Positions 1-64,000 of a stretch of 64,000 bases of DNA are shown piece by piece. Both the position numbers and the translations under genes were made by a program. How positions within the stretch are numbered: position 1 is the first letter of the stretch; each line of letters begins with the position of its first letter. The stretch is from a virus (lineage: Duplodnaviria; Heunggongvirae; Uroviricota; Caudoviricetes), in the IMG/VR virus record IMGVR_UViG_2718218135_000001, positions 1 through 64,000 of that record; one strand, 5' to 3'. The notes below the pieces were generated by a model. That model was given only the letters and a program-made list of their open reading frames with translations, had not been told where the DNA came from and searched no databases.

Positions 1-5
1 CAATT

Positions 6-3731
<3,726 letters not shown>

Positions 3732-3903
3732 TCTACACTCGCGGCATTGGAAGCAAAGATATGGTCGTCTGGCACCTGATGCACATTGATAAGGCTATCA
3801 ACCACACGCTGGAGAAGTTCTTTCCACCAGCCTGAACACAATGATTGTGCGCCTTATAGCGCCCATTAAGATAGATAAGTACTTACCAACAAGGAGAAAA
3901 CAC

Positions 3904-4179
3904 ATGAAGACTTTGGTTCGCATTTCATCTAGTACCGACTATGACGTTTACCCGTTGTTCATGATCAAGTGCGACGGGCTGAACGATGAAGAAATTCAAG
4001 CGGCAATTGAACGCAATCTAGTTGAATACACAGGAATGGATGCGGATTCTATTTATATCGATGATGACGGTGTTTGTTGGCACAAAGGTAGCTGCTGGTA
4101 CGTCGACGACACAATGCTGGTAAGCGATGAAGACGCGGCCCATCTTGAGCGCATTTTGGGTATCAGCACTTTTGAGTGA
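3904..4179 (+). CDS. hypothetical protein
   Basis: ORF 3841..4179; preferred start is the internal ATG at 3904 preceded by aaggag; a copy of the AAGTACTTACC palindrome lies just upstream. Confidence 0.4.
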   Translation: MKTLVRISSSTDYDVYPLFMIKCDGLNDEEIQAAIERNLVEYTGMDADSIYIDDDGVCWHKGSCWYVDDTMLVSDEDAAHLERILGISTFE

Positions 4180-4218
4180 TATTTACAGCAAAATATATAA
4201 GTTAGCATTTACCTATCA

Positions 4219-4398
4219 TGAAAATTTTATTAGATATCACGTTACTTATTATCTCGATAGCCTTTGTGCTCGACTGCATCTTCACAGGGGCAATCCGTAA
4301 AGCGCTGGCGCCTGTTAATGATGTGATGATCAATGCGCTGGCCGTAGTACTGGTCTTCGACTCAGCATTAGGCGTTTTCAAAGGAGTCGTGGCATGAA
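4219..4398 (+). CDS. small hydrophobic (membrane) protein, 59 aa
   Basis: Read by eye, below the ORF-track size cut-off: MKILLDITLLIISIAFVLDCIF...; its stop overlaps the next ATG (ATGA). Confidence 0.3.
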
Positions 4399-4729
4399 GA
4401 AAACAGCCCTGGTACTGGCGCTGCTCACTCTCCCCGTCTTTGCGGACACACATGTCTATGAGTGCGAAATGTTTGTGGTCGAAGCGAAAAACGGCCTGAT
4501 CCGCAACGTCGTTAAAGCTAATTACGGCGCGATGGTTGTGGACCGCGGCGAACAGTTTTATGTGGTACGCGATGATCGCGTCCTGTCTTCCCCGTTTCTC
4601 ACTAAACGTAACGGCGAACTATCTGGCGTAGGTAAAGATAGGTTCGTTTACAACAAATCGGGTGATGTATACGGCGTTCACGCGAAGAACGACAGCTACC
4701 TTTTCGATGACTGCAAGGAGATTAGTTGA
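4394..4729 (+). CDS. secreted hypothetical protein
   Basis: N-terminal signal-peptide-like segment MKKTALVLALLTLPVFA; RBS ggag upstream. Confidence 0.5.
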   Translation: MKKTALVLALLTLPVFADTHVYECEMFVVEAKNGLIRNVVKANYGAMVVDRGEQFYVVRDDRVLSSPFLTKRNGELSGVGKDRFVYNKSGDVYGVHAKNDSYLFDDCKEIS

Positions 4730-4941
4730 TGGCGGTTACACTGACAGGTCTGGAAATCGAAAAAACAAGCGGCTACTGGCGTGCCAAAGGGTTCAAGCAG
4801 TCCGGCGTACTGGAACGACGGGAACGTGAAGATGGGTATATTGTCCACCAGCGACGTGAATGGCGCATGTACGATCCGGAAACAGGTAAGCTCGCAACGA
4901 AGGCCGGGACACTCTGGGGTCTGCTGAAGAAAATCCACTGA
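4726..4941 (+). CDS. hypothetical protein
   Basis: 71 aa ORF whose start overlaps the preceding stop. Confidence 0.35.
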   Translation: MMAVTLTGLEIEKTSGYWRAKGFKQSGVLERREREDGYIVHQRREWRMYDPETGKLATKAGTLWGLLKKIH

Positions 4942-4944
4942 TAA

Positions 4945-5545
4945 CACTATCCACTGCGGTGAGTAGCCAGCTCACCGCGTGTGAATCCAGCTCATAACCA
5001 CTGTAGCGAGTAGAACACCCTTCAGGTATGCACCCCAACCACTGTAGTGAGCAAACCCTCTGCCACGATATCAACTATCCACTGTAGTGAGTAAATTGGT
5101 GATTATCGGGGTCGCTATACACTGTAGTGAGTAAACAGGCGTTCACTGACTACAAACAACCACTATAGAGAGTGATGGAATGCCCCCTCCAGCGGATATC
5201 CACTATGGAGAGTAAATCTTCGCTGTTTTAAACGGATATCCACTCACTACAGTGGATAGAGGTCAAGTCAGCCAATTCTGCTCTTCACAGTGGATAGTCA
5301 ACAATGAGGAGAGCGACGATAACCGCTGTAGAGAGTAGACTTAACAGAGATACCCAGTGACCGCTAACCTCTCAGCCCTTGTTTTATCTATGTTTGCAAC
5401 CACTAACATTTACTTCGCGATTTGTGCGCACTGCCTACAGTGGTTATTCTTCGGTTTCTTTTACTCACTACAGTGGATATTGCATTTCCGATAAACAAAA
5501 AGGCTCACTACAGTGGATAGTGAGCCTTTTTACTCTCTACAGTGG
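4945..5545. repeat. Iteron array downstream of repA (incA-like), at least 13 copies of a ~17-19 bp repeat in both orientations
   Basis: Repeated ATCCACTGTAGTGAGTA and variants (ccactgcggtgagta, ccactatagagagtga, actcactacagtggata) spaced ~35-45 bp. Confidence 0.8.
5496..5533. terminator. hairpin terminator at the 3' end of repA
   Basis: aggctcact...agtgagcct stem flanked by an A-run and a T-run; the stem is itself built from an iteron. Confidence 0.5.
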
Positions 5546-5550
5546 TTGGG

Positions 5551-6606
5551 CTATTTGCGAGCCTTTGCCTTGCGCAGCTCTTCGAGAATCGCCAGTTCTT
5601 CCTTGCTCAACATGACCATTTCCCCGTCTTTTTCTTCAGGGGCAACATCGATAATGTCCTCCGGATCATCACCTGGCAAGATATCTTCTGGCTCTTCAGG
5701 CGTAGCCATAGATGGCGGCAGTGCCGAACGTAACTTCGGCCGTCTATAGTGGATGACGAAGTAGACCGAGCTGCCGCGTTTCACTTCAGTGTAATCGAGA
5801 TAGCCGATCTCTCGCAGCTGCTCCATCGCCTTCCTGACTGTCGCATTCTGGGTAATGGTGCGGCTGGTTAAGTTAAGTCTGGCGCGTAAGCGAGCCAATG
5901 AGATTGGCGCCGGGTCTGGTGGCAAACTTTCAATGAAGGTGTAGAGCGCCTGCGCGGATTCTTTTCTGGAGAGTTCGTTGATGGCCCGAAGTTGCAAAAG
6001 CACCTTTTTGTCGAACTGGTAAAGTTCGAAAATCTTAGGATCGGCCTTCAGTTCGACCGTGTCATTCTTGGTACTGTACTTTGCCGTCTGCACAAGGTGC
6101 GTAACGTAATACTCTTCAGAGCCTTTGCTGCGGAATGAGATGGTGTTTGTGGCGATACGACTTAGAGAGCTGTCCAGGCGCTTACGTAACTTCGCGGACG
6201 ATCTGGCTGTTGGTATGCCACAAAGTCTGACGAACTCGACGAACGGCAACGTGACGGTGTCACCAACAACCTTGTGCTTGGCGAACGCGTGGATGATGCC
6301 CACCCATGTTTTGAAATCGTTATCCATATCAAGACGAAGACCAGCAATCCTTATATCCTCGTACCCTTCGGCTTTGGCCAGAGACAGCTGTTTGAGTTCA
6401 GCGGAGGCGTCCATAGAGACCATTTGCCCCTTTCTACCCCTGGATGTCGATTTCAGCGTCGGAACGAAGAGACCAAGACGCATCAGAGCAACAGGCTGAA
6501 CTGTGTTGTTGGTGTTAGGAACTAACGTAACAACTTCGCCGGTCTTTTTGTCTGTTTCGGAAAATGCTTCGCTTATCGCAATGTTTTTATTGTCGTTTAC
6601 GCTCAT
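5551..6606 (-). CDS. repA: RepA-like iteron-binding replication initiator
   Basis: 351 aa ORF flanked on both sides by iteron arrays, the classic RepA/incC/incA arrangement of iteron plasmids such as P1; the protein itself was not matched to a family. Confidence 0.6.
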
Positions 6607-6639
6607 TCCAAATGTCTCTTTTTATTCGACGGCTTGGGT

Positions 6640-7165
6640 GCCTTTACTGATTACAGTGGATAGTAGCACCCATCACAGTGGTTATCCTACCGCCTACAGC
6701 GGTTTTTCTACTCTCCATAGTGGTTGATTTACTCTCTATAGTGGTTGTTATTCTCACTATAGTGGATATCGATAACCTCTAAAGCCATGTGGCACAACGG
6801 TTTGCAGGGGCCGGGGATCTCTTTGGGTCTTTGTGGTTCTCTTTGGTTCTAACAGGGATCTGAATTACTGGATCGAGCCTGTGTATAAAAATCAGATAAT
6901 TACAAAATCAGGCATCACTCCCCTTCTGGGGATAATGTGTGATCGAAATAAACACGCCGCAACGCAAAATTTACAATATTTCCAAGAATATCAGCCATCT
7001 GCCGCAGAAAAACAGGCTCGGAGTTATCCAGTTAAAACATTGTCTCCTACTCACTACAGTGGATACCGACTACTCTCCAGAGAGGTTGTTTTGCTCTTCA
7101 TAGCGGTTATTATGCTCTCTACAGTGGTTATTTTGCTCTCTATAGTGGATAGTAACCCCTTCTCA
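6640..7165. repeat. Iteron arrays upstream of repA (origin/incC-like) with GATC clusters
   Basis: About 7 iterons (6650-6780) and about 5 iterons (7048-7160), same family as downstream; GATC-rich blocks lie between and after them. Confidence 0.75.
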
Positions 7166-7348
7166 AGCCAGTAACCGCAAGCGCTGGAGACGATCGGGGA
7201 TCTCTTTTGATCTTCTGTAGGATCTCTCTGGGGATCTAAATATTGGATCGGGCCTGTGAATAAAGTGAATAAGTAAACAGGCATTTGCAAACTCCGGTGC
7301 GCCTTATCCGTTATCGTTGCCCCGGACAAAATTATTTGAACAAGAATT

Positions 7349-7993
7349 ATGGATCTTAAACGCACGCGCTGGGTTCGCCGTCTTGAAGATGGCTCCTACA
7401 CCATTGAATCAAACACTAGTCTGAACAAACAGAAGTTGCTCTGCGACCTTTGCGGCATTGCTTCGAAATGCCCGATTAACGAAACCCGGCTTAAACTCCA
7501 CGACGCCGGTGCGCATTTCCACCTAAACAGCTGCATACGTTACGTGCCACTACTAGCATTTCGTAAACCGATCATCGGATTGGATGCTCCCTACTTCAAC
7601 ACACTGCGCTCTGGTGTCACTTGGCGAGATCGTGTCGAACCTGGCAAACTCGTTTGTCTGGTTGAAGCTGATACCGGAAATGTCATCCGGTTCGGGAGAG
7701 TTGATAAGGTCTACTCAGGCCCGGTGGATGAAATGCTGCGGAAACACAGCCGATTTAACCATCTCTGCATGGGCGGAGAGAAGATTGAGAAGGTTGGCGA
7801 AGTAATTCGCAAATCTTACGGACACTTTCTGAATGATAACAGCCTTCTGACAGCCATTTACATTCGCCATGTCGATCGGGAGTTCGACACGGAGTATCAC
7901 AGTGCTGAAGAGTTGAATCTTGTAGACCCTCGTCCAAAAGCTGGGGTAATAGACATCAGCAGAGCGCGTCAGAAGCCCTCAGAGACGTTTTAA
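7349..7993 (+). CDS. hypothetical protein
   Basis: 214 aa ORF, no motif recognised. Confidence 0.45.
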   Translation: MDLKRTRWVRRLEDGSYTIESNTSLNKQKLLCDLCGIASKCPINETRLKLHDAGAHFHLNSCIRYVPLLAFRKPIIGLDAPYFNTLRSGVTWRDRVEPGKLVCLVEADTGNVIRFGRVDKVYSGPVDEMLRKHSRFNHLCMGGEKIEKVGEVIRKSYGHFLNDNSLLTAIYIRHVDREFDTEYHSAEELNLVDPRPKAGVIDISRARQKPSETF

Positions 7994-8389
7994 AGGCAAA
8001 CTCATGCTTTTTACCGGGCATAAAATATGGTGTCTTAGAAAGACACTGAGAGCTTTAGGGATTAATGCATGAGTGAATTTTATTCAAGAGCAGAAACTGT
8101 GGCCGACGGATGCGTTTGAAGACGACGCACGCAAACGCCGTAAATGTCATCTCACAACTTCACCGTCCGTTCTCCTTTTTCATTTCTTGTCATCAGTAAA
8201 TGACTGCTCTCATAAAATTGCTTGTGACGTTTAGAAATCATTGCTGCCCTATCTGATAGGTATTTACTTACTTATTTTTTTGTCATTATCATGTGCCTTT
8301 ATATTCTTTTGTGTGCCGTGTTGTCTGGGTTGTACGCCTCTTATGCACGCTTAGAATTTGTATCAAAATAACCACAAAGGAAAAGACAC

Positions 8390-9475
8390 ATGACATTGCC
8401 ATACGGGGTAATATCAGATCCCCATTATCATCGTTGGGATGCTTTTGCGACAACAAACGCTGACGGGCTTAACTCTCGGCTGGAGATCCAACTGGACGCT
8501 ACGAAGGAGGCGGCCAAAGCGATGAAAGCTGCTGGCTGTAAGCACATGCTGGTAGCTGGTGATACCTTCCATGTTCGCGGTGCTATATCACCTTCCGTTC
8601 TGCATTTCGTGACCGAAACTTACGAGTGGATCATCAAAGAGTTGGGTCTCAAGGTGGTAATGCTGGCTGGCAACCACGACCTCGAAACCAACGATTCCGT
8701 ATACAGCGCCAATGCAGCAGCCTCTCTGCGCTCAATCGGTGTGGAAATCGTCTGCGGCAAACGTCCTCATTCCATCAAAATGGGCGACGTAACCGTCCAT
8801 CTGATTAGCTGGCGTAATAACCACGCAGAACTTATCAGCGATCTCAAAACGCTGCGTTCCGGGCTGGATGGTGACAACCATGATGTTGTTGTACATACCT
8901 CAATCAACAAAGCGATCCCCACCATGCCCGATGTCGGCATCGACGCACAGGAACTGAAAGATATCGGCTTCCGTTTATTGTTGTCCGGGCACTACCACAA
9001 CCACAAAGAAGTGCTGCCTGGAGTGGTAAGTATCGGGGCGCTGACACACCAGAATTGGGGGGATGTTGGTTCACTGGCCGGCTTCATGATCGTCAAACCG
9101 GACGGCTCATTCACTCACCACGAAACCTCGGCACCTAAATTCGTGAACCTTGAGGACGATGTAGATGACGATCAGATTCGCGGCAACTACGTGCGCTTCC
9201 GTGCCGTTGTTGAGAGCGATGAAGAAGGCATCAAACTTCAGAACGTCCTGAAAACAATGGGCGCGAAGGGTGTCGTCTGCAACTTCATTCGCAAGGCATC
9301 GATGATGGAAGGCGCTGCCAGTACTGCGGAAACCAGCAAAATTGACAGCCTGGGAGAGTCCGTTGCGGCGTACTGCAAGATCGTTCACGACACTGACGGT
9401 GGCTTCGACCTGAGCAAGCTGGACATACTGTGTCAGGAGATCTTGACCGAAGCAGAGAGTGCGGAGGCTGTGTGA
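8390..9475 (+). CDS. sbcD: SbcD/Mre11-like metallophosphoesterase nuclease
   Basis: Calcineurin-like phosphoesterase motifs GDTFH, GNHD, GHYH; paired with a downstream SbcC-like ATPase. Confidence 0.75.
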   Translation: MTLPYGVISDPHYHRWDAFATTNADGLNSRLEIQLDATKEAAKAMKAAGCKHMLVAGDTFHVRGAISPSVLHFVTETYEWIIKELGLKVVMLAGNHDLETNDSVYSANAAASLRSIGVEIVCGKRPHSIKMGDVTVHLISWRNNHAELISDLKTLRSGLDGDNHDVVVHTSINKAIPTMPDVGIDAQELKDIGFRLLLSGHYHNHKEVLPGVVSIGALTHQNWGDVGSLAGFMIVKPDGSFTHHETSAPKFVNLEDDVDDDQIRGNYVRFRAVVESDEEGIKLQNVLKTMGAKGVVCNFIRKASMMEGAASTAETSKIDSLGESVAAYCKIVHDTDGGFDLSKLDILCQEILTEAESAEAV

Positions 9476-9516
9476 GGCAACGTTATTATGGGAGCTTTCG
9501 AGAGTTTGCCATCGTG

Positions 9517-9708
9517 ATGAAAAAACTTCAAAAAGGCCAGACGGTTATGTTTCACAAGCCATACCCTTCAGGAGGAAATCCCGTAGCGTTTTATCTTGGA
9601 AGGCTAACCAGAAAAGGCTTATTGAATCGCAGATCCTTCCCCGCGCATACGGAGTTCAGATTGAAAGATGGTCAAAAGTTAACACACGATATCAGAGGTG
9701 TTATATGA
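9517..9708 (+). CDS. small hypothetical protein between sbcD and sbcC
   Basis: Internal ATG of ORF 9430..9708; stop overlaps the sbcC ATG (ATGA). Confidence 0.25.
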   Translation: MKKLQKGQTVMFHKPYPSGGNPVAFYLGRLTRKGLLNRRSFPAHTEFRLKDGQKLTHDIRGVI

Positions 9709-11621
9709 AGTTTTTAAAGCTCCAGGTTGAAAATTTTATGGCAATCGCCAGCGCAGAAGTCGAGTTAGACCAGCGTGGACTGGTGCTGATCCAGGGTGTG
9801 AACAGTGGCGATACGTCTGCTGCCAGCAATGGCGCCGGGAAATCCACTCTGATGAATAGCTTAATGTGGTGTCTGTATGGTGAGACTGCACATGGCGTCA
9901 AAGGCGATGACGTGCTGTCGACGGGCCATGAGAAGAACTGCCGTGTGATGGTTACAGTTGAAGACGAAGGTAAGAAATACGCGATCATTCGCCATCGTAA
10001 ACACAAAGAGTTCAAGAACCGACTAATCGTCCGTGGTGAAGACGGTGATATGACCAAAGGCAAGGACACGCTGACACAGACGTTCGTAGAACGTCTGATT
10101 GGGGCATCGAAAGAGGTGTTCATGGCGTCCATCTACGCCAGTCAGGAAGCGATGCCAGATCTGCCCGGTATGTCCGACAAGAGCCTCAAAACCATCGTTG
10201 AAGAAGCTGCTGGCGTCGACCGATTGACGCGAGCCTATGCCATTGCCCGCGAGCGTGCTAATGCAGCTGCCGCACGTATGGACGTTACCAAATCCAAAAT
10301 GGACGCCTGTCTCACGCTTATCGAGACTGCACAGTCAGAGATTGAGGCGGCCAAAGCGTCCTCTGAAAGCTGGGAGCGCGATCGCGGCGAGCGTCTGGAC
10401 AAGGCCCGAGCCGATTTGGCTGGCGCGGAGGTAACACTGTCTGAAGTCGAGATGGAAATTCGCTCGCTGCCGGAACAGATCCGTGATACGGAAAACGCGA
10501 TTGCTGGCGAACGCAGCAAGCTGGCCTCCAAAGAAGAGCATGACGCCAAACTGCTGAAGGTGCGCAGTGCTATTACTGAGATCCGCTCAAGCATCCGTAC
10601 TTCAGAAGCGGCACAGAACGAGTCGATAAACCGTGCTCGCTCGTTTAAAACCAAAGCTGAAGAGGTCAGCACAAAGATCGGGGCACCCTGCATTACGTGC
10701 GGAAAGCCCTACTGCGAAGAAGATTTATCCACGGTGAAGGAGAGCTTCATTGAACAAGCGCGCAATGAGATCGGCCTTGCGCAGACATCAGCAGCGGCAG
10801 TGGCTCAACACAAGGCTCGTCTTGAGAAAGCGCTCGGTATCGAGTCTGCACTGGTCGCAGCCACACCCGACGTCTCAGAAATCATCTCCACAATAGAACG
10901 CCTGACCAATGAGCTAAGTGCGCTGCGTCATCGCGAACGTGAAGTTGTGGCCGTCGAAGCGATGGTTGCGCGGGCGCGTACTGAAGTGAATCGCATCATG
11001 GCGGAAGCAAACCCATTTCTGGCCGTTATTAAGCGCCATGAAGACAACCTGGCTGCCAATAAATCTAATCATGCAGTACTTAAAAATGAGTTAAAGAGCA
11101 TTCAGGAACAGGCTCTGTTGCTGGAGAAGGCCCGCCAGGTTTACTCCCCAGCAGGCGTGCGTTCACACATCCTGACCTCCGTTACGCCTTTCCTGAACAT
11201 CAGGACTGCGGAGTATCTCAACACGCTGTCGGACGGCAATATCGTTGCCGAATGGTCGACAATGGAGACAACGAAGAAAGGTGAGTATCGCGACAAATTC
11301 AATATCAGCGTAATCAAAACAGGCTCCAGCAAATCCTTCCAGACTTTGTCTGGTGGTGAGAAGCGTAAGGTACGTATTGCGTGCTCTCTGGCTTTGCAGG
11401 ATCTGGTTGCCAGTCGCGCCAGTAAGAATATCGAGCTATTTATCGGTGATGAAATTGACGACGCGCTCGACACAGCCGGTCTGGAGCGTCTCATGGGGAT
11501 TCTGGAAGCCAAAGCGCGTGAACGTGGCACAGTGATGATCATCTCCCATAAAGAGATGAAATCGTGGTTCCGGGAAATTATCACTGTCGAAGTTAAAGAG
11601 GGGCGCAGCTATGTCGTTTAA
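9705..11621 (+). CDS. sbcC: SbcC/Rad50-like SMC-type ATPase
   Basis: Starts at the internal ATG (MKFLKLQVENF); Walker A GAGKST, long coiled-coil middle, C-terminal signature/Walker B LSGGEKRKV...LFIGDEID. Confidence 0.8.
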   Translation: MKFLKLQVENFMAIASAEVELDQRGLVLIQGVNSGDTSAASNGAGKSTLMNSLMWCLYGETAHGVKGDDVLSTGHEKNCRVMVTVEDEGKKYAIIRHRKHKEFKNRLIVRGEDGDMTKGKDTLTQTFVERLIGASKEVFMASIYASQEAMPDLPGMSDKSLKTIVEEAAGVDRLTRAYAIARERANAAAARMDVTKSKMDACLTLIETAQSEIEAAKASSESWERDRGERLDKARADLAGAEVTLSEVEMEIRSLPEQIRDTENAIAGERSKLASKEEHDAKLLKVRSAITEIRSSIRTSEAAQNESINRARSFKTKAEEVSTKIGAPCITCGKPYCEEDLSTVKESFIEQARNEIGLAQTSAAAVAQHKARLEKALGIESALVAATPDVSEIISTIERLTNELSALRHREREVVAVEAMVARARTEVNRIMAEANPFLAVIKRHEDNLAANKSNHAVLKNELKSIQEQALLLEKARQVYSPAGVRSHILTSVTPFLNIRTAEYLNTLSDGNIVAEWSTMETTKKGEYRDKFNISVIKTGSSKSFQTLSGGEKRKVRIACSLALQDLVASRASKNIELFIGDEIDDALDTAGLERLMGILEAKARERGTVMIISHKEMKSWFREIITVEVKEGRSYVV

Positions 11622-12357
11622 CTTGAGCCGCACGCAGTTTTTGCAGATGTTTGCCGTGATGCAGTCTATAAAGCTGATAAACAACCATACAGCAAAAGTA
11701 ACTCCGCCTGCACTTTTGTGGAAAAACGTAAACATCAGCGACGACCAGTTCTCGGTATTAACCAATCTATTGTCATCGACTCCTTTGATGCCGAGCTTGG
11801 CTAATCTGCCGTCAGGAAGCACTGCGCCGATCCTTATTAATCCATTTACGGAAGGTGGATATCTCCCACATTCTGGGCCGGGGTTCGTTGTGATTCCTGA
11901 AACCGGAACGCTGAACATCCAAGAAAATGCACTCTTCAATGCAATGGAGACGCACATCAGCACCGCATTCACTAATCTGATTCGACACGCTAACGCACGC
12001 GCGGATCACGTTGCAATGCCGGGTGCTGCCTTCGCCAGCTTCTCTGTTGACTATGACCGGCACGCGCCAATTTCAAAGCGGGCGAAACTCTGCTTTTACG
12101 AGAAGGGATGTGAAGTAGCGATTATTGAAGTTCTCCTCCCCCACGTATTCAACGCGAATGAAAAGGCTGCGTGCCAACTTATTGACATCATGCGGCATTT
12201 CATCGGCCAGAGCATGATTGATGCAGATATTGCTGCAGGCGTTCTGATCAACGATGGCATTCACGTAGTTAACGACATTCCGAAGCCGCCAACTCGCGAG
12301 CCGGAGAAGACACTTGAACAGAAACTAATGGAATGCCCAACCTGGGCTACGTGGTAA
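11611..12357 (+). CDS. hypothetical protein
   Basis: 248 aa ORF overlapping the end of sbcC. Confidence 0.45.
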   Translation: MSFNLSRTQFLQMFAVMQSIKLINNHTAKVTPPALLWKNVNISDDQFSVLTNLLSSTPLMPSLANLPSGSTAPILINPFTEGGYLPHSGPGFVVIPETGTLNIQENALFNAMETHISTAFTNLIRHANARADHVAMPGAAFASFSVDYDRHAPISKRAKLCFYEKGCEVAIIEVLLPHVFNANEKAACQLIDIMRHFIGQSMIDADIAAGVLINDGIHVVNDIPKPPTREPEKTLEQKLMECPTWATW

Positions 12358-12691
12358 GGAGACCAAAATTTCCGATACGGAGAGAGTTGTAGAGGGGGTT
12401 ACGCTTGATCGCATCGACTCCAGCAAGGGATATGAACCAGGGAATCTGAGGTGGGCTGACAAGCACGTCCAGAGTGCAAATAAACAAGGGAAAGTGGATG
12501 GTAGTACGTCGAAGTTTACTGGCGTTCATTACTGCAAAACGAACAAGGTTTGGGTTGCTAGAGTTGTGTGGAAAGGAGAGTGTGTCTTCTTGTATCAATG
12601 TCACGATGAATTGGAGGCTTACTTAGCGCGTAAGCGATTTATCGAAGAGCACAATCTACTGCATTTTGTTGAAATGGAGGTCACAGAGTGA
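12329..12691 (+). pseudogene. HNH homing endonuclease remnant (HNH C-terminal motif + AP2 DNA-binding domain)
   Basis: Open frame encodes ...LDRIDSSKGYEPGNLRWADKH... then an AP2-like SKFTGVHYCKTNKVWVARV...ELEAYLARKRF; no N-terminal catalytic half and no in-frame start before 12494. Confidence 0.4.
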
Positions 12692-13257
12692 AAAAAGTAA
12701 TCAAAGTTGCAGGTCTCGATCCATCTCTGTCAAATTTTGGCGTTGCCATCGGAGAAATAGAACTGGATTCAGGTGCATTGCAGGTCAATAAGTTGCATCT
12801 CATTGAGACGAAAGCTGGTGATACGAAAAAGCAAGTTCGCGTTAACAGTGACGATATGCGGCGGTTGAACGAGATTTGGCGTGGTATTAAGCCACTGATT
12901 GACCAAGTTCATTTAGTGTTCTGCGAACTGCCAGTAGGCAGTCAATCTGCTAGAGCGATGGTTTCTTATGGTGGTTGTCTTGGCGTACTGGCGTGTGTGG
13001 ATAAGCCACTGATACAGGTCACGCCAAACGAGATTAAGTACTATGTCGGGAATAAGCTGACTACGTCGAAAGAAGAGATCATTCAGTGGGCTACGCAGAA
13101 GCAGCCAAACGCCCCGTGGTTGCGCCGGAAGCAATCGGGCAAGGAAGTGCTGGTGAATAAAAACGAGCACCTTGCGGACGCTGTCGCATCGATTTACACC
13201 GGTATGCAAACTGATCAATTCCGTCAGGTTCGCGATGTTCTTGCTGGAATTTTATAA
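12688..13257 (+). CDS. RuvC-like Holliday junction resolvase
   Basis: N-terminal VAGLDPSLSNFGVAIGE and C-terminal HLADAVASIY RuvC-type motifs; GTG start. Confidence 0.6.
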   Translation: MKKVIKVAGLDPSLSNFGVAIGEIELDSGALQVNKLHLIETKAGDTKKQVRVNSDDMRRLNEIWRGIKPLIDQVHLVFCELPVGSQSARAMVSYGGCLGVLACVDKPLIQVTPNEIKYYVGNKLTTSKEEIIQWATQKQPNAPWLRRKQSGKEVLVNKNEHLADAVASIYTGMQTDQFRQVRDVLAGIL

Positions 13258-13293
13258 GTTGATAATTGATAGGTAAGTGCTTATCTATTACCA

Positions 13294-13322
13294 TGAGACC
13301 ACTATATATAGTGGTCTTTTTA
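13294..13322 (+). terminator. rho-independent terminator
   Basis: gagaccactatatatagtggtc hairpin followed by TTTTT. Confidence 0.6.
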
Positions 13323-13522
13323 ATTGGGCTACACATAATAAGCATCGTAAAACGTAACGCCCACCGAGCCGCTGCCAGCTGCATGAAGCGCTGACAAAGT
13401 TCGCTGTCGATTGCACTGGCCCGAGCCAGTTCGAATACCTCTAAGCCGAGTTTAACCACTTTGTGGCCTGGCGCTGCTGGGTCAAAATTGGCGTATCAAA
13501 AGAAGTCTAAAGGAAAGAAAAC

Positions 13523-14401
13523 ATGAAATTTACGAAACTGACCGATCATCTGAAACTTGCCGCAGACAAACTCGTGGGGTTTAAACCAGAGCCTTACGAG
13601 TTGAATCCCGGTTTCGGCAAGACAACGGAAAGCATCTACCTGATGGTTGACCAGTTCCACACACTGTTTCAGCACCCACGCCGTGCCATTCCAGATCCGG
13701 CATTACTGCGTCTGCGTGCCAAGCTGATCCACGAAGAAGCAGTTACCGAGGGCATCCCGGCAGCCAAAAATGGGGATATGACGGCACTGCTGGACGCGAT
13801 GGCTGACTTCCTTTACGTGGGCGTCGGCACAATGGTGGCCATCAAAGGCGGCATCTCGACGGGCATGAGTTACTACACCCAAGAGCAGAGTGTTGATTGC
13901 TTCATCCACACCATCATGGTTCCGGGCAACACGGTCTTTGACGATATGGCTATCCCGTTTGAAGAAGCAAAAGAAGCTGCATTAATGCTGAATGCGCTGG
14001 CTGACAAACTTGAAGCGAAGCCGATAAGCGATTCCGAATTGGTGCAGGAGCTGCGCCGCGTGATGAACAAAATCTACGTTGCCTGCATGATGACCTACCG
14101 TCTGGCTGATTTTCTCGGAATCGATATTGTTGAGCTGGTGGCAGAAATCCACCGTTCCAACATGACCAAGCTGTGGCCGGCTGACGCCGAAGAGCGTCGT
14201 GTGGCGGTAGAGAATTGCAAATACGATAAGGAAGATCTGGGGTTCCGCCATGCTGAAGGGACTGACATGATGATCGGCTTCAGGATTTCTGATGGCAAGA
14301 TCCTCAAATCTCCCACCTACAGCGATGTGGATCTGACTTGCTTTGTTGAGAAGGCGAAGTCCTCATCTCTTTACGAGATGGTAAAAAATAATTGTAAGTG
14401 A
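13523..14401 (+). CDS. MazG-like nucleotide pyrophosphohydrolase (putative)
   Basis: N-terminal all-alpha region with EE/D-rich motifs typical of MazG/HisE-type NTP pyrophosphatases; weak, by eye. Confidence 0.35.
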   Translation: MKFTKLTDHLKLAADKLVGFKPEPYELNPGFGKTTESIYLMVDQFHTLFQHPRRAIPDPALLRLRAKLIHEEAVTEGIPAAKNGDMTALLDAMADFLYVGVGTMVAIKGGISTGMSYYTQEQSVDCFIHTIMVPGNTVFDDMAIPFEEAKEAALMLNALADKLEAKPISDSELVQELRRVMNKIYVACMMTYRLADFLGIDIVELVAEIHRSNMTKLWPADAEERRVAVENCKYDKEDLGFRHAEGTDMMIGFRISDGKILKSPTYSDVDLTCFVEKAKSSSLYEMVKNNCK

Positions 14402-14463
14402 GTACTTATCATTATATATTGCCTTGGCGTGTTTTATTGTCCAAGTTCTTAATTGCTCATTGC

Positions 14464-14493
14464 AATGGTGGCCGAAGAGCCACCATTTTTTTT
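14464..14493 (+). terminator. rho-independent terminator
   Basis: aatggtggc-cgaaga-gccaccatt followed by a T-run of 7-8. Confidence 0.7.
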
Positions 14494-14568
14494 ACTCCCC
14501 TCCTAGCCTTACACACTTCTGACAGATAAACTTGTATAAAATAATAGGTATGCACTTACTTATCTTGT

Positions 14569-15684
14569 GTGAGGTTGATTTTGTCTATCCTACTGAATCG
14601 AGACTTTACGAACGGTCAGTTTGCCAGTGGTTCGTATGCCAAAGTGGTTGAAACGGTGCTCAACACTGGCGTTCACGCGGGTGATCGCACCGGAACCGGC
14701 ACAAAAAGTGTTTCATATGTCCCTTCCTACTACATGCTGACGGGCGGATCTGTTCCACTTATCTCCGGAAAAGCCGTCAATCTGAAGCCGTTACTGGTTG
14801 AGCTGGAGTGGTATCTCAAAGGAACAGGCAACATCCAGTTCCTGAAAGACAATGGCGTCAAAATCTGGGATGCCTGGGCCGATGAAAATGGCGATTTAGG
14901 CCCGGTCTATGGCAAGCAATGGCGTCGGTGGGAAGACACTCGCATCGTGAGCCATAGCGAGTATCTGCGCAAAATCGACACGTTCCGTGAGCGCGGGTAC
15001 AAGGTCGAGGGGTATCTGGGCGTAAGTGAAGATCGCGTTGTGTTGTCCCGTGAAATTGACCAGCTACAGCGTATCGTTGACACGCTTCGCACCAACCCTA
15101 CAGATCGTCGCATCCTGCTGAATGCCTGGAATGTTGGCGAACTGGAAGATATGAAGCTGCCGCCATGCCATTTCGTGTTTTCACTGTGGAGTCGCGAGCT
15201 GGACTTTGAGACCCGACTGACTATGGCCACCGACATTGGCATACAGCACAACCGCCACGGCCACGAGTCCATTTACACCCAGATGCTGTGTCTTCTGGAA
15301 AGAGATGGCGGCATTACTGAGAACATGCTGGACGAGCTGGGCATCCCGAAACGCATTCTGAACTCATGCCTGGTTCAACGCAGTGTCGATACCTTTGTTG
15401 GTATGCCGTTCAACATCGCCGGTTACGGCATTCTCACCCACTTCCTCGCGAAGATCACCGGCCACATGGCTGGCGCATTCGTGCATTTTGGCTTTGACGT
15501 TCATCTCTACGACAACCACATGGAAGGCGTTGAGGAACTGATGAAGCGCGAGCCGCCCAAAGAGTCCGACCCGGTTGTCATCTTCCCGCATGAATGGGCC
15601 GAACTGGACGACTTCAAATGGGAAGGTGTGCAGGTGTGCGGCTACAGCCCTCTTCCGTGGATCAAGGTTCCAGTGGCGGTGTGA
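14569..15684 (+). CDS. thyA: Thymidylate synthase (ThyA family) with two large insertions
   Basis: DRTGTGT, WDAWADENGDLGPVYGKQWR, LPPCH catalytic cysteine, PFNIAGY, HLY; 371 aa versus about 264 for canonical ThyA; GTG start. Confidence 0.8.
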   Translation: MRLILSILLNRDFTNGQFASGSYAKVVETVLNTGVHAGDRTGTGTKSVSYVPSYYMLTGGSVPLISGKAVNLKPLLVELEWYLKGTGNIQFLKDNGVKIWDAWADENGDLGPVYGKQWRRWEDTRIVSHSEYLRKIDTFRERGYKVEGYLGVSEDRVVLSREIDQLQRIVDTLRTNPTDRRILLNAWNVGELEDMKLPPCHFVFSLWSRELDFETRLTMATDIGIQHNRHGHESIYTQMLCLLERDGGITENMLDELGIPKRILNSCLVQRSVDTFVGMPFNIAGYGILTHFLAKITGHMAGAFVHFGFDVHLYDNHMEGVEELMKREPPKESDPVVIFPHEWAELDDFKWEGVQVCGYSPLPWIKVPVAV

Positions 15685-15685
15685 T

Positions 15686-16099
15686 ATGGCCAGAGGGATG
15701 TATGTGTTGTGTGAAATTGAAGGTGTGCTGGCGAGAGCCAGCCATCGCAAAGCAGTGCCTGATGCGGATGCAGGCGCTCTCATTGCCGGTGATGAACTCA
15801 TCTTTCCCACCAGCCGCATGTTGCGTGGTTTTGCTCGCTCCGGTGCTGAAGTGGTGCTTATCAGTAGTCGTCCGGAAGCGCTCGAAGGCCCAACCAAGCG
15901 CTGGCTGAAGGACTTCGGCATTGATTATGACTGGCTCCACCTGGTTCCGCGCGGTGTCAGTTTTGAAACCCATATCAAGCGCACGCTGGCAGAGCACAAA
16001 GGCGACTTACTTATCGCCGCACTGGTTCATGATCCGCGTCTGCGTTCTGCGCTGGCAGATTCTCACCAGCGACCAACCATCTATGAGGTAAGCCAATGA
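15686..16099 (+). CDS. hypothetical protein (HAD-like fold suspected)
   Basis: ATG 1 nt after the thyA stop; the position of the HAD DxD motif reads CEIEG, so no catalytic claim is made. Confidence 0.3.
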   Translation: MARGMYVLCEIEGVLARASHRKAVPDADAGALIAGDELIFPTSRMLRGFARSGAEVVLISSRPEALEGPTKRWLKDFGIDYDWLHLVPRGVSFETHIKRTLAEHKGDLLIAALVHDPRLRSALADSHQRPTIYEVSQ

Positions 16100-16572
16100 A
16101 GATGATTGCAGCTGTCGGCCGCAACTATGAAATCGGCATTGGCAACGAACTTCCCTGGCGTTGCCCGACCGATCTGAAACTGTTCAAACAACTCACCAAA
16201 AACGCCACTGTCGTGATGGGACGTAAGACGATGGAAAGTCTCAAACGCCCGCTGCCAGAGCGCCATAACCTCATTTTGACGCGCTCTCGTGGCTATATCC
16301 CCAATGGTTTCTACCCCGCTGGTATCGATGATGTATTGAGACTACCAGATCCTGTCTGGGTGATTGGTGGCGAGCAGATTTATTCGCTATTTCTGCCATA
16401 CGTAGAAGAGATCTGGCTATCGCATATTGGCGTGGATGTGCCGTGCGCGGATGCGTTCTTCCCGGCGCCAATGATGCGTTCTTTAGGGTTCGTACCAGTC
16501 GAAACGACTTATACCCAACGTGCAAATGAGGATGAGCCTGGCTTTTTGCAGATCGTATACAGAAGGTCGTAA
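16096..16572 (+). CDS. folA: Dihydrofolate reductase
   Basis: MIAAVGRNYEIGIGNELPW, VVMGRKT, VIGG motifs, about 158 aa; start overlaps the upstream stop (ATGA). Confidence 0.8.
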   Translation: MKMIAAVGRNYEIGIGNELPWRCPTDLKLFKQLTKNATVVMGRKTMESLKRPLPERHNLILTRSRGYIPNGFYPAGIDDVLRLPDPVWVIGGEQIYSLFLPYVEEIWLSHIGVDVPCADAFFPAPMMRSLGFVPVETTYTQRANEDEPGFLQIVYRRS

Positions 16573-17216
16573 TGGATTACCGGATTGGAATCACTGGCGC
16601 ACAGGGCAGTGGGAAAACAACCCTGGCAAGGTACATCGATGCGCACTATGGCATTCCGTATGTGGATGCCGGTGTTGGCAAGCTGATGAGCAGTCTGGGG
16701 GTGAAGGTTGGCGAGCGTTTGCCCCTTTACGAGCGTCTTCAGGTTCAGATGGAGATTGCCAGACACATCGAGATGATCACCCGCGGCGTTGAAGGTTTTG
16801 TCATCGACCGCACGCCAGCCGATGTCATGGCTTATACGCTTGACCTGGTCGGCCAGACCAACGAAGACCGCTGCATCGAGCTGGCTCTCGACATTGAGCA
16901 GTTTTGCCACAAAGCGGCCATTTCCAACTTTAATGCTATAGCGGGTCTTCGCCCGGGCGTTGATCTTTCCAGCAAAGATCTCGCGCGTCCCCAGCGAGGA
17001 TCGCTTGACCGTCTCTATGTTGCTCGCATCGATGCACTTATGTGTGGCGAGCTGACGAAAATTAGTGCCCTTCCCCATACCGGCGATTTGCAGGTTTTCA
17101 TTATCTCTGAAAAGTGCCGCACGGTTGAGGCGCGAGCCAGATCGGTATTGCGTGTGCTGGAAAGAGCCACTGAAAACATCGAGAGCCGTATAACAGGACG
17201 AGTGACCTTCCACTGA
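16572..17216 (+). CDS. P-loop kinase (deoxynucleoside monophosphate kinase-like)
   Basis: Walker A GAQGSGKTT near the N-terminus, about 214 aa, TAATG overlap with folA. Confidence 0.5.
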   Translation: MDYRIGITGAQGSGKTTLARYIDAHYGIPYVDAGVGKLMSSLGVKVGERLPLYERLQVQMEIARHIEMITRGVEGFVIDRTPADVMAYTLDLVGQTNEDRCIELALDIEQFCHKAAISNFNAIAGLRPGVDLSSKDLARPQRGSLDRLYVARIDALMCGELTKISALPHTGDLQVFIISEKCRTVEARARSVLRVLERATENIESRITGRVTFH

Positions 17217-17264
17217 ATGTTGTTCCCCTGTTGGGCAGTGTGACAATAAGACACGCGAAATGAA

Positions 17265-17699
17265 TTGAGGAAAAACAGAATGATAGATGAACTTCCCCTG
17301 TCGGATGAATTAGATCGCAAAGCGATTGAAGCACTGATCCGTATTGCTGACGAACAATCCCGTTCCTTAATGAGTGAACGTGAAGCACGTCTGGCTATCC
17401 GAGCAGTGTTTGAGTCCGTTCAAGGTCTTGTTGGGGAAGAGGTTGGTGAAGCCATTAATGCGGCGATGTCGCAATTCAATGGCGGCACCAAGCGCTCTCT
17501 GTTTCCTATGCATCTCAAACTCTCGGGCGGTACGGTTTTGTATGTGTCCGTTTGCCTGGAGACTAACCAAATCCAGCTCCTCAACACGTCAACGGGCGAA
17601 TGGCGTGAGCCGGTCGTCTGCGAAAGCGGCGAGGACGCACTAAAAAAGGCTGCTCAGTTTGTGCGTGGCGCACTGCTGAAAGGCGCGAAGAAGCTGTAA
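17265..17699 (+). CDS. hypothetical protein
   Basis: 144 aa ORF in the operon, no motif recognised. Confidence 0.45.
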   Translation: MRKNRMIDELPLSDELDRKAIEALIRIADEQSRSLMSEREARLAIRAVFESVQGLVGEEVGEAINAAMSQFNGGTKRSLFPMHLKLSGGTVLYVSVCLETNQIQLLNTSTGEWREPVVCESGEDALKKAAQFVRGALLKGAKKL

Positions 17700-17708
17700 G
17701 GAGTACCA

Positions 17709-18263
17709 ATGACCACGATTGTCGGTGGCGTCGATATTGAGTCCACGGGGCTGGACTTCACATCCGGCCACAAAATTATCGAAATCGCGATATCTCGTTA
17801 TGAACTGGAAACCCAGAAGCGCATTGACAGCCTTGAGATGCGCTTCAACCCGCGTCGTAGCATCGATCCGAAGGCGCAGGCTGTACATGGTATATCTCTG
17901 GAAGAACTGGCTGCTGAACCGCTGTTGGCTGATCACGCAGGTAAGATTGCTGCATATATGGGGGCATGTAGCGCGTTAGTCGCCCATAACGGGGAGGCTT
18001 TTGACCTTCCGTTCATTCGCCACGAGTTCGGAAGCTATGGAGTGAAATTGCCAGAAATCCCTCTGGTTGACACTCTATTTTCCCTGTGGGCTACCGAGGA
18101 TGGGAAGCGCCCACGCCTGGAAGAGCTGGCATTCTCACTTGGGTTCACTTACGACCGTGAGAAAGCCCACAGTGCTCTCTACGATACTGATCTGATGATG
18201 CAGTGTTTCTTCAAAGCCCGAGAGAAATACGGCTTCTTCAAACTCCCATTCGAAAGCGCCTGA
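17709..18263 (+). CDS. DnaQ-like 3'-5' exonuclease (DEDDh)
   Basis: Exo I DIESTG, Exo II HNGEAFDLPF, Exo III HSALYD. Confidence 0.75.
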   Translation: MTTIVGGVDIESTGLDFTSGHKIIEIAISRYELETQKRIDSLEMRFNPRRSIDPKAQAVHGISLEELAAEPLLADHAGKIAAYMGACSALVAHNGEAFDLPFIRHEFGSYGVKLPEIPLVDTLFSLWATEDGKRPRLEELAFSLGFTYDREKAHSALYDTDLMMQCFFKAREKYGFFKLPFESA

Positions 18264-18279
18264 TGGCGCTTTTTCTTTG
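18253..18279 (+). terminator. rho-independent terminator
   Basis: aaagcgcc-tgat-ggcgcttt followed by a T-run. Confidence 0.6.
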
Positions 18280-18391
18280 TCTCCAGTTCCTTTAACTGCC
18301 TGTAGTTATGACTTTTCTGCCTGATAGGTTTTGCCAGAATAAGCTCAACCAAAACGCGGAAATGCACCAACGAAAACATAAGGAGTTAAAA

Positions 18392-19264
18392 ATGAGCGCA
18401 GTTTCAAACATTGTTAAAAACGATGACCTGGATGAATTGACTGCAATGCTGCAATCTCTCGACGAACCGGTTCAGAAAGCTGCAAAAATGAGCGGTGTCG
18501 ACGAGATCGACGATCTTCTTTCTGGTCTGGATGATGCAATCGCAAAACCAGTCGAGGCGGTGGCAGATGAAGTCATGAATGTCAGCTCTACCGGCGATCT
18601 GAGTGGCGTTCTGGAAGAGCTTGAGATTGCACACGAATCGGTGAAGGTCGAGGAGCCAGAGCGTGGCCCTATTGCGGAGATAGTGGACGAGCCAACACCT
18701 GAACTTGATGCTCGAAGCGCTGAGACCACCGATATAGCTCCAACGCTTTTACCTTCAGTGGAGTCTGGGCCTAAACCTGAAGAAGAGCAGCCAAAACACC
18801 AGAAGGCACAATCAAAGCGTGCGCCGACCAAACCTCGCTTCACGCTGGAGGGTAAGGATGAATCGTTCTATGTGACAGCCGGTCTGGATAGTGAGCGCTT
18901 TACTGCCGCATTCGAAGGCGCGCCGGTCAAAGCGAAAGACAAAATCTTAAACCTCCTGAACTGGTTTAGTGGTGGCCCGGAAATCAGCGTCTACACGGTA
19001 ATCGCAATGCGCCATATTCTTGATACGAACACGGCGACCAGCAATAGCATTAAACTGGCGCTAATGAGCTACCCGGAGAAACCATATCCACTTAACACGG
19101 CTTCGACTCAGGCTGGCCAGATGATGGCTGTGTTTCCGGCCACAGGCATTGCCACCAGAGAAGGTGGAAATCTAACGCTTAATAAAGAGTCGCCGATCGT
19201 CAAAAAATTCATAGCGGAGTATTCCATTGAACAATGTTCCTCTGCACGATCTAAAGCACCCTGA
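18392..19264 (+). CDS. acidic hypothetical protein
   Basis: Internal ATG of ORF 18308..19264 with RBS aaggag; D/E-rich N-terminal half. Confidence 0.45.
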   Translation: MSAVSNIVKNDDLDELTAMLQSLDEPVQKAAKMSGVDEIDDLLSGLDDAIAKPVEAVADEVMNVSSTGDLSGVLEELEIAHESVKVEEPERGPIAEIVDEPTPELDARSAETTDIAPTLLPSVESGPKPEEEQPKHQKAQSKRAPTKPRFTLEGKDESFYVTAGLDSERFTAAFEGAPVKAKDKILNLLNWFSGGPEISVYTVIAMRHILDTNTATSNSIKLALMSYPEKPYPLNTASTQAGQMMAVFPATGIATREGGNLTLNKESPIVKKFIAEYSIEQCSSARSKAP

Positions 19265-19310
19265 GAGCTTTAGGACGCTGGGTAAGCTCATTGCATACCC
19301 AGCATCGATA

Positions 19311-19362
19311 AAACGCGCCAGAGAGCTTCCCGTTTGCGAATCTGGCGCGTTCTTCTTTGTTT
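19311..19362 (+). terminator. rho-independent terminator
   Basis: aacgcgccaga...tctggcgcgtt long hairpin followed by cttctttgtttg. Confidence 0.5.
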
Positions 19363-19388
19363 GCTATCCGTTGGATTAAATGAAAAAA

Positions 19389-19406
19389 TAGGTAAGTATT
19401 TACCTA
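19389..19406. promoter_or_regulatory. Copy of the dispersed 18 bp palindrome TAGGTAAGTA(T/C)TTACCTA, 14 bp upstream of the methyltransferase ATG
   Basis: taggtaagtatttaccta; same motif recurs at a dozen or more intergenic sites. Confidence 0.45.
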
Positions 19407-19419
19407 TCAGAGTAAAGTA

Positions 19420-20013
19420 ATGATCGCAGCCGAAAAAATCAAAAAGCGAGAGCGTGATGCCTCTCTTCGCGGCCTTTGGCGCACACCGCAGTGGTTGTTT
19501 GTCGCCATCCAACGTTACATAGGCGTAAAGTTCGATGTGGACGTCGCCTGCAACAAAGATAATGCTCTCCTGCCGAACTTTATCGGTGTTGAGCGTGATG
19601 CGCTCAAGTGCAGTTGGGGAGAACCTGGCACTGTGGTGTTCCTTAACCCGCCCTACTCCAAAATCACCCCCTGGATAGATGCAGCCATTCGCGAGCAGGC
19701 GCGTGGAGTGACGACGGTCATGCTGATACCACAATCCCTCGATACGCAGTGGTACGAGCGTGCGGCTGAATGCGCCAACGAAACCGTCATCTTGTCTGGC
19801 GGCCGCGTGGCGTTCGTTGAGCCGGATGTTGAACTTGGGCTGGTGGAGGTGAACATCAACCCTGGTGGCAGCATGTTGCTTATCTTCCGTGGCTACTGTC
19901 AGGAAGCTGGGCACACCATCAGCAAGATACCGCTGGCGGTGATGAAAAAGCTGGGTGGTTATGACCCTGCCAATGTAGTCAGGAAGAAGAGACCACGTAA
20001 AAAGGCAGCGTAA
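19420..20013 (+). CDS. DNA N6-adenine methyltransferase (phage Dam family)
   Basis: Catalytic FLNPPYS motif; about 197 aa. Confidence 0.65.
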   Translation: MIAAEKIKKRERDASLRGLWRTPQWLFVAIQRYIGVKFDVDVACNKDNALLPNFIGVERDALKCSWGEPGTVVFLNPPYSKITPWIDAAIREQARGVTTVMLIPQSLDTQWYERAAECANETVILSGGRVAFVEPDVELGLVEVNINPGGSMLLIFRGYCQEAGHTISKIPLAVMKKLGGYDPANVVRKKRPRKKAA

Positions 20014-20017
20014 ACAC

Positions 20018-20133
20018 CAGTCTGGGAGTTAGTTTGAGAACCTGCTTCCGTATATATAAATAACTAAGTACTAATTATTAATATATACAGACGCAGGCTT
20101 TTTAAGAAGTGATTTCCAAACAACTCCCAGACC
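20018..20133. repeat. ~115 bp nested imperfect palindrome (paralogue of 45534-45630)
   Basis: Outer arms agtctgggagtt / aactcccagacc, inner arms aacctgcttccgtatatat / atatatacagacgcaggctt, centre ctaagtactaa. Confidence 0.6.
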
Positions 20134-20215
20134 GTTTTACACCTCCAGAACCCACTGGAACCCCTCTCCAGACGCTCTAGAATCGATTTTATGAACCACA
20201 GTAAGGAAAACTATC

Positions 20216-20446
20216 ATGGTATACCCGACGAACGTCGTAGCGCTCGTTGAGAGCGATTTTCTGGCCACAGTGCGCGACATGATGAAAGATCGCGATAAGG
20301 CTTTCAGTCTCTACGAATGGTCGCTCAAATGTCTTCATTCAGGCGAGCACAAAGAGCTGGTGGAGCAGCTGTTAGGGGAACTCATCAATGAGGTGTTTGC
20401 CCTGAACGTCCAGCTTCATGGGCGAGAAATTAATCAATCAATATAA
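20216..20446 (+). CDS. hypothetical protein
   Basis: 76 aa ORF with RBS aaggaaa; followed by a palindrome copy at 20447-20464. Confidence 0.45.
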   Translation: MVYPTNVVALVESDFLATVRDMMKDRDKAFSLYEWSLKCLHSGEHKELVEQLLGELINEVFALNVQLHGREINQSI

Positions 20447-21160
20447 TAGGTAAGTACTTACCATTCAAAACACCACTAACCAGTGATACAATCTATCCGC
20501 TTCCGGATACTTTCGGCAGCTCGACCTGATGGGTGGGGGACAGCGTCACTGGCGTCAGGTTTAAAAAAGCTCACTACCAGCGTAGAACCGGCACCGTTTA
20601 GGGGTTGGGGAAGGGGGAACCAAAGTGGGCAGAGAGAAGGGTCACTTTATGATTGTCGAGTCTGGAGTGTTTCGAGAGGTTGAATCCAGTACTCCCCTTC
20701 ATAAAGTGTGGGAAGATCTCGGTTCTGGGGTGCTGTCATCCATAACTTCCCAAGCCTAAGCTGGCAGTAGACTTAGGTCATAACTTTTCAGGTTATGAAA
20801 CGACCAGGTTGGTGAGGAAATTTTGTACTCACCTCCCTGGGAGAGTATTACCTGAAAAGACAACCTCTCACTTCGTTCGAGGTGAACTTCACTCACTTCG
20901 TTCGTTCAGTTCAGGTTTTATTAAAACCTGTTCTGGGAAGTAAGTTTTTCTTTTCTAAAAAATTTTTAATATTTACACGCACGCGTACGCGCACAAGCGA
21001 GGGAAAAAAACCTCCCCTTGTAATGTCCTCAATGTGCCAAAAGCGGCCTGTCATGCCTGCTTAAAAGACGGATTTAGCGTAGGATATTTTCCGTCTTCCA
21101 GGCGGGCCCCCACTACGATGACACAAAAGGAATTTTGGATTTAAATATCAAGGGGATCAA

Positions 21161-21337
21161 ATGCCTGATCACGTATTCTCCGGCACAGCATTCAACGTTG
21201 ATGCAGCGGTTCGTTTATTATGGAGTGACGAAAAATGGGGCTTTGTGGATGAGGCCTTTGAGATTACGAATGTAGTGTCTGATATTGATGATGATGGGTA
21301 CGACGAAACTTGGTTTGAAGAAGCTGAAAACATTTAA
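21161..21337 (+). CDS. small acidic hypothetical protein (58 aa)
   Basis: ATG after aagggga, read by eye (below ORF-track cut-off); followed by a gtaggcctgtac...gtacaggcctac hairpin. Confidence 0.3.
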   Translation: MPDHVFSGTAFNVDAAVRLLWSDEKWGFVDEAFEITNVVSDIDDDGYDETWFEEAENI

Positions 21338-21455
21338 TAACAGTAAGTAGGCCTGTACCTAGTACAGGCCTACCATTAAGTATTTTCTGGTCGCCAAAAG
21401 CGCTCAAGAACTCCATCAGGCGAAAACAAAAAACAACGCCGGATCGGGTCTGCGC

Positions 21456-22004
21456 TTACTTTAAGTTACACCCTGCCCGGAAGGCGTTACCAATCTCAAT
21501 ATATTCAGCTCGCGCATAGCCAGCAAGCTTCTGCGCTTCGCTGTTAAATTTGATCTGATCACTGGAACATTTTGACGGTGTAGCCTGATAACCGCGCTGG
21601 CACATGTTTACGATGACCGACGGATCCGCAAATTGTGAGCGCTGGGCATAGGCATTACACACTGCTGATACCCTAGCTTGCTTCTGTCGGGTACTCAGTT
21701 CTGGGGCTGCGGCTGTGGTCGCTGACCTCACCTTGTAGCAATTCAGGTGACGAGAGGCGATCTCCTGCTCTGTTGCCTTATGGAATATCCATTTGTCCTG
21801 GTATTCCGGTCTGTTCGGCCCCATGCCACCCAGTTCTATCGCAGCAGAATACTCAGTATTACAAAGGCGCAGATCGTCATATTTCGCCACCTCTGCTGCT
21901 GCCAGAGCTGTTCTATCCGGCTGCGGTGTTGCGTGTAGTTGGCTGACACAGCCCGCCAGCATAAAGCCAACAGCAAGTGCCAGCGTAGTTTTTAAAATCG
22001 GCAC
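21456..22004 (-). CDS. putative lipoprotein
   Basis: Lipoprotein-type signal sequence MPILKTTLALAVGFMLAGC. Confidence 0.5.
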   Translation of the reverse strand: MPILKTTLALAVGFMLAGCVSQLHATPQPDRTALAAAEVAKYDDLRLCNTEYSAAIELGGMGPNRPEYQDKWIFHKATEQEIASRHLNCYKVRSATTAAAPELSTRQKQARVSAVCNAYAQRSQFADPSVIVNMCQRGYQATPSKCSSDQIKFNSEAQKLAGYARAEYIEIGNAFRAGCNLK

Positions 22005-22018
22005 TAATCGACTCCGTT

Positions 22019-22339
22019 TTAGGTCTTGTCTTTTGGAGGCATGCTGATGAATTCTAGGTATTCCATTTCCGACTCATCGTGGTTCAAGAAAATTGACACG
22101 GGTAGTTCAGGAAAGCGATCCCACTCGTGGTGCATACCGTCCAGGAAACAGAGTTGCTCTTCTGTCACGACCTTTGGGAAAGGCCATTTATCCTACATCC
22201 CGTAGTTACACGCGAAAATAAACGCCTCAGTTGGCTTGTCTTCCTGTGATTTCGGTTCGTCGTAATCGCTGAAAGAGAAATCACCACGCACCTCACGTGA
22301 ATATCCATTCTTCAACTGCCAGTTAACATCTGAACCCAT
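22019..22339 (-). pseudogene. small gene interrupted by an in-frame amber codon
   Basis: Minus frame reads MGSDVNWQLKNGYSREVRGDFSFSDYDEPKSQEDKPTEAFIFACNYGM-TAG-DKWPFPKVVTEEQLCFLDGMHHEWDRFPELPVSIFLNHDESEMEYLEFISMPPKDKT; TAG at 22193-22195. Confidence 0.3.
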
Positions 22340-22741
22340 ACATACCTCACAGATTGGGGTCAGTTTGGATATCGAAAATTATTGTACGTTAAGTAAGAGG
22401 GCTTGTGAACTGCTCCCTGTTGATTAACACGCCACAATGCTAGTAATGCGGCTATCTGGCTACGAGATTAACTGCGAACTTCCGCTCATCGCTCAAAGCC
22501 GACTTAGCGTGTGACCGCCTGGCTAAGATCACCGCCTACTCCGCAGCAGATATGCCTCACAAGCGTGACATTCGATTTTTGTCACAAAATAATAAGTAAG
22601 TATTTACCTACCATTTTAAATCAGGTATCTTATCGCTTGTAAGGATGACGAAGTACCGGTTAGGTACTGTTCCAGGATGGAACGCCAAAAGGCGGCTGGC
22701 TTGGCCAGCCGCAACTCTTTCTGACACTGAATGGAATCCAA

Positions 22742-23248
22742 ATGGCACGTCAAACGCCTTTCACTTCTTTCAATAAACGTCCCCGTTCAATTCGCCTGGT
22801 TCTGGCCGAGCTGTTTAGCGGTCGTGTTTCTGCACGCCTTGCGGAACTGGAAGAACGAGTGTTTGAGCTGGAGAAGCGCATTGATGCGCAAGCTACCGCC
22901 ATAGCAAATCTGGGCGCGACAGTAGGCATGGAGAAGGTGCGTGATTCCGTCGCCTCTCGTGTGTTGCGTGAATCCCGGGCACACAAGGAAAGTTCTCATG
23001 GAAAATTTTCAACGAAATCGACTGAAGCCAATGGCCTACGGAGTAATTTTAGCAACCCTGGCAGCGGTAGCCGTGCCAGCCGGTCAGAGTCTGTTGATAC
23101 CGGACACAACTACTTCCACCACAACCTCGCAGACGACCCCCTGCCAGAACGACCTCCTGTCTCTCTGGATGGGATGCTGCTGGACACGATTCCAGCTCGA
23201 CCTGCAACTCCGGATCTTCCTTCTGCTGTGACTGAGGCTATTGCATGA
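22742..23248 (+). CDS. hypothetical protein
   Basis: 168 aa ORF, coiled-coil-like N-terminus. Confidence 0.45.
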   Translation: MARQTPFTSFNKRPRSIRLVLAELFSGRVSARLAELEERVFELEKRIDAQATAIANLGATVGMEKVRDSVASRVLRESRAHKESSHGKFSTKSTEANGLRSNFSNPGSGSRASRSESVDTGHNYFHHNLADDPLPERPPVSLDGMLLDTIPARPATPDLPSAVTEAIA

Positions 23249-23433
23249 AATTGAGCTTCCAGAAAGTCACCGTCATGATTGTTGGCCTCGCCATTTTTCT
23301 GCTTGGTGGCTGGATCATGAATCTGGTGAAACTCGTGAACGGTGGCGATCTTCATTTTGATGCCGGAATGACACTTGCGCGTGTCGTGGGCATTTTCGTT
23401 GTTCCGGTGGGCAGCATTCTCGGATTTTTTTAA
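23245..23433 (+). CDS. small membrane protein (two predicted TM helices)
   Basis: 62 aa, hydrophobic stretches VTVMIVGLAIFLLGGWI and VVGIFVVPVGSILGFF; overlaps upstream stop. Confidence 0.4.
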   Translation: MKLSFQKVTVMIVGLAIFLLGGWIMNLVKLVNGGDLHFDAGMTLARVVGIFVVPVGSILGFF

Positions 23434-23550
23434 CAATTAATACCTTCAGTGTGGGCGTCCGCCTTTACGTAGCGTTTGCCCACCTTTTCAGTCACGCCAC
23501 AATAACGCCATCGAGAAAACAACTTGTTTAAAAACATAAGGAAAAAACAC

Positions 23551-24123
23551 ATGTGCGAAAAATGCAAAAAAAATAATGCCAAAGTTGAAAGCGTGATTAA
23601 AAAAGTTGGAGCGGCCGAACTGGTTGAGATTATGAGTCTTGTGGTTGGTCACGAAGATGACGCCTCCCCTATCGACCGCCTTTTCAGCGTTCTCAAGTTC
23701 TCAAGCATGATTGATGATCCGATTGAAATTGTGATGCTGGCGCGTCATTTCGGCGAAGCGTATCTGGAAGAGAAAGAACGCGCCGACAAACTTCAGGCAA
23801 CTCTGGAAATGGTAAGCAAGCCGAAGTGCTCACCGGATTCAGTCAAGGCAGATGAAACCAACGCCAGCAAAGATCGTGAAATCGCCGGGTTGAAGTCTTC
23901 TCTGGCGATGTTGCTGGCCGCCTTCAAACTGATGTCTTCCCAGGCTGGATTCAAAATGCCTGAGCTGAACAGCGACGATCCGATGGCCGTTCGCCAGCTG
24001 CTGGGGGCAATGGCCGACCAGCTTGACGACACCAAGAGCCGTCTTGAAGACATGATGCGCGAGCTGACCCATCGCCACGACCTGAACAAACAGCCGCAAA
24101 AGATGCAGCCTTTACATCATTAA
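23551..24123 (+). CDS. hypothetical protein
   Basis: ATG preceded by aaggaaaaaa; the track start at 23524 is a TTG inside the upstream palindrome and is rejected. Confidence 0.5.
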   Translation: MCEKCKKNNAKVESVIKKVGAAELVEIMSLVVGHEDDASPIDRLFSVLKFSSMIDDPIEIVMLARHFGEAYLEEKERADKLQATLEMVSKPKCSPDSVKADETNASKDREIAGLKSSLAMLLAAFKLMSSQAGFKMPELNSDDPMAVRQLLGAMADQLDDTKSRLEDMMRELTHRHDLNKQPQKMQPLHH

Positions 24124-24125
24124 TA

Positions 24126-24156
24126 TATAGGGGGCAAAGCCCCCTATTCTACTTTG
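24126..24156. terminator. bidirectional hairpin terminator
   Basis: atagggggc-aaa-gccccctat between convergent genes. Confidence 0.55.
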
Positions 24157-24568
24157 CGGCGTCTAACAATAAGCCGCAATTTTCGCTCATGTATGCCGCA
24201 GTTGCCGGATTGCCTCTGTCATTATTCGAATTGTTCATTTCAGGGTGAGCGTCCCAGGCCACTGATTCCTGAGATGATAGATAGACGGCAAAGTCGACGA
24301 TTTCATCATCTCCGGTTTTAACGTTGCCAAGCAATTCATTTGCCTTTCTCCAGTGCTTCAGCGCGAGAATTCTGAACTGTTTTGCATTTTCAGCAGGCAC
24401 TGCACTGGATTTGTCTGTGTAGATATTCGATATGTCGGCATAAAGAGCGCATTTAACATAGCTGGTTGCCCTGCCGGTCTCTTTAAAACCTTGCTCTGTG
24501 TTGTTGGCGTAGACATTCACAGCAAAAGCGCTGGCAATTCCCAGCAATATAATTTTCTTCATCATCAT
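24149..24568 (-). CDS. secreted hypothetical protein
   Basis: Signal-peptide-like MMMKKIILLGIASAFAVNVYA. Confidence 0.45.
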   Translation of the reverse strand: MMMKKIILLGIASAFAVNVYANNTEQGFKETGRATSYVKCALYADISNIYTDKSSAVPAENAKQFRILALKHWRKANELLGNVKTGDDEIVDFAVYLSSQESVAWDAHPEMNNSNNDRGNPATAAYMSENCGLLLDAAK

Positions 24569-24714
24569 TACTCAATAAGGAGGCGACAAATATCTTACGT
24601 GTAGTTGTCAGTTGAGTATTAAGCAAACTCAATAAATTTATAAGTATCTCCCTGTGCAGCCTGTGAATCCTTATTTATTACCTACTCAATTTTGAAATAA
24701 TAACACCAACAAGA

Positions 24715-24727
24715 AAACAATTTGTTT
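24715..24727. promoter_or_regulatory. AAACAA-N-TTGTTT palindromic operator-like motif upstream of the large methyltransferase
   Basis: aaacaatttgttt, 13 bp before the ATG, preceded by the conserved block taacaccaacaag; same motif at 12 or more other sites. Confidence 0.45.
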
Positions 24728-24739
24728 AATGGTGCAATC

Positions 24740-26425
24740 ATGAATACAGCCCTTTCCATCATTGACGCTATCACTCCAAACACTGATATCGACTACCGGC
24801 AGGAAATGAACGTTATCCACGAAATTGTGGCCGAGTGCGAGAAAGAGATCGCATTCATGCATCAGGTTCACGACTTCGTTTATGGTGACGAACGCCACAA
24901 CATGATTAACCGCCTGCTGCGACTTAACCACCGGCCGGACGACGAGCGCACACGCTTTAACAGAACCTGGCTGGACAAAGTCGACCTGGAATGGGTGAAA
25001 CAAAATATCTGGGCCGAGTACTGGAAGAAGGTCACGGATATGACCAACGTTCTGCTGATCATGCCAGCATCCCGCCGCGACGAGTGGCGTGAACAGTTTA
25101 TCGAGGGCAAGCAGGAAACGATCAAGACTGACAGAACTGGCTATCAGATGAAGGTTAAAGAGTTCGTTGGTGTACCTGAGTTCAAAGCAGAAACGGTCAT
25201 ACCAACGATGCTTAATTTGCTGAATGACAGGCACAAATATCTCTCTGAGCGCGTGTATGGCTTGTTTAAGGCGTTGAGTCCTGCTCACAAGACCAATAAG
25301 ACGAACGGCTTCAGCGAGCGTCTGATCATCGCCGACTGCATTTCCGATTTCTGGCGGGACAGCGTCAGCGTTAACTACCGGAAAGAGGATTACATAGACG
25401 ACCTGCGCGTCATGTTGCATTTCTTTGCACACAAAGAATTTATCACCATCAACCGCACGGCCGAGATGCTGTCAGCTGCGTATCGAGCAAATGACTGCCA
25501 GACCGGCGACTGGATGAATGTCGACGGAAACCTGATGCGTGTGAAGATGTTTAAGAACGGCAACGTTCACTTTGAAATACATCCTGACGTAGCCTGGAAG
25601 CTGAATGAGGTGCTGGCTTACAGTATGCCCGCTGCAATCCCGGCTCCATGTCGTACTGCGCCCAAAACACGGGCACCAAAACAGTTCGGGTTAATCCAGA
25701 AGACGATCTCCGAGCCGGTGCGTACTGCGCTTCGCGACGGGCGATCTGGCAATGACAAACGCGTATGGTACTTCTCTGATTCCGGTCTCCAGAAGTCACA
25801 GGTGGAAGAGCTGGAGCGTACACTGAGCTTTATTGGCGGCGTGCAGGAGAACAAGCACTGGCAGTTCCCGTATGAGATCGGCCATACGCTCAATACGATT
25901 GTGGCCACCGGCTTAATACCGGATACAAAATCACACCAGTTCTACCCTACCCCGCGTTTGATAGCGGAGTACGTTGCCAGAGCCATCGAGCTGAAGCCAG
26001 GTGAGAAGCTGCTGGAGCCTGAAGCCGGGCGCGGAGATCTGCTGGCCTGCATCGACGCCAACCCGGAAGACGTCACCTGCATAGAAGTCGCGCCTCTCTT
26101 TGCTGATATCCTGCTTGGCAAGGGGTACACAAATACGGTCTGTTGCGACTTCATGAAGTGGTCTGAGGACAACGCAGGCTATCAGTTCGACAAAATCGTC
26201 ATGAACCCACCCTACTCTCTCGGTCGTCACAGAGAGCACACATTGGCCGCGCTGGGACATCTGAAAGTTGGTGGGCGCCTTGTTGCTGTTTTGCCGGGGG
26301 ACTCAACAACACTGAACTGGATGATGCTGGATAATTTCGTCTACGCCAAAGGTAAGTCGTTCACAGGCGAGTTTGATGACACGGGGATAACTGTCAGTGT
26401 ATACGTTTTCAAACGTGTAAAATGA
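24740..26425 (+). CDS. N6-adenine DNA methyltransferase with ~400 aa uncharacterised N-terminal domain
   Basis: C-terminal motif I LLEPEAGRGDL and motif IV IVMNPPYS; N-terminal two-thirds unassigned. Confidence 0.65.
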   Translation: MNTALSIIDAITPNTDIDYRQEMNVIHEIVAECEKEIAFMHQVHDFVYGDERHNMINRLLRLNHRPDDERTRFNRTWLDKVDLEWVKQNIWAEYWKKVTDMTNVLLIMPASRRDEWREQFIEGKQETIKTDRTGYQMKVKEFVGVPEFKAETVIPTMLNLLNDRHKYLSERVYGLFKALSPAHKTNKTNGFSERLIIADCISDFWRDSVSVNYRKEDYIDDLRVMLHFFAHKEFITINRTAEMLSAAYRANDCQTGDWMNVDGNLMRVKMFKNGNVHFEIHPDVAWKLNEVLAYSMPAAIPAPCRTAPKTRAPKQFGLIQKTISEPVRTALRDGRSGNDKRVWYFSDSGLQKSQVEELERTLSFIGGVQENKHWQFPYEIGHTLNTIVATGLIPDTKSHQFYPTPRLIAEYVARAIELKPGEKLLEPEAGRGDLLACIDANPEDVTCIEVAPLFADILLGKGYTNTVCCDFMKWSEDNAGYQFDKIVMNPPYSLGRHREHTLAALGHLKVGGRLVAVLPGDSTTLNWMMLDNFVYAKGKSFTGEFDDTGITVSVYVFKRVK

Positions 26426-26483
26426 TAGGTAAATACTTACCTAATTTATGTAAGAATAGAGCCACTTTATCAGAGGTAAACAC

Positions 26484-26864
26484 ATGAGCGAAAAATCGAG
26501 AATTACATTCGCCAGCGTTGATCAGGCGAAGCTGCCATTTAATTTAGTGCTACAGGGGAATGCAGGAGCGCCTGCCGGAACCATCAAAATCGACAAGGAG
26601 CTTGTGACGTTCGAAGGTAACTTTGATGAATCGGCGCAGGTTTTTATCGACCATCTGGCACGCCGTTGGAGCCAGCAGTGGAGAGACCTTGAGAAACGCG
26701 CCAATGAGTTTGACCGGTTCATGGACGCAATGGACACAGCAAAAGAGGCTCTGGTTGCCGGCACTCCGTTAGATTTGGAGTCTCTGTTTAAAGGTGAAAT
26801 GGCCTCTGCGATGTTCGCAACCATGTTTGCCGGTGAGTTTGTTCGTAGCGGGGCCAGAAACTAA
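26484..26864 (+). CDS. hypothetical protein
   Basis: 126 aa ORF. Confidence 0.45.
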   Translation: MSEKSRITFASVDQAKLPFNLVLQGNAGAPAGTIKIDKELVTFEGNFDESAQVFIDHLARRWSQQWRDLEKRANEFDRFMDAMDTAKEALVAGTPLDLESLFKGEMASAMFATMFAGEFVRSGARN

Positions 26865-26891
26865 CTGGAGCTGGGGTACGACGTTCCTGAA

Positions 26892-27173
26892 ATGGGTGAG
26901 TTTACCGTCACCATTCAACGCAAAGAAGGTAAGACTCCTGGCGAACGTATCGCTGAACTTGAGGCCGTTGTGGATCAGCGTAACGGCGAGTGCGTCCGTT
27001 TGATTAATGAACGTGATGCGCTGCGCGAAGAGCAGCTAAACAAAGGCTCGAACACACGCGCGGCCGCAGACATCTACTTCCAGTTGGTTGAGGAATGCCA
27101 GATCCCGCCAGGTGGCTCTTTGGTCGAGTTCGTTCGCGAATTGCAGGAGAAAGCAGAGAGGTGCGCGGCATGA
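26892..27173 (+). CDS. hypothetical protein
   Basis: 93 aa ORF, coiled-coil-like. Confidence 0.4.
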   Translation: MGEFTVTIQRKEGKTPGERIAELEAVVDQRNGECVRLINERDALREEQLNKGSNTRAAADIYFQLVEECQIPPGGSLVEFVRELQEKAERCAA

Positions 27174-27409
27174 ATGATCTGCTTGTCGAGCGAGTCTCCG
27201 CTTTTGTTAAGTCCCCGCTGAATAATCCCCTCACCCGCGGTGAGCAGATGGAGCTGGCAAGGTGGTTTCTGCGTATCCATGAGCAGATGGAAGTTTTTAA
27301 ACAGTTGCCGGATCTGCCCATTACAGACGGCCAAATTCAGTGTGCCACTTCAGTACGGTCGACGATGACAACGACGCAAACCTGCTTTTCGTCAAATCCG
27401 AAATCATAA
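27170..27409 (+). CDS. hypothetical protein
   Basis: Internal ATG of ORF 27095..27409, ATGA overlap with the upstream stop. Confidence 0.35.
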   Translation: MNDLLVERVSAFVKSPLNNPLTRGEQMELARWFLRIHEQMEVFKQLPDLPITDGQIQCATSVRSTMTTTQTCFSSNPKS

Positions 27410-27455
27410 AGTTGCGCAGGGAGAGAGAGAAATCGACGCAGAGCAGGCCCGCAAT

Positions 27456-27671
27456 ATGTGGGACGAGGCAGAAAACGCTGATGACGTAAAAGAAAGTTGC
27501 TGCTGTTTCGGTGTCGGTAACGAACTGCTGAGTCTGTTTGGTGACGATCCGTGGTATGCCGGTTGGCCAACGGTGCCAAACCCCAGATACCAATACCTGG
27601 AACGTATTATGTACGCGGTACGTGATGGGCTGAAAGAGCTTCACAATCAGATGAGAGAAGAAATCGGTTAA
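27456..27671 (+). CDS. hypothetical protein
   Basis: 71 aa ORF. Confidence 0.3.
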   Translation: MWDEAENADDVKESCCCFGVGNELLSLFGDDPWYAGWPTVPNPRYQYLERIMYAVRDGLKELHNQMREEIG

Positions 27672-27703
27672 GTGCTATAGTCAGGCGCTTTTATATTTAT
27701 GGA

Positions 27704-28408
27704 GTGAATATGAAAAATATCCTACTGGCATCATTGTTGGTGGCATCGCCGGCTGTATTTGCAGCCAGCTTTGACTGCCAAAAGGCTTCGGCAGAAATCG
27801 AACACAAAATCTGCGATAACGAACGCCTGTCAAAATTAGACGAACAACTTAGCTCTACCTATTCTAACGCACTCAAAGCAAACCCGGGGGACGCAGACGC
27901 CTTAAAGACGGTTCAGCGTCAATGGGTAAGTATGCGTGGAAAACTCACTGGTGATAAGGCTCTGGAGCTGGCTTATCTAATCCAAATTAATGGCCTCAAG
28001 AGTTTGGATGGTTCGGCCAGCACAGCGGTGGTCAATGAGACACCGAAGCCGGTGCAGAAACAGCCTGAAGTTCAGGAAAAGACAAGTAAGGCAGACACAA
28101 AGCCGGCTAAGAGCGGTAATGAGCTAACTCTGGAGTCATTCCGAGCTAAGTATATTGAGATTGATGGTGAGTACTACAGCACAACATCTCTTCCTAGAGG
28201 GAGTTCGTTCTTATTCACCTGCGCCAGTCGCATTGCCGATGACCAAGTTAATGTCTGGAAGAAGCACGCGGCAAAAGAGGGCAAGATCGACCTTTTCTTT
28301 GAGCTTGAGAGCCGAATACACACCGCGATGCTGAATGCCAATTTTCAGAAGCTGAATAGTGATTTAACTAAAACAGGCATTTGCGATCTGATTACCGCTG
28401 TTCCGTAA
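27704..28408 (+). CDS. secreted protein with DUF1311/LprI-like N-terminal domain
   Basis: Signal peptide, then FDCQKASAEIEHKICDNERLSKLDEQLSSTYSNAL, a pattern I associate with the lysozyme-inhibitor LprI family. Confidence 0.4.
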   Translation: MNMKNILLASLLVASPAVFAASFDCQKASAEIEHKICDNERLSKLDEQLSSTYSNALKANPGDADALKTVQRQWVSMRGKLTGDKALELAYLIQINGLKSLDGSASTAVVNETPKPVQKQPEVQEKTSKADTKPAKSGNELTLESFRAKYIEIDGEYYSTTSLPRGSSFLFTCASRIADDQVNVWKKHAAKEGKIDLFFELESRIHTAMLNANFQKLNSDLTKTGICDLITAVP

Positions 28409-28463
28409 GCCAGATAAGGCCACTAGTTGTGGCCTTAAACAATTTGTTTTATAGATGGTGAAA

Positions 28464-28667
28464 TTAATGGAACCCCAGGCGAACCAAATCCATTGGGCAG
28501 AATAGACCTTCCACACCTTCGATAGACACGCAGTCAGAGCGGCGTAATTGTTCTTCTGATTTGCCTTCTCCGCAGATTTCCTTGATGACTCCCGTTGCAC
28601 CATTCGTTGCCACCATCACTCGGCTGCCGGTAGTGATAGCGTTACGGTTGCGATCATAGGTCTTCAT
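28464..28667 (-). CDS. small hypothetical protein
   Basis: 67 aa, RBS aaaggagga; flanked on both sides by AAACAA-N-TTGTTT motifs (28437, 28752). Confidence 0.4.
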   Translation of the reverse strand: MKTYDRNRNAITTGSRVMVATNGATGVIKEICGEGKSEEQLRRSDCVSIEGVEGLFCPMDLVRLGFH

Positions 28668-28818
28668 CGTTTCCTCCTTTCACATGGGTCAAATCAGGTT
28701 TCAAAAATTGCCGTTTTCCATGTAGGTGCGATTTGCAAAATCTCAAGTGCCAAAACAAATTGTTTTCACCATCTTGTTATTCAATTAACCCGTAAAGTTG
28801 ACCAGTACCGTAATAAAT

Positions 28819-30168
28819 AATACTGTTTATATGTGGGTCTTCCCCGATCATGGTGGGAAGGCTCAGAACTCCATATTCAGCTTACCGTAGTGGAACATCA
28901 CTCCCAGTTTAAAGCGCTCCCGGTTTCGGTATCCCCTGGCTTTTATTCTCAGCAACCTTATCTTGCTGTTAAGTGCCTCCGCATTTCCGTTTGAGACACT
29001 GTGTCGCATCGCATTCAGGATCCCGTACAGCCTTTTTCCTATCGTTTTCGCAGCATTTTTCATCATGGGAACGTCACTGTTAGCCGCCAGCGCCAGCCAT
29101 CTCTGCCAGTCACTCCGCCTTTCCTCGCTCCATGGCCTGTTCCAGATATCCTTTGCCAGCTCTTTCAGCGCCCAGCACTGGCTCGTCAGCTTCATCTGTG
29201 CACGCAGCCACATCAGCTTTTCCTGCCGGGATTCAGTCATCCACTTATCACTGTACTGCCACAGGAAGCGGGTTCCTTTTGCCTGGCGTCGGCTTTCAAC
29301 AGGGAGGTGCGGATGTTCATTCTGACGGGTTTTATCAACTACCTCGCCCAGTTGCTTCGCCACATGGAAGCGGTCAAAGGCGATTTTCTCAACCGCGCTG
29401 GGTAAGTGGATGCGCGCTGCTCTTATATAGCCCGCGTTCATGTCCATTGAGAGCGTTTTGATAGCCAGCAACTGCCCATCAGTGAGTGTGCGAAGATAGC
29501 CGGCAAGACTCTCTGTGCCGCGATCATCCGTTAAGGCCAGCGCCCGACCATCGCGATCGGAGATCACCGTTATGTAACGATGTCCTTTTTTAAAGGCGAC
29601 CTCATCCACATTCATATGACGGGCGGATAATGGCTTTTTTATCCGGGCAAGACCTCGCTTAACTGCCCGGGTCATAATGCCGTCAACCGCATTCCAGCTG
29701 AGCTTAAGTTGCTTCCTGACAGCATCAACGGTGCTGATTTTCAGCCATGAGAGAACGAACAATTCGAACAGCAACGTATACCGGCTTCCGGGGCCAGCCC
29801 ACGGAACAGGCAACGTCTGACAGCCATGCTCCGGACACATAATTCGTGGAACATCGGCTTCAACAATAGTGGTGAACTGGCAGGTATCAAGATGGCGCCA
29901 TTTACGATGACGGTGATCGTGAACAGAACAGGATTTACCGCAGGCCGGACAGGCTAGCCGGGTGTTTTCAGCGATCTCAATAGTGACAGTAACAGAACCG
30001 GCATTTTCATCGAGAGAAAGGGACTTTACCTGCCACGGATCGGACAGGTTGAGAATATGAGCGTAGAGGGACTTTTCGTCCATGGCGGTGACCTCTGGCG
30101 ATTAAATACACCATTATCATGCCTTCAGCCACCACAACAAGGGAAGACCCTTATATGTACAGTATTGC
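28819..30168 (-). mobile_element. ISL3-family insertion sequence (apparently intact)
   Basis: Imperfect ~27 bp terminal inverted repeats (aatactgtttatatgtgggtcttcccc / gggaagacccttatatgtacagtattg) bracket one transposase gene; target-site duplication not evident by eye. Confidence 0.7.
28863..30083 (-). CDS. ISL3-family transposase
   Basis: 406 aa; N-terminal zinc-finger CPACG...H..HRHRKWRHLD and DDE-type core. Confidence 0.8.
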   Translation of the reverse strand: MDEKSLYAHILNLSDPWQVKSLSLDENAGSVTVTIEIAENTRLACPACGKSCSVHDHRHRKWRHLDTCQFTTIVEADVPRIMCPEHGCQTLPVPWAGPGSRYTLLFELFVLSWLKISTVDAVRKQLKLSWNAVDGIMTRAVKRGLARIKKPLSARHMNVDEVAFKKGHRYITVISDRDGRALALTDDRGTESLAGYLRTLTDGQLLAIKTLSMDMNAGYIRAARIHLPSAVEKIAFDRFHVAKQLGEVVDKTRQNEHPHLPVESRRQAKGTRFLWQYSDKWMTESRQEKLMWLRAQMKLTSQCWALKELAKDIWNRPWSEERRSDWQRWLALAANSDVPMMKNAAKTIGKRLYGILNAMRHSVSNGNAEALNSKIRLLRIKARGYRNRERFKLGVMFHYGKLNMEF

Positions 30169-30178
30169 GAGGCGAGCA

Positions 30179-30445
30179 ATGGGCAGCAAGAATTCTAAAT
30201 ATGTGATCGTCTATAGGGGCGAAGCACTCAAGCACCTAATACCCGGACAGTTCGTTTTCTTCCAACGTGAAAAAGAATACGGTGGGGGGTTCTGGCTTGG
30301 TAAAACGCATGAGGATGGGTTCGAATTTGTGCTGGAGCAACCCACTTCACTAAGTTACGGGCTTGCGTATCTGATCAGATTGTCGAGTGTCGAAGCCAGG
30401 TATATGGAGTTTGTTGATGACATAGACGACTTCAAACTCACCTAG
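30179..30445 (+). CDS. hypothetical protein (N-terminus abuts the ISL3 right end)
   Basis: ORF 30119..30445 opens inside the IS inverted repeat; first ATG outside the element is 30179. Confidence 0.35.
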   Translation: MGSKNSKYVIVYRGEALKHLIPGQFVFFQREKEYGGGFWLGKTHEDGFEFVLEQPTSLSYGLAYLIRLSSVEARYMEFVDDIDDFKLT

Positions 30446-30530
30446 TCATCCCTTAAACATTTTGTTTTCTAACTTTTGTTATTTGAGATAATAACACAAA
30501 TAAGAAAATAAATTGTTTAAGGAGTTGATC

Positions 30531-30767
30531 ATGTTCGGAACCGCAAAAGACATCATCGAAAAGCTGGAGAACTACCCAGAAGACGAGCCGCTGCTGATGG
30601 TGATGTGGCACAAGGAAGATGTAGGTGAAGTGCGACCAGACCTGACTGACGAACAGTGCGTTCAGGTTTTGCGAAAAATCAAAGAGTGCCATGACACCAG
30701 CGTCGGCGTGAATTGGGATGTCATTTCTGACACGGCCAACATTCTGTTTCCAAAGGAGAAGGCATGA
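30531..30767 (+). CDS. hypothetical protein
   Basis: ATG after RBS aaggag; two motif copies upstream (30455, 30506). Confidence 0.45.
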   Translation: MFGTAKDIIEKLENYPEDEPLLMVMWHKEDVGEVRPDLTDEQCVQVLRKIKECHDTSVGVNWDVISDTANILFPKEKA

Positions 30768-31084
30768 TGCTGAAAATCACCGAATCGTATAAGACGGCGG
30801 TGATCAGCACCGCCCACGTAACGGCAGCGGATTCAGAACGGCTACCCATTGCCTGCTTCGACCCACTTACTGATCGCGGGTTGAATTGGGTACACGGTAC
30901 ACAGTACGGCTGGATTGTTCGTGCTGGAATGCGAGGGAATGACTGGAAGGAAGAACTGCGTGAGTACGGCATTTCCCAAGAGGCGATCTCCAACATACAG
31001 ACCATACTGGATGACGGCTTTGACGTGGTTCACTTCGATTGCGACGCCGAGCTGGTGGATGGGCTACCTGCATGGGAATGGTGA
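30764..31084 (+). CDS. hypothetical protein
   Basis: 106 aa, ATGA overlap with the upstream gene. Confidence 0.45.
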   Translation: MMLKITESYKTAVISTAHVTAADSERLPIACFDPLTDRGLNWVHGTQYGWIVRAGMRGNDWKEELREYGISQEAISNIQTILDDGFDVVHFDCDAELVDGLPAWEW

Positions 31085-31160
31085 TCGCCCACTCGTTGAG
31101 TAATCATGTCATATAAGCGAAGAAAATTGGTAACATAGTACCGCTTTTTAATCTGATGGA

Positions 31161-31730
31161 ATGGATGTGATGGAAACCCAGAACCAACAAACAAAACCTC
31201 TGAATAATGCTTATGCGTGGCTTCTAGCTTTACTGCCTCTCTTCTTTGGAGCACCGCCAGATGAGTATTTGAATTATGCAATAGTGATAGGTGGAGTCGC
31301 TGGACTCGGCTTTCTGGTGGCTGACAGAATGGCATTGTCTGATGCAGGGTATGAACCACCGGCCATCCTGTGGGGAGTATTTCTCCTTCCGGTCTATCTC
31401 TGGAAACGTGCCACCGTTACAAAAGGCAGTCGACTTCCTTTTATCGTAATCGTCGCGTTGCTTGCTGGTAACATCTTCATCGGTATCCCACACCAGGAAG
31501 AGGTTGCTCTTGAAGAAGCGGCTTGTCCTCTCGTAACGACCATTCTGAAAGAGAATAACGGAACCACAGCGCCGAAATGTATGAAGGTGACAATTCAGGA
31601 CAAGGTGACGGACAAGTTCTATAAAGCGACGGCTACGCTGGATAACGGCAACGACATAAACGTTACTCTGGAACTGACCGGCGAAAGAAACTTTTATGTG
31701 CGCGTTCCGGATGCCTATCTGAACAACTAA
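31161..31730 (+). CDS. membrane protein (multiple predicted TM helices)
   Basis: Hydrophobic segments AWLLALLPLFFG, AIVIGGVAGLGFLV, ILWGVFLLPVYLW, FIVIVALLAGNIFIGI; preferred over the overlapping minus-strand ORF 31230..31883. Confidence 0.45.
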   Translation: MDVMETQNQQTKPLNNAYAWLLALLPLFFGAPPDEYLNYAIVIGGVAGLGFLVADRMALSDAGYEPPAILWGVFLLPVYLWKRATVTKGSRLPFIVIVALLAGNIFIGIPHQEEVALEEAACPLVTTILKENNGTTAPKCMKVTIQDKVTDKFYKATATLDNGNDINVTLELTGERNFYVRVPDAYLNN

Positions 31731-31739
31731 CGGCTGCAA

Positions 31740-33300
31740 CTCGTTGATATTGGCGGTCACAAATTGAGGATTTCTATAAGAGTCCGTTGATCGCCACTTT
31801 CCCCACCACCCTACCCCACTCAATCCCAGGCGTGACAAGGCATTTAAGCCAATTACACCCATAAGAAAACAAATAAATAACACATCAACGTAAAGTCAAC
31901 GCTTTCCCCTGATTTGGTCTAAAAAGTTGATGTTTTCGCACGCCATCTCTTATACCCAAATCCAGCGTACCAGAATCCATCTCCCTGCGACCAAAACGTC
32001 AAAAACGACTCGTGATACCACCCAAAAACAGACACGCTCAGAAGCGCTCCCGTTGCGTTATATTGGACATCTAAACAAGTTGTTTTCAGACACAAGAAAA
32101 CAAGCTAACCACACCCACAGGAAACCCAGAGACGCCATTACCCACATTCCCAAAAACAACCAACCTCTTTATGGCAGGCTACTGAAAAGACCCACCTCTT
32201 CTTCCCAGGCTACCGGACAACCAACCTAACTTTCACAGGCAACTCGAAACATTCATACATGCGATACCCACTACACGCCATTCCCCAAACAGCGAATAAA
32301 CACCAGAACCACTGAAACTCTAACGAAGCCTGTTACCGCAAGGACTCCCTCAATCCCCAAAGACACGAAACAGAACATTCGCGGGGAAACGCCATTACTC
32401 AATACACAAATAACCACAAAAGCCTTTCACGCTCTCAAGACAAACAACTCAAATACAATAACGAAAGGAATCGCCCACCTGCCATTACTCCATACACAGA
32501 GAAGAACAATCACCAAAACAACGAGAACAACCCTGACGAAAACACAGAGAAGAACCACCTCAAGAAGAACGAAACCACATATGCCGGTAGAAAGAACAAA
32601 CCACCCATTTCACCCACAGGAATAGTCGCCGTATTGAGCGTTATCAGAGAGAAGGTTTATGCCCACATAAGAGAGAAAATTCGTGGGAGGTATAAGTGGG
32701 AAGGGAAGGAGGGGTATCGCCACTTTCTTCGTATAAATTCAAGCCATAGTTTTCATCCCCCGTAACGTCCCTATCCACCCCTTCGGTCAGCCTTCGGGCC
32801 ATCCAGGGAAAAGGCCATGTCCCTTTTCAGAAACGGGAGCGTCGCCGCAGGGAAAAGGCTGGAGGTTTTCAGGGAAACGGTGGGAATCCCGCTATACGAA
32901 CCGGGAAAAGGCTGGCTGCCGGTCGGGAAACGGGTACATCCCGGTACAGAGCGAGGGACGACTGCGGGAGCGGTGCGGGAAATCTTCGGGAATGCGCCTT
33001 GCTCTTCGCTCGCCTGAAAATCGCGAGGGAGTGTCGTTCCCTCTCGTGCAGCTGCTGAACTCCATTCTGCCAGACCATCCTCGGGTCTCAAGCGATTTCA
33101 GTAGGTTTTCGGGGAGAAGAAAATTCTGCCCACCAGCCCTGCGGCGCGCGTAGAGCAGAATATCGTAAATACTGGTTCCCGTGTCGTTCCCGGATATTCA
33201 CTGCCCAGCCTGGCTTTCACGACATAAAATCCTTTTTCGCCTTTGTCTTATTGCGACAATAACACCAACAAGTAAACAACATGTTTAGACGTTATATAAA
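31740..33300. other. ~1.5 kb ORF-poor tract: CA-rich/G-poor half followed by phased GGGAAA(A/C)GG repeats
   Basis: No convincing ORF; strong strand skew 31900-32700; GGGAAA(A/C)GG repeats 32800-33000; one AAACAAGTTGTTT copy at 32073. Confidence 0.5.
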
Positions 33301-33318
33301 CGAAGTGAGGATGAAGAG

Positions 33319-33537
33319 ATGATTAAGATGCCTGTGACGGTTGAGGTGTGGGGCGTGGATTCCCTGGCTGAGTGTCTGGATGCAGTGGGGCCGGAGTTGT
33401 ACCGCAAGTTGTGGTCGTTCGTCCCGGCAGAAGGGGAATCGCCCAAAGGGAAGGATATCTGGCACCTGCTTAGTGAAGATGAAAAGCGGGAGCTGGTGGA
33501 CGCGGTACACAGCGAGTTCCCGGACGACGAAGATTAA
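33319..33537 (+). CDS. hypothetical protein
   Basis: 72 aa acidic ORF, RBS gtgagga; motif at 33274 upstream, hairpin at ~33544-33566 downstream. Confidence 0.45.
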   Translation: MIKMPVTVEVWGVDSLAECLDAVGPELYRKLWSFVPAEGESPKGKDIWHLLSEDEKRELVDAVHSEFPDDED

Positions 33538-33676
33538 GAGTGAGACCACCAGCACGGTGGCTTTTGTCGCTATTAACCTCCGGGGCAGCGCAGCACCGTA
33601 ACGATATACTTTGTGGCCGTTTTCTTACTGGTATTGTTTACGCAATTCAGAAAACAACATGTTTAAGGATTGCTTT

Positions 33677-34006
33677 ATGTTTGCAAATATCGACATCAAC
33701 CAAATCAAGAAAATGACTCAAAAAGAGTTTGACCAGTTTTATGAGTTAGAAGGTTGGTCTTCCACGCTGATCAATTCGCGCTGGGTGCTTGAGCTGATGA
33801 CTCGTGATGATGCTCCTGCTTTGATTATTTGCGACATGGGTGAAGATGCTGACTTTATGGATATGAGCGAATTTTGTGTGGACACATACAACCGCAGCCA
33901 GAAGTACTACTTCACATGCGATAGCGAGAATGACGTGATTTCTAAGCTCTATCTTCACCTTGTCCAGCATTGGGACGTGCAGGAATTCCTTGAGTTATTC
34001 GCGTAA
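33677..34006 (+). CDS. hypothetical protein
   Basis: ATG after aagga; motif 33652-33664 upstream; hairpin 34016-34038 downstream. Confidence 0.45.
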   Translation: MFANIDINQIKKMTQKEFDQFYELEGWSSTLINSRWVLELMTRDDAPALIICDMGEDADFMDMSEFCVDTYNRSQKYYFTCDSENDVISKLYLHLVQHWDVQEFLELFA

Positions 34007-34142
34007 GCCCAACCAAAGCCAGCACCGCCTGCTGGCTTAACTTCTCTGTAGCCGCAGGGAAGAACCACCTTTAGATAATTCATGTGCCTGAGCAATATGC
34101 TTTGTAGCCGTTTTTACACTGGTATTATTTACGCCATTGAGA

Positions 34143-34155
34143 AAACAATTTGTTT
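34143..34155. promoter_or_regulatory. AAACAA-N-TTGTTT palindromic motif (representative copy)
   Basis: aaacaatttgttt 12 bp upstream of the ATG at 34167; upstream block tggtattatttacgccattgag is paralogous to the block before 33652. Confidence 0.45.
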
Positions 34156-34166
34156 ACGGAGTGGTG

Positions 34167-34478
34167 ATGAATACTTCATTGGTGCTGGGTCTTGCTGAAG
34201 GCCAGGAGAGAAAAGAAAAACCAACCTTAATGGGGCATCTCACATTGCTGGATATCGTAGCGAATGGGACTTCTATCCGTCTGTTTCGTGAAAAAGCCAT
34301 TACCTTCGACGCGGGCAATTTTACGCGCTATGTGATGGTAGTTCGTCGCCAGCGTGGAAGAGGGTGGATGTCGGTCCAGAAAATGTGGCCAGAGGACCAG
34401 CTTGAACTGGCGCTGATGGAAGCCAACCGTGTCGCCCAACAAGAGATCCAACGAGCGTCTGTTCAGGCGGTAGCTTAA
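34167..34478 (+). CDS. hypothetical protein
   Basis: ATG after ggag; 104 aa. Confidence 0.45.
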   Translation: MNTSLVLGLAEGQERKEKPTLMGHLTLLDIVANGTSIRLFREKAITFDAGNFTRYVMVVRRQRGRGWMSVQKMWPEDQLELALMEANRVAQQEIQRASVQAVA

Positions 34479-34512
34479 ACATGTGCAAGCAGTAGTTAGT
34501 CGAATGTACGAC

Positions 34513-34541
34513 AGCCCCGCCAATCCTTCGGGGCTTTTTTG
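34513..34541 (+). terminator. rho-independent terminator
   Basis: gccccg-ccaatcctt-cggggc followed by TTTTTT. Confidence 0.7.
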
Positions 34542-34599
34542 TATTGTAAGTACTTACTTATGATAATAAAATTAAAAATTAAACACTAAGGAGAGTGAA

Positions 34600-34995
34600 A
34601 TGACCGTTAAACGCGAAAATCTGACCCTGGATATGTATTATGCATCAGAGACGGAAAATGGAGACAAAGTTGCAAAAATTACAATTGTGCTACGCGATAA
34701 TACCTCCGGCGAAGAAGTTCACACCAGTACCTTAACTCGCACCGGCGAGGCCACAAAGGGGAAATATTCGGTGCGTTACCAAAGCATCAGTAATGCTTCT
34801 GACCCTTTACTGATAAAACTGGAAACTCATTTCCGTGGCGCGGATCAGACGTTGTTTGAAAATTTGATGAAAAAGGTCGATACGGTTTATACATCGAGTT
34901 TAAATACCAATAGTACCTGGATGGGACAACACGGTCTGCGAATAATCTCCGGCGAAAAGATCGACACCATTGTCCCTGAAAGCGTATTCGCTTAA
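34600..34995 (+). CDS. hypothetical protein
   Basis: 131 aa, RBS aaggagag. Confidence 0.5.
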   Translation: MTVKRENLTLDMYYASETENGDKVAKITIVLRDNTSGEEVHTSTLTRTGEATKGKYSVRYQSISNASDPLLIKLETHFRGADQTLFENLMKKVDTVYTSSLNTNSTWMGQHGLRIISGEKIDTIVPESVFA

Positions 34996-35003
34996 TCCTC
35001 TTT

Positions 35004-35033
35004 GAATGGCGCGTAAACCGCGCCATTTTCTTA
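35004..35033 (+). terminator. rho-independent terminator
   Basis: aatggcgcg-taaac-cgcgccatt followed by ttctt. Confidence 0.6.
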
Positions 35034-35112
35034 TGCCCGATAACAATTTGTTTTCTGCCTTATCTGATTTGTGAAAATGATTTCACTGAAGCAACTTAAT
35101 AAGGAAACCATC

Positions 35113-35487
35113 ATGGGACTTGATATCTATATCGAGACGCAGCCTAAAAACGATCTGAATAACGAGGCATCCAGAAAGCAGGTTGCTTACTTCCGTAAGT
35201 TCAATGCGCTCGTTGGGTGGATGGAGCGCAACGTAGGTGAAGTCGAAAATTGTGAGCTTTTAGAATTAACGATGAATGACATTTGTTTTCTGAAGGCTCA
35301 TTTGATGCACATAAACGAAAGTAATTGCGAAGAGTACTTGCCTACCCAGGAAGGTTTTTTCTTCGGCAGTCAGGAGTACGATGAAGGTTACTGGCATGAC
35401 GTGGATAAGCTGAAAAAACTTGTGGAAGACCTGATCAGGAACCACGACTTTCACAATAACAGACTGACGTTCCGTGCCTGGTGGTAA
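35113..35487 (+). CDS. hypothetical protein
   Basis: ATG after aaggaaacc; motif at 35042 upstream. Confidence 0.45.
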   Translation: MGLDIYIETQPKNDLNNEASRKQVAYFRKFNALVGWMERNVGEVENCELLELTMNDICFLKAHLMHINESNCEEYLPTQEGFFFGSQEYDEGYWHDVDKLKKLVEDLIRNHDFHNNRLTFRAWW

Positions 35488-35837
35488 ATATGGGCGATTT
35501 CAAGAAACGCCTGAAGGAAAGAGCCGAGATGGTCAGAAATCAAAACGCATCTTCTGTCATCAGATACGCAAGGCAGTTTAGTCGCAACAACAAATCAGTT
35601 GAGGAAAAGATCCTTAGCGCAATCGGGCGATAATTATTAAGGCCACCAGCAGTGGTGGCCTTAAATGACCATCCTGTTTCCCGCAGGCTAAAAACACCAA
35701 CCTCTTACCTCCAGGCAACCGACAAACCCACCTGTTCCCGTCCGGCTACCGCAACTTTCCACTTTGACGCCTTATTCGTACAACGATAATTAACACCAAC
35801 AAGAAAACAATTTGTTATTTACGATAAGGAATTAATC

Positions 35838-36320
35838 ATGAATTTTATCGCTACTGTAAACGCACCCGCACATGGCAATATCGCTGTAACGTTCTCTGAC
35901 ATTGAAAAACGAGTACTTGGTGCATGGCGCGACAATGAGACGGTAGAACTGTCAGCACAAGAAAAATGCATTATTGCACGCGACATCATTGGCAATCGTC
36001 GTTACTCGCGGGTATTTGAGAAAGCATATGTGGTAAATTCTGGATTCGGAACGTTCGTCTTTCCGGTGCGCTCCGGGCGATTCTGCCAGTCCAAGCTGAT
36101 TGAGTTCGCTACGCAGATTTCTGTCTGGATTAAAACTCAATCGTCGTTCAAATTTTCCGACGATGAAGCAGTATCGCAGGGGATGCGGATCGCCAACAAT
36201 GCAATAAAATGCAAAAACATTACGTATGCCGCTGGCGTTGACACATGGAAACTGTTTTGCGCTAACTTTATGCTGAATGTATACGCAAGCAACCGCATCC
36301 ACATCCTTGATGGCGTGTAA
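35838..36320 (+). CDS. hypothetical protein
   Basis: 160 aa, RBS aaggaa; motif at 35805 preceded by taacaccaacaag; hairpin 36327-36352 downstream. Confidence 0.5.
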   Translation: MNFIATVNAPAHGNIAVTFSDIEKRVLGAWRDNETVELSAQEKCIIARDIIGNRRYSRVFEKAYVVNSGFGTFVFPVRSGRFCQSKLIEFATQISVWIKTQSSFKFSDDEAVSQGMRIANNAIKCKNITYAAGVDTWKLFCANFMLNVYASNRIHILDGV

Positions 36321-36867
36321 CTGAGAAGAGGGCCAGAAACGGCCCTTTCTCTATAGCCACCAGCTGCCGCAGGGAAATTTTCAGAAACGGCGAGGAACGC
36401 ATTCATGAGCCGAAGGGAAACGACCATGAAATTTTCTGGAAACGGCGGGGGTCGCCTTTATGTAGAAAACTGAGCGGGAGAAACCCGGAATCGCGCCAGA
36501 AATTGCATAGCGGCGCTGGGTAGTTGCTGGTGGGCTTTCAGCCCCTGGGCCATCCAGATAGCTTTCGCTATGTGATTATGTGAATCCGTGGGTAAATCAC
36601 TGTAAGCGCGTACACGTTGCCCAACGTGGCAATCATATGCGAGCGGATACAAAACAACACAAAGAGCCGATCCGCGCCGACAAATAAACGCGGATCACAT
36701 AGCAAGACTAAAAGCCAATGATTAACCATACTCTATAGCGCAATATAACGCGTTTTAAGCGCGTTAATGTGTTAAGTAATGGGTATGTACTGACAAGGAT
36801 ATAAAAGCGCGTCTATGGCGTTATTTTGGTGCTTATTTTTATGTTGTTGGAGTGAGTTAAAGACAAT

Positions 36868-37216
36868 AAAAAACGCGCCATCATTGGCGCGTTATGGTGG
36901 GAGTATTGGAAACGAAAAAAGCGCCCATAGTGGGCGCTCGATTTTATTTGTGTAAACTGATTTCAAATCCTATTTCTACAAACGCTTTCAACATTAAAAA
37001 GATATCAGCGTCATTCACGTCTGCTTTTTTTCGCTCCTGGTCGTTCAATAAGTCAATTTTGCGCGTTGTTTCATTTATAAACTCGACTGCGCGCCCAGCG
37101 ATCCCAGCGATCCCAGCGATGCGATTAACATAATATTCATTATGGACGTTAACGCCAGCGATAAGAACAAACATGATTAAGCTCCTTAAAACTAGCGCCC
37201 ATAGTGGGCGCTATAT
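36868..37216. repeat. Hairpin cluster: two identical GCGCCCATAGTGGGCGC palindromes, a third GC hairpin and a 9 bp tandem repeat
   Basis: acgcgccatcattggcgcgt (~36870-36892); gcgcccatagtgggcgc at ~36922-36940 and ~37197-37215; (agcgatccc) x3 at ~37095-37125. Confidence 0.6.
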
Positions 37217-37224
37217 CCATCTAA

Positions 37225-37875
37225 TTACGCTTTGAAAGCATCAGCCAGATAGTTATAAAAATCATTTTTAACGAAGCGATATTGCTGTGATCCGTTTTTC
37301 GCTGCACCCATTCCTTTGATTTTTTCGACCAGTCCCAGACGTTCGCAAAGATTGATAAGCTGGTTGGCTTGAGTGTATCCAGCGTCTAATTTTATTTCGT
37401 TGGCTTTTTTCGCTTCATTCATTAAATCGAAAACAGCGCCATTAGTGAACGTCTCGATCTCGTCGTTAATCATATCGATTAGAGCGAATACGCGAGATCC
37501 GGACATATCAGCGACGGAATAAACGCATTTACCAGACTTAATGGATTTAACCAGATAAACCAATTTTTCCAGTGAATAACTATTAGTCATTGCTTCGCGG
37601 AAAAATGCTTCAGGTGCTTGTTTGCTTGCTTTAATCGCGTAGTAAAACACGCCAGCTAATTTTTCATCATTAACAGCGTTTAAAACGTTGTTCGTGAAAT
37701 AAGCTAATTTAGTAGACGCTGCAAGCATGTTAGCTTTATCCGCTTTTGTGTGTGTACCATTTTTATAATGATTGTTATAAGTCTGGGTAGCGTTGTTGGC
37801 TGCAACTTGTAACTCATTAGCGATAACCACAGCAGCGTCGATGATAGCTTTTTTAGAAATGGTAACGTTAGACAT
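37225..37875 (-). CDS. hypothetical protein (low-GC island)
   Basis: 216 aa; low GC relative to flanks; terminator hairpin just downstream, own promoter region upstream. Confidence 0.5.
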   Translation of the reverse strand: MSNVTISKKAIIDAAVVIANELQVAANNATQTYNNHYKNGTHTKADKANMLAASTKLAYFTNNVLNAVNDEKLAGVFYYAIKASKQAPEAFFREAMTNSYSLEKLVYLVKSIKSGKCVYSVADMSGSRVFALIDMINDEIETFTNGAVFDLMNEAKKANEIKLDAGYTQANQLINLCERLGLVEKIKGMGAAKNGSQQYRFVKNDFYNYLADAFKA

Positions 37876-38189
37876 GATGTTAATCCTTAATAAGAGTAAA
37901 AATAAAATTCTTGTATCGTTAGCGTGTTCGCTTTCGATGTGAGTAATTATCGATATGCAGAAATTAAAATCAAGAGTTTTTTACGCGGGAGCGAAAAAAT
38001 TTTTATTCAATAAAAATCAAAGTCTTAGAAATAAAACGCGTTTTCTCGAAGGTGTTGCCTAAATAAATTCCCTATTCGGTCAATCACCCTTATATATTTA
38101 AAGTGAAATCGGGATTAGGGAAAATAAATATAACGGGAAGTGACACATAAAATAATAACCGGACTTAGCCGGTTATCACCCTTATAGAT

Positions 38190-38714
38190 TTAAAACGGTA
38201 AAATCCGTTCGACCCAATCGAAGAGAACTATCGTTCGTCCGCGCTCGCCAACTCTCATTGCGACCTGACAGGCATCAACGCCTAACGAACACCCCTCAAT
38301 TTCACGGCCATCCGCCATGTAGACCCTTATAGACTTTTGCGCCTCATGAGCTTGACGACAAATTTTGAAGAAATCGCGGCGAGATGGCCGATTGTCCACA
38401 TAGTCAGGGTGTACAGTGAGCCTACCTGTAAACATCTTGTCCACTTCGACAGGTGTAATTGTTTCTATGGTGCTAACTCGCTCCAATGGAAGACGAACAC
38501 GATGTTCTTTACTTCCTATAACGGGAGAAAGATCTAGCTTATTGCGTGCGGTAAGCAGACCAATAACGTAAAGACAAAACGTCTGACCATCATCGATCGT
38601 GACCCTTACAGGTATATTCCTTGCCCGTAGGAACTGCAAACTAAACTCCACGTTAGAGTAGTCGCGGGGCCAGACCTCTGCTGGGATGCCGTATGTAATG
38701 TCTGTGATCGTCAT
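38190..38714 (-). CDS. hypothetical protein (low-GC island)
   Basis: 174 aa; start overlaps the upstream stop; aaccggacttagccggtt hairpin downstream. Confidence 0.5.
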   Translation of the reverse strand: MTITDITYGIPAEVWPRDYSNVEFSLQFLRARNIPVRVTIDDGQTFCLYVIGLLTARNKLDLSPVIGSKEHRVRLPLERVSTIETITPVEVDKMFTGRLTVHPDYVDNRPSRRDFFKICRQAHEAQKSIRVYMADGREIEGCSLGVDACQVAMRVGERGRTIVLFDWVERILPF

Positions 38715-39304
38715 TAGTCTACCTTAAGTGGCGTGTCGAGAAGCCCAAACTTAAACTGCTTGCTACCTGCCACGAGGAAGGGGGCTTCGATGTAAATGGT
38801 TTTGTTGTCGATATCTGATTTTGCGGTCTTTTTGATGTCTTTTAGAAGCCTAATTGTTGCTGCGTTGTCCAGAACAAGTACTTTGCCGGTCGCATCATTG
38901 CCGATTTTGCCGTATGTCGTGAACGATTCATTACTGCCAACGCGGATATTAATCGGGCAACCGCTCTTGGCGATCTCATCACAGTACATAGTTCCATCAA
39001 TCACATTTAGTAGACCGTAGGTTGGAACAAGAGCCTTGCCAGAGTTGGTGCTTGTTCCTTCTTTGACAGCTGTACCCATGATTTGAAGGCGCATATGTTC
39101 TGATTCACCGGAAATCAGTGTTTCTTCCGCGTTATCGGAATACCTGAACCATACAGGTTGAACTGTTCCTCTGGCCTCGTATTTTACATTGTCTAGGGTA
39201 GTGAACTTGCTGTACGTTTTTTGCATGTCAGCAACCATATCTGACACTGCATTGGCAGAGAATGATAGAATATAGGTGGTTACTAAGATGGCTAAACGAG
39301 TCAT
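38714..39304 (-). CDS. secreted hypothetical protein (low-GC island)
   Basis: 196 aa with signal peptide MTRLAILVTTYILSFSANA. Confidence 0.5.
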   Translation of the reverse strand: MTRLAILVTTYILSFSANAVSDMVADMQKTYSKFTTLDNVKYEARGTVQPVWFRYSDNAEETLISGESEHMRLQIMGTAVKEGTSTNSGKALVPTYGLLNVIDGTMYCDEIAKSGCPINIRVGSNESFTTYGKIGNDATGKVLVLDNAATIRLLKDIKKTAKSDIDNKTIYIEAPFLVAGSKQFKFGLLDTPLKVD

Positions 39305-39602
39305 TCTGACCTCAAATTAACGATATGCTATTTCCAACAGAAGATGCTGCTTATAAACGCCTCAAGATGAAATCTGAATAATTTGTCTTTGAAAAAATTT
39401 CTCGCCATGAGTGATTTTACGCTCTAGCGAATTAAGAATTTCGTTAATGAAAATATTCATCCACCACCTCTGGCTCAAATTCCTCGGTTGTGAAGCCTAC
39501 AAATATTCGTCAACCGATCAAGAACTTTTTTTTCAGCCGGAGGTGTGCGAAATTGTGATATAAATCACATGCTGACATCTACAGACGCCAGCATATTGAT
39601 GA

Positions 39603-40142
39603 TTATTTGTCCAGCACTTTGTACTTGTTCGTAATCAAACGCTCACCCTTTCTGGTAACTGTAAAACCAAACGGCGCTTTGCTGTTTTTACGTAACACGC
39701 TTTCAGCGAGCGCTTCATCGGTAGGTTGTATAGTTGAATTGTCTATCCAGTCGATGAGGGTAAGAAAGTTTAAAAGTTTCATGCTCGTGACGCCCATCTT
39801 ACAGGCTATGTCACGGACGGTACGAATCTGCCTGCATTTTGTTTCATGTGCTGCGATAGGTGTCTTTGAATTGTTTGGTGTCAGTAACGTATCCAGTGTA
39901 TTAAAGAACCCCCTTGCGGATTCAGACTTAATAAGACCTGAGTCGCTCATATCACACGCGATACGGTACAGAATATTGCTGTTGTTCATGAAGGGATAGT
40001 TCTCAACGAATCTGACGAATGCTTGTGCATTTTTCTCTCCGCATTTGTAATCCAGCGGATTATCTACGCGCCAGAAAAATGCACTGTTGTTTTTTGCGTC
40101 AAAGATATCAACAAATGGTAGTTCAGCTAAATAGTTCATCAT
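39603..40142 (-). CDS. hypothetical protein (low-GC island)
   Basis: 179 aa, no motif recognised. Confidence 0.45.
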   Translation of the reverse strand: MMNYLAELPFVDIFDAKNNSAFFWRVDNPLDYKCGEKNAQAFVRFVENYPFMNNSNILYRIACDMSDSGLIKSESARGFFNTLDTLLTPNNSKTPIAAHETKCRQIRTVRDIACKMGVTSMKLLNFLTLIDWIDNSTIQPTDEALAESVLRKNSKAPFGFTVTRKGERLITNKYKVLDK

Positions 40143-40204
40143 GTGCTCCTTTGTAACTTGACGAGCACATGATGAACTACGAAATAAGGGGAAAAAGTGG
40201 AAGA

Positions 40205-40483
40205 TTACGGCAGCCGTTTGAGAATATCGGCCAGATCTTCTTTGGTCATACCCGAGTTTTCGTAAATCTTCATGACCTTTTCACGAGCCTTTGCAGTAGT
40301 CTCTAATGACGTAGCTATCTTATCAAAATCACCCATCGTCATATTGGACAGCACCAGATTGATGATGTCTGCCTTTGACAGTTTTATGCTGCGTTCACGC
40401 AGTCGATTCTGAAAGGTCTCTAGTTTATCGTTTGCTTTTTCGGTTAACTTAACCTGGCAGTTAATAGCGCGTTTCTCGCTCAT
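40205..40483 (-). CDS. small protein downstream of the helicase (UvsW.1-like position)
   Basis: 92 aa, coupled to the helicase gene (3 nt gap). Confidence 0.4.
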   Translation of the reverse strand: MSEKRAINCQVKLTEKANDKLETFQNRLRERSIKLSKADIINLVLSNMTMGDFDKIATSLETTAKAREKVMKIYENSGMTKEDLADILKRLP

Positions 40484-40485
40484 GC

Positions 40486-42045
40486 TTACTCTCTATCCAA
40501 AACAGTGAAATCGAATGTGCTGCCAACCGGCAAGACCCCCTCGGCAAACCCAGGCGTCGTGTCGATAATGTGTTTCCGCTCATATGAATGCGACATGAGG
40601 TATTTGTTGCTCACGTCGATGAAGTCGGTAATAAAGCACACGTTAGCCTGATTTTTCTTGGCTCGTAAGCCACGACCGACACGCTGTCTCATTTCAACTT
40701 CTGCTTTCCCGCCACCACCCAGAATCACCGCGCCTACGCTTGGAACGTCGACACCAACATCCAGAATGGTTGAACCAATGAGAACATCTATCTTGCCTGC
40801 CGCCAGACTATTAAGTTTTGCTTGTCGGGTAGTCTGGTTTGATTCTCCGTAGATGAAATCGACCTTGAGGCCACTCTCTTTCATCATTTCCATCAAGATC
40901 TGACCATGACGCTTCAGACGAACCAATGTCATACAGTTCAGACCGTGACTCTTGTACATTAGCGCTTCACGCACAATAGCTTCGTTGCGGCCCAGATTAT
41001 AGACGATGCCTAACTGATAGGCTTTCTGGTAAGCCGTGCTCATTCCAACCCTAAAATTCAGGTGTTTTGAAGCAAGTTCGGCTCTAATCCGCGTCTCATC
41101 TGGAGTGTACGCGATTTTATGATATAAAAAGTATGGTTTCGCTAAAATACCTCTGTCGATCAAATATTTCTCCGTTACTTTTATCTCGATGCGACCCGCA
41201 ACGGCCATGAGACGCATATTTGCTTCAGTCGAGTCCTTCATGAACGGCGTAGCTGTCAGCGCCAGACGGTAGTCGGCATTGGTACACAACCGGGCTATAT
41301 CGTAGAAGTTTGAGCCGGATGATTCGTGCGCTTCTTCCAGAATCAGCAGAGAAACGCTGGACAGGAAGCGCTTAACCAATTCCCGGCGTTTCAGGTGATA
41401 CTGTTTTTTCTCTGGAGATGCGTCGCGCGACGGCTCTTCGAGAAAACTAGCAAGGGTCTGAACCGTGGCAACGTTGATATGGCGCGATACCTGAAACTCA
41501 CCAGATCCAATCACCCCAACTTTCTGACCTTTCAGCCACGGCTCGCCATTCTTCGCGCGGTAGTCGATGGATTTCTGGAAGTTCTCTGCCATCTGGAACA
41601 TCAGAACCGAGCGCGTGGTTAAAAACAGCGTCATACGACCAATGCGAGCTGCTGCCTTACACGCTACGTTCGATTTACCGCCACCCGTCGCAATCTGGGC
41701 AATCATCATCCCTTCGCGCACCAGTGTTTCCACTGTCTGATCCTGATACGCGTAGTCCGGGTTATACGGGAATGGATTAACCACCGGATTCGGCTTACCC
41801 AGCGCGGGAGCTTTTTCCTTGCGAACATGCACGCATTTGATGCCAGCTTTCAGAAGATTGGTCGCAACTGGCTTCGCAAACCCAGCCGGGAACGCGTTTT
41901 TACTCCAGTTGAACATCGTGCTGGTCCCTTTCCAGTCACCAGCCTCCACTTCATAGCTCAACATCTCCTGAACAAGCCGTTTCACGTTGTCATCAGCGCC
42001 AGAAATCAGCGCATTGACTGCATTTGATACAATCCGAACAGTCAT
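40486..42045 (-). CDS. SF2 DEAD/DEAH-box helicase (UvsW-like)
   Basis: Motif I ATGGGKS, II LEEAH, III LTATP, VI QRVGRGLR; 519 aa. Confidence 0.7.
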   Translation of the reverse strand: MTVRIVSNAVNALISGADDNVKRLVQEMLSYEVEAGDWKGTSTMFNWSKNAFPAGFAKPVATNLLKAGIKCVHVRKEKAPALGKPNPVVNPFPYNPDYAYQDQTVETLVREGMMIAQIATGGGKSNVACKAAARIGRMTLFLTTRSVLMFQMAENFQKSIDYRAKNGEPWLKGQKVGVIGSGEFQVSRHINVATVQTLASFLEEPSRDASPEKKQYHLKRRELVKRFLSSVSLLILEEAHESSGSNFYDIARLCTNADYRLALTATPFMKDSTEANMRLMAVAGRIEIKVTEKYLIDRGILAKPYFLYHKIAYTPDETRIRAELASKHLNFRVGMSTAYQKAYQLGIVYNLGRNEAIVREALMYKSHGLNCMTLVRLKRHGQILMEMMKESGLKVDFIYGESNQTTRQAKLNSLAAGKIDVLIGSTILDVGVDVPSVGAVILGGGGKAEVEMRQRVGRGLRAKKNQANVCFITDFIDVSNKYLMSHSYERKHIIDTTPGFAEGVLPVGSTFDFTVLDRE

Positions 42046-42109
42046 AAACCTCTTTCCTTCGTGCCTTTTGTATGGTAATTGGCTATTATGTTAAGTAAGT
42101 ACTTACACA

Positions 42110-42808
42110 ATGGATTGTATCAAAAATATGGATGTGAAAATTACGATTCTACAGGTGGAAGTCGCGAACCTGCGTCCGAACCCCTGGAATACCAACTCCG
42201 TTGGGGCGCAAAACTTCGAAAAACTGAAAGGTTCCATCGAAAAGTTGGGCTTTTTTAAGCCAATTCTGGCGCGAGAGCTGGACGGCGGCATTTTTGAGAT
42301 TCTCGGTGGCGAACATCGCTGGCGTGCCGCGATGGAGCAGGGCATTTCAACGGTTCCCGTAATGTCGGTGGGAAAAATTAACGACCTGGTGGCCAAACAG
42401 ATGTCTCTCGTCGATAACGAGCGCTACGGCGAAGACGATCAGATCGCTTTGCAACGCTTAATCGAAGAAATTCAGTCTGAAATTGACTACCGGTTGTCTG
42501 ATATCGCCCCGTATGACGACGAAATGGCGGCAACGCTCGCCAAAGCATCCGTTATCGATCTTGAAGCGCTGGAAGCGCTCTCCCGCGGCGATGACGAGCC
42601 GGTCGGTGAGGACAAACGCGAGAAAATCGAGCGAGTCGGTGCTGAACACCAGACGATGCGCTTCAAGGTGACGTTCGATGCGTCAGATCGCGTCGCCGAT
42701 ACCATCAAAACCATCATCAAAGAGCAGGGAATCAATACCGGTAACGAAATGGAGAACGCCGGGGAAGCCTTGGTGTGGCTGGTCGACTACTACAAGGAGC
42801 GTATGTAA
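42110..42808 (+). CDS. ParB N-terminal-domain (ParB/sulfiredoxin-like) protein
   Basis: LRPNPWNTN and ILGGEHRWRAA motifs of the ParB nuclease-like fold; acidic C-terminal half. Confidence 0.55.
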   Translation: MDCIKNMDVKITILQVEVANLRPNPWNTNSVGAQNFEKLKGSIEKLGFFKPILARELDGGIFEILGGEHRWRAAMEQGISTVPVMSVGKINDLVAKQMSLVDNERYGEDDQIALQRLIEEIQSEIDYRLSDIAPYDDEMAATLAKASVIDLEALEALSRGDDEPVGEDKREKIERVGAEHQTMRFKVTFDASDRVADTIKTIIKEQGINTGNEMENAGEALVWLVDYYKERM

Positions 42809-43476
42809 TGACCAAGAACTTTGAAATCGTATATCGAAACCCGGCAGAACTTATCCCGTATGAGATGAACGCCAAAAAACATGACGAACAGCAGATCCAC
42901 GACCTGGCGGCTGCCATCAAAAAGCGCGGTTTTGACCAGCCGATCACGGTCGACAAGCACGACGTCATCATTACTGGTCACGGTCGTCGCGAGGCGGCAC
43001 TTCTGGCTGGTCTGGAGCGTGTGCCTGTCATCGTTCGCGACGATCTGAGCGAAGAAGAAGTGAAGGCGAAGCGTCTTGAAGACAACCGCCTGGCCAGTAT
43101 TGACTACGACGCCATCAAATTGCAGCAGGAACTGGAGTCCCTGGTGCTGGGTGACGTTGAGGTCTTTGGTTTTGAAGAGCGAGAGCTGAACGTGCTTGTT
43201 GGCAGCATGACCGAAGAGATGGAAACAGGCTCTCTGGTGCTCGATCTGGGTGAAGAGACGGAACGCCAGAAAGAAGAGCACACCGAGATCAGTCGCGAAG
43301 TGGCCTCTGAAGAAGTCCGAGTCATCGACGTATTGGGCTTTAAAACGCTCCCTGCTGGCTCTGCCATTGTGGTTGGGGATTTGCTTGCCCACATGGAAGA
43401 AATTACGGGAGAAAGCGGGGTAGACGCTTTCGTGGCGTATGCGGAGAAAGTTTCCTCTGGGGAGCTGGCTGCATGA
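42808..43476 (+). CDS. ParB N-terminal-domain protein (second paralogue)
   Basis: ITGHGRREAA motif; start overlaps the upstream stop (TAATG). Confidence 0.5.
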   Translation: MTKNFEIVYRNPAELIPYEMNAKKHDEQQIHDLAAAIKKRGFDQPITVDKHDVIITGHGRREAALLAGLERVPVIVRDDLSEEEVKAKRLEDNRLASIDYDAIKLQQELESLVLGDVEVFGFEERELNVLVGSMTEEMETGSLVLDLGEETERQKEEHTEISREVASEEVRVIDVLGFKTLPAGSAIVVGDLLAHMEEITGESGVDAFVAYAEKVSSGELAA

Positions 43477-44111
43477 GCAAATACACCATCAACGTATCGT
43501 TTCAGACCCGCGTGAACAAAACCACGCGCACGCTGGAGATTGCCGAATCGTTCGGTCTTGGCCTGGACGAAAAAGAGTGGACGCTTTACGACAATCTGGA
43601 GCTGGAAGTGAAGCAGGGCGATGTGGTGTACATCACCGGCCAATCCGGTTCCGGTAAATCCGTTGTGCTGCGCGAGCTGCAACGCCAGATGAAGGATGAA
43701 GGGCTTTCTGTAGCCTCCATCGATGACTTTGCCTTCGACAATGAGGTTAACGTCATTGACCAGCTGGGCAAAACCACCAGCGAAGCGCTGGGGCTGCTGT
43801 CTATGGCCGGATTGAATGACGCCTATCTCTTTGTGCGTAAGCCATTCGAGATGTCTGACGGCCAGAAATACCGTCTCAAGATCGCCAAGCTGATCGAGTC
43901 CGGCGCGAAAGTCTGGGCTGCCGACGAATTTGGCGCTGTTCTCGACCGTGTAACCGCCCAGGTTGTGGCGTCGAACCTCCAGCGTGCCGCCCGTAAGGTT
44001 GGTGCGACGGTAATGGTGGCGACGACCCACGAAGACCTGAAGAACGCGCTGCGCCCGGATATGCAGATCACCAAGCACTACAAAGAACGCGTGAAGGTGG
44101 AATATGCCTGA
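43473..44111 (+). CDS. compact ABC-type ATPase
   Basis: Walker A GQSGSGKS, signature-like SDGQKYRLKIA, Walker B VWAADEFGAVLD, H-loop-like TTHE; 212 aa. Confidence 0.55.
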   Translation: MSKYTINVSFQTRVNKTTRTLEIAESFGLGLDEKEWTLYDNLELEVKQGDVVYITGQSGSGKSVVLRELQRQMKDEGLSVASIDDFAFDNEVNVIDQLGKTTSEALGLLSMAGLNDAYLFVRKPFEMSDGQKYRLKIAKLIESGAKVWAADEFGAVLDRVTAQVVASNLQRAARKVGATVMVATTHEDLKNALRPDMQITKHYKERVKVEYA

Positions 44112-44358
44112 TTTGAAGATCGTAGAGCTGAAGCCATCGAAAGAGGCTGACAACAACAACGTTGAAGTCATCCGCCTGCTGGAAGAAGCACTCCAGTACG
44201 CCAGAGAAGGCAAAAGCCAGAGCCTGGCACTGCTGATGATCAACAACGACGGCAGTGTGCTGGATTGCTGGCATAACGGTGGGCGTCCATACGTCATGGT
44301 TGGGGCGATAGAATCGCTTCGCCTGGACTTCATCAATGCCAATATCGAGCGTAGGTGA
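44104..44358 (+). CDS. hypothetical protein
   Basis: 84 aa ORF overlapping both neighbours. Confidence 0.4.
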   Translation: MPDLKIVELKPSKEADNNNVEVIRLLEEALQYAREGKSQSLALLMINNDGSVLDCWHNGGRPYVMVGAIESLRLDFINANIERR

Positions 44359-45254
44359 TCGACATGACAGGCATCATCATCAAACGCTACCGCCCGGAAG
44401 AGTTCCCGCGTCATCTGGACTTTCTGGAGCGTATGACCGTTACCAAAGGCACGGTTGAAGACTGGCACGCGCTGAAGTCGCTGCACTACAAGACGGATGG
44501 TAAGCCGTTTGCGCCAACGTATTATCGCTGCGAACTGGACGACCGGCTGGTGGGCGTCGTGGTTATGGCTTACCCGAAACTGCTGCTGGCGCCTCGCCAT
44601 CGCATGTTTCCTAAGCTGAAGCCAACCACCAATACCACCGTGGCCAACCAGTATTGGGGGCGGTACGTGAACAACAACTTTGCGGTGATCAGCCGTTCCG
44701 TTGTGGACACTCAGTACCGCGGTGTCGGCGTCTCCTATCGAATGATTAACCTGGTTAGCAGGATGCATAACCGGCCAATCATCGAGATTCAGTCGTCCAT
44801 GAGCAAATACAACCCGTTCGCCATGAAAGCAGGGTTCCAGTTCATACGTCCGGAGCGTCCGAAGAGCTATGAGAGTGCGTTGCGTGTTTTCCAGCGCCAT
44901 TTTCGCTCCGACCCTGGAGACAACGAAGCGATCGTCAAAGAGCTGTTCGCCATGAGTGAGTCTCGCCGTCGTCGTGCGCTGCGCGATCTGGTCGCGGACT
45001 ACCACAAGAACAGTTCCCTGGCCAAAGCCGGGCGTAATCGTGGCACGACGATTCAGGATATTGCCGACAGTCTGGTGGACGAGGCCAGCATCGTGAAGTT
45101 GCTCAAGGATATTCACAACCTGAGCTTCACGTCTCCGCTGTATGGCGTGTATCGAAACCCGGACTTCGGTCGTCAGTTGCCTGACACGCTGCCACTGCTG
45201 GCATTCGATAAGCAGCCTTTGAATAAACCTCTTGAAATTGCATTACCGGCATAA
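44355..45254 (+). CDS. GNAT-like acetyltransferase-fold protein (putative)
   Basis: Motif A-like YRGVGVSYRMINLV and motif B-like NPFAMKAGFQF; start may be GTG 44355 or ATG 44364. Confidence 0.4.
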   Translation: MIDMTGIIIKRYRPEEFPRHLDFLERMTVTKGTVEDWHALKSLHYKTDGKPFAPTYYRCELDDRLVGVVVMAYPKLLLAPRHRMFPKLKPTTNTTVANQYWGRYVNNNFAVISRSVVDTQYRGVGVSYRMINLVSRMHNRPIIEIQSSMSKYNPFAMKAGFQFIRPERPKSYESALRVFQRHFRSDPGDNEAIVKELFAMSESRRRRALRDLVADYHKNSSLAKAGRNRGTTIQDIADSLVDEASIVKLLKDIHNLSFTSPLYGVYRNPDFGRQLPDTLPLLAFDKQPLNKPLEIALPA

Positions 45255-45263
45255 GGATTTGCC

Positions 45264-45530
45264 ATGACGTTGACCGATAAACAAAAAGACATCATCAAAA
45301 CCATCAATTTAGGCCATGAGCGTGGGTATCTGCTCGATCTGGACGAGCTGCTTGAGGTTCTGCCGTACAAAACGACCAAACAGAGTATGCAGTTCTCTAT
45401 CCGCGCACTGGTGAAAAAGGGGCTGGTGGAGAAGGGAATGTGCCGCCAGCGCGGCGATTCAGGTTATCACCGTCGCACGCTGGGACTGACCACGTTAGGT
45501 CGTGCAAGAGCCAAATTACTGGTGATGTAA
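45264..45530 (+). CDS. small winged-helix-like DNA-binding protein (putative)
   Basis: 88 aa, basic C-terminus; weak assignment. Confidence 0.3.
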   Translation: MTLTDKQKDIIKTINLGHERGYLLDLDELLEVLPYKTTKQSMQFSIRALVKKGLVEKGMCRQRGDSGYHRRTLGLTTLGRARAKLLVM

Positions 45531-45533
45531 ACC

Positions 45534-45630
45534 GGTCTGGGAGCCAGATTAAGAACCTGCTTCCGTATATATAATTAACTAAGTGATTAATTAAATATAT
45601 ACGGAAGCAGGTTCTGAAGGCTCCCCAGCC
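45534..45630. repeat. ~97 bp nested palindrome (paralogue of 20018-20133) just upstream of terS
   Basis: Perfect 20 bp inverted repeat gaacctgcttccgtatatat / atatatacggaagcaggttc around a 22 bp AT-rich centre; outer arms ggtctgggagcc / ggctccccagcc. Confidence 0.65.
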
Positions 45631-45726
45631 CGATTTTAAACACCCAGAAAACAAATTGGTTAGGCACAGAATTAAACAAGTTGTTTAGGAGCGCAAGGAT
45701 GCGCTCTGAGTGTTTTAGAGGGACCT

Positions 45727-46368
45727 ATGACTGTAGAAAAAGACGAGAGCAAAACTCGCCTGACACCAGCTGAGTGGGCAGAAGCCGAAGCGAAATGGAC
45801 TTCTGGCGAATACACACTCTCCAGGCTGGAGGAAGAGTACGGCATTCGTCGTGAAACGCTCTCCAGACATTTCAAAAAGCGTGGATTAGAGAAAGGCGCG
45901 GACTCCGTTGGGAAGATGGTGCGCGAGTCGCTCAAATCCGACGCAGAGCTGCGTGCGAAGGCGCGTGCAGAGAAAATCGAAGAGCGCCGGACTCGTTACG
46001 ACGATTGGGCGTTCGCACTCGGTCGTATGGTGATGCATGAGGTGGCCATAGCCAAGAAGGACGGCAGGCCACTGGCAGCCATCGAAGATGACCTGAAGAG
46101 TCTCCAGCGTGCCAGCGGCACACTTGCTAAGTGCTTCGAAATATCGTCGAAAGCGCTCGGTATGGATCGCGTGGAGAACGAGGACGACGAAATCCCGAAC
46201 CTGGTATTTGGCGAACTTACGCCTTCCCAGGTGGCGCAGCTGCGTAAGGAAGATGATGAGCCGGATCTGATTGATGACGATCTGCTTGAGTCACTCGAAG
46301 AGGAAGCACTGAGCGAAGCTGAGGGCGATTCTGAAGCGTCTGGTGATGAAAGTGATGGGAGCGTCTGA
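45727..46368 (+). CDS. terminase small subunit (putative)
   Basis: Position immediately before TerL; HTH-like N-terminus, acidic C-terminus; two AAACAA-N-TTGTTT motifs upstream. Confidence 0.5.
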   Translation: MTVEKDESKTRLTPAEWAEAEAKWTSGEYTLSRLEEEYGIRRETLSRHFKKRGLEKGADSVGKMVRESLKSDAELRAKARAEKIEERRTRYDDWAFALGRMVMHEVAIAKKDGRPLAAIEDDLKSLQRASGTLAKCFEISSKALGMDRVENEDDEIPNLVFGELTPSQVAQLRKEDDEPDLIDDDLLESLEEEALSEAEGDSEASGDESDGSV

Positions 46369-46370
46369 CT

Positions 46371-47627
46371 ATGGCCATCCCGTCGTCTCTGAGTCTCGTA
46401 CAGCTGCATTCTGGGCAGATGCAAGTCTTCCAGTCGCCACATCGTTTCAAAGTGGTGTGTGCGGGTCGACGCTGGGGTAAATCCCGGTTGTCGATCTCCA
46501 CCATCATCCGCGCGGCAGCCAAAGAGAAGAAGCAACGTGTCTGGTATGTCGCACCGACTTACCAGATGGCTCGCCAGATCTTGTGGGATGACCTGCAGGA
46601 AGTTCTGCCGCGCAAATGGGTTCGTAAGAAAAACGACACCACGATGACCATCGTGCTGAAGAACGGCTCTGAAATCGCGCTGAAAGGTGCGGATAAGCCC
46701 GATACGCTTCGTGGTGTGGCACTGCACTTTGTGGTGCTCGATGAATTTCAGGATATGAAGCCTGACACCTGGTACAAGGTACTGCGTCCGACACTGTCCT
46801 CCACCCGTGGCGGTGCGCTGATCATCGGTACGCCAAAAGGCTTCTCCGAGTTCCACAAGCTGTGGACTATCGGTCAGAACAAAGATTTGCAACGCAAGGG
46901 GCAGTGGAAGAGCTGGCAGTTCGTTACGGCCGATTCTCCGTTCGTACCGAGCGCGGAAATCGAAGCAGCGAAGAACGATATGGACCCTAAATCGTTCGCA
47001 CAGGAATACCTGGCCAGCTTCGAAAACATGTCCGGACGCGTTTACTACCCGTTCGACCGCAATGTGCATGTGAAGCCACTCCAGTTCAATCCGAAACTGC
47101 CGATCTGGGTTGGTCAGGACTTCAACATCGACCCTATGTCATCGGTCATCCTGCAACCGCAGCCAAATGGTGAACTGTGGGCTGTGGACGAATTGGTGTT
47201 GTTCTCTTCTAACACGGCTGAAGTGTGTGACGAGCTGGAGCGTCGATACTGGCGCTGGAAATCTCAGGTCACTATCTTTCCTGACCCGGCAGGTGCGTAT
47301 CGCCAGCACGCACGCGGCGAATCTGACGTCGACATCTTCAAAGAGAAAGGTTTCCTTCGAGTCGATTATCCGAAGAAGCACCCGCCGATCGCAGACCGTG
47401 TTAACGCAGTGAACCGCATGTTGATGAGTGCCTCGGGCGAAACCCGGTTGTACATCGATCCGAAGTGCAAACACCTCATCGACTCGCTGGAGAAGGTGAT
47501 CTACAAGCCAGGCTCACGCGATATGGATAAGACTGGCGGCATCGAACACAGTGCGGATGCGTTGGGTTATCCGGTTCATCGTAGGTATCCGGTGAAAAAT
47601 CGTGTTATTCTTGGTGGATCTAGATAG
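46371..47627 (+). CDS. terminase large subunit
   Basis: Walker A VVCAGRRWGKS, Walker B HFVVLDEFQDM, C-terminal RNaseH-like acidic motifs (GQDFNID, VDEL, FPDPAG). Confidence 0.75.
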   Translation: MAIPSSLSLVQLHSGQMQVFQSPHRFKVVCAGRRWGKSRLSISTIIRAAAKEKKQRVWYVAPTYQMARQILWDDLQEVLPRKWVRKKNDTTMTIVLKNGSEIALKGADKPDTLRGVALHFVVLDEFQDMKPDTWYKVLRPTLSSTRGGALIIGTPKGFSEFHKLWTIGQNKDLQRKGQWKSWQFVTADSPFVPSAEIEAAKNDMDPKSFAQEYLASFENMSGRVYYPFDRNVHVKPLQFNPKLPIWVGQDFNIDPMSSVILQPQPNGELWAVDELVLFSSNTAEVCDELERRYWRWKSQVTIFPDPAGAYRQHARGESDVDIFKEKGFLRVDYPKKHPPIADRVNAVNRMLMSASGETRLYIDPKCKHLIDSLEKVIYKPGSRDMDKTGGIEHSADALGYPVHRRYPVKNRVILGGSR

Positions 47628-47642
47628 GTAAGTACTTACCTA
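47625..47642. promoter_or_regulatory. Perfect 18 bp palindrome TAGGTAAGTACTTACCTA between terL and the portal gene
   Basis: Exact palindrome directly after the terL stop, 19 bp before the portal ATG. Confidence 0.5.
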
Positions 47643-47660
47643 AGCGGAAAGGAAAATCAA

Positions 47661-49235
47661 ATGGAATTGACTGACAAGCAAATCAAAGACCTTGTGGCAC
47701 GACGCCACCCTGAATATGAGAAGAAAAAAGAACATTGGGACTTCCTCGCCAGCACCTACGCTGGCGGGCGTGCCTGGTTCAACGACAATATCTTCCGTTA
47801 CTTCAAAGAGGGCGATCAGGAGTTCAAAGAGCGCCTGGAACGCGCTTATCGCTTCAACCATACGCGCGAAGTGGTAAACCTCATCAACAAATACCTCTTC
47901 AAAGAGGTCATTCACCGCAACACTGATGAAGCACCGGAGCAGATCCGCAATTTCTGGAAGCGAGCCACGCGCCAGAACGCCTCCATCGATGCGTTTATGG
48001 CGGCTATCGATCTGCAATCATCCATTTATGGCCGTATCTGGGTTGTCGTGGATAGCACGATGAACGTCGATGTTGAGTCTGTTGCAGACGAGAAGAAAAA
48101 TGATGCGCGTGCCTACGCTTACTGGATTTCGCCGCAGCAGCTGCTTGATGTTGCCTGGGATGAAGACGGCAATATGTTGTGGGCGCTGATTGTTGAAATC
48201 GCGCGCGACGACGAAGATCCGTTCACTTCAACCGGGCAGGAATACCAGCGTTACCGTCTGTGGACGCAAAACGAGTGGTATCTGTTCCGTGAAGAAGTGA
48301 AGAAGGGTTCCGGAAATAGCGGTCGCCGTCAGGCCAAAGTCGTTCTGGAGGATAGCGGCCAGCATAATCTGGGCGTGGTGCCGGTGTTCCCGGTGGATTG
48401 CATTGGTGAAAGCGAGTCTCCGTATTTTAGCCCGTCGTTGATTGACGATATTGCCTATCTTGATCGCGCCGTGGCCAACTACCTGTCGAACCTTGACGCG
48501 ATTATTCAGGATCAGACATTCAGCCAGTTAGCGATTCCGGTTCAGTCCCTGCTGCCGGGCGATGAAAACCACACCAAAGTGCTCGAAATGGGGACAAAAC
48601 GTGTCTTCACCTTCGATTCTGAGAGCGGTAATCAGCCATTCTATCTGTCTCCAGACCCGAAACAGGCTCAGATGATCATCACCACGATTAAGACGGTGAT
48701 TAATGAGATCTACCATTCCGTTGGTGTGGCTGGTGAGCGAACCAAGCAGGATAACGCGCAGGGTATCGACAACTCTTCGGGGGCAGCGAAGATGTACGAC
48801 TTCCAACGTATTAACAGTCTGCTGGTGACAAAAGCAGAGCGCCTCGAAAGGGCAGAACGCCAAATGATGGAGTTGGCTGCGAAATGGATGGGCATCGAAT
48901 TGGATGAAGACCACTCTCTGATCGCTTACCCGGAGAGTTTCGATATTCGTGGTCTGACTGACGAATTTGCCGTCGCTGAGAAATTGTCGCTGTTACAGGC
49001 GCCTGATTCTGTACGTCGTCATCAGATGGAAATGCTCATAGAAAAGATCTTCCCGAATATTTCCGAAGCGATGCAAAAGGAATTTAAAAAAGATCTCTTG
49101 AAATTTCCTCTAAAAAATGCTCCTGATGCCCTTGAAAATAAGTTAGTACTTACTTATGATCGCGATACAGTCCAAGGAAGCGGACAAGATCAACCCCGAG
49201 GGAATGGGGACTCATCTACTCAAGAGACCGAGTGA
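47661..49235 (+). CDS. portal protein (putative)
   Basis: 524 aa ORF directly after TerL, no NTPase motifs; assignment by position and size. Confidence 0.55.
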   Translation: MELTDKQIKDLVARRHPEYEKKKEHWDFLASTYAGGRAWFNDNIFRYFKEGDQEFKERLERAYRFNHTREVVNLINKYLFKEVIHRNTDEAPEQIRNFWKRATRQNASIDAFMAAIDLQSSIYGRIWVVVDSTMNVDVESVADEKKNDARAYAYWISPQQLLDVAWDEDGNMLWALIVEIARDDEDPFTSTGQEYQRYRLWTQNEWYLFREEVKKGSGNSGRRQAKVVLEDSGQHNLGVVPVFPVDCIGESESPYFSPSLIDDIAYLDRAVANYLSNLDAIIQDQTFSQLAIPVQSLLPGDENHTKVLEMGTKRVFTFDSESGNQPFYLSPDPKQAQMIITTIKTVINEIYHSVGVAGERTKQDNAQGIDNSSGAAKMYDFQRINSLLVTKAERLERAERQMMELAAKWMGIELDEDHSLIAYPESFDIRGLTDEFAVAEKLSLLQAPDSVRRHQMEMLIEKIFPNISEAMQKEFKKDLLKFPLKNAPDALENKLVLTYDRDTVQGSGQDQPRGNGDSSTQETE

Positions 49236-49257
49236 TAAGTAACGAAAAGGTATTTCT

Positions 49258-50154
49258 ATGAATCTGTGGCAAATGCTTATGGCCCGTCGTGGCCTGATGG
49301 ATGTAGCCGAAGCGCATGAGCGCGGCGGCGCTGGTGGCGGTGCTCCTGCTGGAGACAATGAGCAGAGCATTCAAGACCCAGGCAAACAGGGCGAGCAAAA
49401 AGAGCAACCGAAGGGTGACGACGACGAGTATGCCGGTATGACTCAGGAAGAGTTGCTGGCAGAACTGCGTAAGTCTAAGAAAGCCGGTGCTGATCTGTTG
49501 AAAGAGAATATGAAGCGCAAGGAGAAAGAGCGCACATTGGCCGATCAGCTGGCTCAGTACGGTGATATTGACCCGACGCGTGCTCGTCAGCTTCTCGAAG
49601 CTGAACAAGCCGCAGAAACCGCACGTCGGGAGGCGGAGCAGGCTGAACTGGAACGTCGTGGTGAGTTCGATGCTGTGAAAAAGCAGATGATCGAAGCACA
49701 CCAGACTGAACTGGCACAGCGCGACGAACGCTACGCCGCTCTGGAGAGCGAGAACGCCGCACTGAAGGCTCAACTGGTCGAAATGACTGTTGGTGTTTCC
49801 TTCAGCAGTTCTGCTTTCCTGCGTGACAAAGTTCTGATGACTCCGGCTAAGGCACGCGTTATCTACGGCTCTCATTTCGAAGTGGGTGAAGACGGTAGTG
49901 TTGTGGGCTTTGATAAGCCAGCCGGTCAGAAAGAACGTGCAGTTCTGGTTGACGGTGAAGGCAAGCCGTTACCGTTCGAATCCGCGATTGAGCGCATTCT
50001 GCGTGCAGATCCGGAAGCTGACGCACTGTTGCGTAGCGAAGCCAAGCAGGGTGCTGGTTCCAATAGCAAACCGCCCCACAAAGTAAGCCAGCCGAAGAGC
50101 AAGTCGACTATGGATAAGTTGACCTCCGGTCTGGGAAAAATCGGACTCAAGTAA
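49258..50154 (+). CDS. scaffolding protein (putative)
   Basis: Charged, coiled-coil-rich 298 aa protein between portal and capsid genes. Confidence 0.5.
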   Translation: MNLWQMLMARRGLMDVAEAHERGGAGGGAPAGDNEQSIQDPGKQGEQKEQPKGDDDEYAGMTQEELLAELRKSKKAGADLLKENMKRKEKERTLADQLAQYGDIDPTRARQLLEAEQAAETARREAEQAELERRGEFDAVKKQMIEAHQTELAQRDERYAALESENAALKAQLVEMTVGVSFSSSAFLRDKVLMTPAKARVIYGSHFEVGEDGSVVGFDKPAGQKERAVLVDGEGKPLPFESAIERILRADPEADALLRSEAKQGAGSNSKPPHKVSQPKSKSTMDKLTSGLGKIGLK

Positions 50155-50180
50155 CATCTTAAATCATAGGGAAATGAAAG

Positions 50181-51056
50181 ATGCCATTACTGCGTGATGA
50201 AGCTGAAAAGCTGTCTAATAACGAACTTGAGCAGGGTGTGATCGAGACCATCATCGATCGCGATGATCTGTTCGCTATTCTGCCTTTCATGAAGATTAAT
50301 TCTAAGGCATACCTTTACAACCGCGAAGCTACCCTGAGCGAAGCTACCTTCATTGATGTGAACGACACCATCACTGAAGGCGCAGCAACCTTCAGCGAAC
50401 ACGTTGCGAAGCTACGTATCCTGGCAGGCGACGTAGACGTCGACAAATTCCTGGCGACCACTATGTCCGACACCAACAACCAGCTGGCAATCCAGGTTCG
50501 TCAGAAGGTGAAAGGTCTGGCTCGCGCATTCCGCCGCAACCTGATTCTGGGCGACTCCAGCACCAACACCAAAGCGTTCGACGGTATTCCGAAACTGATG
50601 CACGACGATCAGAAGATCGACATCGAAGGCGCTTCCATGACCTTCTCCATGTTCGACGAACTGGTCGACGCGGTGAAAGATCTGGGTGCGGACTGCATCA
50701 TGATGCGCTCCGAGCATCTGCGTGCTTATCGCGCTCTGCTGCGTACCGTTAATATCGGCCCGTCCGAAATTATGATGGAAAACTTCGGTCGACCGATGTT
50801 GTGCCACAACGGTGTACCTTTCATCGTGAACGACTTCATCCCGACTGACGCGGGCAAAGCAAGCATCTATTGTCTGCACCTGTCCGAAGAGAACGGTGTG
50901 ACCGGTCTGTATGGCGGTGAAAACGCTGGTATCGTTGTTGAGAACATCGGTACTGTTCAGAACAAAGACGCAACCCGTACCCGCGTTAAGTGGTACTGCT
51001 CTCTGGCGAACAAGCACGACAAAGCTATCGCCGCGCTGACCAATGTAAAAATTTGA
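50181..51056 (+). CDS. major capsid protein (putative)
   Basis: 291 aa ORF after the scaffold gene, followed by a strong terminator; position-based. Confidence 0.5.
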   Translation: MPLLRDEAEKLSNNELEQGVIETIIDRDDLFAILPFMKINSKAYLYNREATLSEATFIDVNDTITEGAATFSEHVAKLRILAGDVDVDKFLATTMSDTNNQLAIQVRQKVKGLARAFRRNLILGDSSTNTKAFDGIPKLMHDDQKIDIEGASMTFSMFDELVDAVKDLGADCIMMRSEHLRAYRALLRTVNIGPSEIMMENFGRPMLCHNGVPFIVNDFIPTDAGKASIYCLHLSEENGVTGLYGGENAGIVVENIGTVQNKDATRTRVKWYCSLANKHDKAIAALTNVKI

Positions 51057-51091
51057 TCAGAATACTAGGTAAGTAGTTATCTACTTAATAT

Positions 51092-51118
51092 GGGTGGGCT
51101 ATACGCCCACCTTTTTTG
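51092..51118 (+). terminator. rho-independent terminator
   Basis: ggtgggc-tatac-gcccacc followed by TTTTTT. Confidence 0.7.
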
Positions 51119-51130
51119 TAGGAGCGATAA

Positions 51131-51559
51131 ATGCCAGAACAAAAGATGAAAATCATGGAGGAGACGTTTGCGGATTTCACAGGGCATATGTGCCGTGCCG
51201 GATTCACCAACTCCGTCTCCAACGAGCCTCTGAGCGAGCGCCAGCAGAACCATCTTGCGGCTTGCTTCCGGACAGTTCCGTTCACGCAGTCTGTCAGCGT
51301 GGAGTCTGTTGCTCTGACTCCTGATTCTGTCTCTGTTGAGAAGGGGAAGTCAGTCAAATTGCGAGTTGATGTGCAACCGTCAAACGCAACCAATCAAAAA
51401 GTCACCTGGACTTCTCAAAATAGCGACAAAGCGACCGTGGATCAGAACGGTAACGTAGTTGGCGTAGCCGTTGGTACGGCAACCATTGAAGTGGCTTCAC
51501 ATGATGGCAGTCACAAAGCGACTGCGACCGTTGAAGTGACCGCAGCACCGGCTGCGTAA
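51131..51559 (+). CDS. Ig-like (Big_2-type) domain protein, probable head decoration protein
   Basis: C-terminal VKLRVDVQPSNATNQKVTWTSQNSDKATVDQNGNVVGVAVGTATIEVAS, typical bacterial Ig-like group 2 pattern. Confidence 0.55.
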   Translation: MPEQKMKIMEETFADFTGHMCRAGFTNSVSNEPLSERQQNHLAACFRTVPFTQSVSVESVALTPDSVSVEKGKSVKLRVDVQPSNATNQKVTWTSQNSDKATVDQNGNVVGVAVGTATIEVASHDGSHKATATVEVTAAPAA

Positions 51560-51590
51560 CCAACATATGGGCAGCATAGCTGTCCATTAA

Positions 51591-52037
51591 GTGAGAAGAA
51601 AAATGAAACCAGCAAAAATTCGTTTATTGGAGCCTCAATTTTTGGGGTACACGGGGATTCTCTGCGGTATCAAGTTTGTAGACGGTATCTCAGTTGCTGA
51701 ACTGCCATTCGTCGATCAGCAGCGGATTTGTGCTTCCATGCGTGCGACTACCGTTGAAGGTAAAAATGTATCTCCTTCTGCCGCGTACAGTAGCCGCAAT
51801 AACTTGACTGCGGAAGACATTGTCGAGACGCCAGCCCCGGATATTGTGCCAATGAAACGTGGTGCGGCTGAAACAAAGCCCAAACCGGTACAGCGCTTTA
51901 CTCGTGAAGAACTGGAGTCGATTGCGGACTGTGAAGGTATTGCGGGTCTTCGTCAGATCGGCAACCAAATTGGCGTGAAAGCCAAAGGCATCGTTGAAAT
52001 GATCGAGGGTATCCTGAAAGCACAGGGCGGTGAGTAA
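51591..52037 (+). CDS. virion structural protein (hypothetical)
   Basis: 148 aa ORF in the head module. Confidence 0.4.
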   Translation: MRRKMKPAKIRLLEPQFLGYTGILCGIKFVDGISVAELPFVDQQRICASMRATTVEGKNVSPSAAYSSRNNLTAEDIVETPAPDIVPMKRGAAETKPKPVQRFTREELESIADCEGIAGLRQIGNQIGVKAKGIVEMIEGILKAQGGE

Positions 52038-52870
52038 TGGCACAGATCGACACGTACCGTAGCGGGGAAGCCGTTTCCCTGTCGTTTGCATTTAACGTTC
52101 TGGATATTGAGTCGGCAACGTATACCGTCAGAGATGGCGCGGGTTCGATCATCGTTGATAACGAACCTCTCGATATTACTGAGGGGCAGATGTCCATTCC
52201 GGTTGTCGTGTCGGCCGAACACAACCTGCTTGCCGACAAAGAGCGCGATCTGCGTTACGTCCTCGTCAAAGCGGTGGCATCCGGTCTGACGCATGAAGAG
52301 CGCAAGATGTACGTTCTGCTAAATAGCTTCGAGCTGTCTATCCCAGGCCAGTCATTCGCAACGGTCGCAGACGCCCAGATGCAAGCCATCGACATGCTGA
52401 ACGGCGACACTCTGTTGGCTGATGGTGACGGGCTGATGCGCAAACGTCTCATTGAGGCCACCAGACGCGTCAAAACGCTGCCGTTTTCAATCCGCAAAGT
52501 CCTTCGTATCGATTTCGATCGGTACGACCGTCCACAAAACATGCTGAACGTATATGACGTACCGTGGGGTGCTGACGGGGCATATCGTCACGATCTGATT
52601 GATTGGGAGAAGATGACGCAGGATAAATTCGACGAATTCCCTGACTACTTCAAACAGACATTAATGCTGGCCGTGGTTAATGAAGCCTGCGAAATCGCTA
52701 ACGGCAATGACGTAGCGGCAGCTCGCGAGGACGGCATCCTGTCTGAATCCATTGGTGAAACGACAAATATGTACCGCACCGGCAAAGCGGCAAATTTACA
52801 TGTGGCTCGCAGTACCTGGAGACTGCTGGTCAGCTACATCAACAACCGCATGATTGTTCGCCGTGCGTAA
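52037..52870 (+). CDS. virion structural protein (hypothetical)
   Basis: 277 aa ORF, ATGA-coupled to the upstream gene. Confidence 0.45.
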   Translation: MAQIDTYRSGEAVSLSFAFNVLDIESATYTVRDGAGSIIVDNEPLDITEGQMSIPVVVSAEHNLLADKERDLRYVLVKAVASGLTHEERKMYVLLNSFELSIPGQSFATVADAQMQAIDMLNGDTLLADGDGLMRKRLIEATRRVKTLPFSIRKVLRIDFDRYDRPQNMLNVYDVPWGADGAYRHDLIDWEKMTQDKFDEFPDYFKQTLMLAVVNEACEIANGNDVAAAREDGILSESIGETTNMYRTGKAANLHVARSTWRLLVSYINNRMIVRRA

Positions 52871-52967
52871 CGCCAGTCGCATTATTTACTTCTGGTCGAA
52901 AGGCTCAAGACGCACAATCGCGCCTTCGCCTGGTAATGCGTGCGGATGCCAACCACAGGGAGAGTGC

Positions 52968-53312
52968 ATGAACATTTCATGGCAAGCAGAGATGGCGATT
53001 TACCGTCTGGGTTCGAAGAATGTCTACGGTGAAGCGCAATTGCAGTTCGTCAGGAAGACGAACGTCGGTGTCGTTAAGTTTGAACAAAGTAATGAGAAGT
53101 CATCGGTACGTGCGGACAGCTCCGGCAGTCGCGGAAAAGCCAATATGGAATTGTTCGATGTCGTTCTGGTGGTCCCACTTGAGGCCGCAGTGCAACTTGA
53201 TGACGTTCTTATTCTGGAGGGGCTAAAGCTGAAGGTATCCAGTGTGCATCGTCGTTGGGGGTTACGTGGACGCCCTGGTCATCTGGAAGTAGGGGCAAAC
53301 ATATGGGCCTGA
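52968..53312 (+). CDS. head-tail joining protein (hypothetical)
   Basis: Internal ATG of ORF 52854..53312 with RBS agggagag. Confidence 0.4.
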   Translation: MNISWQAEMAIYRLGSKNVYGEAQLQFVRKTNVGVVKFEQSNEKSSVRADSSGSRGKANMELFDVVLVVPLEAAVQLDDVLILEGLKLKVSSVHRRWGLRGRPGHLEVGANIWA

Positions 53313-53776
53313 AGTATGACTCGCATCAGTTTAAGCGTGCTGGCGACAGACTCAATAACAGCCAGAAAGCCTTTAAGCGTTATCTCATTCGTGACATGGA
53401 GAAGCTGGCGCGTCTGGTTGAGCGTCTGGCGCGGGCAATGGCTCCGCTGGAGACTGGCTCACTCGAAAGCGCGATTTTCGCGAGAGTTGTCAAAGAGGGC
53501 TATACGGGGCTGCGTATTGAGTTATCGGTGTCTGGGGCTAAACCGCGCGAAGGGAACCCTGGTGTTGAGGTTGGCGATTATGCGGAGTACATGGAGTTGG
53601 GCAAGTATCGTCTCGGCTATCTCTCCCGCATGAAGAGCGTCACCAACCCGCCAGTTGCTGGTGTGAAGCCACGCGTTGGGCCTTTGTTCCTTGAAAGAGC
53701 GGCACAGGTCAGTGAGAAACAGTTCGCTCAGACGATAGCTGAAGCAGCAAGGAAAGCAGGTTTTACGAGAGGTTGA
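53303..53776 (+). CDS. head-tail joining protein (hypothetical)
   Basis: Internal ATG of ORF 53255..53776, overlapping the upstream stop. Confidence 0.4.
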   Translation: MGLKYDSHQFKRAGDRLNNSQKAFKRYLIRDMEKLARLVERLARAMAPLETGSLESAIFARVVKEGYTGLRIELSVSGAKPREGNPGVEVGDYAEYMELGKYRLGYLSRMKSVTNPPVAGVKPRVGPLFLERAAQVSEKQFAQTIAEAARKAGFTRG

Positions 53777-53777
53777 T

Positions 53778-54161
53778 GTGTTTATTGAAGCATTTGCGAG
53801 CCTGATGCAGAAGGCGAAGATCGGCACACTCGGCACTGACATTTTCTGTCACTACATGCCAGCCAATGTGAAGTCCGGCATCCTGTTGGTTACTCCCAAT
53901 ACGGGGATCGCCATTGACCATGAGTTAAAAGGTTTTTATCACGACTCTTTTACCGTCATCGTGCGTAATGCGACGATCACAAAGGCGGTGGCGAAAGCCA
54001 ATAAGATCATGGACATGTTTCCGGTCGAGGAAACCGTGTCAGATGGCGTTTACTTCCGGTTGGTACGACCAATGTCGATGCCGATAACTTATCCAAAAAA
54101 CGAAGGCTCGTTGATTGAAGCGGGCATCCCGATTGAATTTGCGGGCTATTTGTTGAATTAA
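53778..54161 (+). CDS. tail-completion/terminator-like protein (hypothetical)
   Basis: 127 aa ORF immediately before the major tail gene; GTG start. Confidence 0.35.
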   Translation: MFIEAFASLMQKAKIGTLGTDIFCHYMPANVKSGILLVTPNTGIAIDHELKGFYHDSFTVIVRNATITKAVAKANKIMDMFPVEETVSDGVYFRLVRPMSMPITYPKNEGSLIEAGIPIEFAGYLLN

Positions 54162-54235
54162 CAAAATAAGTAAATATATACTTACTATTGGCGCCATGAA
54201 GGTGCTGATTTAACGGAAAAAGGAGTTTTCCAACA

Positions 54236-54982
54236 ATGTCCAATACCCATGTAAAAAACATCAAACTTGGCGCCTGCAAAGTGTCGTTTGGTGGTGTTGA
54301 TCTGGGTTACACCAAAGGCGGTGTTCAGGTTGAGGTTGCGACCGAAACTCTGAAAGTTACCGTAGACCAGCTAGGGCAAACCACCATCTCCGAGCTGGTA
54401 CAGGGCCGTAACATCACTATCACTGCGCCGCTGGCCGAGTCTGTGTTGCAGAATATGGTCGATCTGATGCCGGGTTCTACCCTGAGTGAAGAAGATAACT
54501 CTGTGACCATCACTTCCGCACAGGGCGTCAACCTGATCGACGTAGCTAAAGAGCTGGTTCTGACCCCGCAGGATACCACCGACTACGTTCTGACCATCCC
54601 GAAAGCTGCGACCGCAGGTAACTTCACCATGACCTACCAGTCTGATGATGTTCGCGTGTTCTCGGTTCAGTTCACCGCTTACCCGGATGACGACGGTATT
54701 CTGGGGAAAATGAGCGGCCCAAAGCCGGTTAAATCCGTCTCTATCTCTCCGGATTCTCCGGAAGTTAAAGCCGGTGAGAGCGTGCAGCTGGCAGCCCAGA
54801 TCACACCTGCAGATGCCGGCGACAAAACCGGTGTGTGGGAGTCCGACAATCAGGAGAAGGCTACCGTTGATCAGACTGGTCTGGTTCGCGGAGTAGCTGA
54901 AGGTTCGGCAAATATCTCCTTCACCAGCAATAGCGGCGGCAAGAAAGCGACCAAAGCTGTAACGGTTAATTCTGCCGAATAA
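54236..54982 (+). CDS. major tail protein with C-terminal Ig-like (Big_2) domain
   Basis: 248 aa; C-terminal VKSVSISPDSPEVKAGESVQLAAQITPADAGDKTGVWESDNQEKATVDQTGLVRGVAEGSANISFT; strong RBS aaaggag; terminator follows. Confidence 0.6.
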   Translation: MSNTHVKNIKLGACKVSFGGVDLGYTKGGVQVEVATETLKVTVDQLGQTTISELVQGRNITITAPLAESVLQNMVDLMPGSTLSEEDNSVTITSAQGVNLIDVAKELVLTPQDTTDYVLTIPKAATAGNFTMTYQSDDVRVFSVQFTAYPDDDGILGKMSGPKPVKSVSISPDSPEVKAGESVQLAAQITPADAGDKTGVWESDNQEKATVDQTGLVRGVAEGSANISFTSNSGGKKATKAVTVNSAE

Positions 54983-54998
54983 TCGTGACGTGACTAAG

Positions 54999-55026
54999 CA
55001 GAGGCTCAGGAAGAGCCTCTCTTTTA
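54999..55026 (+). terminator. rho-independent terminator
   Basis: agaggctc-agga-agagcctct followed by cttttaaaa. Confidence 0.6.
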
Positions 55027-55041
55027 AAAGGATTTTAACCA

Positions 55042-55359
55042 ATGACCAAATTACTCGATCTCGACTCCATTCTACCTCCGAAGAAAAGTATCAAGTTCGG
55101 CGGTCAGGAATACCCCATCGTTGAAATGACAGTTGGTCTGTTCGTCTCCATCAAGCAGATGGAAGGCAAAGATCTTCAGAACATGTCTCCTGTAGAGCAG
55201 GTTACTGCTTACGCCGACCTGGTTCGCAAGGTCATCCCATCCGTGCCGGACGCTGTACTGGAAAAACTGACTGTTCCGCAGCTTCAGCAAATCTTCACCT
55301 TCGCTATGGAAGTGATTGATGAAGAGAACGAAAAAGCGGCTGGTGAAGGGGCAAAGTAA
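55042..55359 (+). CDS. tail assembly chaperone (lambda G-like)
   Basis: 105 aa acidic protein between major tail and tape-measure genes. Confidence 0.55.
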   Translation: MTKLLDLDSILPPKKSIKFGGQEYPIVEMTVGLFVSIKQMEGKDLQNMSPVEQVTAYADLVRKVIPSVPDAVLEKLTVPQLQQIFTFAMEVIDEENEKAAGEGAK

Positions 55360-55709
55360 TTTCCCGCGATGAATCCGGGGTAAAGACCGTATCGATAGAT
55401 CTCGGATTCTATTTCAGTCGTGTAGTTGCTCACTACGCCGTGTCGCCATTAGAGCTGCTGGGCGTCCCTCTAACGATGTTCTGGATGCTCAGTCGCAACA
55501 TCGACCGTCTACGTGCGGAAGAGGATGTCCGCAACCTGCAAGTCGCTCGCGCTGCCCAGGCAGATGGCGAGGGCGTGAAGGCGTTCATGGAGGGTTTGCA
55601 ACTCAGGATTGGAAGACCAGTCGTAACCGATAAAGTCTACGATCCGCGCAAGGATAAGGCAGACCCTGACGCCAAAGAGCAACTGATGCAAATTTTTGGC
55701 AGAGGATGA
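55347..55709 (+). CDS. tail assembly chaperone extension (lambda T-like), probably made as a G-T fusion by -1 frameshift
   Basis: -1 frame is open from 55347 across the G stop to 55709, overlapping the tape-measure start; no canonical slippery heptamer identified. Confidence 0.4.
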   Translation, partial: RGKVISRDESGVKTVSIDLGFYFSRVVAHYAVSPLELLGVPLTMFWMLSRNIDRLRAEEDVRNLQVARAAQADGEGVKAFMEGLQLRIGRPVVTDKVYDPRKDKADPDAKEQLMQIFGRG

Positions 55710-55716
55710 CAAGGGA

Positions 55717-58700
55717 ATGTCACAAAACGTAGAGTTTGTCCTGTCGCTGGAAGACAAGCAGTTTACAGCGTCAATCGACCGGGCGGGTAAGCTACTTACC
55801 AGATTCGGGGAGCAGGCCACAAAACCAGCTCAGAAAATTAACAATCTGGAACGCTCGTTGGGTTCGGTCTCCCGCATCATCGGCGTTCTGGAGTCCAAGC
55901 TCGATGCCACGGCAGACAAACTACAGGATGTAGCTGCCGGCTTCGAACTTGTGTCTGATGTTTCGCGCAAGACGCGAGGCAACATTACCAGCCTCAATTC
56001 AGGTCTCAAAACCCTGATTGAGCGCGTCGACACAACCACCTCTTCCGTTAATAAGCTCACCACATCGTTGCGCAAGGTTCAGTCTGAACTCAATGAGTTT
56101 TCCGATTGGGCAACGTTCGCTGGTAAGAGCGCCAGCCGCTTCGGTACGGAGGTAAAAGAAGCCTCTACATCTGTGAGTGGTATGAATACGCGCCTTAACA
56201 CCACGACGAAGCGTCTCAGTAATTGGGGTGTCACAACGAACCAGGCTGCCGAGGGGCTGAAGAAAGTCCGCGATCAGATGGATGCGGTGATTGGCCGCCA
56301 GCAGCTGATCAGCAAGCCGGTGCGTGTGCGCACCAGCGGCTACGGTGAGGGCGGTGGTAATGGCGGTGGCGGTCGACACAGCGGTTCCTATGGCCACGGC
56401 GGGCGCGGTGCTGAAAATGGCGTGTTCTCTGGTCTGCGCGGCAATATTTTCCTGCTGGGCGAGATTGGTGATGCGGCAAGAACGGTAACTGACATCCTGT
56501 TCGGCTGGCAGAAGCCAATCGTCGAAGCTGCCTCCAAAATGGAGCGTATGTGCGTCATGTTGCGCGGGCTGAACAAGGACAAGGCCAACCCTGGCAAAGC
56601 AGCCGCAGAGGATATGCAGTACATCGTGGATATGGCGCAAAACGCCCCGTTTGCGATGCAGGCGCTGACCGATTCCTTCGTTAAATTCCGCTCGGCAGGT
56701 CTCGATCCTACTGACGGATCGCTGAAAGCATTGGTGGACTCTGTTGCACGCTTCGGCGGCGATAGTGAACTGCTAAAACGCGCAGCAGTGGCCGTCCAGC
56801 AGATGTCCGGTAAGGGCGTCGTTTCGATGGAAGAACTGCGTCAGCAATTAGGTGAAGCCGTTCCTAACGCGATGAAAGCGATGGCAGACGCTGCCGGCAT
56901 TACTATGGGGGAACTGACCAAAGCAGTCTCCAGCGGTACTGTGGAAGCGAAACAGGCGTTATCGCTGATGTTCGTTGGTCTGCGTGCAGAGAACGAAAAC
57001 GCCGCCAAAGACATGATGCAAACCTACACCGGTGCGCTGGCGCAACTACAAACCTCCTTTACGTTGTTCGCCGATCGTGTCGGTCAGACGGGCTATCTGG
57101 ATTCTCTCTCTAAGGGAATGAAAGAACTAGCCTCCATCATGAATAGCGCAGAAGGGATTTCGTTTGCTAATTCTTTAGGTTCGGGGTTAACGACGGCAAT
57201 CGATGGGTTGCGTCAGCTTGCTCAATGGTTAGCAAAGAACCAAGAGCTGGTAATTAATCTTGGTAAGGTCGTGGCCGCGATGGTTGCGTTCAAACTGATG
57301 CGAGCAGGGATCATGGGGGTAGTTGGCGCTGGGAGCCAGATGGTTAGCACCTTTGCCACGATGGCGACCGCCATACAGACTCCATTTAACCTCGGCGCTA
57401 CAGCAGTAACTCGATTCAATCGTGCGGCACGTATGGGGCTGGCTCCGATCCCCTCTCTTATTTTCGCCATCCGTGGGGCGATTACGGGGCTTAAAGGCGC
57501 TTTTGCTGGATTAACGGCGTTCATTGCAGCAAATCCAATTGGCGCTGCGTTTACCGTGGCAACCGTGGCCGTGGCCGGGTTGATCACGTATATGACCATG
57601 CTTCGCAGCGAAACGTCAAAAGTCGTTGACGAGATTAGGAAAATACCAGAGGCGATGACGGCGGCCAAACGTGCACAAATGGCGGAGTATAAAGCGCGTC
57701 TTGAGCAACAAATCACGCAAAAGGAACAAGAGTTAAAATCTGGCGAAAAGGTGGTTTATGGGCCGGGTATGGCCGGAACTGCAGTAAAGATTAATCAGGA
57801 TGAACGTAAGCGTATAGAAAATGAGCTAAATGACCTTCGTGAGAAACGCGATAAAACTACTGGGGCAATTGAACGCGGAGACACTGCTGTAGCCAAACGT
57901 CTTGCAAAAGATGCGGCAGAATCACAGATAGAGAAAATACGGGAAGAGAATAGAGACTTTGCGGCAACATTCGCTAAAGCTCGTCAAGAGGCTCTGGAGA
58001 AGATCCAAAAAATCAATGATGACGATTCACTTTCTGATGACGAAAAGAACAAACTATTGGCACCGTTACGTGAAACGGTAAACAAAAGCTATCTGGAGCC
58101 TGCGCAAAAACTGGTTGATTCACTTTCTTCTCGTAAGAATGCGACCGAGAAGCAAATCGCGACTCTTAATGATCAGCTTGAAAAAGCCAAAAAAGATGGC
58201 AATACCGAGCAGATCCAGAAACTGCAAGGCAGTATTCGTGGTTATCAGGAGCATTTGGAAGCCGTTGCTCAGGAGCTGACTCAGGCAGAGTTCGAGAGAG
58301 ATAATGCGGCCAAAACTGGTAAGGGCGTAATGTCAAACCAGGGGACTGTTCTTGGGTTAGGTACAACTGATAAAGCTGCTCAGAAGGCGCTGGCGCAATA
58401 TATGCGAAACCAGATGGATTCTGCGACTTATCAGCGTACTTTGCCTGACGGCACTCCGATGATGGACTTCGAAGGTAAGCCGATTATTGGGCCTAAACAA
58501 CTCAAGACGCAGCTTAATTTGCAGAAAGCATCCAGTGCCAGCTCTCTGGAGAAAATGAGCGATGCGGAACGCGCCGCAGCCATTGCAGCGCTGACCAAAG
58601 CGCGCGAACAGGATGCCGCAGCAGCGGAAAAAGCCGGGCGACGTACAGCCAATGCTTCTCAGCGTGCGGCCAAGAAAGAACAGGCAGCGCAACAGAAACT

Positions 58701-60288
58701 GGCGGCCGGATATCAGAAGGCTCTGGATAAAGCCGATCAGCTTATGGGGCAAATGGGTGAAAGCTCTAAGGCTACGGTATCGTTTGATCAGTCTCTTCGC
58801 GATACAACGAAATCGCTGACTGATTTGGCTAATGCGGTTCCTAACGAGTTCATCACTCAAGAGATGATCGACAAGGCGAAAAAACGTCTTGAAGACCTTA
58901 AAAATGCGACACCTGAATATCGCGAGATGTTTAATCGCCGCAATGTTGAGCAGATGATCTCCACTTGGGCACCGGAGGCGGATTCCATTATTAGTGCTGG
59001 CTATACGCCGTCTCGCGAAGAGAAAGTTGCTGATTTCGAAGACACCTACAACCGCAATCTCAAAGCGTTGATAGAACTTCGTGATAAGGCGTCTGATCCT
59101 AAAGTTGTGGCGCTTTATACAAAGAAAATCAATCAACTGATTGCTGCTGGCAATACCGCGCTTATTAAAGAGACGGGGACTGCGACGCAGAAGTTGGCAC
59201 TGGAATACGAAAACCTGGCAGAGCAGATCGAAAGCACCTGGACTGATTTGTTTAGTGGCTTAACTGATGTTCTGACTGATTTCGTTATTAACGGGAAGAT
59301 GAGCTTCTCCAGCCTGTCCCAGTCCATTTTGAAAGATATCACCAATATGGTCGTGAAGTCGCAGATCACGCTGCCTCTAATGAACATGTTGGGGATGGGA
59401 ACCACCGCAGTTGGTAGTTCACAGAGTGGTAATTTGCTCACCGGGGTTGCTTCCGCAGTTGCCAATCAAGGTGTGCGCATAAGCAACACTGTTAATGGCG
59501 ACAAGTCGGTAGGAGAAGCCACGAAGGAGACGTCCAGTTCGGTAACTGGATTGGGGCAAACGACACAGCAGACCACCAGCGCAATTGGCACAGCAACAAA
59601 TGCGATTGGTAGCTGGGTATCAGGGCTATTTGATAGCACCGAAGCCAAAGATGCTGAGACAAAAGCAGTGAAGGATTCCATCTTCTCGATGCAGAACCTC
59701 AGCTCTGTTACCGGTGCTCTGTCTGCCGCGTTCGCAATGCTTGGAGCTAATGCTTCCGGCTCTGGTAATAAGTGGTTGAATTTCGGCGCGACAGTTGCAT
59801 CTGGGTTGGTTTCAGTATGGGCAGGTGGTGGTTTCGACAGCGCGACATCAAACTCTGCTAAAACCGCAACCAGCAGTGTGGCTGACGGAACTAAAGGCAT
59901 TCCTGCAATCCCGAAGTTTGCAAATGGAGGAATATTCGGAAAAGACGGCGTGATCCCGCTCCGGGCATACCAGAAAGGCGGTATTGCTAACTCGCCTCAA
60001 TTAGCGTTGTTTGGGGAAGGTTCTATGAATGAGGCGTATGTTCCATTGCCTGATGGTCGAACAATCCCTGTAACGCTCAGTACCGATGGTATGAGTGGAG
60101 GAGGAAATGTTCTTTCTCCGGTATCAATTGAGATCAACGTCCATAGTGACGGTAGCACAACTGAATCCGGCGATACAGAAAGCATATGGAACAATGCCGC
60201 TCAACGGATGAAAGCAATCGCGCTTGAGACTATCGCTCAAGAGAAACGCCCTGGCGGATCACTCAACCCAAACACTCAACGTAACTAA
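55717..60288 (+). CDS. tail tape measure protein
   Basis: About 1520 aa, coiled-coil/alpha-rich with glycine-rich and TM-like central segments; first ATG with RBS aaggga (track start 55696 is TTG). Confidence 0.8.
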   Translation: MSQNVEFVLSLEDKQFTASIDRAGKLLTRFGEQATKPAQKINNLERSLGSVSRIIGVLESKLDATADKLQDVAAGFELVSDVSRKTRGNITSLNSGLKTLIERVDTTTSSVNKLTTSLRKVQSELNEFSDWATFAGKSASRFGTEVKEASTSVSGMNTRLNTTTKRLSNWGVTTNQAAEGLKKVRDQMDAVIGRQQLISKPVRVRTSGYGEGGGNGGGGRHSGSYGHGGRGAENGVFSGLRGNIFLLGEIGDAARTVTDILFGWQKPIVEAASKMERMCVMLRGLNKDKANPGKAAAEDMQYIVDMAQNAPFAMQALTDSFVKFRSAGLDPTDGSLKALVDSVARFGGDSELLKRAAVAVQQMSGKGVVSMEELRQQLGEAVPNAMKAMADAAGITMGELTKAVSSGTVEAKQALSLMFVGLRAENENAAKDMMQTYTGALAQLQTSFTLFADRVGQTGYLDSLSKGMKELASIMNSAEGISFANSLGSGLTTAIDGLRQLAQWLAKNQELVINLGKVVAAMVAFKLMRAGIMGVVGAGSQMVSTFATMATAIQTPFNLGATAVTRFNRAARMGLAPIPSLIFAIRGAITGLKGAFAGLTAFIAANPIGAAFTVATVAVAGLITYMTMLRSETSKVVDEIRKIPEAMTAAKRAQMAEYKARLEQQITQKEQELKSGEKVVYGPGMAGTAVKINQDERKRIENELNDLREKRDKTTGAIERGDTAVAKRLAKDAAESQIEKIREENRDFAATFAKARQEALEKIQKINDDDSLSDDEKNKLLAPLRETVNKSYLEPAQKLVDSLSSRKNATEKQIATLNDQLEKAKKDGNTEQIQKLQGSIRGYQEHLEAVAQELTQAEFERDNAAKTGKGVMSNQGTVLGLGTTDKAAQKALAQYMRNQMDSATYQRTLPDGTPMMDFEGKPIIGPKQLKTQLNLQKASSASSLEKMSDAERAAAIAALTKAREQDAAAAEKAGRRTANASQRAAKKEQAAQQKLAAGYQKALDKADQLMGQMGESSKATVSFDQSLRDTTKSLTDLANAVPNEFITQEMIDKAKKRLEDLKNATPEYREMFNRRNVEQMISTWAPEADSIISAGYTPSREEKVADFEDTYNRNLKALIELRDKASDPKVVALYTKKINQLIAAGNTALIKETGTATQKLALEYENLAEQIESTWTDLFSGLTDVLTDFVINGKMSFSSLSQSILKDITNMVVKSQITLPLMNMLGMGTTAVGSSQSGNLLTGVASAVANQGVRISNTVNGDKSVGEATKETSSSVTGLGQTTQQTTSAIGTATNAIGSWVSGLFDSTEAKDAETKAVKDSIFSMQNLSSVTGALSAAFAMLGANASGSGNKWLNFGATVASGLVSVWAGGGFDSATSNSAKTATSSVADGTKGIPAIPKFANGGIFGKDGVIPLRAYQKGGIANSPQLALFGEGSMNEAYVPLPDGRTIPVTLSTDGMSGGGNVLSPVSIEINVHSDGSTTESGDTESIWNNAAQRMKAIALETIAQEKRPGGSLNPNTQRN

Positions 60289-60330
60289 CTATCGACTGCC
60301 CCGACCGGGGCAGTCTCACAAGGATGTGAG

Positions 60331-60666
60331 ATGGAAAGACAAACGTTTAATTGGTATCCAGATTACGAATCTGAAAAAAGCGTAAAACCGAATGTAACGG
60401 TACTTAATTTTGGTGATGACTACGAGCAGCGACAGGCTCAAGGTCTTAATCGTATTAAAGAAGAATGGTCGTTAACCTTTACCAGATCATACAACGAAAT
60501 TAATGCAATCGATGACTTCCTGACTGAGCGATCAGGCGTTGAATCGTTCTATTGGGTTAATCCAAGAGGCAAGCAGATTGTAGTTGTATGTGACAGTCAT
60601 ACGGTCAAGCGATATCAGGGGTACTGTGTCTTAACTGCTACATTCAGACAAGTATTTGAGGCTTAA
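60331..60666 (+). CDS. minor tail protein (lambda gpM-like)
   Basis: 111 aa, co-linear with lambda M by recalled sequence (FGDDYEQRQAQGLN...). Confidence 0.6.
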   Translation: MERQTFNWYPDYESEKSVKPNVTVLNFGDDYEQRQAQGLNRIKEEWSLTFTRSYNEINAIDDFLTERSGVESFYWVNPRGKQIVVVCDSHTVKRYQGYCVLTATFRQVFEA

Positions 60667-60748
60667 GTATCTGGATAAGTAAGTACTAATTTACTATCAT
60701 TGTGGCGCTGACAGGATGTTGGCGCCTTTTTATTTCAAGGAAGAAACA

Positions 60749-61450
60749 ATGGGTATTAAAGCTGATATTCAGAGCTTGTCGCCCTCCGCGCTCATTGAAC
60801 TGTTCGAACTTGATATGTCGAACACCACCTCTGGAGGCAAGCTATATTTCCACGCTGGTACAAACGAGCTGATGGAGCCGGTTGTTTGGCAAGGCGTGTC
60901 CTACGAACCGTGGCCAATCAAAGCGTCAGGCTTTGATAAGACTGGTCAGGGTACTTTGCCTCGTCCAAAAATCCAGGTCTCCAACTTTGCCGGAACTGTC
61001 TCCGCTGAAGTTCAGGCAAACGACGATCTGGTAGGTTGCCGCATCATCCGCAAGATGACACTGGCGCGTTTTCTCGACGAGGCCAACTTCAAAGACGGTA
61101 ATCCAACCGCAGATCCAAATCAGCACTTCCCGGATGAGATGTGGTTCATCGAACAGAAGACTCTCGAAACCCATGAGGTCGTCGAGTTTGAGCTGTCGAG
61201 TGTGTTCGATCTGATGGGCGTGCAGCTGCCGTACCGCCAGATCATCAAAAACACCTGCCCGTGGAAATACCGCGGCCCAGAGTGCGGCTACACCGGCCCA
61301 TATTTCGACAAAAACAACCAGCAAACCACCATGTCTGGCGCGGATTACTGCACGAAACGCTACGACTCATGCAACGCACGGCGCAACTACTTTGCCAATG
61401 GCGTAATCCACTTTGGCGGGTTCATTGGGGCAACGCGTTATGGGCAATAG
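60749..61450 (+). CDS. minor tail protein (lambda gpL-like)
   Basis: Matches recalled lambda L blocks: VVWQGVSYEPWPIKASGF, RIIRKMTLARFLD, CPWKYRGPECGY, FGGF. Confidence 0.75.
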   Translation: MGIKADIQSLSPSALIELFELDMSNTTSGGKLYFHAGTNELMEPVVWQGVSYEPWPIKASGFDKTGQGTLPRPKIQVSNFAGTVSAEVQANDDLVGCRIIRKMTLARFLDEANFKDGNPTADPNQHFPDEMWFIEQKTLETHEVVEFELSSVFDLMGVQLPYRQIIKNTCPWKYRGPECGYTGPYFDKNNQQTTMSGADYCTKRYDSCNARRNYFANGVIHFGGFIGATRYGQ

Positions 61451-62237
61451 AGTATTCCCGGAGCTTGGTTCGGACGTTATGCAGGAAATCTATCTGACAG
61501 CCATTAAACGTTACCCGAACGAAGCGTGTGGCTTTCTGGTGCGTACCACTGGCGAGAAATATCGCTTCATTGAAGCCCGGAACGTGTCGGAGCACCCGGA
61601 AAACACGTTTGTTATGCACGCTGACGACATTATCACTGCGGAAGATGCGGGAGACGTGGTTGCCATCTGGCACTCCCATACTGACGAATCTGCTGATGCG
61701 TCAGACGCCGACCGCGCCGGATGTGAGGCAACGGAAGTTCCGTGGCTGATTCTGGCTGTTCGCAAGAACATCGAGGGCGATGCGCCATTTCACTTCAGTG
61801 AAATGAATGTGATCACCCCAGACGGCTTTGAGATGCCTTATCTGGGCCGACCCTATGTGTTCGGCGTCTTCGACTGCTGGATGCTTTGTCGCGACTATCT
61901 GAAACGAGAGTTTGGTGTCGAGCTGAACCCGAATGCGCATCTGCATATTCCGTTATGGTACACGGGTGATGATGACATTCTCGACCATAACTATCGAAAT
62001 GAAGGGCTTGTGCGTCTTGCGCCAGGGACGGAGCCGCAGCGCGGCGATGTCTTCTTCATCCAGTACGGGAAAATGCCTGATCACTGCGCGGTGTATATCG
62101 GAGACGGCATGATCCTGCATCACCAAATCGACCGCCTGAGTTGTCGCGCTTATTACGGCGGCATGTACCAGAAACATACGACGCACCATCTGCGTCACAG
62201 AGACTTACTCAAGGGTGATGAAAAGTGTCTGAGTTAG
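61440..62237 (+). CDS. tail assembly protein (lambda gpK-like; JAMM/MPN + NlpC/P60 domains)
   Basis: JAMM-like AIWHSHTDESADASDAD and NlpC/P60-like Cys/His (FDCWMLCRDY...HCAVYIGDGMILHH); start overlaps the L stop (alternative ATG 61479). Confidence 0.7.
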   Translation: MGNRVFPELGSDVMQEIYLTAIKRYPNEACGFLVRTTGEKYRFIEARNVSEHPENTFVMHADDIITAEDAGDVVAIWHSHTDESADASDADRAGCEATEVPWLILAVRKNIEGDAPFHFSEMNVITPDGFEMPYLGRPYVFGVFDCWMLCRDYLKREFGVELNPNAHLHIPLWYTGDDDILDHNYRNEGLVRLAPGTEPQRGDVFFIQYGKMPDHCAVYIGDGMILHHQIDRLSCRAYYGGMYQKHTTHHLRHRDLLKGDEKCLS

Positions 62238-62818
62238 TTCATGTGCAACTTGGCGGCCCTATGGCCAAACATTTTGGTCGTCACTGGCATTTGAAAGTTC
62301 GCAACACCAAGCAGGCTCTGGATTTGATTGAGGCTAATCGCCCCGGATTCAAAGCCTGGATGAAGCGAAATCTCAAAACCTACGACAAATACCACATCCA
62401 GATCACCAATAAACAGGGCTACAAGTGGTCTGTGGACGAGAGTGAATATCAGATGATGGGGCAGTCTGACAACATAGCCAAAATCCGCATTACCCCTGTT
62501 CCGCGAGGAAGCGGCGGTTCTGCTTTTGGGTGGTTTCAGACGGTAGTAGGAGCCGCTTTGTTGGTTGTATCGGCGGTAATGATGCCTGCTTTAGCACCTC
62601 TCGGTTTGTCACTGATGATGGGCGGTATAGCGCAAATCATATCTCCGCAAGCCACTAACGAAAGTGTAAGACAGGCAGATAACTCCGACTCGTTCTATTT
62701 CGACGGCCCTCAAAATACAGAAAACCAGGGCAACCCAGTACAACTTATCTATGGCGAGGAAATTCTGGTTGGCTCACAGGTTGTGAGTTCTTCAATCACG
62801 ATTGACCAGCTAATGTAA
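62225..62818 (+). CDS. tail assembly protein (lambda gpI-like)
   Basis: C-terminal hydrophobic glycine-rich segment and LIYGEEILVGSQVVSS, resembling lambda I. Confidence 0.65.
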   Translation: MSELVHVQLGGPMAKHFGRHWHLKVRNTKQALDLIEANRPGFKAWMKRNLKTYDKYHIQITNKQGYKWSVDESEYQMMGQSDNIAKIRITPVPRGSGGSAFGWFQTVVGAALLVVSAVMMPALAPLGLSLMMGGIAQIISPQATNESVRQADNSDSFYFDGPQNTENQGNPVQLIYGEEILVGSQVVSSSITIDQLM

Positions 62819-62836
62819 ACAAGGATTTTTTGAACA

Positions 62837-64000
62837 TGGAACAGTTCAAGAAGAAAAAGTTACCGCTGTTTATTGCCGGTGCGGGTGGTAAAAAAAGTAG
62901 CAAAAGCTCCAGCCGTACACCGGTTGAAGCCGACGATACCGTAAATTCTCGTGCAATGGCCGCTATCCTCGATCTTCTTGGGGAAGGGGTAATTGGCGGC
63001 TTAGTAAATGGCGCAAGATCTATTTTTATCGACGATCTGCCGATTGTAAATGAAGACGGTTCCTCCAACTTCAGCGGAATCACATGGGATTTTCGCGACG
63101 GTTCACAAGACCAGACTCCAATGTCTGGCTTTGATTTCGTTGAAACGCCTAAATCCGTCAATATCCAGTTAAAAAAAACGCATTATGTAACGGTTTCAAT
63201 CGATAACGATGAAGCTGATCGGGTTCGTGTCATCATGAAGTTTCCTTCTTTGCGAAGCATAGATAAAAAAACTGGTGACACGAACGGTACGACTGTTGAG
63301 TACAAGTTCCAGATAGCAAATGGCGACTCAACATTTGTAGATGTGGTCGCGGAAGGTGAAAAAAGCGTTGGCATTAAGCTAACAGCAAAGAAGACCGGCG
63401 TTTATTACCGTAGCTATGAGCTGAAGCTGCCTAAGCCTGGACGAGCATACAAGGTTCGTGTAGTCCGTATTACCGATGATAACAGTAGCCAGTATCTCTA
63501 TAACGATACATGGGTGGATTCAATCGGGGAAATTGTCGATACACCGATGAACTATCCAAACTCTGTTTTGGTTGGATTGAAGGTAAACTCTGAGCAATTC
63601 GGCAGCACCATGCCATCTCGCTCTTATCTGGTGCGTGGCCTAAAAATTCGAGTACCTTCAAACTATAACGAGTCCAGTAACACTTACGCTGGGGTATGGG
63701 ATGGCACTTTTAAGCTGTTGTCTTCTTCGAACCCCGCGTGGATTCTCTTTGATTTGCTGACCAATGCTCGATATGGCCTTGGTCAGTATGTGTCGGAATC
63801 TATGATTGACCTTGGCCAGTTGTACCAGATTGGTCGATATTGTGACGAAGAGGTCGATGATGGCTTTGGTGGCAAAGAGAAACGCTTTGCAATCAATACG
63901 CAGATCACCAGTCGACAGGACGCATACCGGCTAATTCAGGATATTGCTGGAGCATTCCGCGGCATGGTGTTTTGGGCTGGTGGGATGGTTAACATCATGC
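62837..64000 (+). CDS. host-specificity/central tail fibre protein (lambda gpJ-like), N-terminal part only
   Basis: Open to the window edge (absent from the ORF track); blocks LVGLKVNSEQFGS...LVRGLKIRVPSNYN...YAGVWDGTFK...CDEEVDDGFGG are co-linear with lambda J. Confidence 0.75.

Follow-up and report, generated by a model that had tools for sequence, protein, structure and literature searches.

A full-length copy of the insertion sequence ISKox3 has very probably inserted itself at the precise midpoint of a LexA operator, the element belonging to a group that chooses CTGT-N8-ACAG as its target and the insertion leaving the operon beyond it without SOS control. The window in which the element lies, the whole 64-kb stretch of DNA that we analysed, is an SSU5-like phage-plasmid. 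This copy alone is a known element in an ordinary insertion; the interest lies in its rule of target choice.

An intact ISKox3 element

The element occupies 28835..30150 (minus strand, 1316 bp), its ends being set by comparison with empty sites. Judged against RefSeq-annotated copies, from which the name is taken, it is an intact copy of ISKox3, a known ISL3-family insertion sequence common on IncX3 blaNDM plasmids: the sequence is 100% identical over the full 1316 bp to copies annotated as ISKox3 in four plasmids, and agrees with that element in its ends and in having an 8-bp duplication. The transposase gene (28863..30083, minus strand, from the ORF list and Pfam) is intact and encodes 406 aa, carrying DDE_Tnp_ISL3 (PF01610) at residues 159-393 (E = 5.9e-56). 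Ahead of this domain lie the N-terminal zinc ribbon and helix-turn-helix typical of ISL3 (Zn_ribbon_ISL3, PF14690, residues 44-86; HTH_Tnp_ISL3, PF13542, residues 92-141), both over the curated cut-offs. The DDE-type enzyme, its zinc ribbon and helix-turn-helix, the terminal inverted repeats and the 8-bp target duplication are together those of the ISL3 family. The preliminary description had already recognized an intact ISL3 element with a full-length transposase, and the 406-aa frame with its three ISL3 domains bears this out.

Alignment of the two ends places the terminal inverted repeats at 28835..28862, distal to the transposase start and adjoining the stop codon, and at 30121..30150, proximal to it. 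Both ends share GGGTCTTCCC (10/10); beyond this the repeats match at 17 of the first 22 positions and cover about 28/30 nt with a 2-nt gap. A repeat search reported a longer, 38-nt inverted repeat (28819-28856 / 30129-30166), which we rejected as the IS end since it is composite, the outer 16 nt on each side being target DNA made up of the palindromic half-sites AATACTGT / ACAGTATT and the duplicated 8-mer. The span of 28819-30445 first given to the element accordingly begins 16 bp too far left, and at the other end takes in flank and neighbouring gene (30151..30445).

ISKox3 occupies the centre of a LexA box

A clean 8-bp target duplication had escaped the preliminary description, yet a perfect one is present: TTATATGT lies at 28827..28834 and again at 30151..30158, directly outside the two ends, the chance of an 8/8 match at a fixed position being 1/65,536. 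The left copy is the 8-bp spacer of a LexA box, the left half of which, TACTGT, lies at 28821..28826 and the right half, ACAGTA, at 30159..30164 (both plus strand). The split box thus reads TACTGT-TTATATGT-ACAGTA, with ISKox3 sitting exactly at its middle. The reconstructed site, TACTGTTTATATGTACAGTA, agrees with the E. coli LexA consensus, TACTGTATATATATACAGTA, at 18/20 positions and is, on sequence criteria, a canonical LexA box, a CTGT-N8-ACAG palindrome with an A/T-rich spacer. Elsewhere in the window there is no intact CTGT-N8-ACAG; the sole one is the site taken by ISKox3. The element itself contains no SOS box, its sole near-match having a G/C-rich spacer. That the insertion target is a LexA box was overlooked in the preliminary description.

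We compared four IS-free relatives, the E. coli plasmid L001, L206, L207 and phage SSU5 (L215). In each, the sequence 5′ of the downstream gene continues directly into the left flank of the window; IS-free relatives have a single TTATATGT between CTGT and ACAG, and the ATG follows the box by 20 nt. These empty sites, which hold both half-sites around one 8-mer, rule out CTGT and ACAG as parts of the IS. The box, a TTGACC hexamer and the spacing between them are conserved in the four relatives and in phage 29485, and the same box architecture is found both in phage SSU5 and in an unrelated 51.7-kb Salmonella phage with a phrog_2100 homologue. The box therefore has the position expected of an operator, beside a putative promoter and just 5′ of a gene, and is conserved there among relatives.

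The downstream gene and its promoter

The downstream gene (30179..30445, plus strand) retains its native start codon. It is annotated as 267 bp (88 aa) in all four relatives, from an ATG equivalent to that at 30179, and its product aligns with phrog_2100 over the full length (residues 1-84 on 1-84 of 85); Pfam and PHROGs give no function for it. The LexA box ends 14 nt upstream of ATG 30179 and the insertion point lies 28 bp upstream, while a ribosome-binding site read from the sequence, GAGG (30169..30172, plus strand), precedes the ATG by 6 nt.

The preliminary description correctly placed the ISL3 element against the start of this gene and noted that a reading frame, 30119..30445, opens inside it; this frame is in the ORF list, and 30179 is indeed its first ATG outside the element. 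Such an open frame is what would be expected if the gene began at 30119, the IS having replaced its N-terminus or supplying a start or promoter from its right end, but we consider this extremely improbable. The gene of IS-free relatives starts at the counterpart of ATG 30179, its ribosome-binding site and leader being identical, phrog_2100 spans the 88-aa form end to end, and in the sequence no ribosome-binding site stands ahead of 30119. Promoter scans found neither an outward-facing nor a hybrid promoter at either junction, which argues against a promoter borne by the IS. The stretch 30119..30178 (plus strand), absent from the IS-free relatives, is an accidental 5′ extension of the frame into the IS end, outside the gene. 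The proposal that the N-terminus had been replaced is contradicted by the very empty-site comparison that its authors suggested for it, the gene starting at 30179 with upstream sequence that runs into the left flank of the window. As for the native promoter, also suspected of having been replaced, it appears to have been parted from the gene, but nothing was replaced.

The promoter itself is probably formed by TTGACC (−35; 28798..28803, plus strand), a 17-nt spacer and TACTGT (−10), the last overlapping the LexA box of which it is the left half. TTGACC and a spacing of 17-18 nt are kept in diverged relatives while the sequence of the spacer changes. A consensus promoter scan did not call this promoter, the −10 matching at only 3/6 positions. 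Beyond the 88-aa gene the presumed operon, in the same gene order in SSU5 and related plasmids, continues across 30531..31730 on the plus strand with a DUF1380 gene (30531-30767), a DUF5983 gene (30764-31084), both from Pfam/PHROG, and a gene for a 189-aa protein (31161-31730; ORF list and Pfam/PHROG). Upstream and divergent lies ydfZ (28464..28667, minus strand; Pfam YdfZ, E = 1.8e-30). Every gene in this run of small genes belongs to a PHROG family without assigned function; the term 'accessory cassette array' used earlier is a loose one for such a run in an SSU5-like phage-plasmid.

Probable consequences for the operon

In the scheme we propose, the box controls this conserved operon of small genes and ISKox3 inserts at its middle, staggered cuts just inside the CTGT and ACAG half-sites giving rise to the duplication of the spacer. 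The insertion falls between the putative −10 and the ribosome-binding site; the coding sequence and ribosome-binding site of the first gene are untouched. The predicted promoter has, however, been moved 1324 bp from the gene and would now read into the IS from its distal end, against the direction of the transposase gene. The half-sites are likewise separated by 1324 bp, and binding by a LexA dimer is expected to be lost. SOS control of the operon would be lost because the operator is split and the promoter parted from its gene, and we think it most likely that the operon is largely silenced.

The opposite outcome, in which the derepressed upstream promoter transcribes across the 1.3-kb IS at a low constitutive level and the genes are on rather than off, is possible but the less probable of the two. 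The −35 and −10 remain intact on the left flank, a scan for terminator-like sites on the plus strand between 28400 and 30600 found none, and the divergent transposase orientation seen here is the commoner one among insertions (16 against 9 relative to the neighbouring gene, not significant). Read-through would nevertheless have to cross 1.3 kb as untranslated antisense RNA, against converging transcription of the transposase, and such untranslated RNA is prone to Rho termination.

Target choice across ISKox3 copies

We determined whether the placement seen here recurs by collecting the flanks of other copies, using metagenome and viral scans for the IS end; a scan of genome contigs gave 10 loci only, several without flank. 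All of the insertions surveyed are natural and surviving. CTGT directly precedes the 8-bp duplication (positions −12..−9) in 100/118 distinct 24-nt left flanks from public contigs, where 1/256 would be expected, and ACAG directly follows it (+9..+12) in 40/40 distinct right flanks. Clustering of the flanks gives 94 groups, CTGT being present in 77 of them, and the roughly 15% of left flanks that lack a perfect CTGT mostly carry one-mismatch variants such as CTGG, GTGT or ATGT. Sixty different 8-mers are duplicated among these insertions, the consensus site being TA-CTGT-ATATATAT-ACAG-TA, and all of the annotated copies that we fetched (7/7) have a perfect duplication bounded by CTGT and ACAG. 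Unnamed relatives whose transposases are 72-91% identical share both the ends (GGGTCTTCCC) and the CTGT|N8|ACAG target. Independent copies thus share one target in a fixed register with the duplication, as a site-specific IS does: the target of ISKox3 and related elements is CTGT-N8-ACAG in which the spacer is A/T-rich, and the placement in the window is no coincidence.

The genes beside the insertions indicate that the occupied boxes are real SOS boxes of SOS-regulon genes. A set of 35 flanking ORFs, chosen by hand out of a heuristic list, contains nine UmuD/HumD-like proteins, four DinI, two SbmC, one DinD and one DinB. Chromosomal copies in E. coli adjoin tisB and dinD, and the copy on IncX3 blaNDM plasmids lies upstream of a umuD operon. 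At 27/32 sites with a duplication, an ORF led by a ribosome-binding site begins 26-57 nt from the IS end. In a test for insertions within genes, no stop-free stretch across the reconstructed empty sites exceeds 166 codons, which is weakly informative as downstream leaders are often open. Elements of the ISKox3 clade match 1711/5426 complete E. coli genomes.

The box in the window has itself been struck repeatedly. IS copies occupying it on different backbones are 98.4-99.85% identical and their flanks 77-93%, and the duplications differ by backbone (TTATATGT, TTATACAT and TTATATAT), matching natural spacer variants of the empty sites. On this ground, and because one copy is a different ISKox3 allele, we reject one ancestral insertion common to SSU5-like plasmids. 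The conserved, predicted SOS operon of the SSU5 family has received ISKox3 independently at least three times. Such repetition hints at selection on the response of the phage-plasmid to host DNA damage.

In a published selection experiment, ISKox3 entered capsule genes of K. pneumoniae with duplications ATTTGTAA, ATACATAT and TTATAATT (PMC12057282), sites that we judge by the duplications alone. The target rule thus expresses a strong preference and not a strict condition.

Discussion

How the target is chosen can be considered from the same sites. Direct recognition of the pair of symmetric 4-bp half-sites by the transposase complex is the most likely mechanism, although the sequence data may fit recruitment by bound LexA as well. 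LexA could act as a guide, the transposase being recruited to operator-bound LexA or to a distortion of the DNA that it causes, or could exclude the transposase, so that SOS boxes would open as targets only during SOS induction; taken jointly, we rate these possibilities as rather unlikely. The site logo does reproduce the whole 20-bp LexA consensus, outer TA/TA and alternating A/T spacer included, and the occupied sites are functional SOS-regulon operators. Approximately half of the LexA-bound boxes in the E. coli regulon, however, carry CCAG or other variants, whereas occupied half-sites are nearly always perfect (ACAG 40/40, CTGT 85%) and CTGG is rare (5/118), which fits a stricter, direct readout. 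Nor does the transposase carry a LexA-like DNA-binding domain or any other extra domain at Pfam E <= 10, and a symmetric consensus around staggered cuts is common among DDE transposases.

Survivorship could in principle produce a similar picture, near-random insertions in A/T-rich DNA persisting in SOS boxes because they are harmless or useful there. The natural data do comprise surviving insertions only, and laboratory selection yields insertions outside SOS boxes (PMC12057282). Base-pair register, however, cannot come from selection: the duplication is the exact 8-bp spacer in ∼80-100% of ∼94 loci and never lies one or two bases to either side. A/T-rich intergenic positions at which insertion would be neutral are numerous and go unused, and the one CTGT-N8-ACAG of the window is the one taken. 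We therefore regard survivorship alone as very improbable.

On balance we lean towards a clade dedicated to LexA operators, landing in the 8-bp spacers of SOS boxes, whether chromosomal or carried by plasmids or phages. If so, each insertion would free a gene from SOS control, among them umuDC-like polymerases, tisB, dinD, dinB, sbmC, dinI and phage switch genes, and the target rule predicts that each rewires part of the DNA-damage response, error-prone polymerases and the persistence toxin TisB among its components. Were LexA occupancy in addition to block or guide the transposase, the supply of targets would itself be linked to DNA damage. The junctions could then provide a natural marker for unrecognized LexA-regulated genes in mobile elements, candidates so marked being phrog_2100 and a 79-aa 'MPRxxDI' family; for annotation, a junction of the ISKox3 type can be read as the sign of a LexA box and so point to new genes under SOS control on phages or plasmids. 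The compact DDE transposase, with its symmetric target of 16 bp, also lends itself to mechanistic study.

The element itself does not differ from the known ISKox3, the target rule being the addition. The literature on ISKox3 repeatedly draws 'IS26-umuD-ISKox3', and it is because of the target rule, we suggest, that ISKox3 is always drawn beside umuD on epidemic IncX3 blaNDM plasmids; the rule is not stated in the literature mentioning ISKox3, as far as searched, and our literature search found no description of an IS targeting SOS boxes. Two further ISL3 elements, ISCfr12 and ISEc53, have ∼84-86% nucleotide identity to this element and are distinct IS species, the evidence for the target rule within the clade coming from the unnamed relatives and not from copies annotated under these names.

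Among other insertion sequences, IS1397 and ISKpn1 insert in REP/BIME units and IS30 has a palindromic hot spot. ISPpu9, of the IS110 family, is described as targeting REP sequences (PMC12288879). ISKox3 resembles all of these in singling out, with high precision, a short palindrome that lies mostly between genes and has many copies in each genome, but unlike the REP-targeting elements its target is a transcription-factor operator, each insertion taking a gene from a specific stress regulon. IS110 elements are further reported to use a DEDD enzyme guided by RNA (PMC11187229), whereas ISKox3 relies on a DDE enzyme of the ISL3 type. A link between the SOS response and mobile DNA through the CTGT-N8-ACAG motif is shared with integron integrases (PMC3108266) and ISCR transposases (PMC13393415), for both of which an element-borne LexA box is described as controlling the element's own genes. 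In those systems the element carries the box and is regulated by it; ISKox3 instead lands in a box of its target DNA and destroys it.

Identity of the element and the native gene start

The stretch from 28819 to 30445 comprises two separate items, an insertion sequence (IS) and an adjoining gene. Comparison of 28835..30150 (1316 bp) with 72,556 plasmids gave 1674 matching records, with full-length matches spanning exactly positions 1..1316; four plasmid matches were 100% identical and carry the annotation ISKox3, which makes the element a complete copy of this already known IS. Its transposase ORF (28863..30083, minus strand) encodes 406 aa with Zn_ribbon_ISL3, HTH_Tnp_ISL3 and DDE_Tnp_ISL3 domains, bearing out the preliminary description of an intact ISL3-family element. 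Both ends begin with GGGTCTTCCC, 17 of the first 22 positions agree, and end alignment places the terminal inverted repeats (~28/30 nt, 2-nt gap) at 28835-28862 and 30121-30150. They are immediately flanked by a perfect direct repeat of 8 bp, TTATATGT (28827-34 and 30151-58), where previously no clean 8 bp target duplication had been seen. It was overlooked because the DNA beyond the duplication forms a palindrome of its own (AATACTGT ... ACAGTATT), for which reason the inverted repeat seems to run 16 nt past the true ends; this also accounts for the original start at 28819 instead of 28835. The original coordinates are imprecise, but the element and ORF they enclose are real.

We joined both flanks through a single 8-mer and used the result as an empty-site query against plasmids. 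It matched 199, 132 of which cover at least 80% of the query in one piece; they are non-mobilizable plasmids of ~110 kb from E. coli, Salmonella, Enterobacter and Citrobacter. The structural genes of the window are 92% identical to those of Salmonella phage SSU5, which marks the window as a phage-plasmid of the SSU5 type. The IS-free plasmid NZ_CP086388.1 has ...TTGACCAGTACCGTAATAAATAGTACTGTTTATATGTACAGTATTGCGAGGCGAGCAATG... at the site, one base off the reconstruction, and the 88-aa gene (30179..30445, plus strand) is annotated as starting at the ATG equivalent to 30179 there, in two further plasmids and in SSU5. The phrog_2100 match covers the 88-aa product end to end. Thus the proposal that the insertion had replaced the N-terminus of this gene is refuted by the very comparison named beforehand as its refutation, and the ORF 30119..30445, although real, opens at 30119 only through an accidental extension into the IS.

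ISKox3 splits a LexA box

The reconstructed target, TACTGT-TTATATGT-ACAGTA, carries the defining CTGT-N8-ACAG of the LexA box (SOS box) and agrees at 18 of 20 positions with TACTGTATATATATACAGTA, the textbook E. coli consensus. ISKox3 sits exactly mid-box, the duplicated 8-mer being the box spacer. A TTGACC hexamer lies 17 nt upstream of the box, the left half of which, TACTGT, is a plausible -10. TTGACC, a spacing of 17-18 nt, the box and the RBS are all kept across diverged plasmids and SSU5, and the intervening sequence drifts. We infer the TTGACC/TACTGT promoter, since a consensus promoter scan did not call it (the -10 matches 3/6). In Salmonella phage 29485 (KY709687.1, locus 440-500), an unrelated phage of 51.7 kb, a homologue of phrog_2100 has kept this arrangement of TTGACC, SOS box, RBS and ATG, which suggests that phrog_2100, of unknown function, is a portable gene under SOS control. 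The empty site of a 52-kb plasmid, CP057419.1, has GCAG instead of ACAG as its right half-site (alignment A2, columns 70-90) and the 88-aa gene is without annotation, which may reflect decay of the operator or the gene in a deletion derivative.

Following insertion, the half-sites are 1324 bp apart, the putative promoter faces into the IS, antisense to the transposase, and the 88-aa gene retains only a 28-nt leader with RBS. Sequence scans found no outward-facing promoter-like site at either IS junction and no terminator-like site on the plus strand of the IS. The operon (the 88-aa phrog_2100 protein, DUF1380, DUF5983 and a 189-aa protein, all of unknown function) has in the window lost its operator and the adjacent putative promoter. 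The suggested replacement of the native promoter therefore holds insofar as promoter and operator are affected, but they are severed, not replaced; overall, the preliminary observation is partly confirmed and its interpretation partly supported. Silencing of the operon would be the most likely outcome, the main alternative being low constitutive read-through across the IS into the operon.

ISKox3 occupies the same box, in the same orientation, in four other SSU5-like plasmids. Three of these were fetched: one has TTATACAT as its duplication and another TTATATAT, and the IS copies are 98.4-99.85% identical as against 77-93% for the flanks. Because the duplications differ, the IS is more alike than its flanks and TTATACAT is the natural spacer in an empty-site Enterobacter plasmid, these copies are separate insertions into one operator. 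Plasmid CP058032.1 (locus 3236-4383) has the same ISKox3 insertion, with left flank and duplication identical to the window, and its operon has been struck a second time by an IS3-family element ~280 bp further on, within the 88-aa gene.

A target rule across public copies

An IS-end scan of public collections yielded 10 genome, 118 metagenome and 36 viral-contig loci. CTGT immediately precedes the 8-bp duplication in 100 of 118 distinct left flanks (chance expectation 0.5) and ACAG immediately follows it in all 40 distinct right flanks, giving the consensus TA-CTGT-ATATATAT-ACAG-TA. The flanks form 94 clusters with 60 different duplicated 8-mers; exceptions are mostly one-mismatch half-sites. 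Relatives with 72-91% identical transposases share the ends and the target, those at ~85% nucleotide identity being named ISCfr12 and ISEc53 by PGAP, and ISKox3-clade elements match 1711 of 5426 complete E. coli genomes, at 2369 chromosomal places. The window itself (1-64000) holds no second perfect CTGT-N8-ACAG (0.93 expected by chance), its sole A/T-rich one-mismatch site lying at 39659-39674. On these sequence comparisons, the position of ISKox3 is a rule, not an accident, and there is good support for an SOS-box target rule of the ISKox3 clade. The preference has exceptions, ISKox3 having been recovered under capsule-loss selection within capsule genes of K. pneumoniae, where its 8-bp duplications were A/T-rich (PMC12057282).

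About one-third of full-length metagenome and viral-contig copies have different 8-mers on the two sides, with half a box still on each (for example the metagenome loci L008, L033, L039, L045, L056, L061, L068, L070, L072, L094, L096, L105 and L141). Such differences likely stem from copies recombining with one another or from contigs joined wrongly in assembly through a repeat that is present many times.

The boxes that ISKox3 occupies are part of the SOS regulon. Among 35 credible flanking ORFs, hand-picked from a heuristic list, nine are UmuD/HumD-like, four DinI, two SbmC, one DinD and one DinB. Six chromosomal E. coli copies and an IncX3 blaNDM plasmid copy have a perfect duplication between CTGT and ACAG, and their neighbours include tisB, dinD, an S24 peptidase and a 79-aa gene preceding umuD. 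Of 32 sites with a duplication, 27 have an RBS-led ORF beginning 26-57 nt from the IS, which occurs in both orientations relative to that gene (16 versus 9, not significant).

The commonest neighbour is a 79-aa family starting MPRxxDI (L205, 3851-4090; L210, 2548-2787; many metagenome loci), often just upstream of umuD-like genes and called 'DNA polymerase V' in some records; a pooled scan gave no Pfam/NCBIfam match at E <= 1e-5. On the E. coli ETEC1730 chromosome ISKox3 lies between ivbL and tisB, in the box upstream of this SOS-induced toxin gene, where it could alter TisB-dependent persistence. The same insertion occurs in at least five other genomes, at ~30.2-30.4 kb, and in genomes with 99.9% as well as 98.4% IS alleles. 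In Escherichia phage SaltyDalty (PP925825.1, 27571-27756) a 186-bp IS-end remnant (query 1131-1316, 89.8% identity) adjoining a UmuD-like gene appears to stem from an insertion at another SOS box that has since decayed.

Choice of the target site

The staggered cuts are made at the inner edge of each half-site, and the 8-bp spacer is therefore duplicated. A symmetric transposase complex probably reads CTGT and ACAG directly and would need an A/T-rich, easily deformed spacer. LexA could instead take part, as a guide for insertion or as a block lifted during the SOS response. We consider this unlikely and prefer direct readout by the transposase over recruitment by LexA, because occupied boxes nearly always have perfect half-sites, whereas about half of the LexA sites in E. 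coli carry tolerated variants such as CCAG, because a domain search found no extra domain in the transposase, and because DDE transposases commonly favour symmetric targets. Pure survivorship of insertions is highly improbable, leaving unexplained the base-pair register at ~94 loci.

Relation to known elements

ISKox3 itself is already known, its insertion in the window is ordinary, and 'umuD-ISKox3' is routinely drawn on IncX3 plasmids in papers. Within the full-text literature (subscription journals and ISfinder notes being outside its scope) we found no statement of ISKox3 or any other IS targeting LexA boxes; the SOS-box target rule thus appears undescribed so far, and merits direct experimental test. 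The closest known behaviour is that of ISPpu9, which targets REP sequences (PMC12288879), and of other palindrome-targeting ISs, whereas the target of ISKox3 is the operator of a stress regulon. ISKox3 likewise differs from elements that bear their own LexA box for self-regulation (PMC3108266, PMC13393415).

Follow-up and report, generated by a model that had tools for sequence, protein, structure and literature searches.

In phage P1, whose prophage is a plasmid, sites for the C1 repressor are dispersed at the heads of many lytic transcription units, where they overlap or lie just downstream of sigma-70 promoters; these operators are asymmetric 17-mers (ATTGCTCTAATAAATTT). The KorA and KorB proteins of IncP plasmids control a global regulon through short palindromes at many promoters, among them the KorB site OB (TTTAGCsGCTAAA), whose 13 bp form a palindrome with 6-1-6 arms. 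Lambdoid morons are small genes inserted between other genes with their own promoter and terminator, and are expressed from the repressed prophage. Arbiol and colleagues reportedly described, in 2010, promoter-early stem-loop (PeSL) cassettes in T4-type phages, in which the repeats serve as joints that shuffle small ORFs. In cluster A mycobacteriophages, the stoperators, tens of short intergenic sites (for gp71 in L5), are believed to keep the prophage silent both at promoters and inside transcription units; a stoperator has no symmetry, points in the direction of transcription and binds a monomer (PMC9283540).

We analyzed a window of 64,000 nucleotides from a virus of the class Caudoviricetes, which is an SSU5-like phage-plasmid. 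An earlier note had pointed out a palindrome that recurs before small genes in this window, namely the 13-mer AAACAAnTTGTTT, here named PAL-A. Seven exact copies were present (0.01 expected), and 14 sites were found when one mismatch was allowed (0.37 expected; 0 of 100 shuffled sequences reached 14), while a two-mismatch scan of the window yielded no further sites. When the positions were mapped against ORFs and gene starts, all 14 sites were intergenic. Likewise, all 20 sites of SSU5 were intergenic in a genome of which 11.6% is intergenic (P = 2e-19), and 18 sites were found in Cyrano. PAL-A is a genuine element that marks the heads of many transcription units far beyond chance. The sites outside the small-gene array, which coincide exactly with the places that had been listed before (the methyltransferase gene, 23517, 30455/30506, terS, the flanks of 28464..28667 and 32073), are as follows.

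23517..23529, plus strand: PAL-A 3' of a -10 element CACAAT, 21 nt before the ATG at 23551
24715..24727, plus strand: PAL-A 3' of TGA + AATAAT, 12 nt from the ATG at 24740 of the gene for a 560-aa methyltransferase
28437..28449, no strand assigned: PAL-A adjoining the hairpin GGCCAC..GTGGCC, between the convergent genes 27710..28408 (plus) and 28464..28667 (minus)
28753..28765, no strand assigned: PAL-A 86 bp upstream of the minus-strand gene 28464..28667
30455..30518, plus strand: putative double-operator promoter, with PAL-A (30455-30467), 19 nt, TGA + GATAAT (30487-30492), 13 nt and PAL-A (30506-30518)
32073..32085, plus strand: PAL-A in an ORF-poor, C/A-rich tract
45649..45686, plus strand: pair of PAL-A sites in the terS leader (45649-45661 and 45674-45686), 25 bp apart

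The two PAL-A centers of 30455..30518 lie 51 bp apart, before an ATG at 30531, and the same double arrangement was found in SSU5 (88319/88370) and PhiR41_1 (14970/15021). The terS pair is followed by a conserved hairpin (45690-45707) and then by the terS ATG at 45727. The copy at 32073 is kept in SSU5, Cyrano, PhiR41_1 and pJN2-26, and an insertion sequence (IS, ~28820-30166) now parts the copy at 28753..28765 from the gene 30155..30445.

The remaining window sites belong to the small-gene array at 33250-36360, where we located the six small genes that had been described as having an upstream region and a terminator hairpin of their own.

33252..33286, plus strand: cassette 1 module, TGC + -10 GACAAT (33255-33260), 13 nt (AACACCAACAAGT), PAL-A (33274-33286); gene 33319..33537
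33629..33664, plus strand: cassette 2 module, TGG + -10 TATTGT (33632-33637), 14 nt, PAL-A (33652-33664); gene 33677..34006
34120..34155, plus strand: cassette 3 module, TGG + -10 TATTAT (34123-34128), 14 nt, PAL-A (34143-34155); gene 34167..34478
34540..34572, plus strand: cassette 4 promoter without PAL-A, TTGTAA-17-TAAAAT; gene 34600..34995
35041..35078, plus strand: cassette 5 module of the upstream type, PAL-A (35041-35053), 19 nt, TGT + -10 GAAAAT (35073-35078); genes 35113..35487 and 35490..35633
35782..35817, plus strand: cassette 6 module, -10 GATAAT (35785-35790), 14 nt (TAACACCAACAAGA), PAL-A (35805-35817); gene 35838..36320

A G+C-rich hairpin lies 3' of each cassette (33546-33560, 34016-38, 34514-34, 35005-27, 35637-64 and 36330-45). 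All six main ORFs match phage protein families of unknown function, and no match to such families was found for ORF 35490..35633. We also found both of the conserved upstream blocks noted earlier, taacaccaacaag and tttacgc[ca]att[cg]ag; in cassette 2 the block 5' of PAL-A is complementary to the Shine-Dalgarno (SD) region 3' of it. The earlier note placed the motif 12-25 bp before the ATG, which roughly fits only three cassettes (33652, 34143 and 35805, at 11-20 nt). It does not describe the copy at 33274, with a gap of 32 nt, or that at 35041, which is 59 nt upstream and beyond the -10 element, and PAL-A is absent before gene 34600; instead, a second palindrome, GTAAGTACTTAC, covers the -35 element and spacer of its promoter (34546-34557). 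In general, the gap to the ATG spans 11 to 84 nt, with most copies 11-25 nt before the ATG, beside the SD.

Rather than simply preceding the ATG, PAL-A can lie on either side of a predicted -10 element. Among 83 non-redundant PAL-A contexts, strong -10-like hexamers stood at -19/-20 relative to the PAL-A start in 19 cases and at +32 in 11 (0.37 expected per position), and 34 of 44 in-register hexamers carried TGn (2.75 expected). The core of the module is accordingly a predicted extended -10 sigma-70 promoter, TGn + GATAAT/TATTAT (also GAAAAT), and a CC-A context is seen at the place expected for the transcription start. In the downstream type, PAL-A lies 13-14 bp 3' of the hexamer, at about +8..+20 from the putative start; in the upstream type, it ends 19 bp 5' of the hexamer, at about -44..-32. 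A few promoters have both positions, 51 bp apart. A scan for TTGACA-N16-18-TATAAT detected none of the in-register promoters, as would be expected of the extended -10 type. PAL-A appears, as judged from sequence, to keep its register with the -10 element and not with the SD or the ATG, which puts the sites within the RNA polymerase footprint of the predicted promoters. It is a module of 30-60 bp, not PAL-A alone, that is homologous among copies. Part of the constant spacing may therefore stem from shared ancestry of the module and not from selection, which counts against a DNA operator. PAL-A also stands by itself, with no such module around it, at two window sites (28437 and 32073) and, in SSU5, in the intergenic gaps of nrdA-nrdB and dnaB.

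PAL-A thus resembles the P1 C1 sites in being scattered over a plasmid-prophage genome at the heads of separate units, but it is a 13-bp palindrome, and none of the proteins scanned turned out to be a C1 homologue. Like the stoperators, it consists of many copies of one short site in short intergenic gaps; unlike them, it is symmetric and holds a fixed register with the -10 element. It shares its length and 6-1-6 arms with KorB OB, and ParB_N proteins are encoded in the window, but its sequence differs and the ParB-like genes were silent in the Cyrano lysogen (see below). We found no published account of the PAL-A module, and the regulon would add a further case to the dispersed-operator regulons already known from phages.

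Both halves of PAL-A are equally conserved, and the 13-mer is much better conserved than the surrounding module sequence. It is conserved across relatives from E. coli, Salmonella and Klebsiella and unchanged in the most divergent relatives found, being invariant across genera where neighboring sequence has diverged to <80% identity. No variants with compensatory or two changes were seen. The half-site centers are 7 bp apart, which is unusual for a helix-turn-helix dimer and counts against a DNA operator. The flanks are asymmetric, with AGA always on the promoter side; a symmetric dimer leaves this unexplained, which also counts against it.

Cassette content varies between close relatives, and the repeated promoter and stem-loop flank small ORFs in a variable region. 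In one clear case, a recombination joint fell at PAL-A: Cyrano 95801 is a chimera of the cassette 1 promoter and the cassette 2 gene of the window, with the switch inside PAL-A. Since copies of the 30-60 bp module stand between unrelated genes, they offer a homology patch for the gain, loss and re-joining of cassettes. As in the PeSL cassettes, small ORFs of unknown function each have a repeated promoter and stem-loop, with a junction in the repeat; PeSL cassettes, however, belong to virulent phages and contain no operator, whereas here a palindrome is part of the repeat, and the genes stay silent in the lysogenic state.

This silence is apparent in the published transcriptome of Cyrano lysogens (S1 table, PMC9928086). 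For 17 of the 18 first genes behind PAL-A, expression was 5.7-25.5 normalized counts, compared with a phage median of 9.8. The exception was parA (49.8 counts), whose expression behind a perfect PAL-A counts against a DNA operator. The orthologues of the cassette genes (CYRAN_105-108, 110 and 111) were at 5.7-25.5, under the cut-off of 49 that the authors of the transcriptome applied to morons, and only a small second ORF, CYRAN_109, exceeded it (57.9). The cassettes had been called moron-like; they are so in anatomy, each with its own promoter and terminator, but with orthologues at background in the lysogen they are not expressed like morons. The ParB-like genes were also silent (5.0 and 9.5 counts).

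We consider it reasonably probable that PAL-A is a double-stranded DNA operator within a mobile promoter module of SSU5-like phage-plasmids, and that it silences genes in lysogens. The enrichment, register, TGn, two-half symmetry, alternative placement in orthologous genes, lysogen silence, conservation and chimeric junction all support this reading, in which one DNA-binding protein probably silences about twenty PAL-A-headed transcription units together. The module would consist of TGn, GATAAT/TATTAT/GAAAAT and a 6-nt discriminator ending in CC, with transcription probably starting at the next A. Promoters of this extended -10 type work without a -35 element and should fire unaided; PAL-A at either position would fall within the polymerase footprint, and a symmetric dimer bound to it would keep the rightward units (the small-gene cassettes plus terS, dnaB, nrdB and methylase) shut during plasmid-prophage life. 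Release of the protein would open these units together, and the module would double as the patch for cassette exchange. What we infer is where transcription starts, that the site acts by repression and which protein binds it. The enrichment, fixed register and conservation are what a shared trans-acting regulator predicts, and to this extent the earlier proposal of one palindrome-binding regulator stands. The regulon is not particular to the small-gene array, however, given that the same site heads terS, parA, dnaB, cobT, nrdB and methylase (SSU5, Cyrano).

Three proteins of the window are candidate binders.

45264..45530, plus strand: 88-aa winged-helix protein
38190..38714, minus strand: FljA-family protein (Pfam PF03614)
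40205..40483, minus strand: 92-aa protein, RHH-like as its fold is read from sequence

We tentatively rank them in this order, ahead of a host protein; no covariation of PAL-A was found with any of the three. The predicted recognition helix and wing of the first are invariant across its family, and its gene directly precedes the double PAL-A ahead of terS. In the lysogen grown overnight in LB, this best-fitting DNA binder is barely expressed (7.8 counts against the median of 9.8; only ~15-90 FPKM in other conditions), which counts against a DNA operator. The regulators that are expressed in lysogens, the Sm-fold FljA homologue and the RHH-like protein, fit poorly, which likewise counts against it. 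The predicted DNA-facing strand residues of the RHH-like protein vary (N/H/Y/S/F, K/Q/P/A) whereas PAL-A does not, and among the conserved genes of the leftward block its orthologue is the most highly expressed in the lysogen. The segment 42110..43476 codes for two ParB_N proteins.

The FljA-family protein raises an alternative that we regard as unlikely, namely that it binds AGAAAACAAnUUGUUUA in the 5' leader just upstream of the SD and blocks translation of the first cistron, the untranslated mRNA then being degraded or terminated, as with Salmonella FljA on fliC mRNA. The protein matches PF03614 over its full length (E 6e-69), is 36-38% identical to chromosomal FljA, and models as two tandem Sm/Hfq-like domains in which no helix-turn-helix or other DNA-binding motif was found. 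Its gene belongs to the leftward block, which runs opposite to the lytic genes and has counterparts in Cyrano that are expressed in lysogens; the FljA-like orthologue had 18 counts overnight and log2 7-8 in other conditions, similar to a CI repressor in these data. The position of most PAL-A copies in the leader 5' of the SD favors the same view, and the fliC leader of Salmonella and Citrobacter has CATCAAGTTGTAA 17 nt before the ATG, an 8/12 match with the identical core CAAnTTGT. Such likeness is, however, expected by chance in an estimated ~1/10 leaders, and the E. coli fliC leader has a 4-nt spacer instead. At some cassettes the flanks pair and covary, hiding the SD with PAL-A at the apex (permutation p = 0.016), but strong pairing is limited to ~6/26 sites, and PAL-A folded alone gives a marginal hairpin of only -0.7 kcal/mol, without compensatory changes. 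Unlike the fliC target, PAL-A is an exact two-fold palindrome, unexpected for a single-stranded RNA site, is apparently tied to the -10 element across its varying distances to the ATG, and occurs also at predicted untranscribed positions, the upstream-type copies lying outside the mRNA of their own promoter. Moreover, the FljA homologue varies (53-99% identity) and PAL-A is invariant. In the cassette arrays of the related L204, PAL-A is found only upstream of the -10 element and is absent from leaders; this includes L204 gene 871..1200, the orthologue (49% identity, E 5e-26) of window gene 34167..34478, where PAL-A is downstream only. Such use of either position by orthologues favors a DNA operator over an mRNA leader element.

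A distinctly improbable alternative is that induction leads to production of the winged-helix protein from the rightward ParB-like operon and that this protein uses PAL-A to time early-to-late expression, repressing from +14 and activating from near -38 or ahead of terS, while the lysogen silence has another source, such as the second palindrome, H-NS or roadblocks. Phage regulators often act in both ways depending on position, and this possibility would suit the place of the gene immediately 5' of the double PAL-A, its virtual lack of expression in the overnight lysogen and the predicted DNA-contact residues, which are as invariant as PAL-A. However, most PAL-A promoters have no second-palindrome site, and extended -10 promoters should be active unaided, so that something must hold them off in lysogens. 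The alternation of orthologous genes between -38 and +14 is also hard to square with opposite regulatory signs. It is very improbable that there is no dedicated regulator and that a selfish or merely inherited promoter cassette keeps the palindrome as a recombination patch or structural DNA, in the manner of the T4-type PeSL repeats, as the chimeric junction exactly at PAL-A, the homology of the entire module and the differing cassette content might suggest, given the equal conservation of both halves far above their surroundings, the occurrence of PAL-A without the module and its invariance across genera.

Besides the PAL-A operator that we favor, the second palindrome family has 16 sites in the window (0.9 expected). 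It serves cassette 4, the ParB-like operon and many other genes, and the array is hence not the single regulon that had been proposed. The L204 orthologue of cassette 4 retains this second palindrome.

We scanned the window for the 13-bp palindrome AAACAAnTTGTTT (AAACAA-N-TTGTTT; PAL-A) and found seven exact copies, compared with 0.01 expected, and 14 copies at ≤1 mismatch, compared with 0.37 expected; a two-mismatch scan of the window added no site. All 14 lie between ORFs, in the places named by the earlier note, whose observation holds. The six small ORFs of the cassette array (33319, 33677, 34167, 34600, 35113 and 35838) are genuine and belong to protein families of no assigned function (PHROG matches, no Pfam match); each is followed by a G+C-rich hairpin, and both of the reported upstream blocks are present. 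The placement of the motif shortly 5΄ of the ATG held for three cassettes only (11–20 nt), whereas the distance is 32 nt in one and 59 nt for copy 35041, which is located upstream of the promoter element, and gene 34600 has no PAL-A.

A sequence search matched positions 22000–46900 to Salmonella phage SSU5 (~91% identity over 64%), with further matches to the E. coli phage-plasmids Cyrano, PhiR41_1 and CMS-2020a and to Klebsiella relatives such as pJN2-26; one matched relative is named after a KPC carbapenemase. The complete SSU5 genome contains 20 PAL-A sites at ≤1 mismatch, all 20 intergenic, in a genome of which 11.6% is intergenic (P = 2e-19). Besides small cassettes, these sites precede terS (two copies), parA, dnaB, cobT, nrdB and the large methylase, with a ydfZ-like gene flanked by them as well; Cyrano has 18 sites. 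Because of this distribution, PAL-A is a genome-wide feature of the family and not of the cassette array to which the regulon had been assigned. When viral contigs were scanned with an exact 17-mer, the only matches outside SSU5-like elements were isolated chance ones in AT-rich contigs. In the searchable literature we met no account of this motif for SSU5 or pHCM2; the finding itself is real.

We compared 83 PAL-A contexts, mutually <80% identical, from 87 loci, and located strong –10-like hexamers (at least 5/6 matches to TATAAT) relative to the palindrome. Nineteen begin 19–20 nt upstream of the PAL-A start and 11 begin 32 nt downstream of it (19 nt past its end), against a background of 0.37 per position, and TGn precedes 34 of the 44 hexamers in either register (2.75 expected). 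Judged from these sequences, the promoters are of the extended –10 sigma-70 type, typically TGC-GATAAT, TGG-TATTAT, TGA-GATAAT or TGT-GAAAAT, which is why a classical –35/–10 scan finds none of them. The hexamer is followed by AACACC or TTACGCC and then A, which places the likely transcription start ~7 nt downstream of it. Relative to this predicted start, PAL-A spans approximately +8 to +20 where it lies 3΄ of the hexamer (downstream type) and approximately –44 to –32 where it lies 5΄ (upstream type), in the latter case often right after the hairpin of the preceding gene. A few promoters carry both copies, with centres 51 bp apart (window 30455/30506, SSU5 88319/88370 and PhiR41_1 14970/15021). 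The flanks are asymmetric, with a promoter-proximal AGA in both types (AGA 5΄ of the palindrome in 41/83 contexts, TCT 3΄ of it in 15/83). A divergent minus-strand promoter at upstream-type copies was ruled out, the hexamers on that strand being poorly conserved. The module offers a compact, probably repressible, –35-independent promoter usable in engineering.

PAL-A is best read as the operator of this dispersed promoter-operator module. It is an exact 2-fold palindrome whose halves are kept as sequence and not as pairing: no compensatory variants occur among the sites compared, and the 13-mer folds with only –0.7 kcal/mol. Its register is tied to the –10 element, while the gap to the start codon varies between 11 and 84 nt. 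A divergent SSU5-like contig (L204) is the most telling case: its cassettes have the palindrome only upstream of the –10 element and none in the leader. Its gene 871..1200 is the orthologue of window gene 34167..34478 (49% identity, E 5e-26), which has the palindrome only downstream of the –10 element; one gene is therefore served by a PAL-A placed before this promoter element in one case and after it in the other. Such placement is natural for an operator within the polymerase footprint but unnatural for an RNA element of the leader. We consider it probable that PAL-A is a DNA operator used for repression. The system works like the multi-operator system of P1 C1, the L5 stoperators (PMC9283540) and the IncP KorA/KorB regulon, yet belongs to none of these.

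Three genes were compared as candidates for the PAL-A-binding protein:

45264..45530, plus strand, winged-helix protein
38190..38714, minus strand, FljA-like protein
40205..40483, minus strand, ribbon-helix-helix (RHH)-like protein of 92 aa

The winged-helix homologue search returned, among the matches listed, only SSU5-like relatives at ≥70% identity. Among the conserved genes of the leftward block, the orthologue of the RHH-like protein, whose fold was read from sequence, is expressed most; the strand residues predicted to face DNA differ among lineages (33–100% identity), whereas PAL-A is constant, and the protein rather resembles an immunity-specific switch. In 80 loci surrounding the winged-helix gene, and in the FljA-like and winged-helix contigs that diverge most, covariation gave no signal for a binder; no candidate could be tied to PAL-A in this way because all three co-occur and PAL-A never changes.

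The FljA-like protein would fit a different mechanism, in which PAL-A is an RNA operator acting through this homologue; we regard this as unlikely. The protein matches Pfam PF03614 over its full length (E 6e-69), its model shows two tandem Sm/Hfq-like domains and no helix-turn-helix, and its gene lies within the leftward gene block, the Cyrano counterparts of which are on in lysogens. In Salmonella and Citrobacter, the fliC leader contains CATCAAGTTGTAA 17 nt 5΄ of the ATG, which agrees with PAL-A at 8/12 positions and has the same CAAnTTGT core; by our own estimate, about one leader in ten would match as well by chance, and the E. coli fliC leader has a 4-nt spacer instead. The FljA family is carried mainly on SSU5-like contigs of ~105–115 kb across Enterobacteriaceae, and chromosomal FljA shows only 36–38% identity to the FljA-like search query, which suggests that the Salmonella phase-variation repressor FljA is of phage-plasmid origin. 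It is more doubtful still that the Sm-fold protein is the RNA-acting, post-transcriptional master silencer of SSU5-type plasmid prophages, recognising PAL-A in the leaders of ~20 operons, and Salmonella FljA a domesticated copy still recognising the CAAnUUGU core in the fliC leader.

RNA pairing around the palindrome was considered separately. In cassettes 2 and 3 (33638–33676 and 34129–34166), the block preceding PAL-A and the SD region following it are complementary, and their differences covary (GCAAUUC/GGAUUGC and CGCCAUU/AGUGGUG); the leader could form a hairpin that hides the SD with the palindrome at its tip. The copies at 33652 and 34143 are among a subset whose flanks pair across PAL-A, cover the SD and covary. 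Over 26 non-redundant sites, however, flank pairing was weak (–3.9 compared with –3.25 kcal/mol, p = 0.016) and strong in only ~6, and an RNA hairpin or SD sequestration was rejected as the general mechanism. An SOS control was likewise rejected, as the window has no CTGT-N8-ACAG box, and we know of no host regulator consensus (KdgR, PurR, MntR, PhoP and others) with the 6-1-6 spacing.

Expression in lysogens was taken from the published LF82 transcriptome, which gives every Cyrano gene (PMC9928086, S1 table). The first genes behind Cyrano PAL-A sites had 5.7–25.5 normalised counts, compared with a phage median of 9.8, with one exception, parA (49.8). The cassettes had been described as moron-like; they are moron-shaped but not moron-expressed, since their Cyrano orthologues fall under the authors' moron threshold of 49 (PMC9928086). 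Extended –10 promoters should be active unaided, and therefore something keeps the PAL-A genes off; the simplest account of this silence is repression at PAL-A. In the window, genes of 36400–42109 (minus strand) diverge from those of 42110–45530 (plus strand). In the Cyrano lysogen, the leftward block is expressed (helicase 46, RHH-like 114 and FljA-like 18, the last reaching log2 7–8 in other conditions; PMC9928086), whereas the rightward operon from the ParB-like to the winged-helix gene is silent. The 64-bp gap at 42046–42109 looks like a genetic switch region. Lysogeny maintenance in SSU5-like phage-plasmids, which are common in E. coli, Salmonella and Klebsiella, is essentially unstudied; the sole regulator mentioned in the searchable literature is a Cyrano-specific 'putative repressor' for which the compared annotation shows no counterpart in SSU5.

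A second palindrome, GTAAGTACTTAC, extended to ~20 bp as (A)TAG-GTAAGTACTTAC-CTA(T), has 16 window sites at ≤2 mismatches, compared with 0.9 expected, and more than 20 sites each in SSU5 and Cyrano.

Window sites of the second palindrome
Sites 1–8: 3875, 8260, 13273, 14398, 14548, 19392, 20450, 22596
Sites 9–16: 26429, 34546, 36783, 42095, 47628, 49142, 51069, 60679

At 44% of 43 non-redundant sites it occupies the spacer of a sigma-70 match with a score of 8/12 or more, compared with 4.3% of random positions, a typical promoter being TTGAAA-N17-TATCAT. Copies usually lie just past a stop codon (in SSU5, 16/22 are ≤45 nt past a gene end) and occur in the late operon too. The cassette without PAL-A is served by the second palindrome (34546), which its L204 orthologue retains, and the copy at 42095 lies 3 nt 5΄ of the ParB-like operon's ATG, between the leftward and rightward blocks. 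The genome thus has at least two promoter-operator classes and not the single regulon first proposed. The two palindromes, their promoter architectures and a short list of conserved regulators reduce the lysogeny question to a few direct experiments. Just 3΄ of a second-palindrome copy lies CYRAN_81 (Cyrano 78657–78791; approximately window 20460–20700), an annotated ORF of 44 codons; it is highly expressed in the lysogen (117, compared with the median of 9.8), perhaps as a prophage-made small RNA or small protein.

The PAL-A module also accounts for the rebuilding of the hypervariable small-gene region. Close relatives vary in cassette content, and at Cyrano 95801 the promoter half of window cassette 1 is joined to the gene of window cassette 2, with the switch inside the palindrome; such a product is expected when PAL-to-PAL recombination deletes one cassette. 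T4-type phages have a comparable arrangement in their repeated promoter-stem-loop units.

Several further elements were observed. The terS leader contains a hairpin at 45690–45707, GAGCGCAAGGATGCGCTC, followed by TGAGTGTTTT, with compensatory stem changes in three relatives (L029, L193 and L195). Its loop, CAAGGAUG, resembles the CsrA high-affinity consensus, and a second GGA lies within the SD; the hairpin could act as a terminator in the leader or as a site for CsrA. A large inverted repeat with ~26-nt arms (GAACCTGCTTCCGTATATATAATTAA / TTAATTAAATATATACGGAAGCAGGTTC) occupies 45553–45616, separating the winged-helix gene from the terS promoter region. SSU5 coordinate 1 (window ~45594, just 5΄ of terS) falls inside it, and the repeat may therefore serve as the site of packaging or terminate transcription strongly in both directions. 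An insertion sequence at ~28820–30166 (406-aa transposase, 28863..30083, minus strand), 98% identical to a segment of Enterobacter phages, sits between PAL-A 28753 and gene 30155..30445 and cuts that gene from its SSU5-type upstream region. Finally, at 31730–32640, 32800–33000 and 36360–36460, an ORF-poor tract, strongly C/A-rich on the plus strand, is followed by clustered GGGAAA(A/C)GG-type repeats, and similar repeats reappear 3΄ of the cassette array; they are possibly iterons, or else an element for partition or an origin.

Follow-up and report, generated by a model that had tools for sequence, protein, structure and literature searches.

What is the function of the largest conserved non-coding region found in an annotated relative of an SSU5-type phage-plasmid? 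Here, we address this question in a 64-kb window, i.e., the whole stretch of 64,000 nucleotides analyzed, whose source is an SSU5-type phage-plasmid of Escherichia coli. In the window, the tract lies at the exact junction of the variable cargo with the early genes, between a variable cargo gene on its left (31161-31730) and the first small early gene on its right (33319-33537). We find that the tract is non-coding, phased, duplicated in its architecture and unexpressed in the prophage state, and very probably it acts in cis as a DNA element and is neither a gene nor a folded RNA. More tentatively, and at a probability of roughly 0.35, we suggest that the whole tract is an origin or control region of replication in the phage (lytic) mode. 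A search of the accessible literature found no description of the tract; a 2026 preprint on heteroresistance deals with another phage-plasmid family.

The tract is a regular component of SSU5-type elements. It has matches in 459 plasmid records when the stringency is high and in 857, from at least 10 genera, when it is low, and it is full length in 685 plasmids. The 12 matching phage records, among them Salmonella phage SSU5 and Escherichia phage Cyrano, are all SSU5-like. Among 5,426 complete E. coli genomes, 241 (4.5%) carry the tract, in every case on a plasmid. SSU5-type phage-plasmids are common in clinical Enterobacteriaceae and carry resistance and virulence cargo. In the window, DNA-metabolism and cargo genes on the plus strand precede the tract, and the gene immediately upstream is directed into it in 14 of 14 annotated relatives. 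The tract is followed by a cluster of small plus-strand genes (33319-36320), a minus-strand block that includes genes for an FljA-like repressor and a helicase, a ParB_N gene (42110-42808), terminase genes (45727-47627; putative small and large subunits) and structural genes. The plasmid replicon consists of a Rep_3 repA gene (5551-6606) with ~19-bp iterons (TATCCACTGTAGTGAG) on its flanks. PHROGs and Pfam searches with 20 proteins named only the FljA-like repressor, the helicase, the ParB_N protein, the terminase and RepA, and the proteins adjoining the tract had no Pfam match.

Several lines of evidence support that the tract does not encode a protein. First, the longest open frames in 31740-33300 have 100 to 106 codons, and frames of this length exist because the G/T-poor strand has few stop codons. 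Second, in a six-frame comparison of 38 non-redundant homologues (<97% alike), the position and frame of the open frames vary. Third, pairwise indels are mostly not a multiple of three (88 of 88 in 31740-32100, 299 of 379 in 32100-32640 and 326 of 453 in 32640-33300). Fourth, period-3 variation is weak and unconvincing, with scores of 0.25 to 4.1 vs. 3.5 for a short coding control. The shifting frames, the frame-breaking indels and the unconvincing period-3 variation argue against a protein-coding gene, and in RefSeq plasmids, PGAP annotates no gene within the tract. Thus, an earlier note made from the sequence alone was right to call the tract poor in open reading frames, and the comparative search for a conserved coding frame that it proposed found none among the 38 homologues. 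The tract is also not a decayed paralogue of the gene for a 160-aa protein located downstream, as blastn and tblastx comparisons with the downstream DNA gave short repeats only.

Similarly, the data argue against a folded RNA. Rfam gave no match at the gathering score in the whole window and none at E≤5 in 31500-36700; the covariance-model search proposed earlier thus returned no known RNA family. Folding of single sequences on both strands gave no signal (MFE z-scores of −1.8 to +1.6), and sliding RNAalifold with column-shuffle controls on both strands gave a consensus energy of ~0 for most 200-nt segments (approximately −1 to 0 kcal/mol per 200 nt on the plus strand in 32135-32634, and 0 on both strands in 32735-33334). 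The sole consensus helix is an inverted repeat, GGCGGTCA (31752-31759) and TGATCGCC (31788-31795), with arms that are invariant and that show no covariation in a pair-by-pair count. A CsrA sponge was considered and rejected because GGA is lost in the even sites of the repeat array described below and hairpins are not conserved.

The tract is also silent in the prophage. In public RNA-seq data for strain LF82 carrying Cyrano in five conditions (supplementary table S1 of PMC9928086), CYRAN_103, an open reading frame in the left half of the tract and 110 nt into it, has log2(FPKM+5) values of 2.32 to 4.27, where 2.32 equals zero FPKM, and CYRAN_104, which covers the array, has values of 2.6 to 4.7. 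By contrast, CYRAN_102 just upstream of the tract reaches 9.2, and CYRAN_105, the first gene after it, reaches 7.8 (PMC9928086). Moreover, the neighboring early genes rise 30-fold in some conditions while the open reading frames of the tract stay at or near the floor. These expression values indicate that the tract is silent, that upstream transcription probably fails to cross it and that the early genes use their own promoter. The earlier note had offered a long non-coding RNA as its alternative and RNA-seq coverage as a check on it; with the tract at or near zero FPKM between expressed genes, together with the Rfam and folding results, a structured or lysogen-expressed RNA is not supported, and what is left of this proposal is an unstructured RNA made only in the lytic mode, to which we return below.

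Nevertheless, the tract is under purifying selection. Among 38 representatives, its conservation exceeds that of the coding DNA on its right. When the window is compared with the SSU5, Enterobacter and Klebsiella clades, the tract retains 66 to 80% identity, whereas identity at four-fold degenerate sites in the 160-aa gene is only 32 to 38%, i.e., near saturation. Conservation begins ~10 nt past the stop codon of whichever cargo gene lies upstream. The tract is a mosaic, with 32220-32460 grouping with one lineage (84 to 91% identity) and the flanks with another. Because different segments follow different lineages, recombination occurs inside the tract.

The most conspicuous element under this selection is an array of short direct repeats (Table 1). 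The motif GGGAAAMGG occurs six times in the 64 kb, vs. 0.84 expected, and 0 of 100 shuffles reach six; five of the six matches fall within 128 bp (32806-32933). Counting one degenerate site (CAGAAACGG, ~32826-32829), the spacings are 22, 22, 22, 31 and 22 bp. Five of the six sites score 17 to 19 bits with a position matrix, and the degenerate site scores 10.3 bits. In the 38 homologues, 90 of 139 neighbor spacings are 22 bp, and nearly all others are 31, 42 to 44 or 53 bp. The 22-bp spacing is retained in all intact homologues while the spacers vary, and homologues apparently without the array bear what look like insertion-sequence insertions at this place. The conserved core comprises ~9 bp (G-R-R-A-A-M-G-G), and the sites alternate between a CAGGGAAAAGGCTGG type and a TTTTCAGGGAAACGG type, odd and even sites having distinct conserved flanks. 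Thus, the GGGAAA(A/C)GG repeats described in the earlier note are real, whereas their spacing is not a multiple of ~21 bp but exactly 22 bp, and the periodicity analysis confirms this phasing as strict. Because steps of 22 and 31 bp equal two and three helical turns, all sites face the same side of the helix. Such phasing is meaningful for a protein multimer on double-stranded DNA and meaningless for an RNA. The conserved core and spacing, the variable spacers and the lack of conserved RNA structure support well the previous idea of a multi-site protein-binding array. We suggest that the array may, like iterons, seat a single sequence-specific protein as a cooperative multimer.

A second array lies 3.5 kb downstream of the main array in the window. 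Two of its sites were scored with the position matrix (36380, 14.1 bits; 36435, 11.4 bits), and two more degenerate sites (36370 and 36413) were identified only by reading the sequence. The core spacings read in this way are 11, 33 and 21 bp, i.e., whole helical turns. Hence, the second cluster that had been noted at 36360-36470 exists, though it is weaker. In NZ_CP101235, a reconstructed 115-kb relative (tract at 86805-88324), the motif clusters only at the two array loci and has two isolated copies elsewhere. In a scan of species-representative genomes, a true array was present only in an SSU5-like contig of Kluyvera; the rest were chance single matches.

The duplication extends beyond the arrays. 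Three ~30-bp units precede the main array and three precede the second array, the latter set immediately before the promoter of the 160-aa gene, so that the order of ~30-bp units followed by a 22-bp array occurs twice. These units account for the previously noted recurrence of the 32150-32250 block near 35690-35770. The units of the two loci are 64 to 72% alike, and their pattern occurs nowhere else in NZ_CP101235. The duplicated order is kept in every one of the 41 distinct homologous loci whose flanks are long enough, at unit-to-unit distances of 1.5 to 4.2 kb. The 160-aa gene is tightly linked to both repeat families: among 74 viral contigs encoding the protein, a ~30-bp repeat lies ≤300 bp upstream in 73 and a phased pair lies ≤260 bp downstream in 72. 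The 160-aa protein has a pI of 9.2 and is confined to the SSU5-type family. It has no Pfam match and no known relatives, and its structure, predicted with confidence (pLDDT 86.6), has no significant structural neighbor. From sequence, the duplicated arrays and ~30-bp repeats suggest pairing or looping between the two loci with a protein partner encoded nearby.

Table 1. Features of the tract and of the downstream locus that shares its repeats (positions in the window)
Feature	Position	Strand	Basis or detail
Whole conserved non-coding tract	31731-33318	none	Open reading frames, alignment, annotation
Invariant left-boundary block	31744-31796	+	TTGATA-16 bp-GAGGAT, promoter-like; alignment
A+C-rich, G/T-poor stretch (~840 nt, 70% A+C)	31790-32630	+	Composition
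Conserved block with half-site AAGAAAACAA and five GTTGAY/RTCAAC copies (31743, 31786, 31884, 31895, 31926)	31855-31960	none	Alignment
Conserved block CGTTGCGTT ... AAACAAGTTGTTT (palindrome, 32073-32085) ... AAGAAAACAA	32040-32110	none	Alignment
GCCATTAC modules (32134, 32277 (GCCATTCC), 32391, 32481)	32134-32509	+	Repeat search
Three tandem ~30-bp units, ACCNACCT-N(8-13)-CAGGCWAC	32153-32249	+	Spaced 31 and 30 bp
Three overlapping copies of ACACAGAGAAGAAC..., 24 bp apart	32494-32577	+	Most A-rich, T-poor part of the tract
Conserved block TATAAGTGGGAAGGGAAGGAGGGG-ATCGCCAC-...-CCCCCGTAAC	32691-32770	+	Alignment, skew
Main array, six direct repeats	32804-32935	+	Cores start at 32806, 32828, 32850, 32872, 32903, 32925
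Conserved block with Chi octamer (CCACCAGC on the plus strand, 33130-33137)	33123-33140	-	Alignment
Promoter-like GACAAT and palindrome AAACAACATGTTT (33274-33286) of the first early gene	33240-33290	+	Motif search
Second set of ~30-bp units, three copies	35662-35755	+	Immediately precedes the promoter of the 160-aa gene
Gene for conserved basic protein, 160 aa, phrog_1641	35838-36320	+	Both repeat families flank it
Second, weaker array: CAGGGAAAT, TTCAGAAACGG, AGGGAAACGA, TTTTCTGGAAACGG	36370-36447	+, orientation as main array	Sequence reading and position matrix

The left half of the tract is set apart by its composition. As noted before, it is CA-rich and G-poor on the plus strand: the base fractions in 31790-32630 are A.376, C.322, G.136 and T.166, compared to A.266, C.236, G.256 and T.242 in the whole window. 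The C/G ratio is 1.3 to 4.3 in every 78-nt segment of 31778-32635, and the A+C share is 64 to 72% in all clades, even at ~66% sequence identity. Among all 800-bp segments of NZ_CP101235, the A+C half has the strongest keto/amino skew, ~7 SD from the mean. The GC skew switches from C-rich to G-rich within 32691-32770, and the complement of the right half (32792-33025) has a C/G ratio of ~1.4 to 1.5. The A+C half has the properties of a Rho-utilization (rut) region, i.e., an RNA with more C than G that is unstructured, untranslated and at least 70 to 80 nt long. A polymerase that enters it from the cargo genes would produce a transcript that is untranslated, rich in C, poor in G and free of structure; such an RNA would be a substrate for Rho loading, and the A+C half should therefore be a one-way barrier. 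Because the right half is G-rich on the plus strand, leftward RNA from the early-gene side is also C-rich, and given C-rich inward RNA from both halves, the barrier may be two-sided. The A+C half is T-poor on one strand and A-poor on the other, and so should also be promoter-poor; there are two sigma-70-like sites in 31000-37200, vs. 9.7 expected. In the public RNA-seq data of the relative, expression drops at least 80-fold at the left boundary, a drop that RNA decay could also cause. The tract shares with rut regions, and with Rho-dependent silencing of acquired DNA, the predicted C-rich, G-poor, unstructured and untranslated incoming transcript as well as the abrupt drop in expression at its boundary. 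It differs from known rut sites in being 10 times longer and in having conserved blocks and internal repeats. At 840 bp, the A+C half far exceeds the needs of a Rho site, which counts against the model favored below. Designed transcription barriers that depend on direction would find a natural test case in this strand.

The remaining conserved blocks have the appearance of regulatory parts. The promoter-like site in the left-boundary block, which has TTGACA instead of TTGATA in most relatives, is kept in 35 of 38 homologues and is straddled by the GGCGGTCA/TGATCGCC inverted repeat. The 13-bp palindrome AAACAAnTTGTTT, which is part of the 32040-32110 block, has 11 copies in the window, usually 10 to 25 nt before a start codon, and in NZ_CP101235, copies also stand before the parA-like, helicase and terminase operons. 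The gccattactc repeats reported earlier at ~32390 and ~32480 are present at 32391 and 32481 and belong to the GCCATTAC family, which has three to four copies.

How might these parts work together? They resemble known kinds of element, i.e., iteron arrays and Rho-loading regions. We favor a model, at the probability given above, in which the tract would function as an iteron origin for lytic replication with a distant enhancer, silent and insulated in the prophage, and in which the promoter-like and operator-like blocks at the left edge and in the middle would be its regulatory parts. We know of no lytic origin for SSU5-type elements. Direct repeats of 22 bp and a distant second cluster are a hallmark of iteron origins and of the P4 ori-crr system, and in P1 oriL and lambda ori, repressor-controlled promoters lie beside the origin. 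The six-site array has the direct repeats and the ~22-bp period of an iteron origin. In support of an origin separate from the plasmid replicon, the element carries replisome genes of its own (for DnaE, a DnaB-like helicase, primase, ligase and a gp32-like protein), and the TATCCACTGTAGTGAG iterons of the plasmid replicon are unrelated to the array. For the same reason, the array does not represent titration sites for the plasmid RepA. The tract shares ~22-bp direct repeats in non-coding DNA with the iteron arrays of P1 oriR/incA, R6K, pSC101 and lambda ori, and a second cluster kilobases away with P1 incA and the distant R6K iterons. It differs from them in that its core is only ~9 bp and in that an adjacent Rep gene, an A+T-rich unwinding element and a DnaA-box cluster are missing. 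Specifically, no gene for a Rep-family initiator was found beside the array, the sole Rep_3 protein having its own iterons, and the tract is not enriched in DnaA boxes, IHF cores, GATC clusters or A+T-rich segments: it has one near-DnaA box and, at its left edge (31737), a single match to the IHF core, and the most A+T-rich 40-bp segment (75%) is 900 bp away from the array. The missing unwinding element, DnaA-box cluster and recognizable initiator count against the model. The satellite phage P4, in which ori and crr are two clusters of one short direct repeat a few kb apart in a phage-plasmid, provides a close parallel; however, the P4 repeats are bound by the alpha primase-helicase, which is encoded between them, whereas the arrays here enclose genes for small proteins. 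A further likeness is to the injection-stop region of phage T5, a repeat-rich region of ~1.5 kb that is free of open reading frames and lies beside the pre-early genes of a large siphovirus, much as the tract lies beside small early genes. The T5 region has no sequence similarity to the tract, and two-step injection is without evidence in SSU5-type phages.

A possible, though somewhat less probable, alternative to an origin is that the tract is a boundary or silencer only. In this scenario, the arrays and the ~30-bp repeats would bind a prophage-maintenance protein that loops or roadblocks the early-gene cluster, with no role in replication, and the skewed halves would stop transcription from either side because inward RNA is C-rich on both flanks. 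The silence of the tract between expressed genes, the inward C/G ratio above 1 on both halves (1.3 to 4.3 on the left; ~1.4 to 1.5 on the right), the position exactly at the cargo/early-gene junction and the operator-type palindrome inside the tract all agree with this explanation. However, the main array is ~390 bp from the nearest gene promoter and the second array sits in a gap between convergent genes that is rich in terminators, which would be unusual for operators. Moreover, the two sets of units are just 1.5 kb apart in some relatives, such that apparently no early genes lie between them and there would be little to bracket.

Origin and barrier functions could also be combined. We consider it conceivable, but doubtful, that the tract represents a new composite cis element, i.e., a lytic origin or nucleoprotein switch that is built on the phased array, is bound by the phrog_1641 product of 160 aa with its unseen fold, and is shielded by the nearly palindrome-free A+C half acting as a one-way Rho trap. 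In such an element, inward transcription from either side would give C-rich RNA, while outward transcription would give Rho-resistant G-rich RNA. This combination of parts, this size and this extreme one-strand composition are not known from other phages. Identifying what binds the tract would offer a means of acting on replication or induction across the SSU5-type family.

The earlier note had raised the idea of a partition centromere, which now appears unlikely. According to this idea, the arrays would be bound by the small partner of a ParA-like ATPase or by the ParB_N protein and would segregate the plasmid prophage. Helically phased direct-repeat arrays, in some cases split into two clusters, characterize type Ib, II and III centromeres, and the arrays of the tract fit this pattern. 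In R1 parC, pB171 parC1/parC2 and tubC of TubZRC, as in the tract, the repeats are phased and sometimes form two clusters; however, these centromeres adjoin their own par operon and act as its operator, whereas the tract has a repeated-site array without adjacency to a parA/parB operon. No par genes were found beside the tract, and the ParB_N gene of the window is 9 kb away, with the terminase genes. The search for partition genes outside the window that had been proposed located a ParA-like gene (46143-46811) with a small partner in NZ_CP101235, at a distance of ~40 kb from the tract; the centromere idea thus gained no positive support. While no obvious direct-repeat centromere lies beside this ParA-like gene, the locus has long palindromic structures of its own, and a centromere would leave the 840-bp skewed half and the promoter and operator blocks without a role.

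Slightly less probable still is an unstructured, C/A-rich regulatory RNA that is made only in the lytic mode from ~31744-31771 or ~32050-32075 and that would either soak up Rho, Hfq or G/U-rich small RNAs as a sponge or form a leader under Rho control. The retention of the promoter-like site in nearly all homologues, the consensus folding energy near zero over 600 nt and the conservation of composition beyond that of sequence are consistent with such an RNA. Against it, the tract is at or near zero FPKM in all five conditions, even when the early genes are up 30-fold, and the strict 22-bp phasing would have no meaning for it.

A pac site, at which an oligomer of the small terminase would bind the phased repeats, is improbable. 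The pac sites of SPP1 and P1 consist of phased short repeats, as the tract does, and four Chi sites just to the right of the tract have the orientation that would stop RecBCD entering from an end within it. However, pac normally lies in or beside the small-terminase gene, and the terminase genes are ~12.4 kb away. The local Chi bias, 6 to 2, is not significant and was therefore rejected as a sign of a DNA end in the tract.

Finally, we give very little weight to the idea that the tract has no function of its own and is decayed DNA, or a homology arm kept alike by recombination at the edge of the cargo zone: its mosaic structure would fit, as would the G+T-rich complement of the A+C half, a G+T-rich strand being of the kind preferred by RecA, but across clades in which synonymous sites are saturated, its motif, spacing, length and composition have persisted.

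Many genes in the window have a 13-bp palindrome, AAACAAnTTGTTT, located 10-25 nt upstream of their start codons and 3' of a GATAAT-like -10 element. In the complete 115-kb relative NZ_CP101235, the parA-like, DnaB-helicase and terminase operons likewise have this palindrome in front of them. The palindrome resembles an operator or a 5'-UTR control site used throughout the element, and an FljA-like repressor encoded in the window is a candidate partner.

Features of the window and of the complete relative
Feature	Position	Strand	Remark
Plasmid replicon	4998-7140		
repA (Rep_3)	5551-6606	-	
13-bp palindrome AAACAAnTTGTTT	23518, 24716, 28438, 28754, 32074, 33275, 33653, 34144, 35042, 35806, 45675		
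ISL3-family transposase	28863-30083		1.6 kb upstream of tract
Chi octamer, orientation CCACCAGC	33130, 33546, 35643, 36357		
Chi octamer, orientation GCTGGTGG	33492, 36526		
76-aa ORF	36944-37174	-	
FljA-like repressor	38190-38714	-	PF03614
Perfect inverted repeat, 14-bp arms	NZ_CP101235 45746-45780		downstream of ParA-like/117-aa partner genes
Hyphenated palindrome, ~240 bp	NZ_CP101235 46821-47060		upstream of ParA-like/117-aa partner genes

The conserved non-coding tract (31731-33318) marks a sharp conservation boundary, its left edge adjoining in relatives a variable cargo zone that holds metG, apbC/minD-like genes, the dha operon, IS26, IS1 and IS3. Within the tract, 32220-32460 is 84-91% identical to one lineage (e.g., NZ_CP020118) and 54-65% identical to the lineage whose match to the flanks is 91-99%. 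Recombination has made the tract a mosaic of this segment and the remainder.

Six Chi octamers lie inside the 3.4 kb immediately right of the tract, four of them in the same orientation (CCACCAGC), and terminator-like hairpins contain three of these four. Because the two Chi orientations are balanced across the whole element (16 versus 15), the local bias is only suggestive. Among the small early genes of this region (33319-35487), the products of 72, 109 and 124 aa are very acidic (pI 4.2-4.9), and none of the three has a Pfam match. DNA-mimic or anti-defence proteins produced early in infection typically show such acidity. Farther right, the 76-aa ORF contains three perfect tandem copies of CCCAGCGAT (37094-37120).

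The plasmid replicon of the window resembles that of P1 in organisation. The repA iterons (TATCCACTGTAGTGAG, ~19 bp) are spaced by ~21 bp on one side of the gene and by ~40 bp, in both orientations, on the other. NZ_CP101235 additionally carries, outside the window, a type Ib ParA-like gene with a 117-aa partner, and the inverted repeat and hyphenated palindrome that flank this pair are candidate cis sites of a partition system. The genes at 42110-45254, which immediately precede the putative small terminase gene of the window, code for a ParB_N protein, for an ABC/SMC-like ATPase and for a third protein, named in PHROGs as an ABC-transporter ATP-binding subunit; these proteins may function in packaging, partition or defence.

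Follow-up and report, generated by a model that had tools for sequence, protein, structure and literature searches.

An AT-rich interval of an SSU5-family phage-plasmid is probably a mosaic of regulatory and moron genes of an ordinary kind, with a cargo slot in conserved backbone

Introduction

Phage-plasmids of the SSU5 type abound in clinical Enterobacteriaceae, and the region described here is carried by about 830 PLSDB plasmids. The window, i.e., the whole stretch of 64,000 nucleotides that was analysed, is a phage-plasmid of the SSU5/pHCM2/pMT1 family with 98.9% identity to the E. coli plasmid pRHB03-C12_2. A preliminary description had singled out its interval 37225-40142 as a low-GC island of four minus-strand genes, bounded by hairpins, that looked horizontally acquired. 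This raises the question of whether the four genes belong together as a single system for defence, exclusion or toxicity, or whether the interval is of mixed origin. Our analysis points to a mosaic region of an ordinary kind, with regulatory and putative moron genes; the interval is probably conserved SSU5-family backbone with a recombination-prone cargo slot midway, with no single system in it.

Results

The four minus-strand ORFs are real, with exactly the limits first given for them (37225-37875, 38190-38714, 38714-39304 and 39603-40142, encoding proteins of 216, 174, 196 and 179 aa, respectively). The interval is indeed AT-rich, with a GC content of 0.414 where the window as a whole averages 0.492; lower values occur in just 0.3% of windows of this size, the GC minimum lies at 36701-39618, and two AT-rich spacers (GC 0.32 and 0.38) deepen the dip. 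AT-richness does not extend to the 174-aa gene, however, since its GC is 0.48 and its z-score among 49 long ORFs only -0.6, against -3.1 for the 216-aa, -2.3 for the 179-aa and -1.6 for the 196-aa gene. The GC of the 216-aa gene was 0.38-0.41 across all lineages examined. The dip is thus deepest in the gene that is best conserved, and it is the same across lineages, so that it is no sign of recent acquisition; the low GC of this gene is ancestral and is not evidence for the horizontal transfer first proposed.

The four genes differ in distribution. Plasmid-wide counts in PLSDB, which carry no adjacency information (adjacency of an exported-protein gene to the 174-aa gene was verified in 15 loci only), were 814 plasmids for the 216-aa, 830 for the 174-aa, 64 for the 196-aa and 182 for the 179-aa gene. 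The check on conservation of the four genes as one set thus gave two backbone genes (216 aa and 174 aa), both under purifying selection, and two accessory cargo genes (196 aa and 179 aa). Deviant GC combined with patchy presence, as expected of acquired DNA, was found for the two cargo genes alone; the 216-aa gene is too widespread, and the 174-aa gene is both widespread and of normal GC.

That the four genes are a single horizontally acquired defence, exclusion or toxin system borne as an island, as first suggested, is accordingly very hard to maintain. The interval is the most AT-rich of the window, three of the four proteins are without a known family, two of the genes are accessory, and an SSU5-like plasmid, tested whole, lowered foreign DNA uptake in Klebsiella with the responsible gene unassigned (PMC8969562). 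The very unlike distributions largely refute this reading, however, and against it also stand the separate transcription units, each with its own terminators, the ancestral low GC of the 216-aa gene, and the membership of one gene in a known regulator family. In addition, when the seven proteins encoded between 35838 and 40483 were scanned with the PADLOC-DB v2 profiles, zero families were returned at E ≤ 1. NCBIfam gave no match, and sequence searches against solved structures (four single proteins; profiles of the 179-aa and 174-aa families) gave nothing useful.

The backbone genes belong to a frame that runs on the minus strand from a DEAD/DEAH (UvsW-like) helicase (40486..42045; assigned from the annotation of relatives and the ORF), the first gene of an operon, through a 92-aa protein that is RHH-like by sequence pattern (40205..40483; phrog_1466), the FljA-family 174-aa protein and the winged-helix 216-aa protein to a conserved 76-aa protein (36944..37174; phrog_1585, E = 1.8e-35), which is annotated in relatives. 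The 92-aa gene, whose product also weakly matched phrog_4268 (transcriptional repressor) and has homologues in distant lineages too, bounds the cargo slot on the right. This gene order is unchanged even in a lineage where the FljA-like protein is just 37% identical, and appears to be ancestral. The conserved frame with a variable slot was observed across at least 10 loci; L010 and L016 are without the slot. In the SSU5-proper lineage, the variable genes lie between the 92-aa and FljA-like genes, where the window has the 179-aa and 196-aa genes. Relative to SSU5 and pMT1, the mosaic block extends from about 38190 to 40211 and comprises a diverged FljA allele together with the 196-aa and 179-aa genes. 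Variable cargo beside the helicase operon, as first described, is thus real, but its limits are those of the mosaic block and not 37225-40142.

The twin identical palindromes noted at the left border were confirmed: AGCGCCCATAGTGGGCGCT occurs at 36920-36938 and 37194-37212, in both cases after a stop codon on the minus strand, and copy 1 is then followed by a U-run. Both copies read as terminator-like stem-loops and would serve as intrinsic terminators, copy 1 in a hairpin directly after the 76-aa gene (36919..36939, minus strand; -15.5 kcal/mol, then UUUUUU) and copy 2 after the 216-aa gene (37194..37212, minus strand; -18.1 kcal/mol). A second terminator-like hairpin follows the 76-aa gene at 36872..36893 (minus strand; nine pairs then a T-run; -14.8 kcal/mol). 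The hairpin cluster at 36868-37216 therefore consists of ordinary terminators with the conserved 76-aa gene inside it, rather than of island borders. Rfam yielded sub-threshold matches only, of which Hrs1 (32 bits; gathering score, 56.4) lay over the terminators. Between the 216-aa and FljA-like genes is an AT-rich spacer (37876..38189, minus strand; GC 0.318) that holds a promoter-like site (37973-37946, minus strand), a candidate for the 216-aa gene's own, most of a 20-nt direct repeat ATCACCCTTATA (38083-38102 and 38175-38194), and a hairpin after the FljA-like gene (about 38150-38175, minus strand), the putative terminator of the 196-aa/FljA-like pair. A stem-loop after the 179-aa gene (39567..39596, minus strand; two adjacent hairpins, -20.3 kcal/mol) is a weak terminator candidate. 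The predicted transcription units are helicase with the 92-aa and 179-aa genes, the 196-aa with the FljA-like gene, the 216-aa gene alone, and the 76-aa gene with its terminators.

Transcription of the orthologous region is documented for phage Cyrano, a relative with a 63% identical FljA-like protein and an opposite-strand lipoprotein as slot occupant. RNA-seq of the Cyrano lysogen (log2 values; PMC9928086, S1 Table) gave 7-8 for the FljA-like orthologue and 8-9.4 for the lipoprotein, about 2.5-4.3 for structural genes and 2.8-3.9 for the 216-aa orthologue; CYRAN_117 (92-aa orthologue) was strongly expressed and CYRAN_112 (76-aa orthologue) was silent (PMC9928086). In the plasmid-prophage state, the part from the helicase to the FljA-like gene would thus be transcribed, as shown for the orthologous Cyrano region.

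It had been stated that none of the four proteins carries a motif that can be placed. This is incorrect for the 174-aa protein (38190..38714, minus strand), which matched PF03614 (Flag1_repress) with E = 6.4e-69 and 231.6 bits (cut-off 24), residues 5-171 aligning with positions 1-170 of the 170-position profile, and which also matched phrog_1444. Full-length identity was 34% to LT2-type FljA (E = 5e-34) and 33% to a linear-plasmid FljA (E = 3e-31), with 19 columns invariant in both FljA clades. The genuine fljA loci were found with a FljA sequence that proved 96-99% identical to annotated fljA; a contig scan for FljA relatives by peptide patterns, which proved too specific, returned SSU5-type loci only. 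In the GenBank record of SSU5, the orthologue is already named 'putative repressor of phase 1 flagellin', and a literature search found no paper tying FljA to SSU5, pHCM2 or pMT1. The allele of the window is rare, with at least 95% identity in just 13 of the 830 plasmids. Its dN/dS was 0.12-0.20, and its dS against pMT1 was 1.16, against 0.35 for the helicase. Comparison of these sequences suggests that a rare, diverged allele replaced the FljA-like backbone gene in the lineage of the window. Strict co-variation of the allele with its upstream partner was considered and rejected, as one and the same allele type was seen beside unlike partners (L003, L007, L009); co-variation with the 216-aa gene was likewise rejected, as the window pairs an SSU5-type 216-aa gene with the rare FljA-like allele.

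Membership in this family points to a putative RNA-binding translational repressor, and one possible consequence would be lysogenic conversion to non-motility through a block on translation of host fliC mRNA. The protein belongs to the FljA family over its full length with conserved motifs, its Cyrano orthologue is transcribed in the lysogen, and characterised FljA acts post-transcriptionally, plasmid-borne fljA rendering motile E. coli non-motile (PMC2652032). On the other side, the protein shares just 34% identity with genuine FljA, and its gene has no flagellin gene next to it. Klebsiella and Y. pestis are not known to have flagella or motility, and the gene is nevertheless under purifying selection in elements of Klebsiella (341 records) and in Y. 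pestis pMT1 (62 records). Moreover, strain LF82, which carries the transcribed Cyrano orthologue, is strongly flagellated, with FliC-dependent motility (PMC10809763). The window was also searched for a mimic of the fliC leader, and the best match was 11 nt with E = 1.4, i.e., chance; this lack of resemblance is a weak argument because a fliC target would be chromosomal. Given this conservation in hosts that lack flagella, and the motility of the Cyrano-carrying LF82, host flagellin is an unlikely target, and we consider silencing of fliC improbable.

The gene directly upstream encodes not a flagellin, as in fljBA-type loci, but the 196-aa protein (38714..39304, minus strand), whose stop codon overlaps the FljA-like start (TAATG), so that the two genes appear translationally coupled. 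The signal peptide first reported for this protein is plausible by its N-terminal sequence (MTR, then LAILVTTYILSFS, then ANA-VSD), and the motif SFSxNA(V/L)SD is kept in homologues, which agrees with predicted Sec export. The family is very small: an exhaustive profile search of 1.84 billion representatives gave just 7 relatives and none outside the family. An AF2 model from an 11-sequence alignment (pLDDT 46) had no usable fold, and a promoter search upstream of the gene gave no sigma-70-like site. In most relatives, a variable exported protein is encoded immediately upstream of the FljA-like gene (adjacency verified in 15 loci), the alternative occupants being a DUF2846-like lipoprotein (655 records), type C (76) and type D (61).

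These observations would suit a role of the 196-aa protein as an envelope-located moron, for lysogenic conversion or of the exclusion type. More specifically, it could serve in superinfection exclusion or mask a receptor, in which case the coupling with the FljA-like gene would be incidental; this would be compatible with the backbone-plus-slot explanation, and we regard it as a tentative possibility on the unlikely side of even. The protein is predicted to be exported, relatives have other lipoproteins or proteins with a signal peptide in this slot, and the Cyrano occupant is strongly expressed in the lysogen. Phage-encoded envelope proteins often have such a role, T5 Llp and Cor being examples in exclusion. 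In contrast to Llp and Cor, the 196-aa protein has a Sec-type signal peptide with no lipobox, and it has neither homology to any known exclusion protein nor a usable structure model. A broader idea is that the FljA-like gene and the exported-protein gene upstream make up a cassette of a general kind ('install mine, silence yours') that resembles fljB-fljA, in which the exported protein would take its place in the envelope and the co-translated repressor would stop translation of a competing non-flagellin host or phage transcript. We rate this as rather improbable.

The 179-aa protein (39603..40142, minus strand), a presumed cytoplasmic cargo protein, belongs to a family limited to SSU5-type contigs. 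A C-terminal KilAC/ANT-like signal was sub-threshold: 3 of 22 members of the family matched PF03374 (best E = 0.026), the window protein itself gave no match, and the family profile matched nothing in the PDB. Its gene has a good Shine-Dalgarno sequence and lies 62 nt past the 92-aa gene. This order, with the RHH-like putative antitoxin first, and the sizes of the products would suit a type II toxin-antitoxin pair; the 92-aa protein also weakly matched an addiction-module antidote (PF21716, E = 0.081) and a repressor phrog, and Cyrano has several such pairs elsewhere. However, all loci examined had the 92-aa gene and only 182 of about 830 plasmids the 179-aa family, the 62-nt gap leaves the genes uncoupled, no PADLOC or Pfam toxin matched, and transcript levels of the Cyrano orthologues differ about 10-30-fold. 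We rejected a toxin-antitoxin pair as highly unlikely, on the ground that the two genes co-occur with no obligate pairing.

For the 216-aa protein (37225..37875, minus strand), a confidently predicted structure showed a long N-terminal helical hairpin and a C-terminal winged-helix domain; a fold search with the model gave no whole-protein structural match. On the basis of this model, the protein probably binds DNA, and the fold together with silence of the orthologue in lysogeny suggests that it may act at lytic onset. The profile and structure searches first proposed thus placed two of the proteins, as FljA family (174 aa) and winged helix (216 aa), while the 196-aa fold stayed unpredicted and the 179-aa protein gave only the sub-threshold hint.

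Discussion

We interpret the interval as probable SSU5-family backbone interrupted by a cargo slot. A sharp AT-rich dip with hairpin borders can mean old backbone and ordinary terminators, and here the true mosaic block and the compositional signal overlap only in part. The exchangeable exported proteins of the slot may change the surface of the cell or keep other phages out.

The FljA-like protein may bind an mRNA leader and block translation, as FljA does on fliC mRNA, and a transcript encoded by the element or another host transcript would be a likelier target than host flagellin. About 830 plasmids encode a protein of this family, the only characterised relatives silence flagellin translation, and many of the hosts are without flagella; the RNA target would tell whether this medically widespread element has a new form of translational control in lysogeny. 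If the cassette idea were true, FljA would be the founding member of a larger class of translational repressors that phages carry, that are specific for an mRNA and that act in lysogeny. If fliC were silenced after all, the lysogen would stop making flagellin, which would help it evade flagellotropic phages or recognition by host immunity.

SSU5 (genes 119-124), Y. pestis pMT1 and S. Typhi pHCM2 share the gene frame with the window, the 216-aa protein being 96-97% identical and the helicase and 92-aa DNA about 93% identical. In contrast, their FljA-like protein has just 70-71% identity to that of the window, and their slot holds a 140-aa DUF2846-like lipoprotein with the 179-aa gene absent.

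As in phage morons and lysogenic-conversion cassettes, the content of the slot varies among close relatives, terminators flank it (one follows the 196-aa/FljA-like pair) and its products are exported. Lysogen transcription, typical of morons, is matched only by the orthologous slot of Cyrano with its different occupant. Unlike a moron standing alone, the slot is embedded in the backbone and appears translationally coupled to a conserved regulator gene, and a moron's own promoter was not detected for the 196-aa gene. The 216-aa protein can be compared with winged-helix proteins of the ArsR/SmtB, MarR and TubR types, with which it has no family match at the sequence level and which lack the long helical hairpin ahead of its winged helix.

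The closest parallel is FljA, the Salmonella phase-1 flagellin repressor with plasmid-borne relatives such as fljA(z66) on pBSSB1, which is of the same family and a similar size (about 175 aa) and shares with the window protein the motifs DI(T/S)YGxxAExWPR(D/E)Y, PSRRD(F/Y)F, I(R/K)(V/I)(Y/H)M, GV(D/N)ACQV and FDWVxRI. Its plasmid-borne relatives likewise reside on a mobile element, and FljA, too, is the distal gene of a bicistron in which an exported product is encoded first (flagellin, loci L018-L020). The two differ in that identity is only 33-34%, the window protein falling in a separate subfamily, and in that genuine FljA has flagellin upstream while the phage-plasmid kin have an unrelated Sec-exported protein or a lipoprotein, depending on the relative. 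Unlike genuine FljA, the FljA-like gene of the window is kept in elements from non-flagellate hosts, and LF82, with a related allele, is motile.

A conserved regulatory stretch with a recombination-prone slot

The 5.6 kb around four minus-strand genes (37225-40142) matched the E. coli plasmid pRHB03-C12_2 (IncFIB, non-mobilizable) at 98.9% identity over its full length, matched 789 PLSDB plasmids and aligned with Salmonella phage SSU5 at 89.9% identity over 64%, and by these matches the window belongs to the SSU5/pHCM2/pMT1 phage-plasmid family. Annotated relatives share the local order, i.e., a 160-aa gene (+), a minus-strand block (76-aa, 216-aa, 'transcriptional regulator', variable, 92-aa and DEAD/DEAH helicase genes) and a ParB-like operon (+). 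From the relatives' annotation, the divergent operon at 42110-45254 (+) encodes two ParB/Srx N-terminal-domain proteins and then ABC-type ATPases; its counterpart is silent in the lysogen of Cyrano, a related phage-plasmid carried by LF82. The region homologous to 36500-42100 carries an IS5-like ISKpn26 in four relatives (NZ_CP079773.1, NZ_CP079776.1, NZ_CP141793.1, and NZ_AP027577.1), indicating that it tolerates insertions. The preliminary description of an AT-rich island was confirmed in part and its interpretation only partly supported. Nothing found here points to the four genes as a single defence, exclusion or toxin system. The region encodes RHH-like, FljA-like and winged-helix proteins in a conserved stretch of regulatory character, and the recombination-prone moron slot inside it here holds two family-restricted genes (196 and 179 aa).

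All four ORFs were found as described, at 37225-37875 (216 aa), 38190-38714 (174 aa, FljA-like), 38714-39304 (196 aa) and 39603-40142 (179 aa). The interval is AT-rich as a whole (GC 0.414 vs. a window value of 0.492; windows of equal size average 0.494 with sd 0.028, and only 0.3% of them fall below the interval), but the 174-aa gene is unremarkable (GC 0.480, z -0.6 among the 49 long ORFs of the window); the 216-aa gene is the lowest of the 49 (0.389, z -3.1), the 179- and 196-aa genes have z -2.3 (0.420) and -1.6 (0.445), and two spacers (0.318 and 0.376) deepen the dip. Horizontal acquisition had been proposed on this composition, but the 216-aa gene and its upstream spacer are AT-rich in every lineage examined (0.38-0.41 and 0.31-0.35), so that their low GC is an old trait and no mark of acquisition. 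Two copies of a direct repeat of 20 nt (TTTAAAT[A/C]TATAAGGGTGAT on the minus strand) lie 92 nt apart in this spacer, at 38083-38102 and 38175-38194, and may serve as an operator; the core ATCACCCTTATA is present twice in the whole window vs. 0.16 expected, and one copy is kept in the same spacer of SSU5, pMT1, pHCM2, Kluyvera and Buttiauxella elements.

The twin identical palindromes reported downstream are present. Read on the minus strand, one (36920-36938, -15.5 kcal/mol) follows the stop codon of a 76-aa gene (36944-37174) and precedes a U-run, the other (37194-37212, -18.1 kcal/mol) follows the stop of the 216-aa gene, and a third hairpin (36872-36893) behaves likewise; given their position after stop codons, the stable stem-loops and the U-run after the first, all three are putative intrinsic terminators. 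The supposed hairpin cluster also holds the conserved 76-aa gene (phrog_1585, E = 2e-35). Within this gene, a 9-nt tandem repeat, GCGATCCCA x3 (37089-37120), encodes IAGIAGIAG, and the gene's homologue is named 'MIT family metal ion transporter CorA' in the SSU5 record, a label that no profile search in this analysis supported. The ~600 nt non-coding stretch between the 160-aa (+) and 76-aa (-) genes (36330-36940) is rich in GCGCG/AACGCG motifs and contains an imperfect 38-nt direct repeat (36370-36407/36425-36462).

Backbone and cargo genes

The four genes do not form one set, as judged from tblastn of each protein against PLSDB: the 216-aa protein was found in 814 plasmid records (mostly 80-99% identity) and the FljA-like protein in 830 (only 13 at 95% or more, 769 at 60-80%), vs. 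64 for the 196-aa and 182 for the 179-aa protein. A distant Klebsiella lineage, whose FljA-like protein is 37% identical and still matches PF03614 (E = 3e-26), keeps the order helicase, 92-aa-like, FljA-like, ~217 aa, and there and in L016, a second distant lineage, nothing lies between the 92-aa-like and FljA-like genes. The ancestral frame thus consists of helicase, small protein, FljA-like and 216-aa genes, in that order, and the cargo slot is the position separating the second from the third. Purifying selection acts on both backbone genes, with dN/dS at 0.12-0.20 in the FljA-like and 0.03-0.13 in the 216-aa gene. Against pMT1, the FljA-like gene has a dS of 1.16, above those of the 216-aa gene (0.55) and the helicase (0.35), and SSU5 and pMT1 have no counterpart of 38715-40211, which puts the actual mosaic block at ~38190-40211. 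The 216-aa product is a winged-helix protein. The 92-aa protein (40205-40483, between the helicase at 40486-42045 and the slot) is RHH-like, looking like a ribbon-helix-helix DNA-binding protein, and is kept even in the most distant lineages.

An exported protein's gene lies beside the FljA-like gene at 13 of the 15 loci inspected, at 11 of them directly upstream, 4-5 nt apart or overlapping (in the window the 196-aa stop and FljA-like start overlap as TAATG), and, at the two loci of type D, encoded on the other strand. These proteins fall into types without relation to one another: a 140-aa DUF2846-like lipoprotein (A; SSU5, pMT1, pHCM2, Kluyvera, Buttiauxella; 655 records), a 196/197-aa Sec-signal protein (B; this window and locus L007; 64), a ~118-aa signal-peptide protein (C; Klebsiella; 76) and a 266-aa lipoprotein (D; Cyrano and locus L009; 61). 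Together these counts, which are of plasmid-wide presence while adjacency comes from the 15 loci, approximate the number of FljA-like-carrying plasmids.

The 216-, 196- and 179-aa proteins had no match in Pfam, NCBIfam, PADLOC or PDB sequences, and their homologues occur only on ~105-115 kb contigs, the size of SSU5-type elements. An exhaustive profile search of 1.84 billion representatives found seven relatives of the 196-aa protein; its reported signal peptide is Sec-type and conserved, its structure model gave no usable fold (pLDDT 46), and an exclusion or surface-modifying role is a reasonable guess. Of 22 members of the 179-aa family, three give a KilAC/ANT signal, which stays below threshold (best E = 0.026). 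Locus L011 (JAEWTL010000044.1, 3232-5522), on a contig assigned to a metagenome-assembled genome of a 'Bacillota bacterium', has 179-aa, 196-aa and FljA-like genes apparently identical to those of the window (FljA-like, 100%), along with a 92-aa gene that is nearly so; the contig almost certainly comes from an enterobacterial phage-plasmid and was mis-binned. The Finegoldia magna label on a homologue of the 216-aa protein (P0091) looks like a similar error.

Expression in the Cyrano lysogen

In RNA-seq of the LF82 lysogen of Cyrano (log2(FPKM+5), floor 2.32, ranges spanning culture medium and macrophages; S1 Table of PMC9928086), the counterparts of the FljA-like gene (CYRAN_114, 7.0-8.1), slot lipoprotein (CYRAN_115, 7.9-9.4), 92-aa gene (CYRAN_117, 8.6-9.9, among the most expressed phage-plasmid genes) and helicase (CYRAN_118, 7.2-8.4) were level with RepA, ParA and the putative repressor; the 179-aa family member (CYRAN_116) reached 4-5.9 and structural genes about 2.5-4.3. 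Only in macrophages at 6 h did the 216-aa counterpart (CYRAN_113, 2.8-3.9) climb to about 5.6, alongside capsid and tail genes (PMC9928086). By these levels, the part from the helicase to the FljA-like gene behaves in Cyrano as expressed during lysogeny, and the 216-aa gene behaves as repressed there.

The FljA-like protein and its target

Although no motif had been placed in the four proteins, the 174-aa protein matches Pfam PF03614 ('Repressor of phase-1 flagellin', FljA) end to end (E = 6.4e-69; 231.6 bits, cut-off 24), and the SSU5 GenBank record already labels its copy 'putative repressor of phase 1 flagellin'; our literature search found no paper on this gene in SSU5, pHCM2 or pMT1. Characterised FljA proteins block fliC mRNA translation, and a fljA-carrying plasmid turned a motile E. 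coli non-motile (PMC2652032). Host flagellin is nevertheless unlikely to be the main target here. Purifying selection maintains the gene in the elements of Klebsiella (341 records) and of Y. pestis (62), hosts without flagella or motility. Moreover, LF82 transcribes the Cyrano orthologue, yet is hyper-flagellated with FliC-dependent motility (PMC10809763). No fliC-leader-like sequence was found within the window. The 174-aa protein is most likely a post-transcriptional repressor with a target other than flagellin. Of wider interest, a very common phage-plasmid family has as universal, lysogeny-expressed backbone an FljA-family translational repressor whose target is probably not flagellin.

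Separately, a flagellar phase module with no relation to the SSU5 family is borne by an E. coli plasmid, conjugative and of the IncF type (L019, NZ_CP063337.1, 2317-4034), where a flagellin gene and a genuine fljA-type repressor lie between IS elements. Compared with genuine annotated fljA genes of Salmonella and E. coli plasmids, the 174-aa protein shows 33-34% identity from end to end (E = 5e-34) and has the conserved family motifs; the phage-plasmid copies, that of the window included, form a separate subfamily. As in the window, genuine fljA is the distal gene behind that of an exported protein, which for genuine fljA is flagellin.
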